A DNA stretch of 64,000 bases from contig JBEGVZ010000119.1 of assembly GCA_041178085.1 (NCBI GenBank), positions 32,001-96,000 of the forward strand, written 5' to 3'. Of this stretch, positions 1 to 64,000 are shown piece after piece; the stretch's first letter is position 1; each line of letters starts with the position of its first letter. The position numbers were made by a program, and so were the translations under genes. The notes under the pieces were generated by a model. It was given only the letters and a program-made list of their open reading frames with translations. It ran no database searches and was not told the origin of the DNA. Source of the DNA: Pseudomonadota bacterium. Lineage in GTDB: Bacteria; Bdellovibrionota_B; Oligoflexia; Oligoflexales; RGVZ01.

Positions 1-47
1 CTCCGTGCATCTGGCAAAACCTATGGACTGGGCGTCGGCCGAAGCAC

Positions 48-812
48 ATGGGGGTTTTCGTGGGTATCCTGGAAAAATTCAAAACCTGGCGTAAAAGCCA
101 GCAGGAAGGGAAGATCGCCAAAGCCGCCAAGGCCGCTAAAAACGCGAAGGCGATCCGCGAAGACCGGTGGGCTGCCTTGGAGCTCTTGTGCGACGTGGAA
201 GACGCAGAACAAGCGATACCGGCCCTTTTGCAAAGGTTTGAGTTCAGCCTCGAGAACGGGATCAACGACGCCAAAGAAAAAGAACTCGCCATGGGCGGAA
301 TCACCCGCTTCAAGGACCGGGCAGTCCCCCTGGTCATGCAGCACCTGGCTTCAACAACGCGGATTGCCTGGCCCATCAAGATCCTCAGAGCACTCGGCGA
401 CGACCAATTGGTTGTCGAAGGTCTGAAAAAAGCACTCAATTTTGGCGACACCACCTTTGACCAGGCCCAGACCGACAAGAATTACGACCTCCTCTGCCAT
501 CTGGTGGAGTTCAAGCTGGGGTCGTTTGCCAGCGAGCTCGGCCGTTTCCTTTCGGACCCTGACGAACGGGTCCGCTTTGCCGCTGCAGAGGTCATGATTG
601 AACAGAACGAGCTCACGATCGTGCCGCTTCTGGAAGGTTTCCTGATGGATCAGTCGGTGGAGAACATCCGCATCCGGCAAGCAGTCCTGCGGGCTTTCGT
701 GGAGCGTCAGTGGCCCTTGCAAAAGCCAGAGCAAATCCCCGGCGGGGAAGTCATCCCTGGCGTTTACGTAACCACCAGCAAAACCCTTGCGGTGCGCGGT
801 CAACACTCGTGA
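48..812 (+). CDS. HEAT-repeat-like hypothetical protein
   Basis: 254-aa helical ORF with HEAT-like motif FLSDPDERVRFAAAEVM; stop overlaps the next gene's GTG. Confidence 0.7.
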   Translation: MGVFVGILEKFKTWRKSQQEGKIAKAAKAAKNAKAIREDRWAALELLCDVEDAEQAIPALLQRFEFSLENGINDAKEKELAMGGITRFKDRAVPLVMQHLASTTRIAWPIKILRALGDDQLVVEGLKKALNFGDTTFDQAQTDKNYDLLCHLVEFKLGSFASELGRFLSDPDERVRFAAAEVMIEQNELTIVPLLEGFLMDQSVENIRIRQAVLRAFVERQWPLQKPEQIPGGEVIPGVYVTTSKTLAVRGQHS

Positions 813-1195
813 CAGGACCCGCGGTTTCACCGGCATCGATTTGCCAGATTGAGATCCCGGTATCGGACCTGCAAGCATCCTTGAAGTTTTATGAGCATGT
901 CTTTGGCTGGCGGCGGTCGCCGGCCGAAATCCAGGAATATGTGGTCCTTGAAAGTCCCGATCCGGAAGCCGCGATCGGCGTCAGCTTGATCCCGGGCGCG
1001 ACACCGGCGGGAAGAAACGGTCACGCCCACACCGTCCTGTACTTCAAAGTCCAGAACCCGGATGAGATCGCCGCGCGCGCGGTGACCTGGGGTGGAACCA
1101 AACGATTTGGTCCGCGCAAGGTGCCGTCCTACGGAGAAATCTGGCGGATCACCGACCCGGACGGCAACCAGTTCGGTCTGTTCAAAGGCAGATGA
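809..1195 (+). CDS. VOC/glyoxalase family protein
   Basis: ICQIEIPVSDLQASLKFYEHVFGW and ITDPDGNQFGL motifs; GTG at 809 overlaps the upstream TGA (GTGA coupling). Confidence 0.85.
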   Translation: MTGPAVSPASICQIEIPVSDLQASLKFYEHVFGWRRSPAEIQEYVVLESPDPEAAIGVSLIPGATPAGRNGHAHTVLYFKVQNPDEIAARAVTWGGTKRFGPRKVPSYGEIWRITDPDGNQFGLFKGR

Positions 1196-1210
1196 AACGA
1201 TTACCGCGGC

Positions 1211-2338
1211 CTAAACAATACGGCGCGGAATTTCGGGATTAAGGCGGGTCAGGATCTCGTAGTGGATCGTGTCCCCCCAAGCGGCAAGCTCAGACGCATG
1301 GATCGACTCACCACCCTGGCGTCCGATCAAAATCGCCGGCATGCCCACTTTTGCGCCAGCCACTTCGGTCACATCCACCATGGTCATGTTCATGCACACG
1401 CGCCCGACCACGGAACAGCGCGCGCCCTCGACAAGGACATAGGCCTGACTGCCGCTTACGGAACGGGGAAACCCTTCGTAATAACCGACCGGCACGACGC
1501 CAATACGCATCTTTCGCGTCGCGCGGAAGGTGCATCCATAGCCCACGTATTGGCCTGGCCCGATGTCGATGACGGACGTTAGACGCGCGCCCCACGACAA
1601 GACAGGCTGCAATCCGTCTACGTCCCCCGATGTGCTCAGGAAACTCAGGCGCGTAGCCTGGGACGGCCACTGGCCGTACAAACTGATCCCCACCCGGTGC
1701 AGGTCCATGATGCTGTCCGGAAGGATCAGGGTGGAAGCGCTGGAAGCCGCATGGAACAAGGGCTTCATTCCGCGCGCAACGAACGCCGCACGCACATCGG
1801 CAAAGTGAGCAAGTTGCTTGTCGGCGTATTCGTGCTCCAGAACGTCTTCGACGTTGGCAAAGTGGGTGCATACGCCCGAAAGCAGCTCGGGGCGATTGGC
1901 CACGTGGGTCGCAAGCTGCCCGGCAAGGGTTGAGGCTTCGGATGGAGCAAAACCCTGGCGCGACATGCCGGTGTCAAATTCAAGGTGTATGCGGACTGGG
2001 GAAGTCGACGCCAGCACTGCAGCAAGCGCTTCGTGAGTTCCAACGAAAACGTCAGCTGCCGCATCGGCCGCGGCCTGAACTTGATCCGGCATGAAGGGTC
2101 CGCAGACAAGAAGGCGCCCCTGATAGCCAAAACCGCGCAGGCGGCGGGCTTCGTCCAGGTAGTTGACACAAATCCATGCCGGGTTGAGTTGCGCCAGCAC
2201 CTCATAGACCTGCTTGAGGCCATGGCCGTAGGCGTTGGACTTCAGTACGACAGCAAGGCGCTCGCGCCCCACGCGACTTTCAAAGAAGCGGTAGTTGCGG
2301 CGCAGCGCATTGGCATCGATGGTGATTTCACTGAGCAT
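1211..2338 (-). CDS. alr: alanine racemase
   Basis: PLP-lysine motif VVLKSNAYGHG; DTGMSRQG, VGYG, GRVCMN, TIHYE motifs. Confidence 0.95.
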   Translation of the reverse strand: MLSEITIDANALRRNYRFFESRVGRERLAVVLKSNAYGHGLKQVYEVLAQLNPAWICVNYLDEARRLRGFGYQGRLLVCGPFMPDQVQAAADAAADVFVGTHEALAAVLASTSPVRIHLEFDTGMSRQGFAPSEASTLAGQLATHVANRPELLSGVCTHFANVEDVLEHEYADKQLAHFADVRAAFVARGMKPLFHAASSASTLILPDSIMDLHRVGISLYGQWPSQATRLSFLSTSGDVDGLQPVLSWGARLTSVIDIGPGQYVGYGCTFRATRKMRIGVVPVGYYEGFPRSVSGSQAYVLVEGARCSVVGRVCMNMTMVDVTEVAGAKVGMPAILIGRQGGESIHASELAAWGDTIHYEILTRLNPEIPRRIV

Positions 2339-2388
2339 GGACAGCCCCCAGGCGCTTCCTGCGTTCCCTGCCTACATGATCTCACAGA

Positions 2389-3756
2389 TCATAGGGCAGA
2401 CGTAATTTGCAAGCGCAGCGGGTTTCCGGCCACCGCCGTCCTGGGGAAGCCAGCCGCACCGGCAAGACGGCTTGCGACGGCCAGCGGGTTTGACGTGTCA
2501 ATCATCTGGATCCCGGACTGGCGCAGGGCTGCTGCGCCCCCGGGGATGCGGCTGCGGGCCACGAAGGCAAAATACCCGCGCGGGTACTGCAGACGGCCGT
2601 CGCCAGACTCTGACGAGACGGCACCTGGAGACGTCAACACGACGCCAGCCACATCCCCTTTGCTGCCAGGGGCAAGGATGAGTTGTCCCAGGTTGAAACG
2701 CTCGATTTCTTCGGTGGTCAGGGCCGTCGCCCGCGGGTCGAGCAGGGACAAAGTTGCCTGCTTCAACCCCAGTTCGGGGACACGCGCCTGCCGCGTCAGG
2801 CAGGGGGCATTGATATAGCGGGCGACCGCGACCGCCATCGCCTGGCCGTTTCCACGGGGGACCAGTGCCACGCCAACAGGAACCTCATAGCAACGGTGCT
2901 TGAAATGGACGATGCCAAGGCGGCCGCTCTTGCCGGTGAGTTTCTCGACGCGGTCGATACCGCGCAATTCAAGAACGCCGAGCTTGCGCAGGTCGGAAAC
3001 CTTGCGCGGCATGACCTGCCACGCGTACCGGCTGCCATCACGCTGCGTCACAACAAGGCCCGCAACCCGGATCAACCCTTGGCGGGGGGCCGGAAATGCC
3101 TCAGGGGCCGAGCCGCAGTCTGCCGCGACGCGTCGTGGTGACTCGCGGAAGCCGACGGCTGCAAGCCTCATGGGACGTACGCCCTTGGTGGGCACGACAC
3201 CCTGGCCAGGAAGAACGACAAGCCCGGCCGGCCGGACGCCACACGGGATGTCGACCTTGAACTGGGGCTTGCCGTTGACTTGGTTGACTGCAAACGTGTT
3301 GAGTTCGTCGACCCGAATCCCATCCAAATCCCCGCGCAGGGGTTCGATGATTTTGTAAGCAGACGAATCGATGAAGGGGAGGCGGAACATCCGCCGCTCG
3401 GGCAAGCGAGCGCATGCAGCCAGGGGCCTGGATACCATGGCGGCCAACTGCAGCTTGGTGCCCTGGTCGATCAGGAGGACTCCGATCGGCTGGGCCCCGC
3501 AAGGCAGGTCGAACGCTGCGGAGACGACTGTCTCATCGTGACTGGCATAGAAAAGCTCTGTGAGCGGCAGCACCTGCCAGCGGGATTTCGGAATTTCGTC
3601 AGCGCGGGCGACCGAGGCAGGGCCTGCAAGAGTCACCACCGCAAGGGTGGCCACCACGAAACCGGGGATCAAGCCTGACTTCCGCACCGGGGACCTCGCC
3701 TTGCCTATGTCCTCCGGACCGGTGTAGATACGGGCCTTGGGGGACAGTGAGTTCAT
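2389..3756 (-). CDS. hypothetical exported protein with three Cys-pair repeats
   Basis: 455-aa ORF; signal-peptide-like FVVATLAVVTLAGPASVARA; repeated C-x3-PxG motifs; start uncertain. Confidence 0.6.
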   Translation of the reverse strand: MNSLSPKARIYTGPEDIGKARSPVRKSGLIPGFVVATLAVVTLAGPASVARADEIPKSRWQVLPLTELFYASHDETVVSAAFDLPCGAQPIGVLLIDQGTKLQLAAMVSRPLAACARLPERRMFRLPFIDSSAYKIIEPLRGDLDGIRVDELNTFAVNQVNGKPQFKVDIPCGVRPAGLVVLPGQGVVPTKGVRPMRLAAVGFRESPRRVAADCGSAPEAFPAPRQGLIRVAGLVVTQRDGSRYAWQVMPRKVSDLRKLGVLELRGIDRVEKLTGKSGRLGIVHFKHRCYEVPVGVALVPRGNGQAMAVAVARYINAPCLTRQARVPELGLKQATLSLLDPRATALTTEEIERFNLGQLILAPGSKGDVAGVVLTSPGAVSSESGDGRLQYPRGYFAFVARSRIPGGAAALRQSGIQMIDTSNPLAVASRLAGAAGFPRTAVAGNPLRLQITSAL

Positions 3757-3942
3757 AGAAAGAATGGTTTCTATAACTATTTTATTAAAATATCAACATT
3801 CTAATGAATGCCGGATGAATTTGAAGGGTTGCGTTCACCCGGTGAGTTTGATAACTACACAGAACTTTTTTGAGGGACAGATTCTTAAAAAACAAGAACC
3901 TGTTGAATTTATAGATAAAATTGAGAGTCCACTGAGAGTCCT

Positions 3943-4092
3943 ATGAAACGTACATTTCAACCGCACAACACCCGTCGTCTCAGAACCCATGGCTTCCGTG
4001 CTCGCATGGAAACCGTCGGTGGTCGCAACGTTCTTCGCTCGCGTCGCGCTAAAGGCCGCAAGCGTATCGCAGTGACCGCCTACAAGAAGTAA
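3943..4092 (+). CDS. rpmH: 50S ribosomal protein L34
   Basis: Manually translated [49 protein letters not shown] (49 aa, missing from the ORF track); lies upstream of rnpA. Confidence 0.97.
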
Positions 4093-4095
4093 TTT

Positions 4096-4482
4096 TTGAC
4101 GCCTCGGGCTGCCTCATTTCCTAAAAACAGGCGACTGCTGACCAAGACCGACTTTGATCGCACGTTCGAACAAGGCATCAAAGCGGTATTTCCTCATGTT
4201 GTTGTAATCGCCGCCAAAGCGCCCGCCGAAGCTTCCAGCTCTCAAACCCCGGAACGTCTCGGCCTGGTCGTATCAAGGAAAGTAGGCAATTCGGTCGTGC
4301 GAAACCGGGTCAAGCGGATGCTGCGTGAAGCCTTCCGCACCATCACTCAAGACACCGGACTGGACATCGTGGTGATCGCACGCCCGCCTGCAGCAGAAGC
4401 TGCGTTTGAGGACTTGAAGGATGCCCTGGCTGCTGCGCTGACAAAATTGCGCGCCCGGCACCTAGCAGGAAACATGAAGTGA
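4096..4482 (+). CDS. rnpA: ribonuclease P protein component
   Basis: RLGLVVSRKVGNSVVRNRVKRMLRE (RNR motif); synteny with rpmH; TTG start. Confidence 0.95.
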   Translation: MTPRAASFPKNRRLLTKTDFDRTFEQGIKAVFPHVVVIAAKAPAEASSSQTPERLGLVVSRKVGNSVVRNRVKRMLREAFRTITQDTGLDIVVIARPPAAEAAFEDLKDALAAALTKLRARHLAGNMK

Positions 4483-4700
4483 TCAAACCTGTCCTGTTGT
4501 CCATGATTGATGTTTACAAGCGAGCCGTCTCGCCGCTTGTCCTTCCCGTTCTTGGGATCGGTTGCCGGTTCCATCCAAGCTGCTCTGAATATGCCCGTGA
4601 ATGCCTTGAGAAATATCCGCTGACCGTCGCCGTTACCAGGTCAACGACGCGGCTGCTTCGCTGCCATCCGTGGAATGATGGGGGAGTCGATTTGCCATGA
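4479..4700 (+). CDS. yidD: membrane protein insertion efficiency factor
   Basis: CRFHPSCSEY and RLLRCHPW..GG.D motifs; synteny. Confidence 0.95.
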   Translation: MIKPVLLSMIDVYKRAVSPLVLPVLGIGCRFHPSCSEYARECLEKYPLTVAVTRSTTRLLRCHPWNDGGVDLP

Positions 4701-6412
4701 ACAAGATGCCCGATGAACCAGGTCGCGACAACGACCGCACCCGCTCGATGCTTGCCGTGGTAATCTGCGTTCTGGTCTACCTTGGCTATTCCCAGTATCT
4801 GAACCACAAATACCCCGACTACATGAAACGGCCAGCACCGACCGAGGCTGCCAATGTTTCCCAGGTCTCGCAGGTCGAATCACAAGCGCAAACAGAATCA
4901 GGCGTGCCGCAGTCGCAAGCTGCAAAACCGGCTGAAAGCGCCTCTGTTCCCGCGAAGCCGGACATTAAACTAGCGGCAAGCTCCGATCTGACGTTTGAGT
5001 CGGACGTTGCCACGGTCACGGTGGACCAGAATCAGTCGGCGATCCAGTCGGTACTCCTCAAGAAATACATGGATCGTATCGGCGCGGACGGTAAACCGAT
5101 CAACATCCTTGATTCTGCAATGGTTGTGCAAGGTATCGTGGGCGGTTCCAGTGGCCAGCCTGCCGTGACGGGAGTCTTTTCGGCAAAACGTGATGGCGAA
5201 GTCCTGACGCTGAGCCGTCAGGACGGACCGTGGCTCATCGAGCAAACGTTCGCGCCGGGCAAGAGTGAGTTTGACTTCGACGCAACCATCCGTTTCACCA
5301 ACACGTCCGGCCAGCCGCAGACGCTGCGCGGCAATGCTCTCGTCACCCAGACAATCAACACCAAGGTGGCCACAGCAAGCAGCCTCCTGCCAGGCAGTCC
5401 CACGGAGAAACCGCGGATCGTCGCCAACCTGAAGGATTCTGACCAGTTCGTTTACGCCGACAGTTTCTGCGAGGAACGCGGCGCGAAGGAGCTGAGCGTA
5501 AACAACAGCGACGTGCGCTTTTTCGGTTTCGACCGGCACTACTTCCTGGCTGCATTTATCCCGGCAAAGACCAAGACTTCGCTCTCTACCTGGATGATGG
5601 AACGAGCCCCCGGAACTCCGGCAGATCTTTGCTCCGTGGCGATGATGGTCACGGAAGACTTTGGCGTGGTCAACGCAGGTCAGTCTGCGGAGATCGTCCT
5701 GAACGGGTTCCTTGGACCGAAGGTTGCGGAACTCCTCAAACGCAAGAGCGTCTACCTTGCCGACACGCTTGACATGGGCTGGCTCGATGTCCTGGCTCAG
5801 CCGCTGCTGCTCGCCATCAAAGGATTCGAAGGCGTCCTCAAGAACTACGGCCTGGCAATCGTCTTGCTGACCATACTGCTGAAAATCCTTTTCTATCCGC
5901 TAACGAAAAAGGCTGCTGAATCCGCGCACCGGATGAAGAAATTCAACCCGGAGATGCAACGGATCCGCGAGCGTCACAAAGACGATCCGCGCACGCAGCA
6001 GCAGGAAGTGATGCGGTTCATGGCGGCGCACAAGTTGAACCCAATGCAAGGCTGCCTGCCAATCCTGCCGCAGATCCCCGTGTTCCTGGCCTTCTACCGC
6101 GTGCTGTCGTCGGCTATTGAACTGCGCCACGCTCCTTTTTTCGCCTGGATCCAGGACCTCTCGGTTGCGGATCCGTACTATGTCACTCCGCTTCTGTTGG
6201 GTGCGGGAATGTTCATCCAACAAAAGCTCACCCCCATGACCGGAATGGACAAGACCCAGGAAAAGGTCATGCTTGCCATGCCGATCATTTTCACTGTCAT
6301 GATGCTGACCCTCCCCGCAGGGATGGTCTTGTACATGTTGACCAACACGGTCATGTCCATCGCGCAACAACAATGGCTGAATCGCAAACTGACGGAAGCC
6401 GCGGCGGGCTGA
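4697..6412 (+). CDS. yidC: membrane protein insertase YidC
   Basis: NYGLAIVLLT, GCLPILPQIPVF, ELRHAPF..WIQDLS..DP motifs. Confidence 0.97.
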   Translation: MNKMPDEPGRDNDRTRSMLAVVICVLVYLGYSQYLNHKYPDYMKRPAPTEAANVSQVSQVESQAQTESGVPQSQAAKPAESASVPAKPDIKLAASSDLTFESDVATVTVDQNQSAIQSVLLKKYMDRIGADGKPINILDSAMVVQGIVGGSSGQPAVTGVFSAKRDGEVLTLSRQDGPWLIEQTFAPGKSEFDFDATIRFTNTSGQPQTLRGNALVTQTINTKVATASSLLPGSPTEKPRIVANLKDSDQFVYADSFCEERGAKELSVNNSDVRFFGFDRHYFLAAFIPAKTKTSLSTWMMERAPGTPADLCSVAMMVTEDFGVVNAGQSAEIVLNGFLGPKVAELLKRKSVYLADTLDMGWLDVLAQPLLLAIKGFEGVLKNYGLAIVLLTILLKILFYPLTKKAAESAHRMKKFNPEMQRIRERHKDDPRTQQQEVMRFMAAHKLNPMQGCLPILPQIPVFLAFYRVLSSAIELRHAPFFAWIQDLSVADPYYVTPLLLGAGMFIQQKLTPMTGMDKTQEKVMLAMPIIFTVMMLTLPAGMVLYMLTNTVMSIAQQQWLNRKLTEAAAG

Positions 6413-6439
6413 CCAACAACAAAAGGTATCGGAGGATAA

Positions 6440-7444
6440 ATGAATCACGGAAATCACAACAACCATCACGGCAACCACAGCAACAAGCAGCGTGTCACCA
6501 CGCAGGGAAAAACCCTTGAACTCGCAGTGGTCAAGGCAGCTGTCGCACTTGGTTGCGACCAGGAACAAGTTGCATATGAAGTCGTCAAGGAATCCAAAGG
6601 CGGCATCATGAAGCTTTTTGGATTCGGTCAGGTTGAAATTTCTGCCTGGATCAAAGGCGGGGGTCATGGCGGCCAAGGTCGTCGTGGCGGACGAGGCCGC
6701 GGACGCGGTCGTGGCGGCGAAGAGCGCGTTGGTGCATCCGCGCGCGGCGATCAGCCACAACGGCAAGGAGGTCGTGATGGTCGCGATGGCCGTCATGGCG
6801 GCGGGCGCGGGGAACGCTCCGGACGTGGAGAGCGTGGAGAAAGGGGCGGACGCGGAGAACGCGGGCACCGCAACGAAGAGGCACGTGCTGAGCGTCATGC
6901 ACGCCAGGAAGCACGCACCCCTCGCGAGCCGGCTGTGCCTCTTGAACCTGCCCAACTCGAGCAAGTGGTGGAGGAACTTCGCAGTTTCTGCGCTGAAGTG
7001 TGCAGCCGCATTGTTGGCAAACCCGTCAACGTCCAGGCAACGCTGAATGATGACCGCTTACGCATGGATATCAAAGACGACGAAATCGGAACGATCCTGT
7101 CGCAAAACAGCAAACTGGCAGAATCGCTTGAGCATCTGTTGCGCAAAAAGCCGCGTCACCTGAAACAGGAACTGCCGTTTCGCGTTTTCATTGACGCCGG
7201 CGACAGCCGCCGTTCACGCGAAGAAGAATTGACCAACCTGGCCCGCGAAATGAGCGAGAAAGTGGTCGAAACGCAGCGCCCTGTGGTCCTTAATTACCAG
7301 AGCTCTTACGACCGCAAGATCATCCATACGACGTTGGAAGGTGACGAGCGCGTCTTTACCAAGTCGATCGGCTCGGGATCCAACCGGAAGCTGATGATCC
7401 TGCCGGCTCGCGACAAGAACCAGTCTGACGCCGAGCAGATGTAA
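6440..7444 (+). CDS. jag: Jag/EloR (KhpB) RNA-binding protein with R3H domain and RG-rich linker
   Basis: Jag_N (GKTLELAV...YEVV..SKGGIMKLFG), C-terminal R3H (DRKIIH), position after yidC. Confidence 0.88.
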   Translation: MNHGNHNNHHGNHSNKQRVTTQGKTLELAVVKAAVALGCDQEQVAYEVVKESKGGIMKLFGFGQVEISAWIKGGGHGGQGRRGGRGRGRGRGGEERVGASARGDQPQRQGGRDGRDGRHGGGRGERSGRGERGERGGRGERGHRNEEARAERHARQEARTPREPAVPLEPAQLEQVVEELRSFCAEVCSRIVGKPVNVQATLNDDRLRMDIKDDEIGTILSQNSKLAESLEHLLRKKPRHLKQELPFRVFIDAGDSRRSREEELTNLAREMSEKVVETQRPVVLNYQSSYDRKIIHTTLEGDERVFTKSIGSGSNRKLMILPARDKNQSDAEQM

Positions 7445-7453
7445 CCATTCCCG

Positions 7454-7472
7454 AAGGGGGCTCCGCCCCCTT
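7454..7472 (+). terminator. GC-rich hairpin after jag (possible terminator or processing site)
   Basis: AAGGGGGC-TCC-GCCCCCTT followed by GTTT. Confidence 0.45.
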
Positions 7473-7486
7473 GTTTGGGCCTTTTG

Positions 7487-8854
7487 ATGAAACGGTCCGA
7501 TCCCATCGCAAAAGATTCGATCGTCGCCCTTGCGACCCCACCTGGGGTCGCTGGGGTGGCGATCATTCGCATGTCGGGACGGGACGCCCTCGTTCGCGGG
7601 GCCGCCGTGTTGGGACGGAAAACTCCAATCCCGGACCGGCGTGCATTTGTTTGCTCCATCCACGAACCCGGATCCCACGAAGTGATAGACCAGGCACTTG
7701 TCCTGGCCTTTCGTGCCCCGCGTTCCTTCACCGGTGAAAATTGCCTGGAGATCCACTGCCACGGCGGGCCGTACATCGTTCAGCGCGTGCTGCGCGCTTG
7801 CATGGCCGCTGGCTTTCGTTGTGCCGAGCCGGGTGAATTCACCCGCCGCGCTGTTCTCAACGGAAAAATGGACCTCACAGAAGCAGAGGGACTGCGTGAG
7901 CTCATTGAAGCGCAAACAGAACAGGAATGGCGCGCCGGGCGACAACTATCAGACGGGCGTCTCAAAAACCTGGTGCTGGATTTGCGGCGGCGTCTCCTTG
8001 AGGCGCTTGCTTATCTTGAAGCACGCATTGATTTTCCGGACGAGGGCGATACGGCAGGGGTGTCGCTTGAACACGTCAGGGTGCGTGTTGAGTCCGTGAT
8101 GACAGCCCTGCAAAAGCTGGCGGCGACTTATAACAGCGGACGTGTCAGTGCCGAGGGACTTCGCATTTGCCTTCTTGGCCCGCCCAACGCCGGGAAATCA
8201 TCTCTTCTCAATGCACTGCTTGGACACGAACGTGCAATCGTCTCGGATATTCCCGGGACGACGCGCGACTACATCGAGGAAAAATGCCTGGTTGAAGGGC
8301 GTCTTGTCCGCCTGGTCGACATGGCGGGCGTCAGGGATACCACGGACGCCATCGAACAACTTGGTGTCACTAAGGCCCTCGAGCTGGCCAGTCGCGCTGA
8401 CTTGATCTTGCTGGCAAATGAAGCCGGAAAACCTGTTCCGCCACACGCCGGGATCACACCGGAGATCCGTGCGCGTAGCCTTCAGATCTGGACAAAAGCC
8501 GACCTGGCGCCATCTTTCAAGCCTAAGGCGGGCGAGTGCGCTGTCTCCAGCGTGACGGGTGAGGGGATTGAAGCGCTTCGAAAGCGCCTTGCCAGTGAAG
8601 TGGACAAGCACACGGTACGACTGGATCAGGAACCTGCATGGCTCACCAACGCAAGGCATGCGGATTGTGTGGATACTGCACTCGGCCGCCTTGGCAAAAT
8701 CATGTCACAGATTGCCGGCACCAAAGGGGATCAAGACGAACTACTTGCGTTTGAGCTTCGTGAAGCTGCGACAGCGCTGGGGCTTCTCGTCGGCGAAATT
8801 TATGCCGACGACGTGCTGGATGTGGTGTTCAGCTCATTTTGCATAGGGAAATGA
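7487..8854 (+). CDS. mnmE: tRNA modification GTPase MnmE
   Basis: SFTGE..EIHCHGG, GEFTRRA.LNGKMDL, GPPNAGKSS, GTTRD, C-terminal FCIGK. Confidence 0.97.
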   Translation: MKRSDPIAKDSIVALATPPGVAGVAIIRMSGRDALVRGAAVLGRKTPIPDRRAFVCSIHEPGSHEVIDQALVLAFRAPRSFTGENCLEIHCHGGPYIVQRVLRACMAAGFRCAEPGEFTRRAVLNGKMDLTEAEGLRELIEAQTEQEWRAGRQLSDGRLKNLVLDLRRRLLEALAYLEARIDFPDEGDTAGVSLEHVRVRVESVMTALQKLAATYNSGRVSAEGLRICLLGPPNAGKSSLLNALLGHERAIVSDIPGTTRDYIEEKCLVEGRLVRLVDMAGVRDTTDAIEQLGVTKALELASRADLILLANEAGKPVPPHAGITPEIRARSLQIWTKADLAPSFKPKAGECAVSSVTGEGIEALRKRLASEVDKHTVRLDQEPAWLTNARHADCVDTALGRLGKIMSQIAGTKGDQDELLAFELREAATALGLLVGEIYADDVLDVVFSSFCIGK

Positions 8855-9747
8855 TGATTCTGGCATCCACCGAGGCAATGGATCAACCAATGATCGTTCA
8901 AAGCGTGCTGTAAATATGCCGCTGCCAGCGGCGGAAATACTGCAAATCCTGCGGCCAGCCACGGCTTCGTTGACGTGTAACCGTCTTGTTCTTCCATCGA
9001 GCGAATGAGCCGCGCCAGTTCCCACGTGACAACAAAGTGGCCACCCGGAATCCAGGCCAACCAAGGTCGCTCCACGTGACGATGAACCAAGGTATCGTGA
9101 TCGATGTGCCAGACGACCTCGCGCAGGCAAGTCAGCAGCCAGGCCGTGTAATAAACCCCGAAGGTCATCACCACCGTGGCTGCAGCCAGGACGGGGTTGC
9201 GCAAGTCGCCTAGCCGGGCGTTTGCCCGCTGGGATAACCAGACGTGACGGGGATTCATCGGAGCAGTCTGAGCCGCCTGCTCAACACGCGGTGATATGGC
9301 ATCGGCTGCGTCCCTTGCGACAGGGATGATGGCAGGCACCTCAACAAGGGCCGTGACCGGGTCCGTCGTCACCGCAACGGGCGCTGCCAAAGCAGAAAGG
9401 CTGACTCCGGTCGCCGCCAAAGCGCTCATGAGGTCGAATTCAGGATCGGATGAGGGAGCGGCCACGGGCTCAGGATTGGCGACTTCTACCGGCAATGCCC
9501 GCAAGAATCGGGAAGCTTTCCATAGTCCGGCAAAGTCTTCCTCGTCGTACCACTGCGCAAAACCACGCCGGGCAACACTTCGAGCCGATGGCGCCGGATG
9601 AGCGAAGACGTCTTCCGCGGCAAGCGGTCCCTGGACCTGCCCATCTCCATTGCAAACATACCAGTCGTGGCACCAATCCTCGGGCCATGCCGTAACGAGC
9701 GCGGCGGCCGTGGAAGATCCAGAGTTTTCTGCTGCCATCGAGGTCAT
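8800..9747 (-). CDS. membrane protein with N-terminal GYF-like and C-terminal DUF4234-like domain
   Basis: WYVCNGDGQVQGP...FAQW (GYF_2-like); RNPVLAAATVVMTFGVYY..W hydrophobic domain; overlaps the mnmE 3' end; start uncertain. Confidence 0.55.
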   Translation of the reverse strand: MTSMAAENSGSSTAAALVTAWPEDWCHDWYVCNGDGQVQGPLAAEDVFAHPAPSARSVARRGFAQWYDEEDFAGLWKASRFLRALPVEVANPEPVAAPSSDPEFDLMSALAATGVSLSALAAPVAVTTDPVTALVEVPAIIPVARDAADAISPRVEQAAQTAPMNPRHVWLSQRANARLGDLRNPVLAAATVVMTFGVYYTAWLLTCLREVVWHIDHDTLVHRHVERPWLAWIPGGHFVVTWELARLIRSMEEQDGYTSTKPWLAAGFAVFPPLAAAYLQHALNDHWLIHCLGGCQNHHFPMQNELNTTSSTSSA

Positions 9748-9973
9748 GATTCTGCCACCAACAAAGGGGGGTCGCGACCAGGTGTGAATCTTTGAGTGAT
9801 CGCGTACTATGATTGTAGCAGGAACACGGTCACGTCTGGATGCTTTTGACACCGGGAAAACAAGCGTGAAATTTGCACAGGCCGTGTTGCGGGATCGAAC
9901 AAATGATGATTCACGGGAAATTGTAGAAAAGACCAAAAACGTTTTTCAGGCCCGACGGCCCGGATGGTGATTG

Positions 9974-11590
9974 ATGGACGCAGCAGCCTCGCAAAATTTC
10001 AAACAACTTTTGGAAATGCGTCAATTTCCTGTCACTTGGCCTGGGCACTACCTGGCCAGCGGCTGGCATCACTCCGGCAAGATGGAGGACACCGGCCAAA
10101 GGCGCCACTCGGTCAATCCAAACACCGGCGAAGAGCTGGTCGCCACGACCACCGAGCGCGAGGCGAAATCGACTCTCGACAAGGCAATCGAACAAGCAGA
10201 ACACGCCCGCCTGGTTCTGAGGACGTTGCCCGTCGAAGCGCGCATGGACGAACTCAGGATGGTTCGCCGCGCACTCGGCGATTTCGCCAGGGAGCTCATG
10301 CTTGCACTACGGTTGGAATCTGGAATGACGCCGGCAGAAGCCGATATGGATCTGGCGGCCGCATCGCGCCATCTGGACTACGTCCTGGAAAATTTTTCGG
10401 CCATTGAAGAAGCCCTGCTGGCACCCGCTCGCCTTGGCTTTGCCAGTCCTGGCAGGAAACAGGATTTCGTGCTGCTTCCAGTCGGAACGACCCTTGGCTA
10501 TATGCCTTTTTCCAATCCACTTTCGACTTTTGCGACGCACGTCAGTGCGTCCCTCCTGGCTGGTTGCCCGTTGATCACAATGCCAAGCCCGCACTGCTCC
10601 CTGGTCGGGATTCTGCTCGGACATATGGTGTCGGAGCTGTCTTTGACCCGCGGCGCACTGCAGATTGTCTTTGGCAACTTTGAAGTGCTGCGCCACGGCC
10701 TCAACAACCGGCAAGTGGCCGCCGTGCTGTTCAACGGATCCCGCGAGCATTGTCAAAGGCTGCGCGCGGAAAGCCGGGCCGTCATCGAACGCCAGCTTGT
10801 CCTGCAATCGGGCGGGAAAAACGCAGTGATCGTGCACGAGACCGCAGACTTGATGGAGGCCGTCCGCATCACCATGGCCGGAGCAATGCGCGGCGCGGGA
10901 CAACTGTGTACCTCAACCAGCCGCGTCTTTGTGCACCGCTCAGTGAGCGAAGCTTTCTGTGGAGCCCTGGAAACTGCCGCAGCTCACCTTGTGATTGGAA
11001 GGACTGACTTGCCGGGACAGGACGACGCCGGCGGGCGGGACCTGCTGGCCGGACGCGGCATGCCACACATGGGCCCCCTGTATGCCGGCAAGGCTGTCGA
11101 CAAGTTCCTTCGCTTTCAGACCATGGCAAGGCGGGAAGAAAAACGCTCGCTGGTCGTCGGAAAGAAACTGCCGGAATTGCGCAGCGGGCACTTCGTGACC
11201 CCAGGGATCCACCTGCTCAAGCAATTCGATCCATCGAGCGCCTACCAGGCAAATGTCATCTTTGGACCCGACATTGCGATCTATGAATACACGGACCTCG
11301 ACCAGACGATCGAAGCGGTCAATTCCACGGACGCTGCGTTTGCTGTGGCGTTTGCCGGCGATCCGGAAGTGATCCGCAACTGGCGTCACCACGTCCTGGC
11401 ACCAAATGTGATCATGAACGGACCAACCACAGAGCACGAAGTACAGCTACCGCTTGCCGGGCGCCTGCAAAGCGGGCATCACCGGTTTCATGGAGCTGCC
11501 CTTGCGCTTTACTTGAGCTATCCCCAGGTGATCCACAGCCACGGCACGGGGATCGACGAATATCTAGCTTCGTGGCGGAAAACCATCTGA
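9974..11590 (+). CDS. aldehyde dehydrogenase family protein (degenerate active site)
   Basis: SVNPNTGE, GGKNA, AGQLCTSTSR, IFGP motifs; several catalytic and NAD-binding residues substituted. Confidence 0.85.
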   Translation: MDAAASQNFKQLLEMRQFPVTWPGHYLASGWHHSGKMEDTGQRRHSVNPNTGEELVATTTEREAKSTLDKAIEQAEHARLVLRTLPVEARMDELRMVRRALGDFARELMLALRLESGMTPAEADMDLAAASRHLDYVLENFSAIEEALLAPARLGFASPGRKQDFVLLPVGTTLGYMPFSNPLSTFATHVSASLLAGCPLITMPSPHCSLVGILLGHMVSELSLTRGALQIVFGNFEVLRHGLNNRQVAAVLFNGSREHCQRLRAESRAVIERQLVLQSGGKNAVIVHETADLMEAVRITMAGAMRGAGQLCTSTSRVFVHRSVSEAFCGALETAAAHLVIGRTDLPGQDDAGGRDLLAGRGMPHMGPLYAGKAVDKFLRFQTMARREEKRSLVVGKKLPELRSGHFVTPGIHLLKQFDPSSAYQANVIFGPDIAIYEYTDLDQTIEAVNSTDAAFAVAFAGDPEVIRNWRHHVLAPNVIMNGPTTEHEVQLPLAGRLQSGHHRFHGAALALYLSYPQVIHSHGTGIDEYLASWRKTI

Positions 11591-11662
11591 TCCCTTGGCC
11601 GCAGCCGTTTGTCCCTGTAAAAAGACACATCGGGCATTTTCTCAACCACGGGGAGCCACGAA

Positions 11663-13474
11663 GTGTCACAAGATGTTGCCAGATCCGCCATGGAAAGGGC
11701 CCGCTACTGGGCGACCGCCAAGGCTTTCGACGATGCCACCCGCGCAGAAGTCCAACAACTTCTCGACCGCGGCGACGAACAGGAAATCATCAACCGATTC
11801 TACCGCGACCTTGAATTCGGCACCGGCGGGATGCGAGGCATTCTGGGACCTGGCAGTTGCCGGATGAACCTCTACAATGTCCGCAAGGCCACCACAGCCA
11901 TTGCCAACTACCTGATCGACTTTCACGGCCGCGGCAAGAAATTGTCGGTAGCAATTGCTTATGACTCCCGAAATCGCTCGCAGGAGTTTGCGCGTGCCGC
12001 CGCCGAAGTGCTTGCCGCGAAAGGCATCACCGCCTTGATCACCAAGGAGCTGCGGCCTACCCCCATGCTCTCCTTCATGACGCGACACTTTCAATGCGCA
12101 GCCGGCATCTGCATCACGGCCAGCCACAATCCGCCCGAATACAACGGTTACAAGGTGTATTGGCAAACGGGTGGCCAGCTGGTGCCACCGCACGATCAGG
12201 AAATCGTCCGGCGCTACAGTGAAATCCAGGGTTACGAATCGCTGGAACACATGCCCTACGAAGACGCAAAAAAAGCCGGCTTGATCCGGGAAATTGGCGG
12301 CGAGCTGGACGAGGTTTACTTTTCCAAGATCCAAAGCTTGATGCTACACGGCAAGGATCTGCCAGGGACTGTGAAGTCCGCCTTTAAGATTGTTTACACG
12401 CCACTCCACGGGACTGGATTTTTTCCGGTGACGGAATGCCTGAAGCGCTTTGGTTTCACGAACGTCCTGATTCCGCCGGAGCAAAAAGCCCCGGATGGAC
12501 GCTTTCCAACGGTGAAATATCCAAACCCGGAAGAGCCGGAAGCCCTCGCCATGGCGATCAAGCTGGCACGCGACACGGACGCTGACTTGGTTCTTGGGAC
12601 GGATCCTGACACGGACCGCATCGGCATCGTCGTCCGTGAGGGGACTGAATATGTCATCTTCAACGGGAACCAAATTGGCTGCCTGTTGACCGAGTTTGTT
12701 CTGGAAGGGTTGACCGCTGCTGGCCGGATGCCAAAGGATCCGCTGGTCATCAAAACCATCGTGACGACCGACATGCAGGCCGACATCGCACACCACTATG
12801 GAGCGGCCTGTGAGGAAACCCTGACTGGCTTCAAGTGGATCTGTGACCGGATTGAGGCCTATGCCACCGGCGCCCTCACCCCCAAAAAGACTTACGTTTG
12901 CGGCGGCGAAGAAAGCTACGGATTCCTGATGGACCACTTCGTTCGCGACAAGGACGCCGTGGCTGCCTGCTGCATCGCAGCCGAGATGGTCGCCTGGTAC
13001 AAGCACCAGGGCCTGACCATGTCCCAGGTTCTTGACCGCCTGTTCCTGCGCCACGGGCTTTATCAGGAAGGACTGCATACCATCACGCTGCCCGGGCAAT
13101 CAGGCGAAGCGCGTATCAAACAAATGATGAACGGACTGCGCAAAGCACCCCCATCAACTTTGGCTGGCAAGAAAGTAAAGATCATCCGGGATTATGAGTT
13201 CGGGCGGGTACTTGCCTGCACCCCCAAGGGGCCGGAATTGGTGGGGAATATCACGCTTCCCAAGTCGGACGTGCTACAATTTGAGCTGGACGACGGGTCC
13301 AAGGTCAGTGTCCGCCCTTCCGGCACTGAACCCAAGATCAAGTTTTATGTCAGCGTCCGGGACGGCAGAGCCAAAGGGGCGAGCCTGGCGGAACTTCCGG
13401 CCTTGAAAAAAGAGGCGCTTGGAAGGGTCGAAGAGATCAAGCAGACGTTTGTGGATCTCGCCAGCAAGCAGTAA
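11663..13474 (+). CDS. pgm: phosphoglucomutase/phosphomannomutase
   Basis: FGTGGMRG, TASHNPP, DPDTDR, GEES, RPSGTEPKIKFY motifs; GTG start. Confidence 0.93.
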   Translation: MSQDVARSAMERARYWATAKAFDDATRAEVQQLLDRGDEQEIINRFYRDLEFGTGGMRGILGPGSCRMNLYNVRKATTAIANYLIDFHGRGKKLSVAIAYDSRNRSQEFARAAAEVLAAKGITALITKELRPTPMLSFMTRHFQCAAGICITASHNPPEYNGYKVYWQTGGQLVPPHDQEIVRRYSEIQGYESLEHMPYEDAKKAGLIREIGGELDEVYFSKIQSLMLHGKDLPGTVKSAFKIVYTPLHGTGFFPVTECLKRFGFTNVLIPPEQKAPDGRFPTVKYPNPEEPEALAMAIKLARDTDADLVLGTDPDTDRIGIVVREGTEYVIFNGNQIGCLLTEFVLEGLTAAGRMPKDPLVIKTIVTTDMQADIAHHYGAACEETLTGFKWICDRIEAYATGALTPKKTYVCGGEESYGFLMDHFVRDKDAVAACCIAAEMVAWYKHQGLTMSQVLDRLFLRHGLYQEGLHTITLPGQSGEARIKQMMNGLRKAPPSTLAGKKVKIIRDYEFGRVLACTPKGPELVGNITLPKSDVLQFELDDGSKVSVRPSGTEPKIKFYVSVRDGRAKGASLAELPALKKEALGRVEEIKQTFVDLASKQ

Positions 13475-13517
13475 GCAAGTCCAGTTCCGGGATGACCGGC
13501 AATGTGGAGTCGTTGTG

Positions 13518-14384
13518 ATGAAAAATTTCTGCTCCCGAGTTGTCCTTGCGGCAGGCGTTGGCCTGATCACATGGTCAGCTGGCATGACGACTGCGGTCTT
13601 TGCTCAGACCAGCGGCCAATACCAGCGTGCGAGCGACGGCGCTGAAGTCGTCATGCGCAAAATGTATCCCAAGAAAGGCCGGTTCGAGCTGGAAGCGACT
13701 GGCGGCATGATCCTGAACCAGTCCTATCTGAACACATTCCTTTTTGGCGGAGGCGCCAACTACTTCTGGTCCGAGACGTGGGGGCTTGGTGCAGAGGTCA
13801 TGATCGCATCCAATTCGGACAAGGACGAGCGTACTTGCCTGGAAAATTTCTATAACGACCCTGAGGACGTCGTCGGCCCTGAATGTGGGTCTGCCGACAA
13901 CCTGAGTGGCCGCGCCAACTATGGGCCGGCCTACGTGCCGATCCGACAAACCAACATGATCCTCGGTGCACACGGAATCTGGAATCCAGTTTATGGCAAA
14001 CAGATTATCCTCTTGCGCGCGGTTACCCACTTTGACCTGTACATGCTGGTTGGTGGTGGCCTTGCGTTCTCGACCTTCTGGCCGCAGCAGTTGAACTTGA
14101 AAGGCACCACGCGGAGCGCCCGCGGCACTTTCAATGCGGATCAGAATGCCACCTCCGGCAATCCAGGTGCCACGCCCGGCGAGAGCGATCTTTACGGAAC
14201 CAATGGCCGTCCTGACCCTGAGTCGACGACCAACATCCAGGGCACCGCTGCCGTTGGACAAAAAATCCACTTCACAAAAAACTTTCACGCCCGGATCGAG
14301 CTCAGAAATTATCTTTTGCTGGGAACAAAGTCGGGTTTTGACAACTTCTTCGCGCTTACCGGCGGTGTTGGTTTCCGCTTCTGA
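13518..14384 (+). CDS. outer-membrane beta-barrel protein (Myxococcus/Bdellovibrio type)
   Basis: Signal peptide; VMRKMYPKKGRFEL, WNPVYGK, HFDLY motifs; C-terminal GVGFRF. Confidence 0.75.
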   Translation: MKNFCSRVVLAAGVGLITWSAGMTTAVFAQTSGQYQRASDGAEVVMRKMYPKKGRFELEATGGMILNQSYLNTFLFGGGANYFWSETWGLGAEVMIASNSDKDERTCLENFYNDPEDVVGPECGSADNLSGRANYGPAYVPIRQTNMILGAHGIWNPVYGKQIILLRAVTHFDLYMLVGGGLAFSTFWPQQLNLKGTTRSARGTFNADQNATSGNPGATPGESDLYGTNGRPDPESTTNIQGTAAVGQKIHFTKNFHARIELRNYLLLGTKSGFDNFFALTGGVGFRF

Positions 14385-14389
14385 CTCCG

Positions 14390-14725
14390 TCAGGCGCCTG
14401 TGCGTTGCTTGATGATGGCGAAAACCTTTTCCAGGTCTTTTGGTGTGATGCCGATTTTGAGCAGGCCGCCGACGTCTATGACGATGGCTTCCTGTTTGAA
14501 GGGTCGCATCAAGTCGCGATGAAACCAGATCCTCTGCAAGTCCATGCCCCAAATCCGCCACTTGCCGGAAAGCAGGCCCAGATTTTTGCGTCGTGCAGAG
14601 CGGATTTCCGTCCAGGCGATCTTGCGCGCCCGGCGGGACGGAAAATAAAAATTGCGGACCAGAATTCCATCTGATCCGCAAGCAACGAGCGAGTCGTCAT
14701 AGATCCATTTTGAACTGCTTTTCAC
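14390..14725 (-). CDS. hypothetical protein (possible bacterial PH-like fold)
   Basis: 111-aa ORF downstream of ssb with YFP..RKI.W..I, KWRIWG and IGITP patterns. Confidence 0.6.
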   Translation of the reverse strand: MKSSSKWIYDDSLVACGSDGILVRNFYFPSRRARKIAWTEIRSARRKNLGLLSGKWRIWGMDLQRIWFHRDLMRPFKQEAIVIDVGGLLKIGITPKDLEKVFAIIKQRTGA

Positions 14726-14739
14726 GCCCTGAATCCCGT

Positions 14740-15207
14740 TTAGAAGGGGATGTCATCCAAGGTCGGGTCATACGCGCCGCCAGCATTGGGCTGGCTGCCG
14801 CTGATTTCACCGGATCCCGGGCCGCTGGTGGACGGGGCTGTTCCCATCTCGCCGCGCTCACGGGACTGCGATCCCCCGGCTCCGCCAAGGAATTGCACAT
14901 TCTGCGCCACGATTTCCGTTGTGTAGCGCTTCTGACCGGTCTTGTCTTCCCACGAACGGGTCTGAAGCTTGCCCTCGACAAACACCGTCCGTCCCTTGGC
15001 CAGGTATTTCGCACAGTTTTCAGCTTGCTTGTTCCAAACTACGACACGGTGCCACTCTGTCTGTTCCTGACGCTGGCCGTCGGCGCCCGTACGGTAGTCA
15101 GTGGTCGCCACGTTCAAAGTTGCGACGGCAACCTGGTTGGCGGTGTAACGGAGCTCGGGGTCTTGGCCGAGGTTACCGATGATCAGAACACGGTTCAGGG
15201 ATGCCAT
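14740..15207 (-). CDS. ssb: single-stranded DNA-binding protein
   Basis: LNRVLIIGNLGQDPELRYT, TEWHRVV, acidic tail DDIPF. Confidence 0.98.
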   Translation of the reverse strand: MASLNRVLIIGNLGQDPELRYTANQVAVATLNVATTDYRTGADGQRQEQTEWHRVVVWNKQAENCAKYLAKGRTVFVEGKLQTRSWEDKTGQKRYTTEIVAQNVQFLGGAGGSQSRERGEMGTAPSTSGPGSGEISGSQPNAGGAYDPTLDDIPF

Positions 15208-15349
15208 GGTTGGAACTCCTTCAAGTGCAGCGCCAGCCGATTACAGGGCCGGCAAGCTTTCGACTTCTTGGGATAGCCGCAAAGCTTTGTCCCCGTCAAA
15301 AGCTAAATTTGGGTTTGCTGAAAATGCCATGCCATGACATCTTCGCTCC

Positions 15350-16858
15350 ATGAAACCTCGACTTACGGATACTGCCAGAAGCCGCTTGAAAATCAGCATG
15401 TTCGTTGCAGGTTGCGCTGGTGTAATGGCGGCCCTCACAGCGACCAGCGGATGTCAGCGCGACGAAAGATTCCCCGCACTGGGCGACCGGATCGCCAGCC
15501 CGGTGGCGATTGTCACCGGTCCAGACGAGCAACACTTCTACGTTTTGAACGCCGATTTTGACCGGACTTACAACGCCGGTTCCATCGTGGTCATCGACGC
15601 CGATGGCAACAAAAAAGCAGTCGTGCCAGTTCCGCGCCTTGGCCGAACGCTCTCCGTCTCGGGGACGAGCCTGCTCGTGACCTTCGACTCCGACGGGACA
15701 AGCAGCGGTCCACAAGCGATCCTGTTTGACCTTTCAGACGCCGCAAATCCCGTTGAAGTGAAGCGCATCGACATGCCTTGCAACCCGCTCAACGTCGTAA
15801 TGCGTGACGGCTACAAATACTTTGCCGTTGCCTGCGAGGCCAATGGCGACACGGGTAGTCTGGCCATTGGGATACTTGACGGGGCCAACACAGTGATCAA
15901 CCTGGTCCGCTCTTACGGCACCGCGCGCAGGGCCATGCACATCGACGTGACCAACGAGCTTTTGTTCGCATTCCCAACCGACTTCGGCTTGCAAACGTGG
16001 ATGGACCTCGACATGGACGACGCGGTCAGCTACGGAACCGACGGATCCCAAACCGCACAACCCAATGAAATCCCGGACGAATACGAAAAAACGCGCAGGG
16101 CCCGCTCCAACACTGGGCAGCGCCGGATTTTCCAATTCGTCGTTTACGATCTGAAGGCAGAAGCGCAGGCCAGCCCAGAGGCTTTCCCCTTCCGGCCAGT
16201 GTCCGACAAACAGGTCGAGAGTGAATTCCGCTGGATCTACTTCAACCCCCAGGGCTTTGGCGGGCTACCCGATTCCGACGCTGGCCTGACGTCAACCACT
16301 GCAACCAGGCGTTACTACAGAACAAACTTCTTCAGTGCCGCGCACGATCCTGAAGACGGTGCCGCCTTTTACCTTTCTCATCGCGGGCACGTCGACGCCG
16401 CCACAGGCATCGGCTCGCCACACGCCAACGACGTTTTGCGAGTAAGCCTGACGGGCGATCCGCGCCCAGCAGCTGACGGAACAGTCCCCAAAACTTCGAC
16501 CTACCTTGGCTTTGAGCGGGTTTACGGAAGGGGCAACGAAGACCACGCCCAGGGGCTGCATTATCCGGGTGATATCGCAGTTCGCCGGGTCGCCGGCCAG
16601 AAGATGCTTTTCGTAAATCATTTCAGGGATTTGGTGAACTGGACGCGTTCCCAGGTCTATTTTGCTGTGGCGGCAAAGACCCTTGGCAATGACTACTGGC
16701 ACAGCGAAAAAGGCAGCGCCGACCCCTACGAATCCTACTACCAGATGGCCGTCACGAAGACCGGTCGCATGGCCGCGTGTTCCTTCTACGGCAGCAAGGT
16801 TATTCTGTTTGATGTTCTGCCCGGTGCTGCTATAAATGAGCGATTGAGCATCCAATAA
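15350..16858 (+). CDS. hypothetical lipoprotein, probable beta-propeller
   Basis: Lipobox-like ATSGC; YVLNADFDRTYNAGSIVVID beta-rich blades; directly upstream of smc. Confidence 0.65.
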   Translation: MKPRLTDTARSRLKISMFVAGCAGVMAALTATSGCQRDERFPALGDRIASPVAIVTGPDEQHFYVLNADFDRTYNAGSIVVIDADGNKKAVVPVPRLGRTLSVSGTSLLVTFDSDGTSSGPQAILFDLSDAANPVEVKRIDMPCNPLNVVMRDGYKYFAVACEANGDTGSLAIGILDGANTVINLVRSYGTARRAMHIDVTNELLFAFPTDFGLQTWMDLDMDDAVSYGTDGSQTAQPNEIPDEYEKTRRARSNTGQRRIFQFVVYDLKAEAQASPEAFPFRPVSDKQVESEFRWIYFNPQGFGGLPDSDAGLTSTTATRRYYRTNFFSAAHDPEDGAAFYLSHRGHVDAATGIGSPHANDVLRVSLTGDPRPAADGTVPKTSTYLGFERVYGRGNEDHAQGLHYPGDIAVRRVAGQKMLFVNHFRDLVNWTRSQVYFAVAAKTLGNDYWHSEKGSADPYESYYQMAVTKTGRMAACSFYGSKVILFDVLPGAAINERLSIQ

Positions 16859-16877
16859 ACGCTTGTGGCAGTGACCT

Positions 16878-19800
16878 ATGCACCTAAAACGAATCACCGT
16901 TCAGGGCTTCAAGTCCTTTGCTGACAAAATCAGCCTGACCTTTGACCGGGGCATCACTGGTGTCGTCGGTCCCAACGGTTCGGGCAAAAGCAACATCATC
17001 GACGCTGTCCGCTGGGTGATGGGCGAACAAAACGCCAAGAACCTTCGTGGTGAAAAGGCAACGGACATCATTTTTGCGGGTTCAGAACGCCGCAAGACCA
17101 TGTCCATGGCAGAGGTTTCGCTGACCTTTGACAACACCGAAGGTGCCAGCATCTGTCCGCCAGAATACCGGCACGAACCTGAAATCACCCTGACGCGCCG
17201 CCTCTACGCGGACGGCCAGCGGGAATACTTGATCAACCGTAAACCCTGTCGTTTAAAAGACATCGTCGGCTTTTTCGCGATGACCGGCCTTGGTGGGCGC
17301 AGCTACTCAATGATCCAGCAGGGTCAAGTCGACCGGATTCTTAACGCAAAGCCGGAAGACGTCCGCGAAATCCTGGAAGAAGCGGCCGGTACGCTGCTCT
17401 ACAAGCAGCGCAAGATCGAAGCGCAAAAGCGCCTGGAAGCCACCAACCTGAACCTTTCGCGCGTGACCGACATCCTGGCTGAAATTGAGCGTCAGAAGAC
17501 CAGCCTCGAGGAACAAGTCGAAAAAGCCCAGAAGTGGCAGGAAATGAGCACAAGGCTGCGGGAAGAAGAACTTCTCCTGTTCGCCCACAACTTCAAGCTG
17601 TTCAAAGACAAGCTCGACGAAGCCCAGGCAGCCCTTGCCGAGCAGACGACCAAGGAAGCGGAATTCCTGGCTGCGGTTTCACAGTACGAGGCCCGTTACG
17701 AGGAACTCCAGCAGATGCTGGCCGAAGCAGACCCTGAGCTGGCTGCCGTGGTCGAGCAGATCTCGTCTGTCCGCGAGGAGATTGCCCGCGCAGAATCTTC
17801 TGTCAGCAATGCACAGACCCGCATGGACACCGGTGCAAACCGCCTGCGCGACATCGGTCGCGAGATCCAGGAAGACGCCGCCAACCTGGCCGTGATTGAG
17901 GCCCAGGTCGAAGGGGCGACTGTGGAACTTTCCACGGCTGAAAAGCTGGCGACGGAACTTCGCCGGCAACTTGAAGACTTCCAGAATGAAGTCGACGCGG
18001 TCGATGAATCTGCCCAGGTCTTCCGCGCGAAGATCGAAGAGGGTGAAGACGAGATCCGCAACCTGACCCGCCTGATCGACACGAACAAAGTGCGTACCGA
18101 ATCGACCCAGCGCGAGATTGCGCGGGTCGAGAAATTGATCGAAGGCGAAAACACGCGGCGACAGAGCCTTAGAGAAGACGTCGCCCAGGCCCTTGCGATC
18201 GTCGAGTCGGCTCAAGGCAAGGCTGCCGGGCAGCAAGAAGGCCTGGACGTCGAAATCCGTGAAAAGCACTCGCGTGAAGCTGCGGTTGCTGCGCGTTACG
18301 CGCAAATGAAAGAAGCCAACACAACCCGCGACACACTGCGCGAGAAGTACCACGAGTCCCGTGCGCGCCTTGCGTCCTTGCAGGAACTTGATGAGCAGGG
18401 GGCGACAGACGCCTCTGCTTCACTCAACAAGCTTTACGAAACCGGCACTGTCGACCGCGCCAACGTCCCGGGGCTTTTTGCTGAGCAAATTGCCTGGAAC
18501 AGTAACTCCCAGGAACTGCCGAAGCCTGCAACGCAGGCCTTTGAACGCTGGGCGGAGCGCATCGTCATCACCGGTGTCGATGGCCTGAACCAGGTCGTAC
18601 GCGCAGCGTCCAAGGCGGAGGTGACTCCACTGCCCGTGACCTTGCTGGCGCGTTCCGTCACGCTCAAGTCAAACAGCCAGTTCGCCAGCCAGGTCGCATC
18701 CTGGGCATCTGCTTATGATGCCGTCCCGATGGGTGAGTTCCTACGGATTGACTCCAAACCTCATGCCAGCGGTGAAGCGAAGAGCGGGCTCGAGGCGCTT
18801 CTCTCCCGTCTTTACTTCGTCCCGGCACTGGCCATGGACCAGGCTACGCTTGGAGAGATGCCAGCCGGCCTGATCGCCTTTACGGCACAAGGGCTTTGCA
18901 TAACCGGTGAAGACGACTTCCTGGTGAGTGGCAAGGGCGGAGCCAGCGTCTTGAGCCGCAAGTCTGAACAAGAATCGCTGGCCAAGGCGCTGAAGCAAAT
19001 CGAAGGGGACCTCGCCCGCGCGCAGTCGCTGATCGATGAGCTGGAACTTAAAATCAACGAAGACCGCGCCGTCGTCACAGAAATCGACGGACGCCTTCAG
19101 CAACAAAATGCGACTGTTCTGGCGATCATGTCGGAACTCCAGTCCGCGCAGCAGGTTGCAACGCACAAGCAGGAGTTGCTTGCTGCACAAGAGCAAACCA
19201 TGGCGGAACTGTCCCGGCAGGACGAGCAGTTCAAGTCGGAACTGGCAAATCTGGAGACCTCGCGCACTTCGCTGGAAGAGGAACTGCGCAACGCCGAAAT
19301 CGAATTGGCAAGCATCCGCGAAGAAGCTTCAGGGCTTGAGGAAAGACGCGAGGAAGTCTTCCGCCAGAACCAGCAGCGCTCTGTCGACCTGGCCAAGTCA
19401 GAGGCCCGGGCCAATGCCCTGCGCGAAAGCTTCACCCATGCACGGGCTCAGCAAGAACTTCTGCAAAACAAGCTGAGCCGCCGTTATGAAGAACAGGCCT
19501 CCCTGCAAGGGGACATCGACGCAGCTAAAAATCTGCTGGAACACTCTCAAAACAGGATCGAGGGACTGATTGCCCAGCGCGCTGAGCTGGACGAGAAAGT
19601 CGCGGAAAAACGCGAAGCTCAAGCCGGCATCCATGAAGAACTGCGAGTGATCGACTCGCGCCTCAAAGAGTGCCGTGACCACCAGGCCAAGGTGCAAAAG
19701 AGCCTGTCGGACAAGAACGTCCAGATCGAACGTGCAACCATGGCCATCTCGAGCGTGACGGCCCAGGCCCAGGAGAAATACCAGCTCGACATCGCAACCT

Positions 19801-20696
19801 ACGAATTCACCTTTGACCCTGAATTTGAAGCAGACAAAACTGCGCGCAGCGTCGGCAGCTTGCGTGGTCGCATTGAATCCCTTGGCCCGATCAACATGAT
19901 GGCCCTGCAGGAGTTCGAAGAGCTGACCACACGCGAGAACTTCATCCGCACGCAACAGGATGAGATCAACTCCAGCATCATGCTTCTCAATGAGGCCATT
20001 GGAGAGATCGAAGTTTCCTCGAAAGACAAGTTCCTGGCGACGTTCCACATCATCAACCGCGAATTTGGCCAGCTGTTCCCGATCCTTTTCCCGAACGGGG
20101 AAGGGCACCTGGAACTGACCAACCCGGAAGATCCGCTTGGTGGTGGCGTCGAGATAATGGTCCGCCTGCCTGGCAAAAAGCAGCAGAGCATGAACCTGTT
20201 CTCGGGTGGAGAAAAAGCCCTGACGGCGATCTCACTGATCTTTGCATTGCTTAAGACCAAGCCGACACCGTTCTGCTTCCTTGACGAAGTTGATGCGCCG
20301 CTCGACGAAGCCAACGTCGGCCGCTACAACCGTGTCCTCGATGCGCTTTCGGACCAGTTCCAGTTCATCATCATTACCCACAACCGCCGCACGATGGAGG
20401 TCCTTGACACCCTCTACGGCGTGACGATGCAAGAGCCAGGCGTCTCCAGCATCGTTGGCGTGGACATGAAGAAGGACTTGCCACCTCACTTGCGCAAGGC
20501 GTTCAAGGAAGAGGGTTCAAAGGAGGCCGTCAAGCCGGCTGCTTCGGCGGCTCCGACGACGAGGATCTCTGGCGCCACGGCAGTGGACGAGGGCGAATCC
20601 AGACCAGCTTTGTCGACGGAACCTGTGGAACTTGCCCCGGACTTTGACACGGACATCCCCGTGCCGGTCGAGGCACTGCAGGGCAAACTTGAATAA
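16878..20696 (+). CDS. smc: chromosome segregation protein SMC
   Basis: GFKSF, GPNGSGKSN, SGGEK signature, FLDEVDAPLD, ITHN; long coiled coils. Confidence 0.98.
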   Translation: MHLKRITVQGFKSFADKISLTFDRGITGVVGPNGSGKSNIIDAVRWVMGEQNAKNLRGEKATDIIFAGSERRKTMSMAEVSLTFDNTEGASICPPEYRHEPEITLTRRLYADGQREYLINRKPCRLKDIVGFFAMTGLGGRSYSMIQQGQVDRILNAKPEDVREILEEAAGTLLYKQRKIEAQKRLEATNLNLSRVTDILAEIERQKTSLEEQVEKAQKWQEMSTRLREEELLLFAHNFKLFKDKLDEAQAALAEQTTKEAEFLAAVSQYEARYEELQQMLAEADPELAAVVEQISSVREEIARAESSVSNAQTRMDTGANRLRDIGREIQEDAANLAVIEAQVEGATVELSTAEKLATELRRQLEDFQNEVDAVDESAQVFRAKIEEGEDEIRNLTRLIDTNKVRTESTQREIARVEKLIEGENTRRQSLREDVAQALAIVESAQGKAAGQQEGLDVEIREKHSREAAVAARYAQMKEANTTRDTLREKYHESRARLASLQELDEQGATDASASLNKLYETGTVDRANVPGLFAEQIAWNSNSQELPKPATQAFERWAERIVITGVDGLNQVVRAASKAEVTPLPVTLLARSVTLKSNSQFASQVASWASAYDAVPMGEFLRIDSKPHASGEAKSGLEALLSRLYFVPALAMDQATLGEMPAGLIAFTAQGLCITGEDDFLVSGKGGASVLSRKSEQESLAKALKQIEGDLARAQSLIDELELKINEDRAVVTEIDGRLQQQNATVLAIMSELQSAQQVATHKQELLAAQEQTMAELSRQDEQFKSELANLETSRTSLEEELRNAEIELASIREEASGLEERREEVFRQNQQRSVDLAKSEARANALRESFTHARAQQELLQNKLSRRYEEQASLQGDIDAAKNLLEHSQNRIEGLIAQRAELDEKVAEKREAQAGIHEELRVIDSRLKECRDHQAKVQKSLSDKNVQIERATMAISSVTAQAQEKYQLDIATYEFTFDPEFEADKTARSVGSLRGRIESLGPINMMALQEFEELTTRENFIRTQQDEINSSIMLLNEAIGEIEVSSKDKFLATFHIINREFGQLFPILFPNGEGHLELTNPEDPLGGGVEIMVRLPGKKQQSMNLFSGGEKALTAISLIFALLKTKPTPFCFLDEVDAPLDEANVGRYNRVLDALSDQFQFIIITHNRRTMEVLDTLYGVTMQEPGVSSIVGVDMKKDLPPHLRKAFKEEGSKEAVKPAASAAPTTRISGATAVDEGESRPALSTEPVELAPDFDTDIPVPVEALQGKLE

Positions 20697-20983
20697 AAAG
20701 CATTGCTAATCATTTCGCTCGCGCAATGATCTTTGCGTCATGGACGTAGGGAACGTTAACAGTCAGCGTCAACGTCTCCATGGAAACGTCATAGGTGTAT
20801 TGATCCGGGCCAAGGACAGATTCTTTTCCGTCGGCAGCTATCAGGAGCTGGTATTCGTCGGTTATATACTTGGCAGGGACCTGATGGGAGCGGAACAGCT
20901 TCTTTGACGCAAACCCCTGCAACCACGCCAAACCCTTTGAATAGTCGGCCTCACACACTGAGGACCTGAAATCCGCTGCGCTG
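20350..20983. repeat. 634-bp direct repeat, left copy (smc 3' end + 3' end of VWA lipoprotein gene)
   Basis: Aligns without gaps to 27778-28411; about 22 mismatches by manual count. Confidence 0.95.
20710..20983 (-). pseudogene. 3' fragment of the VWA-domain lipoprotein gene (intact copy at 28138-29958)
   Basis: Encodes only SAAD.RSSVCEADYSKG...KIIARAK; homology stops at 20983. Confidence 0.9.
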
Positions 20984-21096
20984 GCGAGTACACTCACCCT
21001 GGCCTGGTTATCCCGAGGAATTCGTTGCATGGTCGGGTGGCTGTATTAGAAAACGAGTACACTACAATCCAATCACCGGATGTGCAAAAACCAGAT

Positions 21097-21762
21097 CTAT
21101 TGGCATCGCGCTTCAATCATACAACCGTCCTCGTCTGGGGAAACCGAATTAATGAGGCAGCGGCGATCGCTGATCGCAATCTCATCGTCCACTTTGTAGG
21201 CGCCACAACCGCCCGGGACCACCAAATACTGAATCGAAGCGTAGGGCGTCGGACCCTCCAGCGTTAAAGGGCACCGGATGATACCGACGGTCCACTCAGT
21301 CTGCTGCGTTCCCGGTGGTGAAAGGCGCTGACAATTTGAACCATGAGATTGTCCCAAAAGAAAACGATTGGCATTGTAATAGCAACATGTCTCGGTTGTA
21401 CCGTCGGTTTCTGGAACTGGTTCCCCTGGGTCGCAAAACCCGTTGACTGCGTTGATATTGTACTGATCTCGGGGGTAGATCGTACTCAGTAACCCACAAT
21501 CGCGCGGATTCTCGACAGGCAACGATAACTCAATTCTCATGGAGCCCTTTAAGCGGACACAGCAATACATATTTTCTGGCGGACCATCTGACGTTGGCTC
21601 TGGCGTACCTTGCTCAAGCAGGGACAACCGGGAATTCTCGCCCGTAGGATATTCGTTGACCTTCGTCCGTCGATCCAATGCCTCATCCACTGTGCAACCA
21701 TATATCAAACAGACACCCATAGTCCCGATCGCAAATCGGCTAACGAATCTAGAAATGGTCAC
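21097..21762 (-). CDS. Cys-rich hypothetical lipoprotein
   Basis: GGAGG RBS, GTG start, lipobox-like IYGC, many Cys including two CC pairs. Confidence 0.7.
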   Translation of the reverse strand: MTISRFVSRFAIGTMGVCLIYGCTVDEALDRRTKVNEYPTGENSRLSLLEQGTPEPTSDGPPENMYCCVRLKGSMRIELSLPVENPRDCGLLSTIYPRDQYNINAVNGFCDPGEPVPETDGTTETCCYYNANRFLLGQSHGSNCQRLSPPGTQQTEWTVGIIRCPLTLEGPTPYASIQYLVVPGGCGAYKVDDEIAISDRRCLINSVSPDEDGCMIEARCQ

Positions 21763-21915
21763 TTAACACCTCCAGAATAACCGAAATATTCAAATGCCAC
21801 CCGACGCGGATAACTAAGCCTAGGTCAGAAGCGCGACCATGCATCATGATTGCATGTTACCTGTCGACCCAACAGCTCTGGGACCAAAAGTCATCCAAAC
21901 ACGGCAGAGTCCTTT

Positions 21916-22260
21916 TCAATCTCCAATCGTCTGAAGGGGACCACTAACTGGGTCAGCTGTCGAAAAGTCAGACGCCAATCCACGCGTATCCGTAAAATTG
22001 CAAGCTGGCGAGGGAAGGTTGGGCGCGGTTGAACCAAGCAAGTGGCATTCCAGCGTCTGGTGACAATGCCCATTAGTAAAAATTTGAAACATCACCTTAC
22101 AGCTCTCTCTCTGGCCCGTCTCGGTGCATCTTTCAAAAATTTGATACAATCTCTCTCGGCACGGGCCGAGATAAGACGTCGGCCCTGACGCAAAACCAAG
22201 GTCCACGATCGACGCAAGTAACGTACATAGAACAAATGCAAAAACCACGAATCTCACCAC
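21916..22260 (-). CDS. small Cys-rich secreted hypothetical protein
   Basis: GAGGGAGG RBS, GTG start, hydrophobic signal peptide, six Cys in the mature part. Confidence 0.65.
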   Translation of the reverse strand: MVRFVVFAFVLCTLLASIVDLGFASGPTSYLGPCRERLYQIFERCTETGQRESCKVMFQIFTNGHCHQTLECHLLGSTAPNLPSPACNFTDTRGLASDFSTADPVSGPLQTIGD

Positions 22261-22410
22261 GTTTGCCCTCCCTCGCGTCGTTAAAACAATAATCTCGGGC
22301 TGACCGTACGGTTACTGGGACCCCAGAGTCCAAAACGTCTTTCCACTCTGACGTCAGCGGTCGGCAAAGCAAAAAACTTAATAAGGCTTTTTCAGTGACA
22401 CTAAATCTCG

Positions 22411-22702
22411 CGCCATTCCCGGATGTTATCGTGTTCGCCCATTACACTTTATCAAGTGTAGTACGGTCTCCTGTTTGCTGAGGTTTACACGCGGGTGCCA
22501 TCGACCTGGTGGTTGAGCGCTATTTAGTCGCCCGGGATTTGTAGGAAATTGAAGCGCGGTTTGGATTCTATGGAACCCACCCTACGCCCCCGCCAATTTC
22601 GTTGGCCCATCCGTTACGCACCGGTATTTCGGGCTTCCCTAGCTATCCAACACCGCCATCATTCGACCAATCCCTGAGCGTCCCCATTTTTTAGTAAACA
22701 CT
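22411..22702 (-). mobile_element. IS91-like element end remnant 1 (putative oriIS, no transposase)
   Basis: Shares blocks with 24774-24952 (CGCCATTCCCGGAT; ~85-bp ACGCACCGG...GTAAACACT); the minus strand reads GCGCTTCAATTTCCTAC, resembling IS91/ISCR oriIS. Confidence 0.6.
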
Positions 22703-22885
22703 CGGTGTCTCCATGCTTAATTGATTCTCGACATACGGCGATCACCTAGCTCCTCACACATCAAAATCCCAGAAGCCGTACCCCCCGTATTGTCTCATCG
22801 GACCATTGCACAGGGTTCACTCTTCTCTGGAGCTATCTAAGATCGATGAATTTTTGATGAATCCAGAAAATATTATCAGATTCCC

Positions 22886-22913
22886 TAAAGTTGGCATGGA
22901 CTCATACCGAATG
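22886..22913 (+). promoter_or_regulatory. putative sigma28 (FliA) promoter of the serine protease gene
   Basis: TAAA-N17-CCGA (TAAAGTT...ACCGAATG). Confidence 0.5.
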
Positions 22914-23014
22914 ATTGACCGGATAACAAACGAAGAGGCCTCAAAGAGCAATTGAATGGAAAATTTTTGGTTGAGACCGAGAGCAAGGGTTTCGCAGAAA
23001 CGGAGGGTCAAGTT

Positions 23015-24508
23015 ATGACTCAAAAAATCCGACTGCTCGTCGCGTTGCTTGTCATCTCTGCGTGCGATGCAGATTCAGGGATGACCGGACGCAGCGCCCA
23101 GCCGTCTAGGGTAACAGGGAATCCAACAACGGGTGCTCTTTGGATTGTTGACGGCGAGGAAATCAAAACCGTGGACGATGGCGTTGGGGCTTTGATCAAA
23201 TTTTATGACCCAGCCCCCCAGCCACTAAACACCATGCCGCCCCGAAATCAGCCTATGACGCCGCCAAATAAGTCCATTCTGACCGTCTGCTCGTCTTCGG
23301 AAATTCCCGGGAGAATTAAAGAAAATGGACGCTGCCTTTTGACAGCAGCCCATTGCGTCCAGGAGGAGTGGGGAACTCTCACAAGAGATTTTTTTTATCG
23401 GCAACATTACTACGCCAGGTTCATCGACGGTAAGGGCGACAACCTGGACGAGATTCAAAAGGGTCATGTCAACCGCTCAATCCGAGTCAAGCCTCACCCT
23501 TATTACCGCTTGTCCGTGCAGCAAGTCACATCCGAACCTTATTCCAACATGGACCTGGCATTGGTTTGGCAACGTCCGTATGCATGCAAGCTGGAAAAAG
23601 GTCGCGATTGGGGACACAAATGTGAAGAGAAGGATCCCAATGCAGTCAAAATTCAATGGCACCCTCTTGTGCTCGCATTTGACCGTACAAAGGAAGGACA
23701 ATTGCTGGATCATGTCGGCTACGGCAGATCCAGAATAGATGACGATGATTTCAGCACATCAGGCATTAAGAGACGCGGGCAAACAATTTTGAAAGACGTT
23801 TATGAATCCGACGTAGGTTTGGGAGCTTTCTATATTTATGGAACAATCGAAGGAAAGTCACAAATAGTCGAGAAAGGCGACAGCGGTAGTCCGATTTTAG
23901 TCAATCGGAAAGTTGTTGGTGTAGTAAGTGCGCGACATGAGGCGGGAGAGCGAGGTACCGCCCTCTTTCCGTTTCTCAACCATCAATTCGTAGCAAACGA
24001 ACGAGTATTCGAGCCGGCAAATCAGAAATGGCATTGGGGTGAAGCGGCTAAATTCTGTCGCCCAAAACCCCTCTTATCTTTGGATGTTCAGGTCTTTGCA
24101 GAGGGTTCAGATTCTGCGCAAGTCGTAACCGATTTCAATCGCGGCAACATCGACGTCGAAATTATCGACCCTGTTGAGGAATACGAGAAACGTGCCGGCA
24201 CCTGTGACAAGACCGAGGAGCCAACACAACTATGTTTAGTCGATTCTGTCGTTGAGGAAATCACACTAAAAGCAAAGCCGAAGAATAACTTCCGCTTCAT
24301 ACGGTGGGTATCCAGAATCCCCGGCGCAGAATTATGCCCCTGTGGGAATAGCACATCGACCGAGTGTCGAATCAACACCAACAACATCTCATGGAGGCAA
24401 GAGAACGAAGGGATTCAGTGCGCTGCACAGTTTGATATTGCATCTAGTCCACCGGGATCATGCGATATCCCGTCGCTTTCTGGCACGAGATGCGGTCTCC
24501 AAGACTGA
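23015..24508 (+). CDS. S1 (chymotrypsin-fold) serine protease lipoprotein with C-terminal InlB B-repeat-like domain
   Basis: GGAGG RBS; lipobox ISAC; triad motifs LLTAAHC, MDLAL, GDSGSP; ITLKAKP..FRFIRW C-terminal module. Confidence 0.85.
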   Translation: MTQKIRLLVALLVISACDADSGMTGRSAQPSRVTGNPTTGALWIVDGEEIKTVDDGVGALIKFYDPAPQPLNTMPPRNQPMTPPNKSILTVCSSSEIPGRIKENGRCLLTAAHCVQEEWGTLTRDFFYRQHYYARFIDGKGDNLDEIQKGHVNRSIRVKPHPYYRLSVQQVTSEPYSNMDLALVWQRPYACKLEKGRDWGHKCEEKDPNAVKIQWHPLVLAFDRTKEGQLLDHVGYGRSRIDDDDFSTSGIKRRGQTILKDVYESDVGLGAFYIYGTIEGKSQIVEKGDSGSPILVNRKVVGVVSARHEAGERGTALFPFLNHQFVANERVFEPANQKWHWGEAAKFCRPKPLLSLDVQVFAEGSDSAQVVTDFNRGNIDVEIIDPVEEYEKRAGTCDKTEEPTQLCLVDSVVEEITLKAKPKNNFRFIRWVSRIPGAELCPCGNSTSTECRINTNNISWRQENEGIQCAAQFDIASSPPGSCDIPSLSGTRCGLQD

Positions 24509-24773
24509 CATCTCGTTTTTTGACCTTTGCGTTATAAACGGGATTGTAGAATTAACGAAGCACCTTGAGACCAGCTCGCGGCAATCTTCCAGGATCATGA
24601 AGGGAGAAGCTAACGGGACTTTAACAAAACTCCCTGAGGTTGCTATCATTGTAGTTAAGAGGCCGAGAGTTGTCTTTGAGGAGTTTAACCCTAAGAACAA
24701 GGTGAAAACTCGGTAGCAGTCGCCAGAGGCGGCGATTAAGTTTATATAAATCAAAAAACCAAAAATTTTCCTT

Positions 24774-25242
24774 CGCCATTCCCGGATATTCGCCGTCACT
24801 CCAAGACGAGATGCGTCATCGTCTCCCGCGGCCGATTGCAGAAAATCAAAGCGCGGCTTGGGTTCTAACGCACCGGTATTTCGGGCTTCCCCAGCTATCC
24901 AACACCGCCATCATTCGACCAATCCCTGAGCGTCCCCATTTTTCGTAAACACTGCCTCACCGGCACCATTTTTCAGAGCGCATACCGCCACCAATTGAGC
25001 AGAGAAATATTCCCAGCCTGGCGACGGCGTCTGATCCGTGCTGGCATCGACTGCAGGATCAGCGTCAAGCCCCATCAACATGGGCTTATAGTAAGACGAG
25101 GCGCATGCGGGGGATCACTGGCAAGTCCGACGTGACGCAGGTAGCGCCGCGCCTCATTCAGGTGGCAGATTGCCGCTACGACGCACAGTTCTCCGCCGCA
25201 AGTGCAGCGGGTGATGTCGATGTTAAAAACACGGGATAAAAG
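24774..25242 (-). mobile_element. IS91-family transposase 3' remnant 2 with downstream end region
   Basis: LLSRVFNIDITRCTCGGELCVVAAI...RYLRHVGLASDPP, typical of the IS91/ISCR Y2 transposase C-terminus; degenerate oriIS-like GCGCTTTGATTTTCTGC near 24838-24854. Confidence 0.75.
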
Positions 25243-25416
25243 CCCTGATTCGCAAATCGCTATTGCGGCTATTGGGCCTATTGAAAAGAAAAAAAAATTT
25301 CCCTGTGACATCCATCACGAATTGAATTCCAAGAGATGAATTTGGTTGATCTGGCGTAGCTAATCCAATATCAATCGCGCGCTTTCTTAATTAAAAAAAC
25401 GTCATAAAAGGATCCG

Positions 25417-25938
25417 ATGATGAAAGCTTTCCTACGCATCCTCTCTTGTTTTGCTGTCTCCGTTAGCGTTCTAGCCTGCGGTGAAATCCGGCCCGTGGCG
25501 ACCTTGTCTGAAAGCAGCGCCATCGGAGCAAGTGCCGGCGAATTGGCCCAGAAATTGGAAGCTATCATGGAGGGGACCCTTTACTACAGTGAGGCCGACT
25601 ATCCATGGACGGCTTTCCATTCTAGGGTCGCTGTCTCGAAACTTTATGGCGAAAATGAGTTGCGCCTTGCTCTTCGCGTACCAGCAGGCGCACCGATTCG
25701 AGTTTACTCAGCAAACGATACTCGTGAAATCTGGCAATCCCTGCGAGAAGATAATTCCAGCGATCCGCAAGCCGCGACCCGTTATGGAAAACTGCACTCT
25801 GTAATGCATGAAAACCTGCAGGATGTCCGTTTTATAAAAATCGGAAAGGGAGACAGCGGCGCACTGGATTTTTTCGTCGTGGGACGCGACGCGCGCGGAT
25901 TCCTGATCGGGGTGAAAACCATCAAAGTTGAGACCTGA
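25417..25938 (+). CDS. nuclease A inhibitor (NuiA)-like lipoprotein
   Basis: EGTLYYSEADYPW, ENLQDVRFIKIG, DFFVVGRD..G.LIGVKTIKVET match NuiA family motifs; lipobox VLAC. Confidence 0.8.
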   Translation: MMKAFLRILSCFAVSVSVLACGEIRPVATLSESSAIGASAGELAQKLEAIMEGTLYYSEADYPWTAFHSRVAVSKLYGENELRLALRVPAGAPIRVYSANDTREIWQSLREDNSSDPQAATRYGKLHSVMHENLQDVRFIKIGKGDSGALDFFVVGRDARGFLIGVKTIKVET

Positions 25939-25963
25939 TCCTAGTTTCCTAGAATCTTTGCCT

Positions 25964-25993
25964 AAGGCTGCCAGTTGATCCTGGCGGCCTTTT
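25964..25993 (+). terminator. Rho-independent terminator
   Basis: AAGGCTGCCAG-TTGATC-CTGGCGGCCTT followed by a short T run. Confidence 0.7.
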
Positions 25994-26259
25994 CGCTATC
26001 ATCGGACGAAATTCGATGTTGCCGCCTCACAGAGAAATGCCAACAGTCGTACCTACCTCATGGCCGAGTGGATAAAGGCCACGCACAAGAGTGAAAAAGG
26101 CACCATGACCGAATCCACTTTGGAGCGGTCGCCTTTCCGAATAAACCCATTTAGTTCGGGTTGTTAACCTCGTGCACGCCCTGTTTCTAGGCAAATCATT
26201 CTCGCCCTAATATTCGGTCAAACCATCGAAATCACAGCTAAAGGCGCCATGAAGCAGCC

Positions 26260-26275
26260 TGGTACACGAGCTGCA
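26260..26275 (+). promoter_or_regulatory. putative sigma54 promoter
   Basis: TGGTACA-CGAG-CTGCA with correct GG/GC spacing, ~50 bp upstream of the lipoprotein pair. Confidence 0.45.
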
Positions 26276-26323
26276 TCCACAGGCCAATAGTGCGAATTGA
26301 CTTATCGAAGGAGAAACAAAGTC

Positions 26324-26770
26324 ATGAAAAAAATTGTTTTTGTTTTGGGCACATTAGCTGTGGCTGCATGCGGGACAAATCTAGATCAAAGCAATTTGGC
26401 GACCCAGCGTGACACAAAATCGCAAGCCAAGAAGGAAAAAATTGCAAAAATTCCGGGGCTTGTTGGCCAAGATCGACAAGGCCGGCTGGAATTCTACGGG
26501 ATCGATCGTAAGGAGCAAACCATCGCGATACGCGTACCGGTAGTCGACGGATTTTTCACCCAAACTGACATCAAAAAAATGATGGATTGCAGTGTTAAAA
26601 GGCAAACGCACGCCATCACAGTCGAAGTTCACAAGAGCACGCAAACTGGCGTACCCACTGGCATCCCAGGGGTGACGATCGAAACTCACATGCCGAAATA
26701 CAAAAATATTCGCTGTGAAAAAATGCCAGGTTTTCTCGCTGAATGGCGACTGGTAGTCAACGGCCGATAA
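26324..26770 (+). CDS. hypothetical lipoprotein
   Basis: AAGGAG RBS; MKKIVFVLGTLAVAAC lipobox. Confidence 0.75.
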   Translation: MKKIVFVLGTLAVAACGTNLDQSNLATQRDTKSQAKKEKIAKIPGLVGQDRQGRLEFYGIDRKEQTIAIRVPVVDGFFTQTDIKKMMDCSVKRQTHAITVEVHKSTQTGVPTGIPGVTIETHMPKYKNIRCEKMPGFLAEWRLVVNGR

Positions 26771-26831
26771 AATTGCTCGCACGACAATTGAACTGAAACA
26801 AATAATCCAAATTTTTTTAGAGGAGAGATTT

Positions 26832-27245
26832 ATGCGTAGTTTTCTGGTAACAGCGATGATGGTTTCCGCGGGCGGATTTATAGCATGTAAAAGCGGTTCT
26901 CAAGGGGATCTTTCCTTTTCTGCCAATGCGGCAGACGCTTTGAAATGCAGAGCCCAAATTGAAACTGTACAAGACATCCACCTTGATAACCGAGGTAAAA
27001 CCCTGCAATTGGAACCGCAGGGTGGCGAACCCTTGCTGTACGCAGCGAACGACGCGGGCATTTCATATAATGCGTCGGTCGACGACGAAGCAGGCGTGAT
27101 TGATTTCCAGATTTTCGACAAGACACCCAAGACGGGATTCAAAGCTACATCCAAAGGATTCGTTCCAGACGGCAAGTACCGGCGTAACAGCAGCAAGCTG
27201 GAAGTTACAAACTCCAAGGGCCGTTTCACGATTTATTGCGAGTAG
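26832..27245 (+). CDS. hypothetical lipoprotein
   Basis: GAGGAG RBS; FIAC lipobox; beta-rich; Cys near each end. Confidence 0.75.
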   Translation: MRSFLVTAMMVSAGGFIACKSGSQGDLSFSANAADALKCRAQIETVQDIHLDNRGKTLQLEPQGGEPLLYAANDAGISYNASVDDEAGVIDFQIFDKTPKTGFKATSKGFVPDGKYRRNSSKLEVTNSKGRFTIYCE

Positions 27246-27256
27246 CAGTCGCTCGT

Positions 27257-27287
27257 CAGGGCAGGCACCAAACAGTGCCTGACCCTG
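27257..27287 (+). terminator. hairpin after lipoprotein gene
   Basis: CAGGGCAGGCAC-CAAACA-GTGCCTGACCCTG; no clear U tract. Confidence 0.45.
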
Positions 27288-27416
27288 GCACAGTGAAAGC
27301 CTTGACGCGCGTCGCACCAGGCCAATACCTGCGAATGATATCTTCATCTGCGGATGCCCCGAAAGAGCGCAATAAAATCGGAGCACCAGAAGCAGCGGTA
27401 ACATTGATTTATTCAG

Positions 27417-27777
27417 GGCCTGGCGAGATCATCTGGTCCGTGCTGGCATCTACTGCAGAACCGGCATCAAACTCCATCACCACCGGCTTATAATGAGGCA
27501 GGACGCATGCCGGGGATCACTGGCAAGTCCGACGTGATGAAGGTAGCACCGCGCCTCATCCTGTTCACAGATTGCCACTACGGCGCGCAACTCTCCGCCA
27601 CAGGCGCAGCGAGTGATGTCGACATTAAAGACACGCGAGAGAAGATTCGCCCAGCTCGACCCATTAAGATCGTCTAGACTAGATATCTTTTCAAGAAACT
27701 CCAGCGGGATGATAAGCAGGGGGGACGTCCCATCACAGGCGATTGAAGCTTGATCTGCTGCATTTTTTGGATTTTGA
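27417..27777 (-). mobile_element. IS91-family transposase remnant 3 (internally deleted)
   Basis: DGTSPLLIIPLEFLEKISSL fused to SWANLLSRVFNVDITRCACGGELRAVVAI...HVGLASDP; homologous to ~25015-25242; abuts the right repeat. Confidence 0.78.
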
Positions 27778-28124
27778 CGGACCAGTTCCAGTTCATCATC
27801 ATTACCGACAACCGCCGCACGATGGAGGTCCTTGACACCCTCTACGGCGTGCCGATGCAAGAGCCAGGCGTCTCCAGCATCGTTGGCGTGGACATGAAGA
27901 AGGACTTGCCACCCCACTTGCGCAAGGCGTTCAAGGAAGAGGGTTCCAAAGAAGCCGTCAAGCCAGCTGCTTCGGCGGCTCCGACGACGAGGATCTCTGG
28001 CGCCACGGAAGTGGACGAGGGCGAATCCAGACCAGCTTTGTCGACGGAACCTGTAGAACTTGCCCCGGACTTTGACACGGACATCCCCGTGCCGGTCGAG
28101 GCACTGCAGGGCAAACTTGAATAA
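27778..28124 (+). pseudogene. smc: smc 3' fragment
   Basis: Duplicates the last ~115 codons of smc; H-switch ITHN changed to ITDN; no real start. Confidence 0.9.
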
Positions 28125-28411
28125 AAAGAATTGCTAATCATTTCGCTCGCGCAATGATCTTTGCGTCATGGACGTAGGGAACGTTAACAGTCAGCGTCAA
28201 CATCTCCATGGAAACGTCATAGGTGTATTGATCCGGGCCAAGGACAGACTCTTTTCCGTCGGCAGCGATCAGGAGCTGGTATTCGCTGGCCACATACTTG
28301 GCAGGGACCTGATAGGAGCGAAACAGCTTCTTTGATGCAAACCCCTGCAACCACGCCAAACCCTTTGAATAGTCGGCCTCACACACTGAGGACCTGGAAT
28401 CCGCTGCGCTG
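27778..28411. repeat. 634-bp direct repeat, right copy
   Basis: Aligns to 20350-20983 at offset 7428. Confidence 0.95.
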
Positions 28412-29958
28412 AAAAGGATTTTAGACTCCGCTGATGGATCTACTGCGCATCCAGAGGCATTTCCTGCCCCCGTGTTGCCGATCACCGAGACTGTAAAATT
28501 TCCAGGGCCAAAAAGGTTTACGGCCCTCGTTCGCAAGAGTGCTGGTAAATCACCGGCGTTGGTCACGCCATCATAGTTTATGAATCCGCCTTTTTGCTGG
28601 CCGTACCATGTGCTGAACCATACTTCGCCACTGAAAATGTCGTCTGGATAGACCTCCTTGAAATAATCGACAACCGATGGATAGGTCTTTCCCTGGTAAA
28701 TGAACGGCGCTGGATTGATGTTATTCCATTCGACGGGCACCGACGATCCGACCTGGTGCGACCATTGAAGCACCGTGTTGCATGTGTCGTTGTCACTCAA
28801 ACGATATTTCCCGGATTGAATCTCTGCGGCGTAGGTTTGCCTGAAATACTGCAAGTAATCTGCCCTCTGTTCGGTTGTGCACGCTTCATGGGAATTCATT
28901 GGTTTCGATGGATCACAAAGTGAATTGATCTTGCACCGTTTTTGTAGCCTTTGGAGGCTAGGCTGGCGGTCGCAATAGCCGTCATTGACAGTGCTGTCGC
29001 ATTTTGCCTGATAATTCATGGTCACGACGGTTTGCAAACTCCTGGCAATGGCATTGGTGTTTTGGTAGGCAAGCACGGTTTGCTTGTTGGCGTACGGACA
29101 GGGCAGTAACCTGCTTGTCTGGTCCTCATCCGAAATGATCAGGAACGCAACGCGGTCCTTGCTGGCAAAGATTTTATTCGGACCATCGTTATCCAGCATG
29201 GCTGCCATGGCGCAAAGAGGCATCTCTTCGGGATTTCCGCGATCTCCCAGGATGATCTCTTGCTTCAGCTTCGACCGCACGGCCGCGAAATCCTGCGCCG
29301 ACATGTTGTCGGTAAATTTAAGGGTCCCGTCCTGGCTGGTGAATCCGGACTGGTTGATGACGAATTTTGTCATGGCCTCTTCCGGGACGAAATCGAGCTC
29401 GTTGGAAGTTGCCGTGATCCAGATGCCACCCTTCCTGACCGTCGGGATGAAGGCAAGGGACGGTTTCAATGTGTCAGAAAGGATCTCGGAATAGTGAAGT
29501 CCAGGCCAGGTTGCGAAGGTGTTACCCAGGGGAAGATGCTTCAGGACATAATTGTTCAGGTAATTTGTCCCAAAAAACTTGAAGGTCCGGTTGAAGATTG
29601 ATGAAGAGTAAAGATAAACGGTCACATTCTTACCGCGGACGCTTTCCATGGCTGAATCAAGGGCCTTCGCCAAGAGCTGTTGCTTCGGCACCATGGACGA
29701 AGAGTCGTCAACAATCAGGACCAGCTTCAAGGGCTCTGACGTGTCATCAAAGCGCAAGTTCAGGGCAAAATCTGGCGCCTTCGCCGGGGCAACTTGCGGA
29801 CGGTCAAGCGGGCGCCCCGTTATCGCGCTTTCGGTCTGTTGGACGATTGCATGATTGTCGGGGCCGTTTGAGTCCGTAATGCCTGAAAACTTAGCGATGC
29901 GAGAACAGGCTGTCGTCGCCAGCAGGCTGGCGATCGGAATTAAGAACTCGAATCGCAT
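28138..29958 (-). CDS. VWA/MIDAS-like lipoprotein
   Basis: Lipobox TTAC; LIVDDSSSM (DxSxS), LIISDED, SVCEADY; alternative start at 29985. Confidence 0.75.
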   Translation of the reverse strand: MRFEFLIPIASLLATTACSRIAKFSGITDSNGPDNHAIVQQTESAITGRPLDRPQVAPAKAPDFALNLRFDDTSEPLKLVLIVDDSSSMVPKQQLLAKALDSAMESVRGKNVTVYLYSSSIFNRTFKFFGTNYLNNYVLKHLPLGNTFATWPGLHYSEILSDTLKPSLAFIPTVRKGGIWITATSNELDFVPEEAMTKFVINQSGFTSQDGTLKFTDNMSAQDFAAVRSKLKQEIILGDRGNPEEMPLCAMAAMLDNDGPNKIFASKDRVAFLIISDEDQTSRLLPCPYANKQTVLAYQNTNAIARSLQTVVTMNYQAKCDSTVNDGYCDRQPSLQRLQKRCKINSLCDPSKPMNSHEACTTEQRADYLQYFRQTYAAEIQSGKYRLSDNDTCNTVLQWSHQVGSSVPVEWNNINPAPFIYQGKTYPSVVDYFKEVYPDDIFSGEVWFSTWYGQQKGGFINYDGVTNAGDLPALLRTRAVNLFGPGNFTVSVIGNTGAGNASGCAVDPSAESKILFSAADSRSSVCEADYSKGLAWLQGFASKKLFRSYQVPAKYVASEYQLLIAADGKESVLGPDQYTYDVSMEMLTLTVNVPYVHDAKIIARAK

Positions 29959-29993
29959 CCGGAATTTTAGGCTTCCTCTCAGCATGTAACGGA

Positions 29994-30021
29994 GTATCGG
30001 ATCCGGGGCGACCGATGCTTA
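29994..30021 (-). promoter_or_regulatory. putative sigma28 promoter
   Basis: TAAG-N17-CCGA (TCCGATAC) on the minus strand. Confidence 0.5.
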
Positions 30022-30075
30022 CGGGTAATTCGGCTTTACGATTAACCATCCATTATCATTGATGATATTAGACCA

Positions 30076-31395
30076 TCAGAGAGGCTTGTAGGGCTGAAAG
30101 AACTGGTTGAGTCCAAGGGACACACCTGATGTCCTGATTTCGTTGCTCCGACCCCAGCCATAATCGATTCGAAACACCAGCCGGTGAACCTTCGGAATGG
30201 CAATGCGTACACCAGCACCAGCCGAACGAAAGACGTCTTTTTTCGCGTCAGCAAAATCGTCACCTGCGATGCCGGCGTCCGTGAACAGGACTCCTGCCAG
30301 CTTCACAGCGCGTGAAGTAAACACTTCTGAACGCAGTTCGAGGTTGCCGTAGGCGGCAAAGGGGCCCTGACGAATACCGTCTGGAAAACCCCGCACGGAG
30401 TCAAAACCGCCTAGATGAAACACGTTGGAAATCGTCGGCGCCCCGGCAGACTGCATGTAAGCATGTGCTGCCATGTTGAACGTCTGCACCGGGCGCAGGA
30501 AGGCAAATCCCTCGACTTCCGCATAACGAGAATCACCGGGGTTTTCGACACCCGCCGAACGGGACACGCCCCACTTTAAACTTGCACGGACCCCGTCAAG
30601 CAACTGGTCCTCGACTGCCATATTGTCAAACACTGCCGACAGCAGAAGACGGTTCTCAGACGATGCGTCACCTGCCGGTAAATCGATTCCGGTCAAGGGA
30701 CTGCCTTCGATCGAGGGACGGCCGTCGCGCCTGCTCAAAAACTCAAACCCAGCCTGTAAAATCAGCGGATCCAGCGGACCGGTAATAGAATCAATCAACG
30801 AAAAAAGATGCTGGGCGCGGACAAAAGAGCTGTCAAAACCGAGTACCCCCGTTTCGTTTCCTGCTGCGTCATAAAAAGTCCGGCGGCGAAAATCCCGCCA
30901 TAGCTCAATCCCGGCAGAACTCCTGCCCTGTCCAGCGCGCGGAAGTTTTGCCCAGAGCGTGAATCCCGCCGGCGCACTGCCATATTTTTTGGTTTCCGCA
31001 CCCAGGGTGACCAGGCGGCCAAGAGCGTGGGTTTCATAAACCCCGGCGACCAGCAGGGGAGTACCGCCGCCGTAAGCGCCACGCACGACCGGGATGGTTG
31101 TCCATTTTTCTTCCACGTCGATCACGAGGCGACCGTCCGCTAGACGGACGTCCACGCGCAGGAAAACATCCGTAGTCAGGAGTTTCGTGCGGATACGCTC
31201 CAGGTCAGCGTTCGCCAAATCGGCTGGCAAGGCCAATCCAAGATAATGTTTGAGCCAATCCGGATCGGTGCGGGAGATTCCGCGAAATTCAAAATCACGG
31301 GCAACTTCCCCGTAGCAGGAACCCTGCGCAAACAAGAACAGGAAAAATGCGCAGGCATAAGGCAGCGCGCTGCGCCAGCAAGAAAGCCAGCTCAC
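30076..31395 (-). CDS. Omp85/BamA-TamA family outer-membrane protein with a single POTRA
   Basis: Signal peptide; POTRA-like FRGISRT...IDVEEKW; lid motif GGFDSVRGF; RIDYGWG. Confidence 0.8.
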   Translation of the reverse strand: MSWLSCWRSALPYACAFFLFLFAQGSCYGEVARDFEFRGISRTDPDWLKHYLGLALPADLANADLERIRTKLLTTDVFLRVDVRLADGRLVIDVEEKWTTIPVVRGAYGGGTPLLVAGVYETHALGRLVTLGAETKKYGSAPAGFTLWAKLPRAGQGRSSAGIELWRDFRRRTFYDAAGNETGVLGFDSSFVRAQHLFSLIDSITGPLDPLILQAGFEFLSRRDGRPSIEGSPLTGIDLPAGDASSENRLLLSAVFDNMAVEDQLLDGVRASLKWGVSRSAGVENPGDSRYAEVEGFAFLRPVQTFNMAAHAYMQSAGAPTISNVFHLGGFDSVRGFPDGIRQGPFAAYGNLELRSEVFTSRAVKLAGVLFTDAGIAGDDFADAKKDVFRSAGAGVRIAIPKVHRLVFRIDYGWGRSNEIRTSGVSLGLNQFFQPYKPL

Positions 31396-32378
31396 AGAAA
31401 CGGATCCACGTGGGAAAGATAACGGCTTACGTATTCCTTCACGCCCTCTTCAAGGCGCGTAAATGGTTTCGTGTATCCACCCTCTTCACGCAGCCGGCCA
31501 AGGTTGGCTTCGGTGAAATACTGATACTGGGCTTTCAAATCCTCTGGCATCTCGATCCACTCAAACTTGGATTCGGGCTTGCCAACCGCAGCAAACACCG
31601 CACGGCCAAGATCCGCGAAGGAACGGGCCTCGCCGCTACCAACGTTATAGATACCGGATTTTGCCGCCTCATTGGGGCGCATGAAGTGACTGATGACCTG
31701 AACCACGTCCTTGACCCAGACAAAATCGCGGCGCTGTTCGCCGTGGCCAATCCCGTCTTTATAGGACTTGAAAAGCTTTAGGATGCCCCGGTCCCTGACC
31801 TGGGGAAAGGCATGAAAGACAACGCTGGCCTGCCCCCCCTTGTGGTACTCCTGTGGGCCATAGACGTTGAAAAACTTAAGTCCCGCCCAAAACGGGGGAC
31901 GCTCGCGCTGTTTCAAGACCCACTGGTCGAAGAGATGCTTGCTGTAACCGTACGGGTTGATCGGCCGGAGGCGGCTGAGAAGCTGGGGATCGTCCGAGTA
32001 GCCGTGCTCCCCCATGCCGTATGTGGCGGCGGATGAAGCGTAGACAAAGGGGATTTTTTCGCGCGCAGCATACTGAAACAACTCCACGGAATAATTGAAG
32101 TTATTCCGAATCAGATAGTCGACATCCTTTTCCGTCGTCGTGGAACAGGCCCCCATGTGGACGATTGCCTGAATGGCGGCCGGACGCGTCTTGGTGCCCA
32201 GCCAGCTGAGCAGTTCATCCTTGTGAAGGGCGTAAGTGATCTGGCGCTTGGCCAGGTTTCGCCACTTGTGTCCCGTTCCAAATTCGTCGGCTACGACGAT
32301 GTCCCGCTGGCCCTCCTCGTTCAGATGAGCCACGAAGGCGCTGCCAATGAAACCTGCGCCGCCGGTAACCACGATCAT
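31392..32378 (-). CDS. hldD: ADP-L-glycero-D-manno-heptose 6-epimerase
   Basis: MIVVTGGAGFIGS, HMGACSTT, YASSAATYG, YGYSK, FFNVYGPQEYHKG, YQYFTEA. Confidence 0.95.
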   Translation of the reverse strand: MIVVTGGAGFIGSAFVAHLNEEGQRDIVVADEFGTGHKWRNLAKRQITYALHKDELLSWLGTKTRPAAIQAIVHMGACSTTTEKDVDYLIRNNFNYSVELFQYAAREKIPFVYASSAATYGMGEHGYSDDPQLLSRLRPINPYGYSKHLFDQWVLKQRERPPFWAGLKFFNVYGPQEYHKGGQASVVFHAFPQVRDRGILKLFKSYKDGIGHGEQRRDFVWVKDVVQVISHFMRPNEAAKSGIYNVGSGEARSFADLGRAVFAAVGKPESKFEWIEMPEDLKAQYQYFTEANLGRLREEGGYTKPFTRLEEGVKEYVSRYLSHVDPFL

Positions 32379-32437
32379 GGGGACGTCCTCCGTTTCCCGT
32401 TTCTCATTTCATACAATTCTACTAGAGTCGCCGCCAT

Positions 32438-32761
32438 ATGTTTGGACTTGGGATATCTGAAATCATTGTCATTGTCGTCGCCGGGCTGATCTTTATCGGC
32501 CCCAAACAACTGCCGGATTTCATCCGTTCGGCCGGGCGGCTTTTCGTCCAGGTGCGTCGTGCGGCCAACGAGGTCAAAGGCACCGTCGATGGGGTCATTC
32601 GCGAAGCCGAAGATGAACTCCGTAAAGAAAAAGATTCCATCACCCAGTCGCCCGAAATCAAGGAGCTGGCTGCCGTGAAAAACGACATCGAATCGACCAT
32701 GCGCAGGGGATCGTTTGACGACTCTTCGCTGGCATTGCCTTTCGGAAGCATGACCCCTTGA
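32438..32761 (+). CDS. tatB: Tat translocase subunit TatB (TatA/B family)
   Basis: MFGLGISEIIVIVVAGLIFIGPKQLP. Confidence 0.85.
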   Translation: MFGLGISEIIVIVVAGLIFIGPKQLPDFIRSAGRLFVQVRRAANEVKGTVDGVIREAEDELRKEKDSITQSPEIKELAAVKNDIESTMRRGSFDDSSLALPFGSMTP

Positions 32762-34002
32762 TCGGCTTTCACCGGGAAAACGGCAAGATCCACTGCGATG
32801 GCATCGCCCTGGAGCGTATCGCCCGCAACCTCAAGACGCCCTGCTACCTGTACTCGCGGGCCTTTTTCGAGTCCCGGCTGGACCGGCTCGGACAGGCATT
32901 CAGCGGGTTCAACCTGTTGCCCTGCTTTGCCATGAAATCCAACCACCACCCCTTTTTCCTGACCACCCTCCGGGGAAGAAAAGCGCCCGCATGGGGTATC
33001 GATGTGGTTTCGGGGGGGGAACTCTCCCATGCCTTGAAACATGGCTTTGACGCGAAAAACTCCGTGTTCTCTGGCGTTGGCAAGTCCATGGCAGAACTGG
33101 ATCTGGCGGTTGCAAACGATATCCTTTTGAACGTCGAAAGCCTTTTTGAACTTGAGATGATCGTAAACTCTGCTGGCAACGCCGGAAAAAAAGCACGCGT
33201 CGGCATCCGGATCAACCCCGACATCGATGCCCACACCCATCCGAAAATCACGACAGGCACGGATAAGAACAAATTTGGGCTGGCCGTCACGCGCTTGCCG
33301 GATGCGTTACATTACATTGCGAAAAAACATGACTCGATCACACTCGAGGCGCTCTCTGTGCACATTGGCAGCCAGCTGACGGACCTGCCTGCGTGGACGG
33401 CTTCGTGTGCAGCCCTTGTGGAACAGGCGGACAGGATCCACACGGATAACCATCCAGCCCTGAACGGCAGACAACTTAAATCCCTCGATTTCGGCGGCGG
33501 ATTCCCCGTGCGCTACCGGGATGAAGAGGAAGTCCCGCCGATAGAAGATTTTGCCGCCGCGTTGAAGGCTGTACTTCACAACGCGAAGACTGCAGCAACT
33601 CGCAACTGCACAGTGATCATTGAGCCGGGACGCTGGGTCGTTGCAGAGTGCGGGGCACTCCTATCCCGTGTCATCGGAGTCAAGGAATCCTTCGTCATCA
33701 TCGATGCTTCCATGACTGAACTGGTGCGCCCAGCCATGTACGAGGCCCGTCATGATATCTGGGTAGACGGTGAGACTGCGACGTCCTCACCATCGCGCGT
33801 GAAGTTCGATTTCGCGGGACCGGTCTGTGAATCGAGCGATGTGATGGGCTTTGATATTCCGTGCGCCCACCAACCAGTCCAAGGCGACCTGGTTTTGATC
33901 CTTCAAGCTGGTGCCTACGGCGCGTCGATGGCGTCAACCTACAACATGCGCCCACTGCCGGCCGAATTCGTGGTCAACCAGGACGGTTCGCTTATTTCTT
34001 GA
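32758..34002 (+). CDS. lysA: diaminopimelate decarboxylase
   Basis: FAMKSN, DVVSGGE, HIGSQ, EPGR, GPVCESSD, GAYG...YN motifs. Confidence 0.95.
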   Translation: MIGFHRENGKIHCDGIALERIARNLKTPCYLYSRAFFESRLDRLGQAFSGFNLLPCFAMKSNHHPFFLTTLRGRKAPAWGIDVVSGGELSHALKHGFDAKNSVFSGVGKSMAELDLAVANDILLNVESLFELEMIVNSAGNAGKKARVGIRINPDIDAHTHPKITTGTDKNKFGLAVTRLPDALHYIAKKHDSITLEALSVHIGSQLTDLPAWTASCAALVEQADRIHTDNHPALNGRQLKSLDFGGGFPVRYRDEEEVPPIEDFAAALKAVLHNAKTAATRNCTVIIEPGRWVVAECGALLSRVIGVKESFVIIDASMTELVRPAMYEARHDIWVDGETATSSPSRVKFDFAGPVCESSDVMGFDIPCAHQPVQGDLVLILQAGAYGASMASTYNMRPLPAEFVVNQDGSLIS

Positions 34003-34462
34003 CGTAGTCGCGGATCATCTTGACGAGGCCGTCAATCTCATCCTTCGAGAGAACTCCGCCCCATGGAGGCATGGTGCCGCTAAGGCCTTTCGCAGCTCCA
34101 CCTTTCTCAATCACGACGTAGATGTGGGCGTCGTCAACCTTGGCTTGCCAAGCCGCGTCATGGAAGTTTCGTGGCTTCGGATTCAGGCCAGCAGAAGCTG
34201 CGCCGTTACCCTTGCCATCTTCACCGTGACAGCTGGCGCACATGGTGGCGTATTTGGCAAAAACAGGATTTGCTTCAACGACAGCGGCGCCCTTCGGGGG
34301 CAATTCACCTTTGGCCGTGAGCTTTGGCAATGGACGATGGGCGATTTCACGCTCGTCGCGGGTTTGCTTCCAGAAGCGGCGCGGATCGTACTGCTCCATG
34401 CAACCAGAGGTCACCACAAGAAACCCGATCAAGGTAAACAGGGAAGCAAGTCTGGATGCCAT
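33992..34462 (-). CDS. monoheme cytochrome c lipoprotein
   Basis: CASCHG, PKPRNF, MPPW; lipobox-like TSGC. Confidence 0.88.
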   Translation of the reverse strand: MASRLASLFTLIGFLVVTSGCMEQYDPRRFWKQTRDEREIAHRPLPKLTAKGELPPKGAAVVEANPVFAKYATMCASCHGEDGKGNGAASAGLNPKPRNFHDAAWQAKVDDAHIYVVIEKGGAAKGLSGTMPPWGGVLSKDEIDGLVKMIRDYVKK

Positions 34463-34787
34463 GAAAAATACCCCTCAGCCAAGTAAGGCGACGAACGAAA
34501 CAGCCCGTAAAGATTAGCTGATCAGGGCATCCCTTCCAATCAGAATTGCGCGGGCAAATTCCTTGCTCATTTTTTAAGCAGAAGGGGTTATGCAAGTCCG
34601 CCAAGGACCCGTCGCTGCGCCAAAAACATGGCGCAAGCCCGACCGGATCTTTGACGGCACCGTCAAAATGGTGGATTTCCAAGTCCCGGGCGAACCACCA
34701 AAATCACGAAGATTCTCCAGTCGGTTCGCTGTCATCAGACAAACCACCAATGTCCATTTGCCGCGTCAATCCGATGACAACACGCCT

Positions 34788-34803
34788 TGGCACGCCTTTT
34801 GTA
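34788..34803 (+). promoter_or_regulatory. putative sigma54 promoter of the flagellar operon
   Basis: TGGCACG-CCTT-TTGTA, one mismatch to TGGCACG-N4-TTGCW, ~90 bp before fliL. Confidence 0.55.
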
Positions 34804-34890
34804 TGAGTAGGCAGGGAAATCCCAGATCCATCGTCGAATCGAGCTTGCACGAAGAAAATTTTGCGCACCACTGCGCGACCGGGACGCATC

Positions 34891-35673
34891 ATGTCTGACA
34901 AAAAAGAAGAGAAAAAAGACGAGAAGAAGGCCGCCGGGGAAAAGGGTGCCGAGGCAACCCCCGAAGACGAAGCCAAAAAGAAGAAGAAGAAACTTCTTAT
35001 CATGGCAATCGGCGGTGTCGTCGGTGTTGGCGCCATCGGCGGCGGCGCAGCCTTTTTTCTGATGTCGAAGAAGCCGGCACCAGCTGCGGCAGGCGACCAG
35101 AAGGCCGAGACGCACGACGGCAAGAAGCCAGAAGATGGGGGCCACGGAGGTGAAAAACCTGCCGACGCCGCACATCAAGGTGAGAAAAAAGATGATGCCC
35201 ATGCCGGAGATAAAAAAGAAGGCGCTGAAAAGAAAGACGGCGACGCCCATGGCGGCGACAAAAAAGAGGGTGGTGAGAAGAAGGAAGGCGACGCTCACGC
35301 AGGCGATAAAAAAGAGGGCGATGGTCACGGCGGTGGCAAATCCGGTGGCAGCGACGCCGGGACACCAGACTTTGGCCAGACCTATGCTTTCTCTCCCTTC
35401 AACATCAACCTGGGCAATCCCCTGGACAACCACTACGCACGCCTCGAGGTGACGGTTGAATTTTTCGGCGGTGCTGACCAGGAAGGCGAGATCAAGAAAC
35501 GCCTGCCGCAGCTGCGTGATGCGATCGTTTCAGTCGCCAGCAAAAAGTCGCGGGAATTCCTGCTGGGGCCCGATGGCAAGGATCAGCTGCGCCTTGAGAT
35601 CAAGAACCGCTTGAACCAGTACATGACCCGCAAGATCGAAAACGTTTACATCACCGACATTCTCATTGAGTAG
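34891..35673 (+). CDS. fliL: flagellar basal body protein FliL
   Basis: TM helix; FNINLG...YARLEV, PQLRDAI, GKDQLRLEI..RLN; first gene before fliM. Confidence 0.9.
   Translation: MSDKKEEKKDEKKAAGEKGAEATPEDEAKKKKKKLLIMAIGGVVGVGAIGGGAAFFLMSKKPAPAAAGDQKAETHDGKKPEDGGHGGEKPADAAHQGEKKDDAHAGDKKEGAEKKDGDAHGGDKKEGGEKKEGDAHAGDKKEGDGHGGGKSGGSDAGTPDFGQTYAFSPFNINLGNPLDNHYARLEVTVEFFGGADQEGEIKKRLPQLRDAIVSVASKKSREFLLGPDGKDQLRLEIKNRLNQYMTRKIENVYITDILIE
35197..35322 (+). repeat. 48-bp (16-aa) tandem repeat inside fliL, ~2.6 copies
   Basis: AH(A/G)GDKKEG(A/G)EKK(D/E)GD units start at 35197, 35245 and 35293. Confidence 0.8.
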
Positions 35674-35682
35674 GACGGAGCG

Positions 35683-36669
35683 ATGAACCAGGTCTTGTCA
35701 CAAAGCGAAGTCGATGCGCTGCTTTCTGCCGTCTCGGACAACCGTCCAGAAGGATCGGAAACCGGCGGTGGAGGCGCCGCGCCCGGCAAAGCCGGCATCA
35801 TGGGTTACGACCTGGCCAACCAGGACCGGATTATCCGCGGCCGCATGCCGACCCTTGATATCATTCATGATCGATTTATCCGCCTGTTCCGCGTGACGTT
35901 GTCCAACTCACTGCGCAAGATGGCAAATCTGAGCGTGAACTCGACCGGACCGTTGAAGTTTTCCGAATTCATGAACTCACTGCCACTGCCGTCTTGTTTG
36001 AACATACTCCGTCTGGAGCCCCTCCGCGGTGCGGCCGTGATGGTGATCGAGTCCAAGCTGCTGTATGCGCTGGTAGACAGCCTCTTTGGCGGAAACGACG
36101 TCCCGTACACCAAGATCGAAGGCAAGGATTTCACACCGATCGAGATCAAGATTGCCCGCAGGATTGTCATGGCGGCGATCGACGACCTGGAGAAGGCGTG
36201 GGAACCAGTATACCCGCTGAAAATCGGTTACAGCCGGACCGAGATCAACCCGCAGTTCGTCGCCGTCGTGCCGCCCTCTGACGTGGTCATCGCGACGACT
36301 TTCGATATCGAACTTGAGAAGGTCTCCGGGACCATCAAGATCGTCGTCCCGTATTCGACCCTTGAGCCGATCAAATCAAAACTTTCCGTCGGGTTCCAAA
36401 GTGAGCAGCTGGAAGTCGACTTCATCTGGATCAACCGGATCAAAGAAAAAATCATGGGCACGGATGCCAACATCATTGTGCGCCTGGGCGACGCAGACAT
36501 CAGCGTCAAGGATCTGATGAACCTTGAGCCGGGTGACATCATTCAACTGAATAACGACGCCACGCTGCCACTCGACGTGCTGGTCGAGGGCGTGCCGAAA
36601 TTCCGCGGCGTACCCGGACTTCTCAAGGGCAGCCGGGCGATCAAGATCACGGAATCGCTCATCGAGTAA
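35683..36669 (+). CDS. fliM: flagellar motor switch protein FliM
   Basis: VLSQSEVDALL CheY-binding peptide; C-terminal SpoA domain. Confidence 0.97.
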   Translation: MNQVLSQSEVDALLSAVSDNRPEGSETGGGGAAPGKAGIMGYDLANQDRIIRGRMPTLDIIHDRFIRLFRVTLSNSLRKMANLSVNSTGPLKFSEFMNSLPLPSCLNILRLEPLRGAAVMVIESKLLYALVDSLFGGNDVPYTKIEGKDFTPIEIKIARRIVMAAIDDLEKAWEPVYPLKIGYSRTEINPQFVAVVPPSDVVIATTFDIELEKVSGTIKIVVPYSTLEPIKSKLSVGFQSEQLEVDFIWINRIKEKIMGTDANIIVRLGDADISVKDLMNLEPGDIIQLNNDATLPLDVLVEGVPKFRGVPGLLKGSRAIKITESLIE

Positions 36670-36724
36670 GAAATCAGGCAAATAAAAGAACAGTCCAGAA
36701 AGATACGCCAGGGAGGGAGTCATC

Positions 36725-37117
36725 ATGGCTGACAATGCCGCCGAAAGCACCGCGACGAGTCCAGATTTTGACAACGCACTAAAAGACGGCGCCGCGGGGG
36801 GAGAAGCTGGCGAGGAGCGCAGTGGACGCCTTGCACGTACTGACTTCTCGAAGCTCAAAATGATCCTCGACGTCCCCCTGAAAGTCTCCGTCGAGCTTGG
36901 CCGCACCAAGATGCTGATCAACGACCTGCTCCAGCTTGGCCAGGGTTCGGTGATTGAACTCGACAAGATCGCCGGCGAGCCGATGGAAATCCTCATCAAC
37001 GACAAGTTGGTAGCGATGGGTGAGGTAGTGGTCGTCAATGAGAAGTTTGGCGTGCGACTGACGGACGTTGTTTCCCAGTTTGGCCTTAATGATTTGCAGC
37101 CTTCCAAAGAGGCCTGA
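36725..37117 (+). CDS. fliN: flagellar motor switch protein FliN
   Basis: [28 protein letters not shown]. Confidence 0.97.
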
Positions 37118-37137
37118 TTACACCCGGGAGTCAATGC

Positions 37138-38463
37138 ATGAGCCGGTTTATTGAGTCAGCCCTGGTCACGACTTTGTTGTTCGCTCTCCCCGCCCTTGGG
37201 GAGGAACGGACCACATCACCTGCTGCATCGGCGCAGGCGCCTGGATCGATCACGCGAATCGAAGGCGAATCCGACAAGGCACTTTCGATTGTGACCGTGG
37301 GACTTTCCACCAAGCCGGTATGGTCCTCACCGGTGGTCGAGGACCACGGCACTTTTGTGCAAGTGTTGATGCCTTCCACTGTCGTCCCTGAGCCAGGCAC
37401 TTTCATTGACGCGAACAGCCCGTTTATCACCAAGATTGCGGCATTTCAGGTGAACAATCCGGCTTCCGGCCAGCCAACGGATGCGGCCATCCGGATGTTC
37501 GTCAATCGTGACGCAGCCGCCATCAGGGAAGCGACGGTGGCTGAAATTCTGGCCGACCGCCTGGTGGTCACACTGGATCACAAAAAGCTGGAAGGCGCGC
37601 TCGCAAGGTCCGGCACGCTGGCCAGCCCTGCTTCCGATTCCGTCCCCGCTGCAGAAACCGACCGCGAGCCCACACCAGCTGAGATCGTCCAAGGTACGGC
37701 ACTGGAAGAGAAATCGTCTGCCGCATCAGCATGGCCGGCTGCCGGCATCAGGGTCCCGAACCTCTCCAACAAGCTTGCCATTGTCAGTGGTTTTTCCCTG
37801 TTCATGCTGGTGCTGATGGGCGCGGTTTACCGCTTCAAACGGATCAATCCGCTTCGCAGCGGTGGTTTGCGCGAACATTTTGAAAACCCGGTCCGCCAAA
37901 TGAAAAAGATGGTCAAGCACCGCGTCCCGGCAAGCGAAGACGGCGACGACTACGCGCGCGACATCACCATGAAAACCATCTCGACCATGATTATCGGCGC
38001 CCGCCAGAAGCTTGCCCTTGTTCAGGTTGGGCCGGAAACCATTCTGCTTTCTGTGAGCCCGACCGGAGTGCAATTCTTGACCAATGTCGGCAATCAGGCC
38101 CGCCAAGTCGCGACCCAACCCGTGCAGATAGCGGCACCGGCGGGAATTGAGACCGTCAACCAAGCAGCCCTTCCCCAGGCACGCGGGTTCGAGGAACGCC
38201 TCGCGAGCGAGACACTCGACGAAGTCGCGCAGGTCACAAGACCATCCAAGGTGCCTGCCAGGACAGCCCTCAAGGTCAATACCCGCCAGGGCGCATCCAC
38301 CAGCAAAAAAGTCCGCGTCGCAGTCACGGATGAAGGTGTCACAGACATGTCTGGAAACGGACAAGCGCGGGACGCCAGACCTGAAACCAAGGATGACGAA
38401 AAACCATCTGACGACATTACGAGGTTGATCCGTGAGAAACTCCGGAACCTTCCAGTCATCTAG
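37138..38463 (+). CDS. fliO: FliO with large N-terminal periplasmic (AMIN-like) domain
   Basis: Lies between fliN and fliP; signal peptide, TM helix, then IGARQKLALVQVGPETILLSVS FliO motif. Confidence 0.7.
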   Translation: MSRFIESALVTTLLFALPALGEERTTSPAASAQAPGSITRIEGESDKALSIVTVGLSTKPVWSSPVVEDHGTFVQVLMPSTVVPEPGTFIDANSPFITKIAAFQVNNPASGQPTDAAIRMFVNRDAAAIREATVAEILADRLVVTLDHKKLEGALARSGTLASPASDSVPAAETDREPTPAEIVQGTALEEKSSAASAWPAAGIRVPNLSNKLAIVSGFSLFMLVLMGAVYRFKRINPLRSGGLREHFENPVRQMKKMVKHRVPASEDGDDYARDITMKTISTMIIGARQKLALVQVGPETILLSVSPTGVQFLTNVGNQARQVATQPVQIAAPAGIETVNQAALPQARGFEERLASETLDEVAQVTRPSKVPARTALKVNTRQGASTSKKVRVAVTDEGVTDMSGNGQARDARPETKDDEKPSDDITRLIREKLRNLPVI

Positions 38464-39262
38464 GGGCACGCGCTTGGGCCGCCTGTCCGCCCTCGCCCCG
38501 GCATTGCTGGTGGCGGGGATTTTTGCCGTCATTTTGACGGGTTTTTTCGCATCGGCAACCGCATTTGCAGCAGATGCTTCAATGCCTTCCCTGAGCATCA
38601 ACCTGGCGCAAAAGGATGACCCGGATTCCGTCGTCCCTGCGATCAAGATCGTTGCATTACTCACGGTCCTTTCGGTCGCCCCGGCAATCCTGTTGATGAT
38701 GACTTCGTTCACCAGGATCCTGATTGTCCTCAGCTTCGTACGCCAAGCCCTTGGCACAATGTCGATGCCACCAAATCAGGTTCTGGTCGGACTATCTCTC
38801 TTCTTGACCGCGTTCACAATGTCACCGGTCATCGAAACGCTTGAACAACGCGCCATCACTCCTTACCTGGCCAAGGCGATTACGCAGGAGCAAGCCCTGC
38901 AAGCCGCATCTGAGCCACTGCGAAAATTCATGATTGGCGAGACCCGGGAGAGCGATATTGGTCTTTTCTACTCGATCACCCGTAAGGAACAGCCGAAGTC
39001 CCACAAAGACATTCCCCTCACTGTGCTGGTCCCGGCGTTCATGATCAGCGAACTCAAAACGGCATTCCAGATTGGCTTCCTGATCTACATCCCGTTCCTG
39101 GTCATCGACATGGTCATCTCGGCGATCCTGATGGCCTTGGGGATGATGATGTTGCCGCCGACGATCGTCTCGCTGCCTTTCAAGCTGGTTCTGTTTGTCC
39201 TGGTTGACGGATGGTCACTGATCGTCGGGTCCATCGTGAAGAGCTTCCACTCGTTTGGATGA
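38432..39262 (+). CDS. fliP: flagellar export protein FliP
   Basis: MMTSFTRI, PPNQVL, PAFMISELKTAFQIGF, LPFKLVLFVLVDGW. Confidence 0.97.
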   Translation: MRNSGTFQSSRGTRLGRLSALAPALLVAGIFAVILTGFFASATAFAADASMPSLSINLAQKDDPDSVVPAIKIVALLTVLSVAPAILLMMTSFTRILIVLSFVRQALGTMSMPPNQVLVGLSLFLTAFTMSPVIETLEQRAITPYLAKAITQEQALQAASEPLRKFMIGETRESDIGLFYSITRKEQPKSHKDIPLTVLVPAFMISELKTAFQIGFLIYIPFLVIDMVISAILMALGMMMLPPTIVSLPFKLVLFVLVDGWSLIVGSIVKSFHSFG

Positions 39263-39299
39263 CAGGCAACGCAGAAAAAATGAATGCGGGAGGGGCACC

Positions 39300-39569
39300 A
39301 TGACCGAACAGACCATCATCGACATTGGCGGCAAGGCAATCATGGTCGCGATGCAAATTGCAGCGCCGGCCCTTGTCTCAACCCTGCTCGTGGGCCTTAT
39401 TGTGTCTGTATTCCAGGCCGCGACGCAGATCAACGAGCAGACGCTCACTTTCATTCCAAAGATCCTGATCATGAGCGTTGCACTGGCGATTGCCGGGCCG
39501 TGGATCATCCAGACGATGATGAATTTCACCGTAGACATATTCAACACAATCCCGACCGTCGCCCGTTGA
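39300..39569 (+). CDS. fliQ: flagellar export protein FliQ
   Basis: VGLIVSVFQAATQINEQTLTFIPKI. Confidence 0.97.
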   Translation: MTEQTIIDIGGKAIMVAMQIAAPALVSTLLVGLIVSVFQAATQINEQTLTFIPKILIMSVALAIAGPWIIQTMMNFTVDIFNTIPTVAR

Positions 39570-39580
39570 GGGAGCCTTGA

Positions 39581-40372
39581 ATGCTTGATTTCAGGGACGT
39601 TGATTCAGTGCTCAACCACGGACTCGCCTTCCTGCGGGTAGGCGGCGTCGTGTTTGCATTGCCCGTCCTTGGGGACCAGCCAGTTCCGGTACCCGCGCGT
39701 GTCATCCTTGCCGCCGCAATAACGGCAGCGATCGCCCACACCATCCCTGCCGCACCAGTCATGCCCCCGGGCGGCGATGTGCTCGTGCTAGCAGCCATGG
39801 TGATCAAGGAACTCGTGGTGGGCATTGCGATTGGCTATCTGGCTCGTGTCACATTTGACGGCCTTTTGATGGCTGCATCCATGGTGGGATACCAGATGGG
39901 TTTCGGCACGGCGTCCCTGTTCCTGCCAGACGCCGGCCAGCAGCTCGACACTTTCACATCGTTCCACAGGGTCATCATGATGACCATTTTCCTGCTGCTC
40001 GACCTGCATCACCTGTTCATCGACGCGATCCTGACCAGCTTTATGCTGCTGCCTCTTGGCAAGTTGACCTTTTCACTTGCGCCACTCGCTGACACGGTGT
40101 TGACCGCCAGCAACCAGATCTTCAAGGTCGCATTGCAGCTTGGAGCTCCTGTGCTGGTTGCCCTGATGTTCACCCAGGCGGCGCTCGGTCTTGTGGCCCG
40201 CGCGGTCCCCCAGCTGAATGTGTTTGTCATCAGCTTCCCGCTCAGCTTCGCCGTAGGGCTGGTCGTCTATGTGGCGACACTTCCGTTTTTTCCTGAATGG
40301 ATGCGGGAACATTACCTGGGTACGAGGGACTCGTTCCATACGGCGATGAAGGCCATGTCAACAGTCCGCTAA
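39581..40372 (+). CDS. fliR: flagellar export protein FliR
   Basis: QMGF, LGLVARAVPQLNVF..SFP; synteny. Confidence 0.95.
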   Translation: MLDFRDVDSVLNHGLAFLRVGGVVFALPVLGDQPVPVPARVILAAAITAAIAHTIPAAPVMPPGGDVLVLAAMVIKELVVGIAIGYLARVTFDGLLMAASMVGYQMGFGTASLFLPDAGQQLDTFTSFHRVIMMTIFLLLDLHHLFIDAILTSFMLLPLGKLTFSLAPLADTVLTASNQIFKVALQLGAPVLVALMFTQAALGLVARAVPQLNVFVISFPLSFAVGLVVYVATLPFFPEWMREHYLGTRDSFHTAMKAMSTVR

Positions 40373-40401
40373 ATAATTGACGAAGGGCGCGGGGAAAACC
40401 A

Positions 40402-41493
40402 TTGGCTGCATTTGATGAAAATAATGAAGATCGCACAGAAGAAGCGACGCAAGAGCGACGCGAGGACTTCCGTGAGCGCGGTCAGGTGGCCGTCTCCCGG
40501 GAGGTCACCGCGGTCTTCATACTCCTCGCGGCGACCCTTGTGGTTTACTACGGCGGGTCAGCAGGCCTTGCAACCATAGAGCGGATGATGACGTCTTCCT
40601 TCCAGATGGCAAGCCGCCTGCGCATCGACGACAAGAACATTTTGTCTTACCTCGGCGCAATGTGGCTCCCGGCCTTGTTCATTATCGTACCGGTATGTGC
40701 AGCCGCGGCGGTGATTGCGGCCGCGGTGACCCTTTTGCAAACGCGTTTCAACTGGTCATGGGAAAAACTTGCACCTGATTTCTCGAAGCTCAACCCTATG
40801 CAGGGCTTGACCCGGATGGTCGGCCTGGACGCCGGAGCAGAGCTTTTGAAGGCCTCAGCCAAAACTCTGGCCATTGGGGCAGTCGCGTGGGCAGTTCTGA
40901 AGAGCGAGCTGTCACGAGCACCTGGCCTGATGATGACGCCCGTCACTGCAACGTGGGCATACTGGGGACACATGACGACCCAACTCGTGTGGGCGGTGGG
41001 TGGCGTCGCGGCATTCATCGCAGCCGCCGACTTCTTCTACAACTGGTTCCGCCTCGAAGGCCAGATGAAGATGACCAAGCAGGAAGTGAAGGAAGAGATC
41101 AAACGCCGCGAAACGGATCCGCACTTGAAGGCGCGCCAAAAGAGAATGCAGCGGGAAATCGCGAATCGCAAGGTGGTCGAAAAAACCCGCCAGGCAACTG
41201 TTCTGATCACCAACCCGACACACTATTCCATCGCGCTCAAGTACGAAATGGGAATGGGCGCGCCTGTGGTTCTTGCCAAGGGAGTCGACCATTTGGCCCT
41301 GAAAATGCGCGAGATCGCGCGCGAGGAAGACATACCGATCGTAGAAAATCGGCCACTGGCGCGGGCGATCTACGCCGAGGTCGACGAGGACCAGGAAATT
41401 CCGGAGACAATGTACCGGGCAATTTCAGAGATCATCCGCTACGTGTTCAAGCTGAAGGGCGTCAATATCGGCCGAAAGAAAAAAACGGCCTGA
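40402..41493 (+). CDS. flhB: flagellar export protein FlhB
   Basis: RTEEAT, KMTKQEVKEE, NPTH autocleavage motif; TTG start. Confidence 0.97.
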   Translation: MAAFDENNEDRTEEATQERREDFRERGQVAVSREVTAVFILLAATLVVYYGGSAGLATIERMMTSSFQMASRLRIDDKNILSYLGAMWLPALFIIVPVCAAAAVIAAAVTLLQTRFNWSWEKLAPDFSKLNPMQGLTRMVGLDAGAELLKASAKTLAIGAVAWAVLKSELSRAPGLMMTPVTATWAYWGHMTTQLVWAVGGVAAFIAAADFFYNWFRLEGQMKMTKQEVKEEIKRRETDPHLKARQKRMQREIANRKVVEKTRQATVLITNPTHYSIALKYEMGMGAPVVLAKGVDHLALKMREIAREEDIPIVENRPLARAIYAEVDEDQEIPETMYRAISEIIRYVFKLKGVNIGRKKKTA

Positions 41494-41517
41494 TAACAGG
41501 ACAGGGGAACGGCAATC

Positions 41518-43638
41518 ATGGCGACTGCAGCAACAGCCAAGGCCAGCACCGGGGCGGAGACCGCCCCTACGGGCCTGCTTTCGATCATAAAGAGTCCTGA
41601 CATTCAGTTTGCTGTCGGCCTGCTCTCGATCGTCTTCATGATGATCGTCCCGCTGCCGGCAATCCTTCTGGATATGCTGCTTGCCGTCTCAATCACGGTT
41701 TCCATCCTGATCCTCCTGGTCTCTGTCTACATCAAGCAGCCACTTGATTTCTCAACGTTCCCCACAGTGCTTCTTGTCACGACACTATTCCGCCTCGGCC
41801 TTAACGTCGCAACGACCAGAGCGATCCTGCTGAAAGCGCAAAATGGGGACGTTTCTGACGTCGTCGAGGCATTCGGCAAGTTTGTGGTCGGAGGAAATTA
41901 CTTCGTCGGTTTCACCATCTTCGTGATCCTGGTCATCATCAACTTCATCGTAATCACCAAAGGTGCGGGCCGCGTCGCAGAAGTGGGCGCACGATTCACT
42001 CTCGATGCAATGCCAGGCAAGCAGATGGCCATTGACGCCGAAATGAATGCCGGCCTGATTGACCGGGACGAAGCCAAGCGTCGTCGGGCCAAGGTCGAGC
42101 AAGAAGCAGACTTTTACGGGGCAATGGACGGTGCTTCAAAGTTCGTCCGGGGAGACGCGATCGCCGGCATCATCATTACCATCATCAACATCATCGTTGG
42201 CCTGATGGTGGGCGTATTCCAGCACAACATGTCCTTCGGTAACGCAGCAGAACTCTACACTTTGCTCACGGTTGGTGACGGCCTGGTATCACAGATCCCG
42301 GCTCTTATCATATCAACCGCAGCAGGTATCATCGTCACCCGCGCCTCAGCAGGTGGCGGGTTGTCGCAAGACCTGTCGGAACAGATGATCGTCCATCCGA
42401 AAGCCCTTTATGCATGTTCAGGGCTGCTGGTCGTGATGGCGCTCATTCCTGGGCTGCCCGCATTACCGTTCCTGTTGATGGCAGCAGGTTTCTATTACCT
42501 GGCCCGGCAATCTGCCAAGGCAATGACCCTGAAAATCGAGGAAGAAGCAAAGGCAACAGCCATCGAAAGAGACAGGAAGGACGGGGCCTCGGATTCCATT
42601 GAGGCACTGCTTCACGTTGATACCATGGCACTGGAAGTGGGTGTCGGCCTGATCCCACTGGTTGATACCCAGCAAGATGGTGAAATTCTTGAACGTATCA
42701 TCTCGGCGCGCAAGCAGTTCGCGCAGGACTTGGGAATTGTTGTGCCGATGGTGATGGTGCGTGACAACATCCAGCTCGCGCCTGGCGAATACCAGATCCT
42801 GCTCAAGGGTAACGTCATCGGACGCGGCAACTTGATGATCGACTATTATCTGGCCATGGACCCAGGTGATATTTCGGATCCCATCCAGGGAATCAAGACG
42901 ATCGAGCCCGCCTACGGGCTTGAAGCGATATGGATCAAGCCCAACCAGCGCGACGAAGCCACTTTCCGCGGCTACACTGCCGTGAACTGTGCCACTGTGG
43001 TCGTCACCCACCTGACCAAATTGATCTCCGAGCACGCCCAGGAACTGCTAGGCCGCCAGGAAACACAAAACCTCATCGACTCCGTCAAGAAGGAGCATCC
43101 CAAAGTTGTCGAGGAGATGATTGGGGCCGACCGCCTGACCCTTGGGGATGTCGTCAAGGTCCTCCAGAATCTTCTCGGAGAAGGCGTAAGCATCCGGGAT
43201 GCACTGACAATTTTCGAAACTCTTGCCGACCATTCCAAGTCAATCAAGTCGCCTGAAGTGCTCACGCGATATGTCCGCATCGCACTTGGGCGTGGTATCA
43301 TCAAGAAGTACCTGACCAATGACAATCAGCTACTCATCGCGAGCCTTGATCGCGCTGTGGAGGACACGATTGTCATGAGCCAGCACACAAACGAGGATGG
43401 CTCTTCGACGCTGGATCTGGATCCAGAAATGGCGCAGAGGCTCCTCAACAGCATCGCCGCAACCATGAGGAATTTTGAACCTCATGGCGCAATACCCATC
43501 CTCCTCTGCGGATCCCGCATACGATGGGGACTCAGGAAACTTGTGAACAGGTTCATCCCGGGCTTGATCGTCCTGGCATTCGATGAGTTGCCGCAGGGGA
43601 CGAAAACCAAGTCGGTCGGGACTGTCAGGCTTCAGTAG
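41518..43638 (+). CDS. flhA: flagellar export protein FlhA
   Basis: RVAEVGARFTLDAMPGKQMAIDA, FYGAMDGASKFVRGDAIAG. Confidence 0.98.
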   Translation: MATAATAKASTGAETAPTGLLSIIKSPDIQFAVGLLSIVFMMIVPLPAILLDMLLAVSITVSILILLVSVYIKQPLDFSTFPTVLLVTTLFRLGLNVATTRAILLKAQNGDVSDVVEAFGKFVVGGNYFVGFTIFVILVIINFIVITKGAGRVAEVGARFTLDAMPGKQMAIDAEMNAGLIDRDEAKRRRAKVEQEADFYGAMDGASKFVRGDAIAGIIITIINIIVGLMVGVFQHNMSFGNAAELYTLLTVGDGLVSQIPALIISTAAGIIVTRASAGGGLSQDLSEQMIVHPKALYACSGLLVVMALIPGLPALPFLLMAAGFYYLARQSAKAMTLKIEEEAKATAIERDRKDGASDSIEALLHVDTMALEVGVGLIPLVDTQQDGEILERIISARKQFAQDLGIVVPMVMVRDNIQLAPGEYQILLKGNVIGRGNLMIDYYLAMDPGDISDPIQGIKTIEPAYGLEAIWIKPNQRDEATFRGYTAVNCATVVVTHLTKLISEHAQELLGRQETQNLIDSVKKEHPKVVEEMIGADRLTLGDVVKVLQNLLGEGVSIRDALTIFETLADHSKSIKSPEVLTRYVRIALGRGIIKKYLTNDNQLLIASLDRAVEDTIVMSQHTNEDGSSTLDLDPEMAQRLLNSIAATMRNFEPHGAIPILLCGSRIRWGLRKLVNRFIPGLIVLAFDELPQGTKTKSVGTVRLQ

Positions 43639-43672
43639 GCGTTTTCGATCTCGCAAGGAAGGATTTTGACCA

Positions 43673-44875
43673 ATGCAGATCAGGACATTCGAGGCCAATT
43701 CTTTCAAGGAAGCCGTCAAGGCCGTGAAGCAGGACCTTGGCAGCGAGGCTGTCATCCTGTCGACGCGTGAGAAGCCGATCGAGGGCCGCCCTGGGGCAAA
43801 GATGGTGGAAGTCACCGCCGCCGCCCCTGCCGGAGCTCGCACCGTCATCGGCGGACAGTCAGCGGCCGACGCTCAAGCCAGCGACAAAATGGCTGGCGCT
43901 TACATGCAGAAAATCGATTCGCGTATCGACGCAATTGAAGCAAAAATGCCGTCTTCGCGGCGCCTCGAAAATCTTGAGGCTTCGGTGCACGACTTGAAGC
44001 TTCTACTTCTGGAGGTGCTCCGCCAGGGCAACCAGCAAGCCGAAAAATCACTGGCTCCAGAAGCATGCGAGGTTGTTCGCCAACTCCGCCATGCCGGCAT
44101 TGATGAGATGCTGTTGACGCGTCTTGCCACTTTCCTCAACAAATCAAACACGAGCCGCCCAGCAAAACAGCCCTCTGGCGAAGAAATCCCCGTCAGCCCT
44201 GAGAATTGGGTGCGGGATCAATCGATCCGGTGGATGTTGAAACAGATCTCCATCGCCCCGCGATGGGATACCATGCCAGGCGGACAGTCCGTGCACTGCC
44301 TTGTCGGTCCTCCCGGAGCTGGCAAGACCACTTTGATATCAAAGCTCGCGGCGCAGTTCACCCTGCGCGAAAAAAGAAAAGTCGTGCTTGTCTCCTACGA
44401 CACGGTGCGCCTGGCAGCCTCTGAACAGCTGAGGGTGTATGCCAAAGTAATGGGCATCCCGTTTGAGGCAATTCAGCAGCCAGGTGACCTTGCCGGCGCA
44501 ATTAGCAAGCACCCAGACGCTTCGCTCTTTCTGCTCGACACCACAGGAAGACCGGTCAAGCAGAACAAGATCATCCAGGAACTCAGCGCCCTGAAGCGCA
44601 CGGCGCCTGCCATGGAATTTCATCTGGTGCTTTCCGCCGCAGAGAAGCTTCAATCCCTAGAATCCGCTGTACGGGCGCATACCGAGCTCGGAATCCGCAG
44701 CATTGCCTTCAACAAGCTGGATGAGAGCTGGCAATTCGCAGACGCATTCAACATCGCTGCAAAGTGGGCGGTTCCACTCAGCTTCTTCGGCACCGGGCCG
44801 GAAGTTCCTGATGCAGTAGAACGGGCGAGCCGGGAACGAATTGTTGAGCAGGTGTTCGGTCTTTCCAGGTCCTGA
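43673..44875 (+). CDS. flhF: flagellar SRP-family GTPase FlhF
   Basis: MQIRTF.A...VKQDLG.EAVILS; GPPGAGKTT, DTTG, NKLDE. Confidence 0.93.
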   Translation: MQIRTFEANSFKEAVKAVKQDLGSEAVILSTREKPIEGRPGAKMVEVTAAAPAGARTVIGGQSAADAQASDKMAGAYMQKIDSRIDAIEAKMPSSRRLENLEASVHDLKLLLLEVLRQGNQQAEKSLAPEACEVVRQLRHAGIDEMLLTRLATFLNKSNTSRPAKQPSGEEIPVSPENWVRDQSIRWMLKQISIAPRWDTMPGGQSVHCLVGPPGAGKTTLISKLAAQFTLREKRKVVLVSYDTVRLAASEQLRVYAKVMGIPFEAIQQPGDLAGAISKHPDASLFLLDTTGRPVKQNKIIQELSALKRTAPAMEFHLVLSAAEKLQSLESAVRAHTELGIRSIAFNKLDESWQFADAFNIAAKWAVPLSFFGTGPEVPDAVERASRERIVEQVFGLSRS

Positions 44876-44889
44876 GGAGAACTGCGACG

Positions 44890-45732
44890 ATGGAAAATTT
44901 GAACAGACATGGCGCAAAATGCAGGATCGCTGTCTCCAGCGGCAAGGGCGGCGTTGGCAAGACGCTGACATCCGTGAATCTGGCCGCGGCTGCGGCGCGC
45001 CACGGACAACGAACCTTGATCATTGACGGCGACCTTGGCCTTGCAAACGTCGACGTCCTGCTTGGACTTCGCGCCGAAAACAGCATCTTCGAATTCCTGA
45101 CAGGAAGGCTCACGCTCGACGATGTCGCCGTCAGGGGTCCCCTTGGCATCACCGTAATGCCTGCCGGATCAGGGATCGCAGCAATGCAGAACCTTGATAC
45201 TTCTTCACGGGATCGCCTCCTGGATGCGCTGGCGGCCTATGCGGCCGCCTTTGACGCAGTAATCATCGACACTGGGGCGGGAATTTCTGAGACCGTCATT
45301 GCGCTCAACCGGATGGCCAGCACAAACCTTGTCGTAACCACGCCGGAACCCCACGCGATCACGGACGCCTATGCCCTGATCAAGGTCCTGTCGGAGTGCG
45401 AGGACATTCCGGTGATCGCTGTAGCAGTAAATCAAGCACGGTCGGAGGAAGAAGGGCGTCGAGTATTCGACCGTCTATGCGAAGTGGCCGCAAAATTTCT
45501 GAGTGCAAAACTCGTCTACGCCGGATCCATCCCGGTTGACAGCTCAGTCACCAAGGGCGTGATGGCGCGCCGCACCCTGACGGAAAACACCCAGGGCACC
45601 CTTGCGGGACAGGCTTGGACACAATGCTTCCACCGCCTTGCATCGTCCTACGACCCCGAGGGGCCTGTAACGAACTTTGGCGCGGCATCCTTGATTCAAA
45701 ATGACATCATCAACCGGAGGCCCCAGCCATGA
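44890..45732 (+). CDS. flhG: MinD-like flagellar number regulator FlhG/FleN
   Basis: SGKGGVGKT, DGDLGLAN, DTGAG, TPEPHAITDAYALIK. Confidence 0.93.
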   Translation: MENLNRHGAKCRIAVSSGKGGVGKTLTSVNLAAAAARHGQRTLIIDGDLGLANVDVLLGLRAENSIFEFLTGRLTLDDVAVRGPLGITVMPAGSGIAAMQNLDTSSRDRLLDALAAYAAAFDAVIIDTGAGISETVIALNRMASTNLVVTTPEPHAITDAYALIKVLSECEDIPVIAVAVNQARSEEEGRRVFDRLCEVAAKFLSAKLVYAGSIPVDSSVTKGVMARRTLTENTQGTLAGQAWTQCFHRLASSYDPEGPVTNFGAASLIQNDIINRRPQP

Positions 45733-46487
45733 AAGGCTTGGTCAAACGCTACAAGCAGGAAACGCAAGGCGTAGACGGCAAGCTGAGGGACCAGCTGATC
45801 ATGGACTATGCGCCACTGATCCGCTTTGTTGCCCAGAGGATTGCGGCACGCTTGCCCTCCAACATTGAAATTGATGACTTGATCAGCGCCGGCGTCATCG
45901 GCTTGATGGATGCGATCGAAAAATACGACCCCAGCCGGGACAACAAGTTCAAGACTTATGCGGAATTCCGTATCCGGGGCGCAATCCTGGACGAACTCCG
46001 CAGCCAGGACTGGGTGCCGCGTTCTGTCCGGGACAAGGCGAAAAAAATCGAGCGAACCTACGCCGAACTTGAGCAAAAATACGGGCGTTCGATTTCCGAC
46101 GCGGAGCTTTCTGACGCTCTGGGGATGGACCTTGACTCCTACCATGAACTTGTCTCGAAGGTTAAGTCAGTCACGTTGCTCTCCATCGATGAATTGAGTG
46201 GACCAGGGCAGAGTGACCGCAAGAGCCTTTTGGAGTCACTTGAAAACCCGAACTCGAAGAATCCGTTCCAGCACCTCAAAAACCAGGGCGTACGGCAACT
46301 TTTGATCAACCACATCGCCGACCTCCCGGAGAAACAGAAACTTGTGCTGTCGCTCTATTACTACGAAGACCTGAACCTAAAGGAAATCGGCAGGATTCTT
46401 GAGGTGACTGAATCGCGCGTCAGCCAGTTGCATACGCAAGCGGTGAACAAGCTGCGCACAAAGCTAAAACATATCCTTAGCGAGTAA
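45729..46487 (+). CDS. fliA: RNA polymerase sigma28 FliA
   Basis: RIRGAILDELRSQDWVPRSVR, LKEIG..LEVTESRVSQLH. Confidence 0.96.
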   Translation: MKGLVKRYKQETQGVDGKLRDQLIMDYAPLIRFVAQRIAARLPSNIEIDDLISAGVIGLMDAIEKYDPSRDNKFKTYAEFRIRGAILDELRSQDWVPRSVRDKAKKIERTYAELEQKYGRSISDAELSDALGMDLDSYHELVSKVKSVTLLSIDELSGPGQSDRKSLLESLENPNSKNPFQHLKNQGVRQLLINHIADLPEKQKLVLSLYYYEDLNLKEIGRILEVTESRVSQLHTQAVNKLRTKLKHILSE

Positions 46488-46499
46488 GGGGGAAGATTC

Positions 46500-46910
46500 A
46501 TGGCACTTGGCGCACCAGAGATGAAAATACTGATCGTCGATGACTTCCCGACCATGAGACGCATCACCCGCACCCTGCTCAAGCAGCTTGGCTATAGCAA
46601 CTGCGTTGAGGCCGAGGACGGAAAGCAAGGCCTGGAGATGCTCAACCGGGAAGGGTCAATTGAATTCGTGGTTTCTGACTGGAACATGCCCAACATGACC
46701 GGCCTTGAACTGCTCGGAGCGGTGCGCGCAAGCGAAAAACTGAAGAAGATGCCGTTTTTGATGGTCACGGCCGAGGCGGAGCAAGAGAACATCATGGCCG
46801 CCGTGAAGGCTGGCGTTTCCAATTATATCGTGAAGCCATTCACTGCCCAGATCCTTCAAGACAAGCTAAATAAAATTTTTGCTGCATATGGTGTCAAAAA
46901 AGAGGGATGA
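46500..46910 (+). CDS. cheY: chemotaxis response regulator CheY
   Basis: [26 protein letters not shown]; stand-alone receiver. Confidence 0.92.
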
Positions 46911-46951
46911 CAAGGGCCTGACAGACATTTGTGTCACGAGGAGGAGCTGCC

Positions 46952-47437
46952 ATGTCGGACGTCGTGCAACAAGACAATAGCTTGCCACAAGAAGAGCACA
47001 GCAATGCGGCAACACAGGCTGCGCCACGCGACGAAGCAGTTGCTTTTAGCGAAGAATTTATCCGCAGCTTCCCCCGCAGCAACCGCAAAGTTTCCATCAT
47101 TGTGATGCCCTTCGGCCTGAAAGGTGACCCGGACAAGAATCACGAGGGAACATCCTTGTTTATCTCACCGCACGGAATCGAATTCCAGGCGGCCAGAGAC
47201 TTCAAGGCCGGATCCCTGCTGAAGATCGAAATCACGATCCCGGATTACTGGGAACGGAAGATGAAAGTGGTCGAGTATCGCCGCATTGACCGGCCGGAAA
47301 ACTTCAGAATCCTGGCCAAGGTCATGAAAGTGGAAGACATCGGCAAAAGGGGTCGCAAGAAACACGTGATCGCACAGACGGTTAACCTCGAGCCCTGCGA
47401 TGATAAAGTCCTGCGCGCCTATCTTCAGGAAGGGTGA
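46952..47437 (+). CDS. PilZ-like domain protein
   Basis: RSFPR (RxxxR) and degenerate FISPHG; in the flagellar operon. Confidence 0.55.
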   Translation: MSDVVQQDNSLPQEEHSNAATQAAPRDEAVAFSEEFIRSFPRSNRKVSIIVMPFGLKGDPDKNHEGTSLFISPHGIEFQAARDFKAGSLLKIEITIPDYWERKMKVVEYRRIDRPENFRILAKVMKVEDIGKRGRKKHVIAQTVNLEPCDDKVLRAYLQEG

Positions 47438-47440
47438 GCC

Positions 47441-48046
47441 ATGAATACGATTCTGATGGCAGTGCTGCTGATCGTTGACGTCGGACTGATCTATGCGGTC
47501 TGGCAATTTTCGCGTCGCCGCACGATCGAGGCCGATATTGTCGCAGAGCTTGCCGAGGAACGTCGCCTGATTGAGGAGATTCGCCACTCGATCCGCGAAG
47601 AACTGTCATCGGGCCAGTCACGCATCCGGGAGGCAACTGACCGCGTCAGCCGCCTTGCCATGGAGGCGGAGCAGGAAGTGGCCAGCAGCGGCAACGTGAT
47701 CAGGTCAGAAGTTGAAAAAGCGCTGGCAGGCCTTGGCGGTTCCCTGAACCTGCCAATGGCAGAACTCGCCCAGCGACAGGAACAGCTGGCCGGATTGCTA
47801 CGCAAGGTTGAAAACGAAAAGAACTTGCTGCGCAAGGCACTGTCCCGCGCAGAGATGATGATCAAGGCCCTGGACGAAAAAGCGCCATTTGAAGAAGTCA
47901 TGGGTGAACTGGTCGAGAAGAAGTACACAGACGCCCGCAGCATGCTGGCCCAGGGGATGAGCGTCCCGAAGGTCGCCATCGAAGTGAACCTCAGTGAGCC
48001 AGAAGTGCGACTGCTTGCCGGCCTGGCAAGCCATCAGACCAGGTGA
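47441..48046 (+). CDS. membrane-anchored coiled-coil protein with C-terminal HTH-like (DUF2802-like) end
   Basis: N-terminal TM, coiled coil, Y.DA.SML.QGMSV..VA...LSEPEVRLL. Confidence 0.6.
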   Translation: MNTILMAVLLIVDVGLIYAVWQFSRRRTIEADIVAELAEERRLIEEIRHSIREELSSGQSRIREATDRVSRLAMEAEQEVASSGNVIRSEVEKALAGLGGSLNLPMAELAQRQEQLAGLLRKVENEKNLLRKALSRAEMMIKALDEKAPFEEVMGELVEKKYTDARSMLAQGMSVPKVAIEVNLSEPEVRLLAGLASHQTR

Positions 48047-48819
48047 CCGGAAACCAGTTCGTAAAGCTGTGAGGGAATCTCAGCAATCAAGAGGTGTCCG
48101 GCTGCCGGCACCTCTTTTAATTTTGCACCATAAATTCCGTTTGCAAGGATCCTGCCTGCCGACACGGGGACGATGGCATCCTCTGCGCCGTGAATGATGA
48201 GCGTAGGAGCCGTGATTTGGCCAAGGTGGGATGTCGCATCAAATCCTTGCATGGCCTTCATCTGACGCCCCGCATTCATCAAAAACGGGCCGCCACTTGC
48301 GGCCGCCTGCGCCATCTGTTTCGCCATGGCGTTCACGAGCGGCTGGTTTGCGGCAAGGAACCTGGATGAAAAGTAACGGGCCAGCTTCGCCTGCACTGCA
48401 TCCTGATGCCCGGACCATTCGTAACTTCCGTGATCGTTGATGAAGTCCCGGTTTGGGCAGGTGGAAACAAGCACCAGCCGTCCTACCCGGGCAGGGAAGT
48501 GAGACGAAAGCCACTGGGCAATCATCCCGCCCATGGAAATACCGAGCACGTGGCTTTTCTGAATGCCCTCCGCATCCCAGACGGCGATGATGTCATCGAC
48601 CATCTCAGGTAGCTGGAAGTCTCGCGACACTTCACTCTGGCCACTGCCACGATTATCACACGAAAGAACCCTGAAACCGCGTCCAGCAAGGTGGCGCGCG
48701 AGCATCCGGAAATCGGATGTGGTACGGGTATGGCCATTGATCAGCGTAACCCAATGACCATCGCCATCGCCCCAGGTTTCATAAAAGATCGTTGCGCCGG
48801 GGCGGTCAATGAACGGCAT
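48034..48819 (-). CDS. alpha/beta hydrolase
   Basis: DNRGSG, GISMGG nucleophile elbow, HGAED, AGH. Confidence 0.9.
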   Translation of the reverse strand: MPFIDRPGATIFYETWGDGDGHWVTLINGHTRTTSDFRMLARHLAGRGFRVLSCDNRGSGQSEVSRDFQLPEMVDDIIAVWDAEGIQKSHVLGISMGGMIAQWLSSHFPARVGRLVLVSTCPNRDFINDHGSYEWSGHQDAVQAKLARYFSSRFLAANQPLVNAMAKQMAQAAASGGPFLMNAGRQMKAMQGFDATSHLGQITAPTLIIHGAEDAIVPVSAGRILANGIYGAKLKEVPAAGHLLIAEIPSQLYELVSGHLV

Positions 48820-49825
48820 GGCTGAGTTCTTTGATACTTGCACCGCCCTTTTTTCGCATGAGCAGGTACGGTACCAATCCAGTGAGGTTGAGCGCCAGCT
48901 GGCCAAGCATGATCACATTGAAGACGTTTGCGCCGCCGGTCAGACCGATGAGGGCAAATAGCTTTTCGAATGCAACGTGTCCGACGCCAAGACCGCCTGG
49001 CGCCACGGGAATCACAGTGGCGATCATGCCAAAAGGCAGCACGATCGCAAACTCTGACAATGCTGGCGTCTGGCCGGTAAGAACCGAGGTCGTATACCAG
49101 TAATAGGCAACGCCGGCGGACTGAATAACAACTGACACAGCCCATGCTCCCAGCAAATGCGCGGGGTGGTCGCGATAGGACCGCAGTGCTTCGTACACTT
49201 TGAGAATCAGCGCAAACAGGGGTCCGATCAACGGAATCTTGCGCCTCAGTAACCGGACAAAAGGATCCTTGCCCGGCTTATGCGGATAAAAAACGACACC
49301 CAGAAACGCCAACATGCCGAAGCAGCAAGCAGTGACTGCGCCAGCCATTGAAGCCAGGAACGGGCTACTCGAAACGCTGCGCATGAAAAACAGGCTAGCG
49401 ATTCCTGCAATCGAGAACAAACCCATCAAACCGACCACACGGTCGAGTACGATTGCGATGGCAGAAGCTGTGCGCTTCTGACCGCGCTGGTCCCTGACCA
49501 CATACACGGCCTTCACAAGATCGCCGCTTACCGAGCCGGGCATGGTCGTGTTGAAAAACAACCCGACCATCTGAAGTTCTGCCGTGCGCCACCAAGGAGC
49601 CGGGACCTTCGCCCCGCGCAATAAAAGCCACCAACGGAAAGATCCAAGAGCAACTGGCACAAAAAGCCAGAACAAAACAGATACGATCAGGAAAGTCCGG
49701 TTCTGAGCAAAAATCGCAACTTCGGAAAGGTTCAACTTTCCGCCACTGATCATCCACCACAAAAGCGCTGCGACGAGCGTGACTTTGAGGGCGGTCGTGG
49801 CAAGATTTTTTATCTTCGCGCGCAT
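48806..49825 (-). CDS. lysylphosphatidylglycerol-synthase TM / flippase-like membrane protein
   Basis: RWWLLL, GLFFNTTMPG.V.GDLVKA, LDRVVGL, PVAPGGLGVG. Confidence 0.85.
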   Translation of the reverse strand: MRAKIKNLATTALKVTLVAALLWWMISGGKLNLSEVAIFAQNRTFLIVSVLFWLFVPVALGSFRWWLLLRGAKVPAPWWRTAELQMVGLFFNTTMPGSVSGDLVKAVYVVRDQRGQKRTASAIAIVLDRVVGLMGLFSIAGIASLFFMRSVSSSPFLASMAGAVTACCFGMLAFLGVVFYPHKPGKDPFVRLLRRKIPLIGPLFALILKVYEALRSYRDHPAHLLGAWAVSVVIQSAGVAYYWYTTSVLTGQTPALSEFAIVLPFGMIATVIPVAPGGLGVGHVAFEKLFALIGLTGGANVFNVIMLGQLALNLTGLVPYLLMRKKGGASIKELSHAVH

Positions 49826-49910
49826 CCTGGCGAGCTCCACACCGGCGGTCTAATTACCTGAACGGGAACGACCCGATCATACGCACCGCCGTGGATACTG
49901 GCCAGAATTT

Positions 49911-52076
49911 TCAGTCGTCGCTCGAGGCCTTACGCAAGCCTTCCCCGGTGATCGTAATCGCATCATGGGCTGTTGAGACCACGCCCGCTCCCAACACAAG
50001 ACGGCCACGCGCAAGCTCGAAGTCCTTGGTTTCCTTGCCATCAACCGTAACTTGCAGCTTCTTCAACCTGACGCGGGAGTCCTCGCGCCCAAGTTCCTCT
50101 GACAGGTCGAAGGTTGACCGCCTGGCGGTGATCGCCCTGTACGAGATCGACAGAGTCGCCCGGTCGCCAGGGTTACACTTGAACGATAAAGTCTTGCCCG
50201 TGACACTTACGTCTGACGTACAGGCACCCGGTGGATCCGCGGTCATGGTGAATGTTCCGTCCTCAGGGTAGTCCGCCAATTCCCAGGTTTGCTGGCTGTC
50301 CTCCTCACCGTAATCGAAGATCACCAGAACTTTGCGGAAGGGAGTCACTGAATCGCGCTCGAACACGACGGCGTCACCCGCGAAAGCCACCGGGATGTTC
50401 TCACCCGTGTCGACATCGGATGCTCGCACGGAATCGATCTTGGCAGGGCTGGAAAGGGACACGGGGTAAGACGTCGTGTAATCGCCCCTGACCCGGTACG
50501 AGACGGATATGCGCGCACCTTCCGCCGGTGGTGCCGGGAACTGTATCGTAGAACCGTCGGCCGACAGGGAGTAGTCCGCTGCGCCAGTGCCATTCACGTC
50601 AACCTTCACCGTCGCGGGAACGATGTCGGTGCGCCCAAGGCTAAAGGAGGTCTTCCAGGTCACTTTCTCCTTATAGCGCAGCTGGATCGCGGCGCGTTCA
50701 GGAGGTTGAGAGGAGAATCTGAGGGTCTTCGTCGCCGGATCAAAACTCCAGTCACTCTCTGGCAAAAGGACACCGTTGACCGTCACCTGAACCGTGTCTT
50801 CATCGGGCATCTTGGTCAGCGGGACAGAATCAAAGCGGGGAACACCACCTGACGAGTAAGTAACCACCAGGGTGGTGCGACCATCATTCGCCTGATCGAG
50901 TTTCAAAGTGTGCCCTGAAATCGTATAACCGGCGGAAAGCGACTCGCCGTCGACTGCCACCTGAAGCACACGCATGTCTGGGGCCTCGGCCAGCGAAAAC
51001 TCTTTGCTCACACTGCGACGGACATCCTGCGAAATGCGACGCAGTGTGGTGCTATAGTCAGCCTCACAGATCGAGCCGGCGATGCCACCGGTTGCCGCAA
51101 CCCCTTCCTGGTACTTCCACGCCTCGCCCAGTGCCGTACTGCAGCTGCGGTCGTTTGGAATCCAGTGAATGCCGTACAACTTGGCCCGGTCGGAGGGCCG
51201 GATCGTGCGCAGGAACTCGACCATTTCGGTTGCATTCTTGCCGTAGTCGAAAGCGCACGAACGGGAACCGTTGTTGCTGCCACAGTTATCCTCATCACTG
51301 ACGACCAAGACCGCGACAGTTGAACCAGGACGAATCCAAGGATTGGAGCTGCCGAGACATTCACCCTTGAGGGCGCGGATCGCCATCGGGTAGCCCTTCT
51401 CGACAACATTATTGTTCATGCCAACCGAAGCGGCCTCGCGAAACGCGGCATCCCGGTCAACGTCGTTCCTGCGAATAACGCGGCTAAGCCGCAGGCAGGG
51501 GCTCGACATGTTGATGACGCCAAGCTGCCAGTTTGTGTCGTCAATGGCAGAGGTGAGGGCGCCTAGCTTCTGGGAAAGGTTGGCTTGTTCCTCTTCCATC
51601 GAAGTCGAATTGTCCACGACCACAAGGATATCGAGGAGTCCTGCGCGGCTGACGGCGAAAGTCTCAGTGCGCACCGCGCCGTCGTGACCTTGAGTGAACG
51701 AATCGACTACATTATTACGGACCAACTGCCGGAACTCGGCGCGCGACTCAGGCTTCACCTGCATCGTCAGGTTTTCTTCTACTTCACCAAACGCAGGCCG
51801 GATCTGGACGGCAACGTCTTTGCGTTCGACCACTTGATCGTAACGGGTAAAAGAGAAAGGCTCCCATGCGTCACCGAAATCATCGGAGTAACCGGTCGAG
51901 GACGGGTCGAATCCGGCTCCCGGACCGGACATGTCGCCTGCAAGCGCGTCACTGCCCGCGCCCTGGACGCGGCTCCCGTTGGCAAACTCTGCCTCCTGGG
52001 AGCACGCATTCAAGCTGGCCGCGGCAACAAAAACCGCCATCTGAGCATGGGAAAAACGGAAATGTTTCTTTTTCAT
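49911..52076 (-). CDS. VWA/MIDAS-like lipoprotein with C-terminal Ig-like repeats
   Basis: LNAC lipobox; VVDNSTSM, VVSDEDN, SICEADY; repeated V.VNG...F...P...A.I...Y modules. Confidence 0.75.
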   Translation of the reverse strand: MKKKHFRFSHAQMAVFVAAASLNACSQEAEFANGSRVQGAGSDALAGDMSGPGAGFDPSSTGYSDDFGDAWEPFSFTRYDQVVERKDVAVQIRPAFGEVEENLTMQVKPESRAEFRQLVRNNVVDSFTQGHDGAVRTETFAVSRAGLLDILVVVDNSTSMEEEQANLSQKLGALTSAIDDTNWQLGVINMSSPCLRLSRVIRRNDVDRDAAFREAASVGMNNNVVEKGYPMAIRALKGECLGSSNPWIRPGSTVAVLVVSDEDNCGSNNGSRSCAFDYGKNATEMVEFLRTIRPSDRAKLYGIHWIPNDRSCSTALGEAWKYQEGVAATGGIAGSICEADYSTTLRRISQDVRRSVSKEFSLAEAPDMRVLQVAVDGESLSAGYTISGHTLKLDQANDGRTTLVVTYSSGGVPRFDSVPLTKMPDEDTVQVTVNGVLLPESDWSFDPATKTLRFSSQPPERAAIQLRYKEKVTWKTSFSLGRTDIVPATVKVDVNGTGAADYSLSADGSTIQFPAPPAEGARISVSYRVRGDYTTSYPVSLSSPAKIDSVRASDVDTGENIPVAFAGDAVVFERDSVTPFRKVLVIFDYGEEDSQQTWELADYPEDGTFTMTADPPGACTSDVSVTGKTLSFKCNPGDRATLSISYRAITARRSTFDLSEELGREDSRVRLKKLQVTVDGKETKDFELARGRLVLGAGVVSTAHDAITITGEGLRKASSDD

Positions 52077-52127
52077 GGCCCGGTTCCTCTATAAGCCGCC
52101 CCCCAAAAAGGCCGGGCGGATGTCGGG

Positions 52128-52155
52128 GGTTCGGAGGGCCGTCCAGCAGGCTTTA
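52128..52155 (-). promoter_or_regulatory. putative sigma28 promoter
   Basis: TAAA-N17-CCGA (TCCGAACC) on the minus strand. Confidence 0.5.
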
Positions 52156-52191
52156 AGAGTTTTTTACAGGCCAGGCAATTACGTTATGAAA

Positions 52192-52935
52192 TCAGGGACT
52201 TGAAGGTAAGCTTGGGGCGCCGGCAAGTTTCAGGAAATCCGCCGCCAAGTGATCCATTTGCGGGCCGGCGGTATTTGCGAAGGCGCCGTACCCAGAGGAA
52301 TGAAGTAGAAACTTCGGAGCAACATCAGGACTGGTTCGAGACCTCAGCAAATTGAAGAGTGTTTCCGCGTCATCGTGAACGACAAACGGCCGGCTGGCAT
52401 CGGTGACTGAATGTTGCGCGACCCAGACCGCCGGGTCGCCCCCGGAAACCACGGCAACAACCAGAACGCCGGTCGTGCCAGCAGGTAGCGCCCTCACATC
52501 CTGCATCAACCGGTCGACGCATTCAGCACAAGCAAAGGGCACCAGGTGGAACAGGGCCAGACGCACGTTGGAGTCCGCCATCAATTTGCAGAGGGATTTT
52601 GTCTGTCCGCCAGAAATAACTTTCCAGTCACCTGCCGGCAGCTTGACCAGCTTGTTATCAAGGGCCATCGACCGGGCTGCGGCGAGAAAAGATTCTAACC
52701 CAGGGTCCGTTCCGCACGGAGCATTGATCAAGCTCACACGCGAGTCCGCATAACCACCGGAACCGGATGACCCGCCAGATGGAATAACGCCCCTGGATTC
52801 CGGCGACCCACCGCGGATTTCTGGATCCTTCTCGCCCCGGCCAGCGACCCGGCACGCCTGAAGTCCGGCAAGCGATGCCAGCATCACAAGTCCAGCGAGT
52901 GCAAGCCAACCCACCCGGGACTGGATAAACGTCAT
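52192..52935 (-). CDS. lipoprotein with thioredoxin-like CxxC domain
   Basis: LQAC lipobox; FHLVPFACAECV followed by helix and beta strand; start uncertain. Confidence 0.55.
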   Translation of the reverse strand: MTFIQSRVGWLALAGLVMLASLAGLQACRVAGRGEKDPEIRGGSPESRGVIPSGGSSGSGGYADSRVSLINAPCGTDPGLESFLAAARSMALDNKLVKLPAGDWKVISGGQTKSLCKLMADSNVRLALFHLVPFACAECVDRLMQDVRALPAGTTGVLVVAVVSGGDPAVWVAQHSVTDASRPFVVHDDAETLFNLLRSRTSPDVAPKFLLHSSGYGAFANTAGPQMDHLAADFLKLAGAPSLPSSP

Positions 52936-52995
52936 TGTTAATGGGATGTTACAGGTCACAGTTCGTCTCCCGGAAGGACCAAAGGCCGCCCTCAC

Positions 52996-53023
52996 TCCTC
53001 GGCATTAGCCGGCAGGTCCTTGA
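52996..53023 (-). promoter_or_regulatory. putative sigma28 promoter
   Basis: TCAA-N17-CCGA (GCCGAGGA) on the minus strand. Confidence 0.45.
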
Positions 53024-53127
53024 GTAGGTGGGGGAACTCCCTGCCACCTTTCCTTGGCTTGCCATTTCATCGATGGGGGCATAAAACCGAAGTTTCTGGA
53101 ATCACGAAGGGAAAAGGGCGCTTTTTC

Positions 53128-54885
53128 ATGATGACCAACACAAAAAATAAAGACCTGCAGGCATGGGTGGACCAGGTTGCCAAGCTCACCAGACCGGATA
53201 AAGTCCACTGGTGCGACGGTAGCCAGGAGGAGTTTGAAAACCTCGTTCAAGAGATGCTTGCCGCAGGTACGCTGATTGAACTGAACGAGAAGACCCATCC
53301 CCGCTGCTACCTTCACCGCTCGAATCCAACCGACGTCGCCAGAACAGAACACCTGACCTTCATCTGCACCAGCAAACAAGAAGATGTCGGCCCGAATAAC
53401 AACTGGATGCCGGTTGCTGACGGGCACAAGAAAGTCGACACCCTCTTCGAAGGTTGCATGCGCGGCCGCACGATGTACGTGATTCCTTACTGCATGGGAC
53501 CGGTAGATTCTCCGCTTTCCCGCTGCGGAGTTGAAATCTCAGACAGCGCTTACGTCGTCGCCAACATGCGGATCATGACGCGGATGGGACGCAAGGCGCT
53601 TGACCGCATCGAACGTGAAAACCAATTTGTCCGCGGCCTGCATTCGACAGGTGACTTGAGTCCCGACCGCCGCTTCATCATGCACTTTCCGGAAGAACTG
53701 ATGATCAAGAGCATCGGTTCCGGATACGGCGGCAACGCCCTCCTTGGCAAGAAGTGCCACGCCCTGCGCCTTGGTAGCTGGCAGGCCCGCAAGGAAGGCT
53801 GGCTGGCAGAGCACATGCTGATCGTCGGGGTCGAGAATCCCGAGGGTGAAATCCATTACATCGCAGCAGCATTCCCTTCTGCCTGCGGCAAAACCAACAT
53901 GGCGATGATGATCCCGCCGGAAACCTACAAAGGCTGGAAAATCTGGACCGTGGGCGATGACATCGCGTGGATCCACCCGGGAGAAGACGGCCGCCTCTAT
54001 GCGATCAATCCAGAGGCCGGATACTTTGGTGTGGCGCCAGGTACCAGCAAAAACACCAACCCGACAGCTCTGGCGATGCTCAACCACGATGCTATTTTCA
54101 CCAACGTCGCCGTCACGAAAGAGGGACAGCCGTGGTGGGAGGGTCTGAGCAAGCCTGCACCGGAAGGCATGACCGACTGGCAGGGCAAGGCCTATCAGCC
54201 CGGGTCCGGCCCGGCAGCGCACCCGAACTCCCGCTTCACGGTGAGCGCAAAGCAGTGTCCGAGCTACACGACCAAGGCCGAAGAACCAAAAGGCGTTCCG
54301 TTGACGGCGATCGTCTTTGGTGGACGCCGCCGCGAACTTGCGCCGCTGGTCTTTGAAGCACTTGACTGGAATCACGGCGTGTTTGCCGGCGCGTCCGTTG
54401 CCTCGGAGACAACTGCCGCAGCGACAGGTAAAGTCGGCGTAGTCCGTCGGGACCCGATGGCCATGCAGCCTTTCTGCGGATACAACTTTGCTGATTACTG
54501 GACCCACTGGCTCAGCTTCGGCAAAAAGTACAAGAAGCTCCCAAAAATTTTCCACGTGAACTGGTTCCGTCAGAACAAGGACGGCGAGTTCCTGTGGCCA
54601 GGATTTGGTGACAACCTTCGGGTCATGCGCTGGATCATTGACCGCTGCAAGGGTGCGGGCGACGCACGTCGCACCGCAATTGGCTATCTGCCAGCAGAGA
54701 ACGCCATCGACACCCGCGGCCTGAACCTTTTGCCGGGCGCGATGCATGAGCTGCTCAGCGTCGACAAGGAAGCATGGAGCCACGAAGTAGGGGCTATCCG
54801 CGACTACTTCGCCCACTATGGCTCGCGGATGCCAAAGGAACTAGTTTCTGAATTGGACAGAATCGGAAAAGAACTTCAGTCCTGA
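53128..54885 (+). CDS. pckG: phosphoenolpyruvate carboxykinase (GTP)
   Basis: GSGYGGNALLGKKC, WLAEHM, FPSACGKTN, VGDDIAW, AHPNSRF. Confidence 0.97.
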   Translation: MMTNTKNKDLQAWVDQVAKLTRPDKVHWCDGSQEEFENLVQEMLAAGTLIELNEKTHPRCYLHRSNPTDVARTEHLTFICTSKQEDVGPNNNWMPVADGHKKVDTLFEGCMRGRTMYVIPYCMGPVDSPLSRCGVEISDSAYVVANMRIMTRMGRKALDRIERENQFVRGLHSTGDLSPDRRFIMHFPEELMIKSIGSGYGGNALLGKKCHALRLGSWQARKEGWLAEHMLIVGVENPEGEIHYIAAAFPSACGKTNMAMMIPPETYKGWKIWTVGDDIAWIHPGEDGRLYAINPEAGYFGVAPGTSKNTNPTALAMLNHDAIFTNVAVTKEGQPWWEGLSKPAPEGMTDWQGKAYQPGSGPAAHPNSRFTVSAKQCPSYTTKAEEPKGVPLTAIVFGGRRRELAPLVFEALDWNHGVFAGASVASETTAAATGKVGVVRRDPMAMQPFCGYNFADYWTHWLSFGKKYKKLPKIFHVNWFRQNKDGEFLWPGFGDNLRVMRWIIDRCKGAGDARRTAIGYLPAENAIDTRGLNLLPGAMHELLSVDKEAWSHEVGAIRDYFAHYGSRMPKELVSELDRIGKELQS

Positions 54886-54915
54886 TTCCAGCTTAAAAAC
54901 TCACTCATCTGACAC

Positions 54916-54948
54916 AAAGCCCGCTGTAACAAAATTACAGCGGGCTTT
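54916..54948 (+). terminator. Rho-independent terminator
   Basis: AAAGCCCGCTGTAA-CAAAA-TTACAGCGGGCTTT, perfect 14-bp stem. Confidence 0.85.
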
Positions 54949-55071
54949 CAGTTAATTCAGAGGCTTACCCCCTACTGGCTAAACCCACCTTCCGGGCAAC
55001 CAGGAAGTTTCTTGCCTTTGAACCAATTGGCACCCTCAGTAACCCCTTGAATCTGCCGAAATCCAAGGTAG

Positions 55072-58000
55072 ATGAACGCACGATTTCGACATCGATATCG
55101 GATGGATAGCCTTGGCCGGACCATGATGGTCTTAGGATTTTTTTTTCATGCTTCAGGGCTTGTCTCCTGTGGGCGGGCCTCAATCAAACCCACGGTTGCA
55201 TTCGGCCCGCCAATGGCCAGCCTTGAAGATGGCGGTGACGTTGCAAAAGTAAATGCAATGCTACCCCTGGAAGGGGCATATGTCGGTGCAACAGAGGCCG
55301 CCGCGCTGACCATCTCGGGTGTCTGCATTACAAGGTCGGTTGCTGTCACGATCTCCATAACGGGCTCGGGCATAAAGCAGACTGTCGCTTGTGATGAATT
55401 AAGCGGCGGGTTTAGCGCAAAAATTGATATCAGCAGCTTTCCAGATGGCGCGGTCGAAATCACAACCAGCTATCTTTCAAATCTAGTCAGTACACATCCC
55501 ATATTCCAATTCGTCCGGACTGTGATTAAAGACGCCACGCCCCCGTCAAACGGCACCTTCACACAATCGAAGCCACTTGCAAGCACTGGATTTTTGCTAG
55601 ACTGGAGTGCTGGCAGTGACAATATATCGCCCCCAGAAATGCTTCAGTACTATGTTTGCAGCGGGCCCTCCAGCACAGCGATTGACACCGTGGCTGAGTG
55701 CGAGAGCGCCACACAAGAGATGAACTGGATCGCAAACACACGGACGCTTGCGGTCACCGGAAAATCGGCTTCAACGACCTTGTATTTTAATGTCCTGGTC
55801 ATGGACGCTGCTGGCAACAAAGCTGGCTACAGTGGCAAATCACAGAAAACGAAAGGCGACACCAGCATCAGCGCGCTGGCCTCGCGCCGCGGCTCGCAGC
55901 GTTACACTTTCTTTGACTCCGTGAATCAAAGACACTGGGCCTTCTACAAGGACGGCGCAGTGATCAGGAGTATGTATTCCACCGACAATGTCGACTGGAC
56001 GCTGTCTAGCACAATCAATGTAGATACCCGCGAATTCTCTCTCACCTACAAATCAATTGGCGGGGTGGGCTACGCATTTGTCGTCATGGAGGAGAACTCC
56101 TGGGACATCACCATCCGGCGTGGGACCTTGGGCGCAACATCCGTCACCTTTGCCGCCCCCGTGACGGTCTATGATGGATCCGGGGTGAGTGATCGCTATC
56201 ACAATCCCACCATCGCTCTGGACGACAGCAATGTGTGGGTCGCAGCGTCACATTTTACGGGATTTAACTTCACGCTCAAGGCTCGCGAGTCGACCAATGC
56301 GGCTTCAGGGGATCTTTCGGCCTGGCAGGCCGCCTCCTCAATTGGCACACCATCGACACTCGGCAAAGACGCCGCTCTAGTCCCCAAGGGGGGCGGCGCC
56401 ATGTATCTTCTTTCGCAGCAGGAGAATCTGGTTGAAGGATTCGTCTTCAATGGGACGACATGGTCCGCAGCCAATACTGGAGGAGACTACGACTGGTTTA
56501 CTATTGCGGGATTTGGCGGAGCAGAAGGGAGCGAAGTCACAGTAATGAGAGTGGCTGCGGACGGCCTCTACGTAGGTGGTAACTTCGGAAATGCCGGAGG
56601 AAATGGGAAGGCCGACGCCATCGCACGCTGGGACGGGACAAGTTGGCACGCCCTTGGGAATGGCTTGAACGGCCAAGTCCTGGCCATCGCTGTATCAGGT
56701 AGCGACGTCTACGTCGGAGGGGGTTTCACAGACGCAGGTGGTGATTCAAAGGCTGACTACGTCGCACGTTGGGACGGGGCAAACTGGCACTCACTGGGGA
56801 CTGGCTTGAACAACTCGGTCCACGCAATTGCTGTTTCGAGCGAGGGTATCTACGCGGGAGGTACTTTTACTGACGCAGGAGGAAACGCTAATGCCGACGC
56901 GATTGCTCGTTGGGACGGATCCAACTGGAACGCCCTTGGCACCGGGCTTAACGACACAGTCGAGACCATCGCGTTGTCGGGCAGCGACGTCTATGCAGGG
57001 GGTGATTTCAGCAATGCCGGCGGCAACGCCGACGGGGATTTTATTGCCCGTTGGGATGGCACTGGCTGGCATCCTCTGGGGACAGGATTGAACGCGCGGG
57101 TGGAAGTGATCGAGATCCTTTACGGGATGATCTACGTCGGTGGAGCGTTCACTGACGCCGGGGGATTGTCCAACGCTGATTACATTGCTCGATGGGCATA
57201 CACAGGCTGGGACGCACTTGGCAACGGTTTGAATGACGTGGTTTTCGACATCAAAATCGTGGGTGGATCGCTCTATGCAGTTGGCAACTTCACAGATGCC
57301 GGGGGAGTTGCAAACGCTGATCGCGTCGCCATGTGGAACGGAGCCGTGTGGAGTGCCATCGGCACAGGCATACCTAACCCTCCGGTTTTTGCGGTTGCGG
57401 TCATCGGAACCTATGTCTACGTGGGAGGGAATTTTGTTTACGATTCCGCCACCGCCGAAACGATGATGCGTTGGAATGGATCAAGCTGGGAACGCATTGG
57501 CACAGGCATGACCGATCAAATCAATGCCGTCGCTGTATCAGGCAGCAATGTCTATGTCGGGGGTGCCTTCACGGATGCAGGCAACAATCCTGATGCAGAT
57601 TATATCGCCCGGTGGGACGGGACTGCTTGGCAGGCCCTCAACACCGGCTTGAACAATCCGGTTTATTCAATTTCCATATCTGGAACCGACGTATACGTCG
57701 GGGGTGAATTCACCGATGCAGGGGGCGACAATGACGCTGATCGGATTGCGCGCTGGACTGGTTCGGCGTGGGTACCACTTCTAACTGGTTTGAACAGCAC
57801 CGTGTATGCGATCGCCATCTCAGGATCAGATGTCTATGTCGGTGGCGATTTCACTGACGCTGGAGGAAATTCCAACGCTGACAAAATTTCACGCTGGAAT
57901 GGCTCGGCATGGAGTGCACTTGCATCAGGTGTTAATGCATCAGTCCGAGCCATCGCTGTCTCTGGCAGCAATGTCTATGCGGGAGGAAGTTTTACAGATG

Positions 58001-58830
58001 CGGGGGGAAATAGTAACGCAGACCGCATTGCGCGATGGAATGGCACCTCCTGGAATCCGCTTGGAACGGGTGTAAGCGCTGGAGAAGTTTATGCCATCGC
58101 GATTTCGGGAAGCGATGTTTATGTCGGAGGATCCTTCTCAAATGCTGGCGGAAATGCCGATGGTGACAATATCGCCCGATGGGACGGCACAAATTGGAAT
58201 GCGCTCAGCAAGGGCATGATTTCAGGAGTAAGAGCTCTCGCTGTATTGACTGACGGTATCTACGCCGGCGGTAACTTCCTGGACATCAAAAGTTCTGTGG
58301 CACGCTGGGACGGAAGTGCCTGGCAAGCTATCGGCACTGGCATGAACAACGATGAAGTTTTTGCCATCGGGAATTCTGGTAGCAATATCTTCTTTGGAAG
58401 TAGCCGTGGCTTTGCGACCTTGAAACCGGGGGGTTCCACAGGAGCCCGCGCCTATTCGGCGGTCACCGACAACGCCGGTAACCTGCACCTTGGCTGGGCC
58501 ACGGAAACAGGCGACATCGTGGGCCGGATCTTCGATGGCACTGGCAACACCTGGGGATCATCTACTTCGCTTTCTGGCATAAATGCACTTCGGGCGATCC
58601 TGTCGCACGACACGGCGTCAGACGATGTCTTCGCAATATGGGGCCAGGATGGCGCAATCAAATACAAGCGCTACAACGGCTCCTGGGACACCTCTGCAAG
58701 CAACCTCACGTCATCGGGAGCGATCTATCCCGTGTGCCATGCGGAAAGTGGTGGAAGCGCCATCGCCTGCTTATGGACGACCTACTCCAGCAGTATTTAT
58801 GAAATCACGGGTGGGGTAGTCACACCCTGA
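55072..58830 (+). CDS. large surface lipoprotein: Ig/FN3-like domains plus beta-propeller repeats
   Basis: LVSC lipobox; FN3-like LDWSAGSDN..YFNVLVMDAAGNK; 14 repeats of ~49 aa; start may be 55102 or 55123. Confidence 0.8.
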   Translation: MNARFRHRYRMDSLGRTMMVLGFFFHASGLVSCGRASIKPTVAFGPPMASLEDGGDVAKVNAMLPLEGAYVGATEAAALTISGVCITRSVAVTISITGSGIKQTVACDELSGGFSAKIDISSFPDGAVEITTSYLSNLVSTHPIFQFVRTVIKDATPPSNGTFTQSKPLASTGFLLDWSAGSDNISPPEMLQYYVCSGPSSTAIDTVAECESATQEMNWIANTRTLAVTGKSASTTLYFNVLVMDAAGNKAGYSGKSQKTKGDTSISALASRRGSQRYTFFDSVNQRHWAFYKDGAVIRSMYSTDNVDWTLSSTINVDTREFSLTYKSIGGVGYAFVVMEENSWDITIRRGTLGATSVTFAAPVTVYDGSGVSDRYHNPTIALDDSNVWVAASHFTGFNFTLKARESTNAASGDLSAWQAASSIGTPSTLGKDAALVPKGGGAMYLLSQQENLVEGFVFNGTTWSAANTGGDYDWFTIAGFGGAEGSEVTVMRVAADGLYVGGNFGNAGGNGKADAIARWDGTSWHALGNGLNGQVLAIAVSGSDVYVGGGFTDAGGDSKADYVARWDGANWHSLGTGLNNSVHAIAVSSEGIYAGGTFTDAGGNANADAIARWDGSNWNALGTGLNDTVETIALSGSDVYAGGDFSNAGGNADGDFIARWDGTGWHPLGTGLNARVEVIEILYGMIYVGGAFTDAGGLSNADYIARWAYTGWDALGNGLNDVVFDIKIVGGSLYAVGNFTDAGGVANADRVAMWNGAVWSAIGTGIPNPPVFAVAVIGTYVYVGGNFVYDSATAETMMRWNGSSWERIGTGMTDQINAVAVSGSNVYVGGAFTDAGNNPDADYIARWDGTAWQALNTGLNNPVYSISISGTDVYVGGEFTDAGGDNDADRIARWTGSAWVPLLTGLNSTVYAIAISGSDVYVGGDFTDAGGNSNADKISRWNGSAWSALASGVNASVRAIAVSGSNVYAGGSFTDAGGNSNADRIARWNGTSWNPLGTGVSAGEVYAIAISGSDVYVGGSFSNAGGNADGDNIARWDGTNWNALSKGMISGVRALAVLTDGIYAGGNFLDIKSSVARWDGSAWQAIGTGMNNDEVFAIGNSGSNIFFGSSRGFATLKPGGSTGARAYSAVTDNAGNLHLGWATETGDIVGRIFDGTGNTWGSSTSLSGINALRAILSHDTASDDVFAIWGQDGAIKYKRYNGSWDTSASNLTSSGAIYPVCHAESGGSAIACLWTTYSSSIYEITGGVVTP
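56530..58400 (+). repeat. 14 tandem ~147-bp coding repeats
   Basis: LGTGLN..V.AIA.SGSDVYVGG.FTDAGG...AD.IARWDG..W units; boundaries approximate. Confidence 0.85.
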
Positions 58831-58833
58831 TCT

Positions 58834-60231
58834 TCATTCAAAGATCTTGCCTGGGTTCATGATCCCGTCGGGATCAACCAGGTCACGAATCTTCTTCATC
58901 AGCGCGATCTCACCCGGTGAGCGCGAGAATTTCAGATCCTTCTTTTTCAGAAGGCCGATGCCGTGTTCGGCGCTGACGCTGCCACGGTATTTTGGCAGCA
59001 GCGCAAAAATCTTCTCCTCGATTTTTCGGGCCTCTGCCTGAAATGTGTGTTTATCTGCCGACTTTGGACCAGCGTAGTTGATGTGCAGGTTACCGTCACC
59101 GATATGACCAAACAGGACCACCTGAATCTCTTTTGGTGCCTTGGCAACTTCCTCTTCAAGCTCCTTGATAAAGGCATCAAGCTTGTCGATCGGAAGGGAA
59201 ATATCGTTCTTCCTGACCTGACCGTAGCCTGCGAGGGATTCGGTGATGTTTTCACGCAGCCCCCAGAATTCACGGAACTGGGCAGAGTTCTGGGCGATCA
59301 CTGCATCAACGCAAAGACCGTTCTCAAAGACTTTCTCAAGGAGGGGTTCCATCACGTTAGCCCCGGCGGCACCTTCCTCGACTTCAAGCAAAACATAGAA
59401 AGGTGTCCGTTCCTTGAAGGGAGTCCGTGCACCCGGCGACTGCTTCAAGACAATCCCGTGCGCCACATCGGTGAAAAATTCGAATGCAGTGATCGTAACC
59501 CCCTCGGCGTTACACAAGCCCAGGATTGCGGTGATGTCTGCGAACTTTCCGACACCAAGGCAGGCAAGCTGCATATTGCGTGGCTTCGCAACCAGTCGAA
59601 GGGTCATGCGGGTGACAATCCCAAGAGTTCCCTCGGCACCAATGAAAAGCTGCTTCAGGTCATAACCCGTGTTGTTCTTGCGCAAGCTAGAATCCATATC
59701 CAGGACAGTCCCGTCCGGCAATACGACCTCAAGTCCAAGGACCTGCTCCCGGGTTCCACCGAAACGGATGAGCTTCAAGCCTCCCGCATTGGTGCTGACG
59801 TTGCCACCCAACTGACAGCTGCCCTTGGATCCAAGGTCGAGCCCAAAGAAAAGTCCTGCAGCCGCTGCGGCCTCCTGAATTGCCTGGGTCGTCGCTCCGG
59901 CTTCGCACTGGATCGTCAGGCCAACGCGGTCCACAGGCTGGATTTTGTTCATCCTGGAAAGCGAGAGCACCACTTCTTTGTTTCCGGCGACCGCTCCACC
60001 AGCAAGGCCCGTGCGTCCACCGCTCGGCACAACAGGAATTTTGTTGCGGTGGCAGTAACGTATGATTTCGGAAACTTCGCGGGTTGAGCCGGGAAACACA
60101 GCTGCGAGTGGATCGACCGGAAAAATCTTTGTCCAGTCGCAGCCCCAAACTTGCAATTCCGCAGGATCGGTCACGACATGACGCTCACCAACGATCGCCC
60201 GCAAACCTGCAAGAACTTCGTCTGAAATCAT
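58834..60231 (-). CDS. FAD-binding oxidoreductase (GlcD/D-2-hydroxyacid dehydrogenase family)
   Basis: GGRTGLAGGA, GGNVSTNAGG, RKNNTGYDL, GAEGTLG, GHIGDGNLH, AEHGIG, NPGK. Confidence 0.93.
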   Translation of the reverse strand: MISDEVLAGLRAIVGERHVVTDPAELQVWGCDWTKIFPVDPLAAVFPGSTREVSEIIRYCHRNKIPVVPSGGRTGLAGGAVAGNKEVVLSLSRMNKIQPVDRVGLTIQCEAGATTQAIQEAAAAAGLFFGLDLGSKGSCQLGGNVSTNAGGLKLIRFGGTREQVLGLEVVLPDGTVLDMDSSLRKNNTGYDLKQLFIGAEGTLGIVTRMTLRLVAKPRNMQLACLGVGKFADITAILGLCNAEGVTITAFEFFTDVAHGIVLKQSPGARTPFKERTPFYVLLEVEEGAAGANVMEPLLEKVFENGLCVDAVIAQNSAQFREFWGLRENITESLAGYGQVRKNDISLPIDKLDAFIKELEEEVAKAPKEIQVVLFGHIGDGNLHINYAGPKSADKHTFQAEARKIEEKIFALLPKYRGSVSAEHGIGLLKKKDLKFSRSPGEIALMKKIRDLVDPDGIMNPGKIFE

Positions 60232-60391
60232 CGCTGCTCCTGTCGTCCGTCATTTGGTCAATTGCGAATCGCAGCCGCAATCCCCAAACATTGCCGTAAG
60301 TTACGCAAAAAACCTCAATGAGTATGCACCGATTCCGAGGACTCTCGCAACCGGCTGAATGACTGGCTGGTTACTTAGAGGAGATTTCATC

Positions 60392-61861
60392 ATGAAAAGG
60401 TCTATTTTTGCAAAAGCCGGCGCGGCAGGGCTTGCCTTGCTCGCCGCAGGATGCGGCGTCGAACCACCGGGCAACTCCAACATCCAGGCCAAGGACGGAT
60501 GCCACGAAAAGGTCGTTCCGCCCAAGGGCTACTACGACGCCCTTATGGAGCAGAAAACGACGAGCCTCGGCCTGGTGGACACCAAAGCACCGCACGTCCT
60601 TCACATCAACTTCGACGGGGCTCGGATTAAGAAAGGCTTCAAACGGGCAGAGAGTTTCATCCTTTGCGCTGCAGAAGCCACTATCCCGGCCTCGAATTTG
60701 TCCCTTGTCGACCGTGACGAGGTCATCCAGCGCGTGAGTGAGCACTTCAAGGCCGCCGGAGTTGCCCTGAACGTTGTGGCGAGTGCGCCGGCAAGCGGAG
60801 ACTACACGACCATGCACGTCGGGGGCTCCTTCGGCGCGCTTGGCTGCACCGAAAGCAGATCTACCCTGGGCATTGCCCCGTTCGACGACCGGAATGCCAA
60901 CCGCAACGACGTTGGCTTTGTCTTTGATGCTTTCGAGGTGGACGCCGGCGTGATTGCCGATACGATCGCCCACGAAGCGGGACATACTTTCGGACTCGAT
61001 CACACGATCAACATCAAGGACTTGATGCACAGTACGGCAAGGGCAGACGACTTGGCCTTCGCCATCAGCCAGATCGTAAACAGCAGCGAAATCCAGGATG
61101 CTCCTGCTCTGCTGCGCGCCAACATTGCCGCCTTGCCCGGCTTTGTTGACCCGTCGGCACCCGGCGACGCCACCAACGGTGGTTCGACTCCGAGCCCAAC
61201 CCCGGCACCTGGTGGTGGCGGTGGTCTGTTCAGCGGTATCACTGTCCTTGGCAACCTGCTGGGGCAATTGCAACCAAGCCAGGTGATTGACGTGTCGCAG
61301 CTTTTACCAGGATTTGCTGCGTTGATCCCTGGTCTTGTCCCCGGCTACGTGCCTGGCAGCGGGACTAATCCGTTCAACGCAGGTAACTTCTCGAGTGTCA
61401 TGACGGCGTTGCCCGGCCTGCCACAGATCAACACCTTGATCGCGATGGCCGCCCCGGGATTTGCCGGTACGGTTCCCGGCGCTGTGGCTGGGCTTGATCC
61501 AGCGACGATCACGACGCTGGTGGCGCTAGCGGCTTTCGGTGGCTACGGCAGCGTTCCCGCTGCAATCATCGGCGGCCAGGCGGCACTCGGACCGATGCTG
61601 AACTTGCTGATGCAGATGCTCGGAATGAACCTTGCTGGTACGGGAGCACTTCCTGCACCCGCAACGGTGGCAACGCAACTGCCGTCGTACATGACCGCTT
61701 ACAACCTGAATGGCATGACGTCAGCGCCGGACTTGATTGCCGCGATGATGATCCAGGCAGCCTTCATCAATGCCAACTATACGGGCAGCACCCAGCAGGC
61801 ATTGATCTCCGGGCTCATGGTCGCAGCAAGCCAGGCATATACGCAGCTTCCGTCCTACTAG
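60392..61861 (+). CDS. metzincin zinc metalloprotease lipoprotein with uncharged C-terminal domain
   Basis: GAGGAG RBS; AAGC lipobox; HEAGHTFGLDH plus Met-turn DLM. Confidence 0.85.
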   Translation: MKRSIFAKAGAAGLALLAAGCGVEPPGNSNIQAKDGCHEKVVPPKGYYDALMEQKTTSLGLVDTKAPHVLHINFDGARIKKGFKRAESFILCAAEATIPASNLSLVDRDEVIQRVSEHFKAAGVALNVVASAPASGDYTTMHVGGSFGALGCTESRSTLGIAPFDDRNANRNDVGFVFDAFEVDAGVIADTIAHEAGHTFGLDHTINIKDLMHSTARADDLAFAISQIVNSSEIQDAPALLRANIAALPGFVDPSAPGDATNGGSTPSPTPAPGGGGGLFSGITVLGNLLGQLQPSQVIDVSQLLPGFAALIPGLVPGYVPGSGTNPFNAGNFSSVMTALPGLPQINTLIAMAAPGFAGTVPGAVAGLDPATITTLVALAAFGGYGSVPAAIIGGQAALGPMLNLLMQMLGMNLAGTGALPAPATVATQLPSYMTAYNLNGMTSAPDLIAAMMIQAAFINANYTGSTQQALISGLMVAASQAYTQLPSY

Positions 61862-61882
61862 AGGAAACAGGACGCGGGCGGA

Positions 61883-62854
61883 TCAAGGGTTTACAGACCC
61901 TGATCCGCCCAAACCCGCCAGGATTCCAGCCAAAGAAGCCCCGTTGTCTTGCGAAAGGGCCTGCAACAAAATCGGTAACAGATCGTTCGTCTCAAGATTT
62001 GAAAACAATACTGCCAAGGCAGGTTTCAACGCAGCCAGTTCCGGAGCTTTGGCAGAGATTGGATCGACGATACTGCCAAGGAATTCCGGCGTCATGGAAT
62101 CCTGACGCTGCGCAGCTTTTGCAATCCCCCGTAATGCCGACAAGGCAGTCTCTTGGATGTCCGCCTTTGCCTCATCCGAAAGCTGGGGCTTTGCCTGTTT
62201 CGCTCGGATATCTGCTGCGATCCCGGTAATGGTAGCGGCGGCTTCCGGGATGCGCTCGCCGTAAACGACGGGCGCAAGAAAATCCCTGGCAAAGATAATG
62301 GATTTTTCAGCAACCAGTCGTTCCACAGGCTTGGTTGCCTCGGGGAATTTCTCGACAATTGCAGGTCCGAAAAGGCTTGTCATCAACGGCAACAACTCCA
62401 CCACCTTTTCGACCCTTGAAGGCGCCAAGTTGAACTTCGAGATTTTTTCGCCGGACTTGCACCCGATGACATTGGCGCCATTTTCCTGCTTGTGTCCGCA
62501 AACATCGGCAAGCTCGCCCTTGTCAATGTCCAGGCACTTGATGCGCACGAGCTTTGACGGCTGGCACTCGAAACATGCCTTTCTTGTCCTGGACGGGGAT
62601 ATCAGTTGCTGGAGCACGGAGAACAGATCGTCACGCCCCATGTCTGGGTCAACGATTTCCTTGCATGAAGCCGGCAACCCAGGATTGCCCAAACTGATGG
62701 ATCCTGTACCGGGCTTCTCGAAGTCCGTCACCACGGCGTCGGCCGACCGGTCGACGACACGATTGGTTTCGACGGCCGGTTTTTTTCCACAAGCGGTCGC
62801 ACCAACAAAAATTGCGAGGATGGTGTGCAGATGATTTGAAGGCGCGCGTGCCAT
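61883..62854 (-). CDS. hypothetical lipoprotein
   Basis: ATAC lipobox; six-Cys N-terminal region; helical C-terminus. Confidence 0.7.
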   Translation of the reverse strand: MARAPSNHLHTILAIFVGATACGKKPAVETNRVVDRSADAVVTDFEKPGTGSISLGNPGLPASCKEIVDPDMGRDDLFSVLQQLISPSRTRKACFECQPSKLVRIKCLDIDKGELADVCGHKQENGANVIGCKSGEKISKFNLAPSRVEKVVELLPLMTSLFGPAIVEKFPEATKPVERLVAEKSIIFARDFLAPVVYGERIPEAAATITGIAADIRAKQAKPQLSDEAKADIQETALSALRGIAKAAQRQDSMTPEFLGSIVDPISAKAPELAALKPALAVLFSNLETNDLLPILLQALSQDNGASLAGILAGLGGSGSVNP

Positions 62855-62878
62855 GACGACTCCCGAAAATTTCCTCTC

Positions 62879-62906
62879 TTATCGGAAAAATCCGGGCAAA
62901 ACCTGA
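62879..62906 (-). promoter_or_regulatory. putative sigma28 promoter
   Basis: TCAGGTTT...TCCGATAA (TCAG-N17-CCGA) on the minus strand. Confidence 0.55.
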
Positions 62907-63866
62907 TCACAGGGCTTCGAAGCGGGTTGCCTCGAGTTCGATGCGAACCTTGCCGACGAAGATATCGCCAATCCTTCCGAGTACTTGGCCATTACCGACA
63001 CCGCCACCCTGGGCGTTTCGAAATGGGCCGCCGGCACCGGGAAATAAAGCATTTTGATTCGCGGAAGAGGAGCCTGAGCTGCCGCCCACAAAGCTGCTGA
63101 CATTACCCTCGATAACAATCTTCGGCACCACAAGGGGACGTGCGTTCCACAGCATTTCAATACGGTCAAAAATAAAAGCGTCGCTTTTCGGGATGCCATC
63201 GTACCCCGTTGATGTCATTTCCCAGTGGAGCACCTGATCAAGCTTTCGTCCGAGCAACTCGGAATTGTAGGTCTCCTTGACACCCAAAACTCGCACGCGG
63301 GTAGTGCCACTAGTTGAAACAAATTTGCCTGAAACAGGGTCCGTCCATTTCGCCGTGTGATTGCTCGTCTGGTCCAGGCCTACGAACAATTGAGGGTTCT
63401 GGACAATTGGGCCAACGACCAGGGGACGCGCGGGTTCAAATGTGACGCCACCAATATTCTTGATCCGTAGCATCGTTCCATCTGCCTGGACCTCGTTTTT
63501 CACATCCAGTGATCCTGAAATCCCTTGCAGCAGCTTGCCCATGTCCACAGGACGATTCATGCAAATCATGGCGCCTGTTGAAGGGCCAAAGCTGAGGTCG
63601 CTCATCAACTGCAAATCAACTCCGCCGCTGCAGAATTCCATATTCGCCGGGCCAGTGCCATTGACCCTGACCCGATAGGAAGCCATGGCGATCGGCACTG
63701 CTTTGCGCGCGTTTTCCGGGTTTGCATTCGAATTTCCCATGCGCGCCTTACGCGCAGCAGGATCAAGGAAGACATCATCATCAGCGGCATTGCGACAGGC
63801 ATTCAATGGCAATATTGCCATCAGGCCAAGGCCCAAAATTGCCAGTTTCAGAACACGCCGCATCAC
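62907..63866 (-). CDS. hypothetical lipoprotein
   Basis: LNAC lipobox; 319-aa beta-rich ORF. Confidence 0.7.
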   Translation of the reverse strand: MMRRVLKLAILGLGLMAILPLNACRNAADDDVFLDPAARKARMGNSNANPENARKAVPIAMASYRVRVNGTGPANMEFCSGGVDLQLMSDLSFGPSTGAMICMNRPVDMGKLLQGISGSLDVKNEVQADGTMLRIKNIGGVTFEPARPLVVGPIVQNPQLFVGLDQTSNHTAKWTDPVSGKFVSTSGTTRVRVLGVKETYNSELLGRKLDQVLHWEMTSTGYDGIPKSDAFIFDRIEMLWNARPLVVPKIVIEGNVSSFVGGSSGSSSANQNALFPGAGGPFRNAQGGGVGNGQVLGRIGDIFVGKVRIELEATRFEAL

Positions 63867-63869
63867 GGT

Positions 63870-64000
63870 TTACTCCAACTTGGTGAGCGCTTCGAGCGTT
63901 GCCTTGACACCTGTACTCAGGGTCTGGCTGATCTGCTCTGTGAGCAGACGGTCCACGCCGAGGGAATGGATGTAGAGGTCCAACACCATGTCTACATAGA
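63870..64000 (-). CDS. 3' end of a gene running off the window
   Basis: Open frame YVDMVLDLYIHSLGVDRLLTEQISQTLSTGVKATLEALTKLE*, stop 3 bp before the next start. Confidence 0.55.
   Translation of the reverse strand, partial: YVDMVLDLYIHSLGVDRLLTEQISQTLSTGVKATLEALTKLE

Follow-up and report, generated by a model that had tools for sequence, protein, structure and literature searches.

A 634-bp direct repeat enclosing a 6.8-kb accessory block, made up mostly of predicted surface-lipoprotein genes and broken ISCR pieces, was found in the variable gap between smc and an omp85-family gene of the 64-kb window (the whole stretch of DNA analyzed). In the explanation that we favor, with a probability of ca. 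0.55, the block is an island in this gap, and an illegitimate join followed by a homologous crossover between conspecific strains left the repeat as a scar. ISCR activity probably helped to assemble the island earlier. We regard the locus as a further case of a familiar mode of gene acquisition, not as a new capture machine.

The duplicated block and its flanking genes

The two copies of the repeat, both on the plus strand at positions 20350-20983 and 27778-28411, align without gaps and are identical at 612 of 634 positions (96.5%, 22 substitutions), the longest run without a mismatch being 73 bp. A megablast self-comparison of the genome retrieved no other within-contig repeat of 200 bp or more at such identity. 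Copy 1 consists of the 3′ end of the intact smc gene, the intergenic gap and a 90-codon 3′ stub of a convergent vWA-like lipoprotein gene; copy 2 consists of an smc stub (27778-28124) and the 3′ end of the intact vWA-like gene. Both ends of the repeat fall within coding sequences, in two different genes, one of them accessory. Six accessory genes and three co-oriented remnants of ISCR-like transposase elements lie between the copies. The layout of repeat, cargo, remnants and repeat reported in a preliminary description of this DNA was thus reproduced, as was its statement that the block contains neither an integrase nor an intact transposase. Two tyrosine recombinase genes are present in the genome, both on contigs other than that of the block, and the 64-kb window has no tRNA genes. 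A dedicated att site was considered and rejected, since neither an integrase gene nor a tRNA target with short att repeats is found in the region.

The left flank, smc (16878-20696, plus strand; TIGR02168, 872.7 bits, above cut-off), is a core gene that was matched in 39 of the 41 genomes searched (G000 included). The vWA-like gene (28138-29985, minus strand) encodes a predicted lipoprotein and is accessory: of 94 further genomes from the order, 3 gave a match, and the protein collection contains two homologs. Because the sole Pfam match, to VWA_CoxE, is weak (E 0.17), the name vWA should be taken as a lead only. The smc/vWA junction, proposed earlier as the landing homology, is not a core landing pad, since a search with the window's vWA-like gene as query found it in none of the 6 other same-genus genomes. 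The omp85-family gene (30076-31395, minus strand) is conserved and bounds, on the right, the variable site, the smc-omp85 gap, which is empty or differently loaded in relatives and carries no IS pieces in them. The locus comparison that the preliminary description had recommended therefore shows a site that varies between relatives and also between populations.

Changes at conserved residues are present in both stubs, and both full genes are whole. The smc stub carries H1168D and T1183P, at positions where His and Thr are kept in 19 of 19 relatives. The vWA-like stub (20710-20983, minus strand, codons 526-615) is probably decaying, since Y558H alters a residue on which both homologs agree.

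ISCR-like remnants and the lipoprotein cargo

The three remnants, R1, R2 and R3, are all on the minus strand, and each has ISCR/IS91-type counterparts at other places in the genome (78-86%). Their limits were refined by nhmmer to 22538-22703 (R1), 24833-25246 (R2) and 27400-27754, with an envelope to 27776 (R3). R1 is the ori-proximal end of an ISCR-like element and has no transposase sequence, R2 is a transposase C-terminal remnant with a decayed oriIS (45-bp deletion), and R3, which extends over 27400-27777 and abuts the smc stub, is an internally deleted, frameshifted transposase remnant without an oriIS; the earlier assignment of oriIS and transposase parts to the remnants has to be changed accordingly for R1 and R3. 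The left limits given previously, 22411 and 24774, mark a 17-bp motif of the R1 and R2 flanks (22411-22427, no strand assigned; 16 of 17 positions shared with 24774-24790) that lies outside the IS end proper. This motif has only two sites in the genome within one mismatch, and none of 2000 shuffles reached its score.

A consensus oriIS-like motif is located in R1 at 22541-22557, and homology stops at 22539, where loose contig ends were seen in three metagenome runs. The 17-mer of this oriIS is identical in the copy on contig C18 and in genome G002, and by hand count 14 of 20 positions are identical to the ISCR27 oriIS as printed in PMC8894482. The oriIS lies ca. 230 bp beyond the transposase stop in the copy on contig C56, compared with 236 bp in ISCR27. 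Positions 24868-24953 of R2 and 22616-22702 of R1 are 96.5% identical and form an 87-bp repeat around the protease gene.

A Pfam search with the R1-R3 window fragments alone gave no match. However, R2 and R3 share 74-85% amino acid identity with transposases on contigs C80 and C56, which exceed the Y2_Tnp cut-off (PF04986), and it is through these copies that homology to HUH rolling-circle transposases is established; the remnants are IS91/ISCR-like and in one orientation, as originally described. The genome's fuller ISCR copy scores 84 bits on Y2_Tnp, contains the HUH motif and is closer to ISCR clade Ia (E 5.9e-59) than to IS91 (E 6.7e-10), though it is ca. 39% identical to the nearest plasmid transposases and far under the clade Ia cut-off. 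It fits the ISCR/IS91 family (Y2_Tnp PF04986, Zn_Tnp_IS91 PF14319, NCBIfam NF052416), while the window holds fragments only and no intact transposase. The preliminary description had suggested looking for an intact IS91 copy elsewhere in the genome; a near-complete transposase gene is indeed present on C80, but it is split across two frames and cut by the contig end. A 5′ boundary is shared by two C80 copies and G002, and a terIS-like equivalent was not detected in the window. R1 and R3 could be imagined as halves of one split element: they occupy profile positions 363-526 and 36-319, respectively (nhmmer), but the inner 87 bp of R1 are R2-like. An outward promoter in R1 is unsupported, since the number of sites found (8) is close to that in shuffles (7.1 ± 2.4) and none is inside R1.

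Co-oriented ISCR pieces also flank accessory genes at other loci of the same genome, and the main pieces are co-oriented in all five of its multi-piece clusters and in G002. The array pattern is therefore not peculiar to this site. The G002 array contains IS-to-IS repeats only, with no flanking core-gene repeat.

The cargo starts with g1 (21097-21762, minus strand), a Cys-rich predicted lipoprotein, and g2 (21916-22260, minus strand), a small Cys-rich protein with a hydrophobic N-terminus, neither assigned to a family. The remaining four genes are on the plus strand and encode predicted lipoproteins: one with a trypsin-like protease domain (23015-24508; PF00089, E 3.5e-6), for which there is one distant relative at 27% identity; a NuiA-like protein (25417-25938; PF07924, E 1.6e-15), with matches in 2 of 94 further genomes from the order; lp1 (26324-26770), with no family; and lp2 (26832-27245), which weakly resembles repeated segments in four large proteins. 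Atlas searches with lp1 and g1 gave no match of at least 0.9 and no TM above 0.5. The block has no nuclease neighbor for the NuiA-like gene, and effector-immunity pairing is not evident. A lipobox, defined by a PROSITE pattern, is present in five cargo genes, and g2 has a hydrophobic N-terminal segment only, which agrees with the previous claim that all six carry a signal peptide or lipobox. The same pattern is found in 232 of 2508 ORFs genome-wide (9%), in 8 of 40 ORFs with GC below 0.50 and in 0.5% of shuffled N-termini.

Origin of the repeat

The copies contain 21 coding differences, 11 of which are synonymous, as opposed to 24-29% expected (p 0.005-0.02). Six of nine are synonymous in the smc part; the vWA part alone, with five of twelve, does not reach significance (p 0.14-0.25). 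Since there is a synonymous excess, the copies behave as alleles, and from their sequences they look like alleles of different strains. Copy-2 variants at 20486, 20525 and 20537 occur in a native smc contig of metagenome run X4 (record 27), and that at 20486 occurs in five of six same-genus genomes.

The R3|smc junction at 27777/27778 lies mid-transposase, with no bases shared between the joined sequences. In this ISCR-like family, oriIS is followed by an AATC-like tetranucleotide, but neither junction of the repeat coincides with this tetranucleotide or with an oriIS; the closest AATC was not retained and lies 6-9 bases beyond the vWA break. Successive rolling-circle capture, as originally envisaged, thus finds no event to point to, the oriIS signature being absent from both junctions. 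Homologous integration, the other part of that proposal, is likely the origin of the repeat. The duplicated block had also been placed on the terIS side; the repeat is indeed on the ter side, with cargo beyond oriIS, but it abuts a decayed mid-transposase break and not a terIS region.

In our favored scenario, the accessory vWA-like gene of one lineage would first have been severed when the island inserted within or next to it, giving the order smc, vWA 3′ stub and cargo, the latter probably gathered through recombination between co-oriented ISCR copies, in keeping with the shared orientation of such pieces in the other clusters. A fragment running from smc codon ~1158 to mid-R3 would then have been closed end to end, creating the R3|smc junction without microhomology, and would have entered a chromosome with an intact smc-vWA segment by a single crossover. 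By a mirror route, an smc-vWA fragment of such a strain could have been joined to R3 via homology-facilitated illegitimate recombination (HFIR), with the same product. This second step would need neither transposase nor integrase. The outcome is that smc and the vWA-like gene are both whole and that both stubs decay. A single illegitimate junction with little or no microhomology, as expected for a single crossover or HFIR, is seen at 27777/27778, and the derivation of the copies from two chromosomes, expected for both as well, is indicated by the synonymous excess and by alleles common to another population. In E. coli, 56 of 60 clones carried such a duplication, measuring 109-950 bp in the 14 sequenced, and the duplications were attributed to a single crossover of a re-circularized fragment (PMC3240628). 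Genes similar to comEC and dprA are present in the genome, but they are no proof of competence, because 10-11 of 14 control genomes match as well.

Two points speak against the single-crossover explanation: an ISCR1-type circle accounts for the gene order just as well, and the oriIS of R1 looks intact. An ISCR transposase acting in trans on this oriIS would produce a circle (oriIS, cargo, R3, smc stub, vWA stub, g1, g2) that integrates by homology at smc-vWA, in the way that ISCR1 circles use the 3′ conserved segment in class 1 integrons, a possibility that we regard as unlikely. The order of parts matches exactly; ca. 82-100 bp of the ori end are enough in IS91 and ISCR1 (PMC13181058, PMC13023784), and R1 carries the consensus oriIS. 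The near-complete C80 gene could be a transposase source, although its split and truncated state counts against this, allelic copies are compatible with an inter-strain circle, and the 87-bp R1/R2 repeat around the protease gene resembles the ISCR1-gene-ISCR1 units described in PMC7707992. However, replication from oriIS proceeds in the rightward direction only at this locus, so that the smc stub could not be captured unless an IS was fused inside smc, and the fusion is mid-way in a decayed transposase, whereas the smc stub is 97% intact. The outer flank of the R1 oriIS looks inherited and not like a fresh circle closure, because it shares the 17-bp motif at 22411-22427 with the R2 flank, and the AATC-like tetranucleotide is missing from both repeat junctions. 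No joint closed at oriIS, as in a circular form, was present among the contig joints listed.

Four metagenome runs (X1, X2, X4 and X12) of 13 listed were compared. Both novel junctions lie inside contigs of X1, a separate assembly of what is probably the source sample and hence not independent support. The X1 contig depths, which carry a warning that they are not copy numbers, are 36 for the collapsed repeat (the value expected from two copies at 25 each) vs. 26-27 for its flanks, 18 for g1-g2, 19.8 for the protease gene, 24.8 for the nuiA block, and 15.8 and 10.7 for two vWA-end haplotypes. This unevenness exceeds simulated sampling noise, so that the sample may mix strains. It bears on the improbable case that the structure is an assembly product in which two strains, or a chromosome and a free circle, were threaded through the 634-bp homology. 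The genome consists of 136 contigs, the X1 region forms a loop through the collapsed repeat, and the vWA-end haplotypes sum to 26.5, about single-copy depth; the simulated chance of a depth of 15.8 or less was 0.0045, and that of 10.7 or less was under 1 in 20000 draws. Against such an artifact, both junctions are internal to X1 contigs, the collapsed part is above single-copy depth, and 150-bp reads, if used (read length is not on record), could phase across the 73-bp longest identical run. A library bias could have depressed both low-depth contigs, since they cover the same sequence, and the warning attached to the depths applies here too.

In X4, a contig carries nuiA-lp1-lp2 fused, at 27402, to what is left of the 5′ part of the vWA-like gene, which means that a lineage with this gene broken beside cargo exists. 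The joint is within 3 bp of the R3 truncation, a coincidence that the single-crossover model leaves unexplained. In this lagoon population, part of the cargo lies beside an apparent duplicated omp85 end. In X12, smc, the vWA-like gene and omp85 are covered at 97-100% and none of the six cargo genes is, which hints at an empty allele; since no contig joins across the site, X12 was not counted as evidence, nor was X2, where cargo pieces had a depth below 5 and no junction. Joints in X12 and X4 that skip the protease gene were set aside, as the intervening sequence is flagged 'not known'; they probably belong to other IS copies. Metagenome scans gave no matches to the exact smc-tail pattern and 147 stretches, none confirmed, with NuiA-like protein patterns, and neither scans nor runs yielded a donor or empty-site chromosome of the same species as one contig.

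It is highly improbable that a site-specific recombinase encoded elsewhere integrated the block, the repeat then being an extended att-like duplication by which the target genes were made whole again. Elements are known that restore the 3′ end of the gene they target, and the two tyrosine recombinase genes could be candidates. Yet they lie outside a region that has no integrase or tRNA, the repeat ends inside the coding sequences of two genes, one accessory, and a second smc-end match was found in none of 55 other genomes with a match (among the matches listed, best three per genome). The omp85 stub in X4 further suggests that repeat endpoints differ from strain to strain.

Relation to known systems

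As described in PMC7707992 and PMC13023784, ISCR1 complex class 1 integrons show the same order of repeat, cargo, oriIS, IS and repeat (the Toleman model), an ISCR-type oriIS and duplication of a pre-existing chromosomal segment. Unlike them, the present locus has no integron (intI1, 3′ conserved segment) and no intact transposase, and its homology block adjoins a dead transposase, deleted and frameshifted, at a point mid-way along that gene. What is duplicated here joins a core gene end to an accessory gene end, its copies are alleles diverged by 3.5%, and the cargo encodes predicted lipoproteins, not resistance functions. The features shared with a single crossover of a re-circularized fragment, or HFIR, are one join with little or no microhomology and one homologous crossover, and the 634-bp duplication compares with 109-950 bp in E. 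coli; the substrates there were engineered, whereas here the events are inferred from one natural product with the donor unseen (PMC3240628). Vibrio cholerae T6SS immunity arrays and Rhs orphan arrays are likewise integrase-free, with a conserved anchor and stubs of displaced genes, and were proposed to arise via HFIR (PMC5361080). The present array differs from them in its interspersed IS remnants and lack of evident effector-immunity pairs.

As best explained, the locus is a clear natural case of additive gene gain that left core genes intact. A bolder and rather doubtful idea is that ISCR-like ends act as non-autonomous, integrase-free collectors of surface-lipoprotein genes and that the smc-omp85 gap is repeatedly reloaded, each round duplicating the end of a neighboring gene (smc/vWA here, omp85 in X4). 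If so, complex class 1 integrons would have an environmental counterpart on the chromosome, one that varies the cell surface and does not spread resistance. ISCR elements would then be seen in a native role, and rolling-circle capture and homologous rescue could be followed at this locus in wild populations. A literature search, with most subscription journals outside its coverage, found no report of ISCR elements beside lipoprotein genes in Bdellovibrio-like bacteria. Here such elements lie beside lipoprotein genes in an uncultured freshwater bacterium, whereas the neighbors in the literature found are almost only resistance genes.

Anatomy and cargo of the repeat-flanked block

The window (contig C119, 32001-96000) belongs to a 3.0-Mb draft genome (136 contigs, 96% complete), whose best-matching sequencing run is a freshwater metagenome. 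An ungapped direct repeat of 634 bp with 22 substitutions is present at positions 20350-20983 (copy 1) and 27778-28411 (copy 2). Copy 1 contains the end of the intact smc gene and a stub of a convergent 615-aa predicted lipoprotein gene (the vWA-like gene, 28138-29985, minus strand), while copy 2 contains an smc stub and the end of the intact lipoprotein gene. The GC content is 0.47-0.51 between the copies and 0.55-0.60 outside. The repeat, the six ORFs and the three IS remnants of the preliminary description were all recovered; the feature is real and was well described.

A lipobox is present in five of the six ORFs between the copies and a hydrophobic leader in the sixth; Pfam assigns only two, the protease and the NuiA-like protein. 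Since only 232 of 2508 ORFs genome-wide, and 8 of the 40 ORFs that make up the lowest GC class, show the same lipobox pattern, the enrichment of the block in lipoproteins is real, yet the genome has two further lipoprotein-dense windows. Elsewhere in the window, the plus-strand gene at 55072-58830 encodes a predicted exported protein of 1252 aa that contains many tandem repeats, each of ~42-47 aa, its N-terminus being similar to those of Kelch-repeat proteins on contig C18. Another exported protein of 721 aa, encoded at 49911-52076 (minus strand), is the second vWA-like one and carries a DxSxS motif.

The smc-omp85 gap in relatives and populations

The region following smc was fetched from 14 of the 38 other smc-matching genomes; 12 of the contigs extend as far as omp85, the right flank. 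The gap was shorter than 200 bp in three of these 12 and held 1.0-2.8 kb of other genes, often including a predicted lipoprotein gene, in nine; the two open-ended contigs have yet other genes after smc. No match to the cargo, the vWA-like gene or the IS pieces of the window was found at this site in the 14 relatives. With this query, the vWA-like protein was matched in three of 94 other genomes of the order and in none of six same-genus genomes, and the NuiA-like protein in two of 94 (all drafts). The gap being so variable and the vWA-like gene so seldom matched, the landing site is the smc-omp85 gap, with the vWA-like gene itself an earlier cargo, rather than the smc/VWA junction proposed previously as landing homology. 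At the same site, genome G006 (contig C82, L032:1381-5490) carries an apparent rhodopsin gene together with genes for the synthesis of carotenoid and retinal, an identification made by eye; a homologous block lies at another locus of the source genome (C76:12446-16393).

Logan contigs of four of the 13 listed sequencing runs were used to examine populations. In run X1, probably the source of the assembly, each novel junction is crossed by a contig (20939-22670 and 24914-27837), and depth is 36 in the collapsed repeat versus 26-27 in the flanks. Over the cargo, depth is lower and varies (18, 19.8 and 24.8; haplotype contigs, 15.8 and 10.7), in excess of sampling noise, so library bias or a strain mixture is present. 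That the linear arrangement is a product of assembly appears improbable. Contig-end duplications in the source genome, of 3.3-3.8 kb with 92-94% identity (C12:1-3805 with C36; C30:1-3287 with C31) are possibly strain variants binned together.

Run X4, from a lagoon, yielded a 3026-bp contig (record 28) whose ends overlap. It consists of a 3′ piece of omp85 (30119-30249), 25021-27402 (part of remnant R2, nuiA, lp1 and lp2), a 5′ remnant of the vWA-like gene (29429-29783) and 30003-30148; a separate contig runs on into native omp85. The junction at 27402 is within 3 bp of the truncation point of remnant R3. We infer an allele loaded in another way, in which a duplicated omp85 end surrounds some of the same cargo, although the contig might instead reflect a free circle or two strains. 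This second duplicated gene end is an intriguing lead.

ISCR-like remnants in the block and the lineage

Remnants R1, R2 and R3, all on the minus strand, resemble DNA of contigs C18, C56, C80 and C133. The fullest copy, on C80, matches Y2_Tnp and, weakly, Zn_Tnp_IS91, split over two frames, and fits the model of ISCR clade Ia better than that of IS91. The IS91/ISCR-like assignment thus holds through homology to Y2_Tnp-bearing copies, on the ISCR side. The copies share an end point, 22539 in R1, and the same break-off base was found for other copies in three sequencing runs. The terminal motif is identical at 14 of 20 positions to the oriIS (rolling-circle origin) of ISCR27 and lies ~230 bp past the transposase stop codon, much like the 236 bp stated for ISCR27 (PMC8894482). 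From end point and motif, R1 (22538-22703) is an ori end without transposase; R2 (24833-25246) retains a C-terminal part of the transposase next to a decayed ori; R3 (27400-27777) is a deleted, frameshifted remnant without ori, whose upstream break adjoins the smc stub. The oriIS of ISCR1 carries outward promoters (PMC6218425, PMC13393415); a promoter scan found none in R1.

The main pieces are co-oriented in all five multi-piece clusters of the source genome, the exception being one inverted 83-bp piece on C56, and likewise in a cluster of genome G002. Single accessory genes are bracketed by such pieces: predicted lipoprotein genes on C18 and in G002 but, on C80 and C56, genes for cytoplasmic AAA_14/DUF4143 ATPases and a pair of HTH genes. 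In G018, a lone ori end lies between two predicted lipoprotein genes. The bracketing pattern is therefore a feature of the accessory genome of the lineage and not of the smc-omp85 site. An array of exported cargo, as first described, fits the six window genes, but the cytoplasmic genes demonstrate that ISCR-bracketed cargo is not limited to exported proteins. The pieces probably mattered at an earlier stage of the island's history.

On C18, a low-GC island (60000-70783) holds several predicted lipoprotein genes, one bracketed by ISCR pieces (68994-69659), and an acyltransferase-like gene; two large Kelch-repeat exported proteins are encoded directly downstream of an oriIS, and an OmpA-domain gene lies between two IS pieces (L001:2414-8523). 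The ATPase genes are at L003:1269-2738 (C80), where the 5′ end of the element flanks one of them as a direct repeat (104 bp, 94%), and at L002:796-4640 (C56), where the gene pair with an HTH_3 domain follows oriIS. In G002 (L089:8009-13457, contig C2), co-oriented pieces alternate with exported-protein genes beside a chemotaxis operon, and no core-gene duplication was found at that array.

Origin of the repeat

Among coding differences between the repeat copies, 11 of 21 are synonymous, versus 24-29% expected if unselected (p 0.005-0.02); the excess is due to smc (6/9) and not to the vWA part (5/12). Three synonymous variants of copy 2 are present in the native smc contig of X4. The smc stub has lost a Thr and a His, the latter a residue of the ATPase H-loop, both kept in 19 of 19 relatives. 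Together, these patterns indicate that the copies are alleles, which accumulated differences as functional genes of separate strains before the stubs decayed.

In the ISCR1 model (PMC7707992, PMC13023784), homologous recombination rescues a circle that contains the element, captured genes and part of a homology block. The arrangement here is geometrically identical, and the analogy drawn earlier is exact to that extent. However, replication from oriIS proceeds only toward the transposase start (PMC13181058), rightwards here, and capture of the smc stub would therefore have required an element fused within smc. The fusion observed lies midway along a long-dead transposase gene, oriIS and its adjacent tetranucleotide are absent from both repeat junctions, and a unique 17-mer is common to the outer flanks of R1 and R2. 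Capture of cargo and smc stub by an ISCR circle is thus unlikely, though less so than an assembly product.

We favour, at roughly 55%, a single crossover of a closed conspecific fragment or a mirror-image event of homology-facilitated illegitimate recombination (HFIR); every step of the mechanism is inferred, while anatomy, homologies and allele patterns were observed directly. The island would already have cut the vWA-like gene in a donor strain; a fragment from this strain would have been joined at its two ends and taken into the chromosome through one crossover, and the mirror event would create the same single new junction. Requiring only one, this path is shorter than the ISCR circle. Such products were common in E. 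coli conjugation experiments (PMC3240628), and for the immunity arrays of Vibrio, likewise integrase-free, the related mechanism is proposed (PMC5361080). Integration by an integrase acting in trans is very improbable. The feature is a further instance of known processes.
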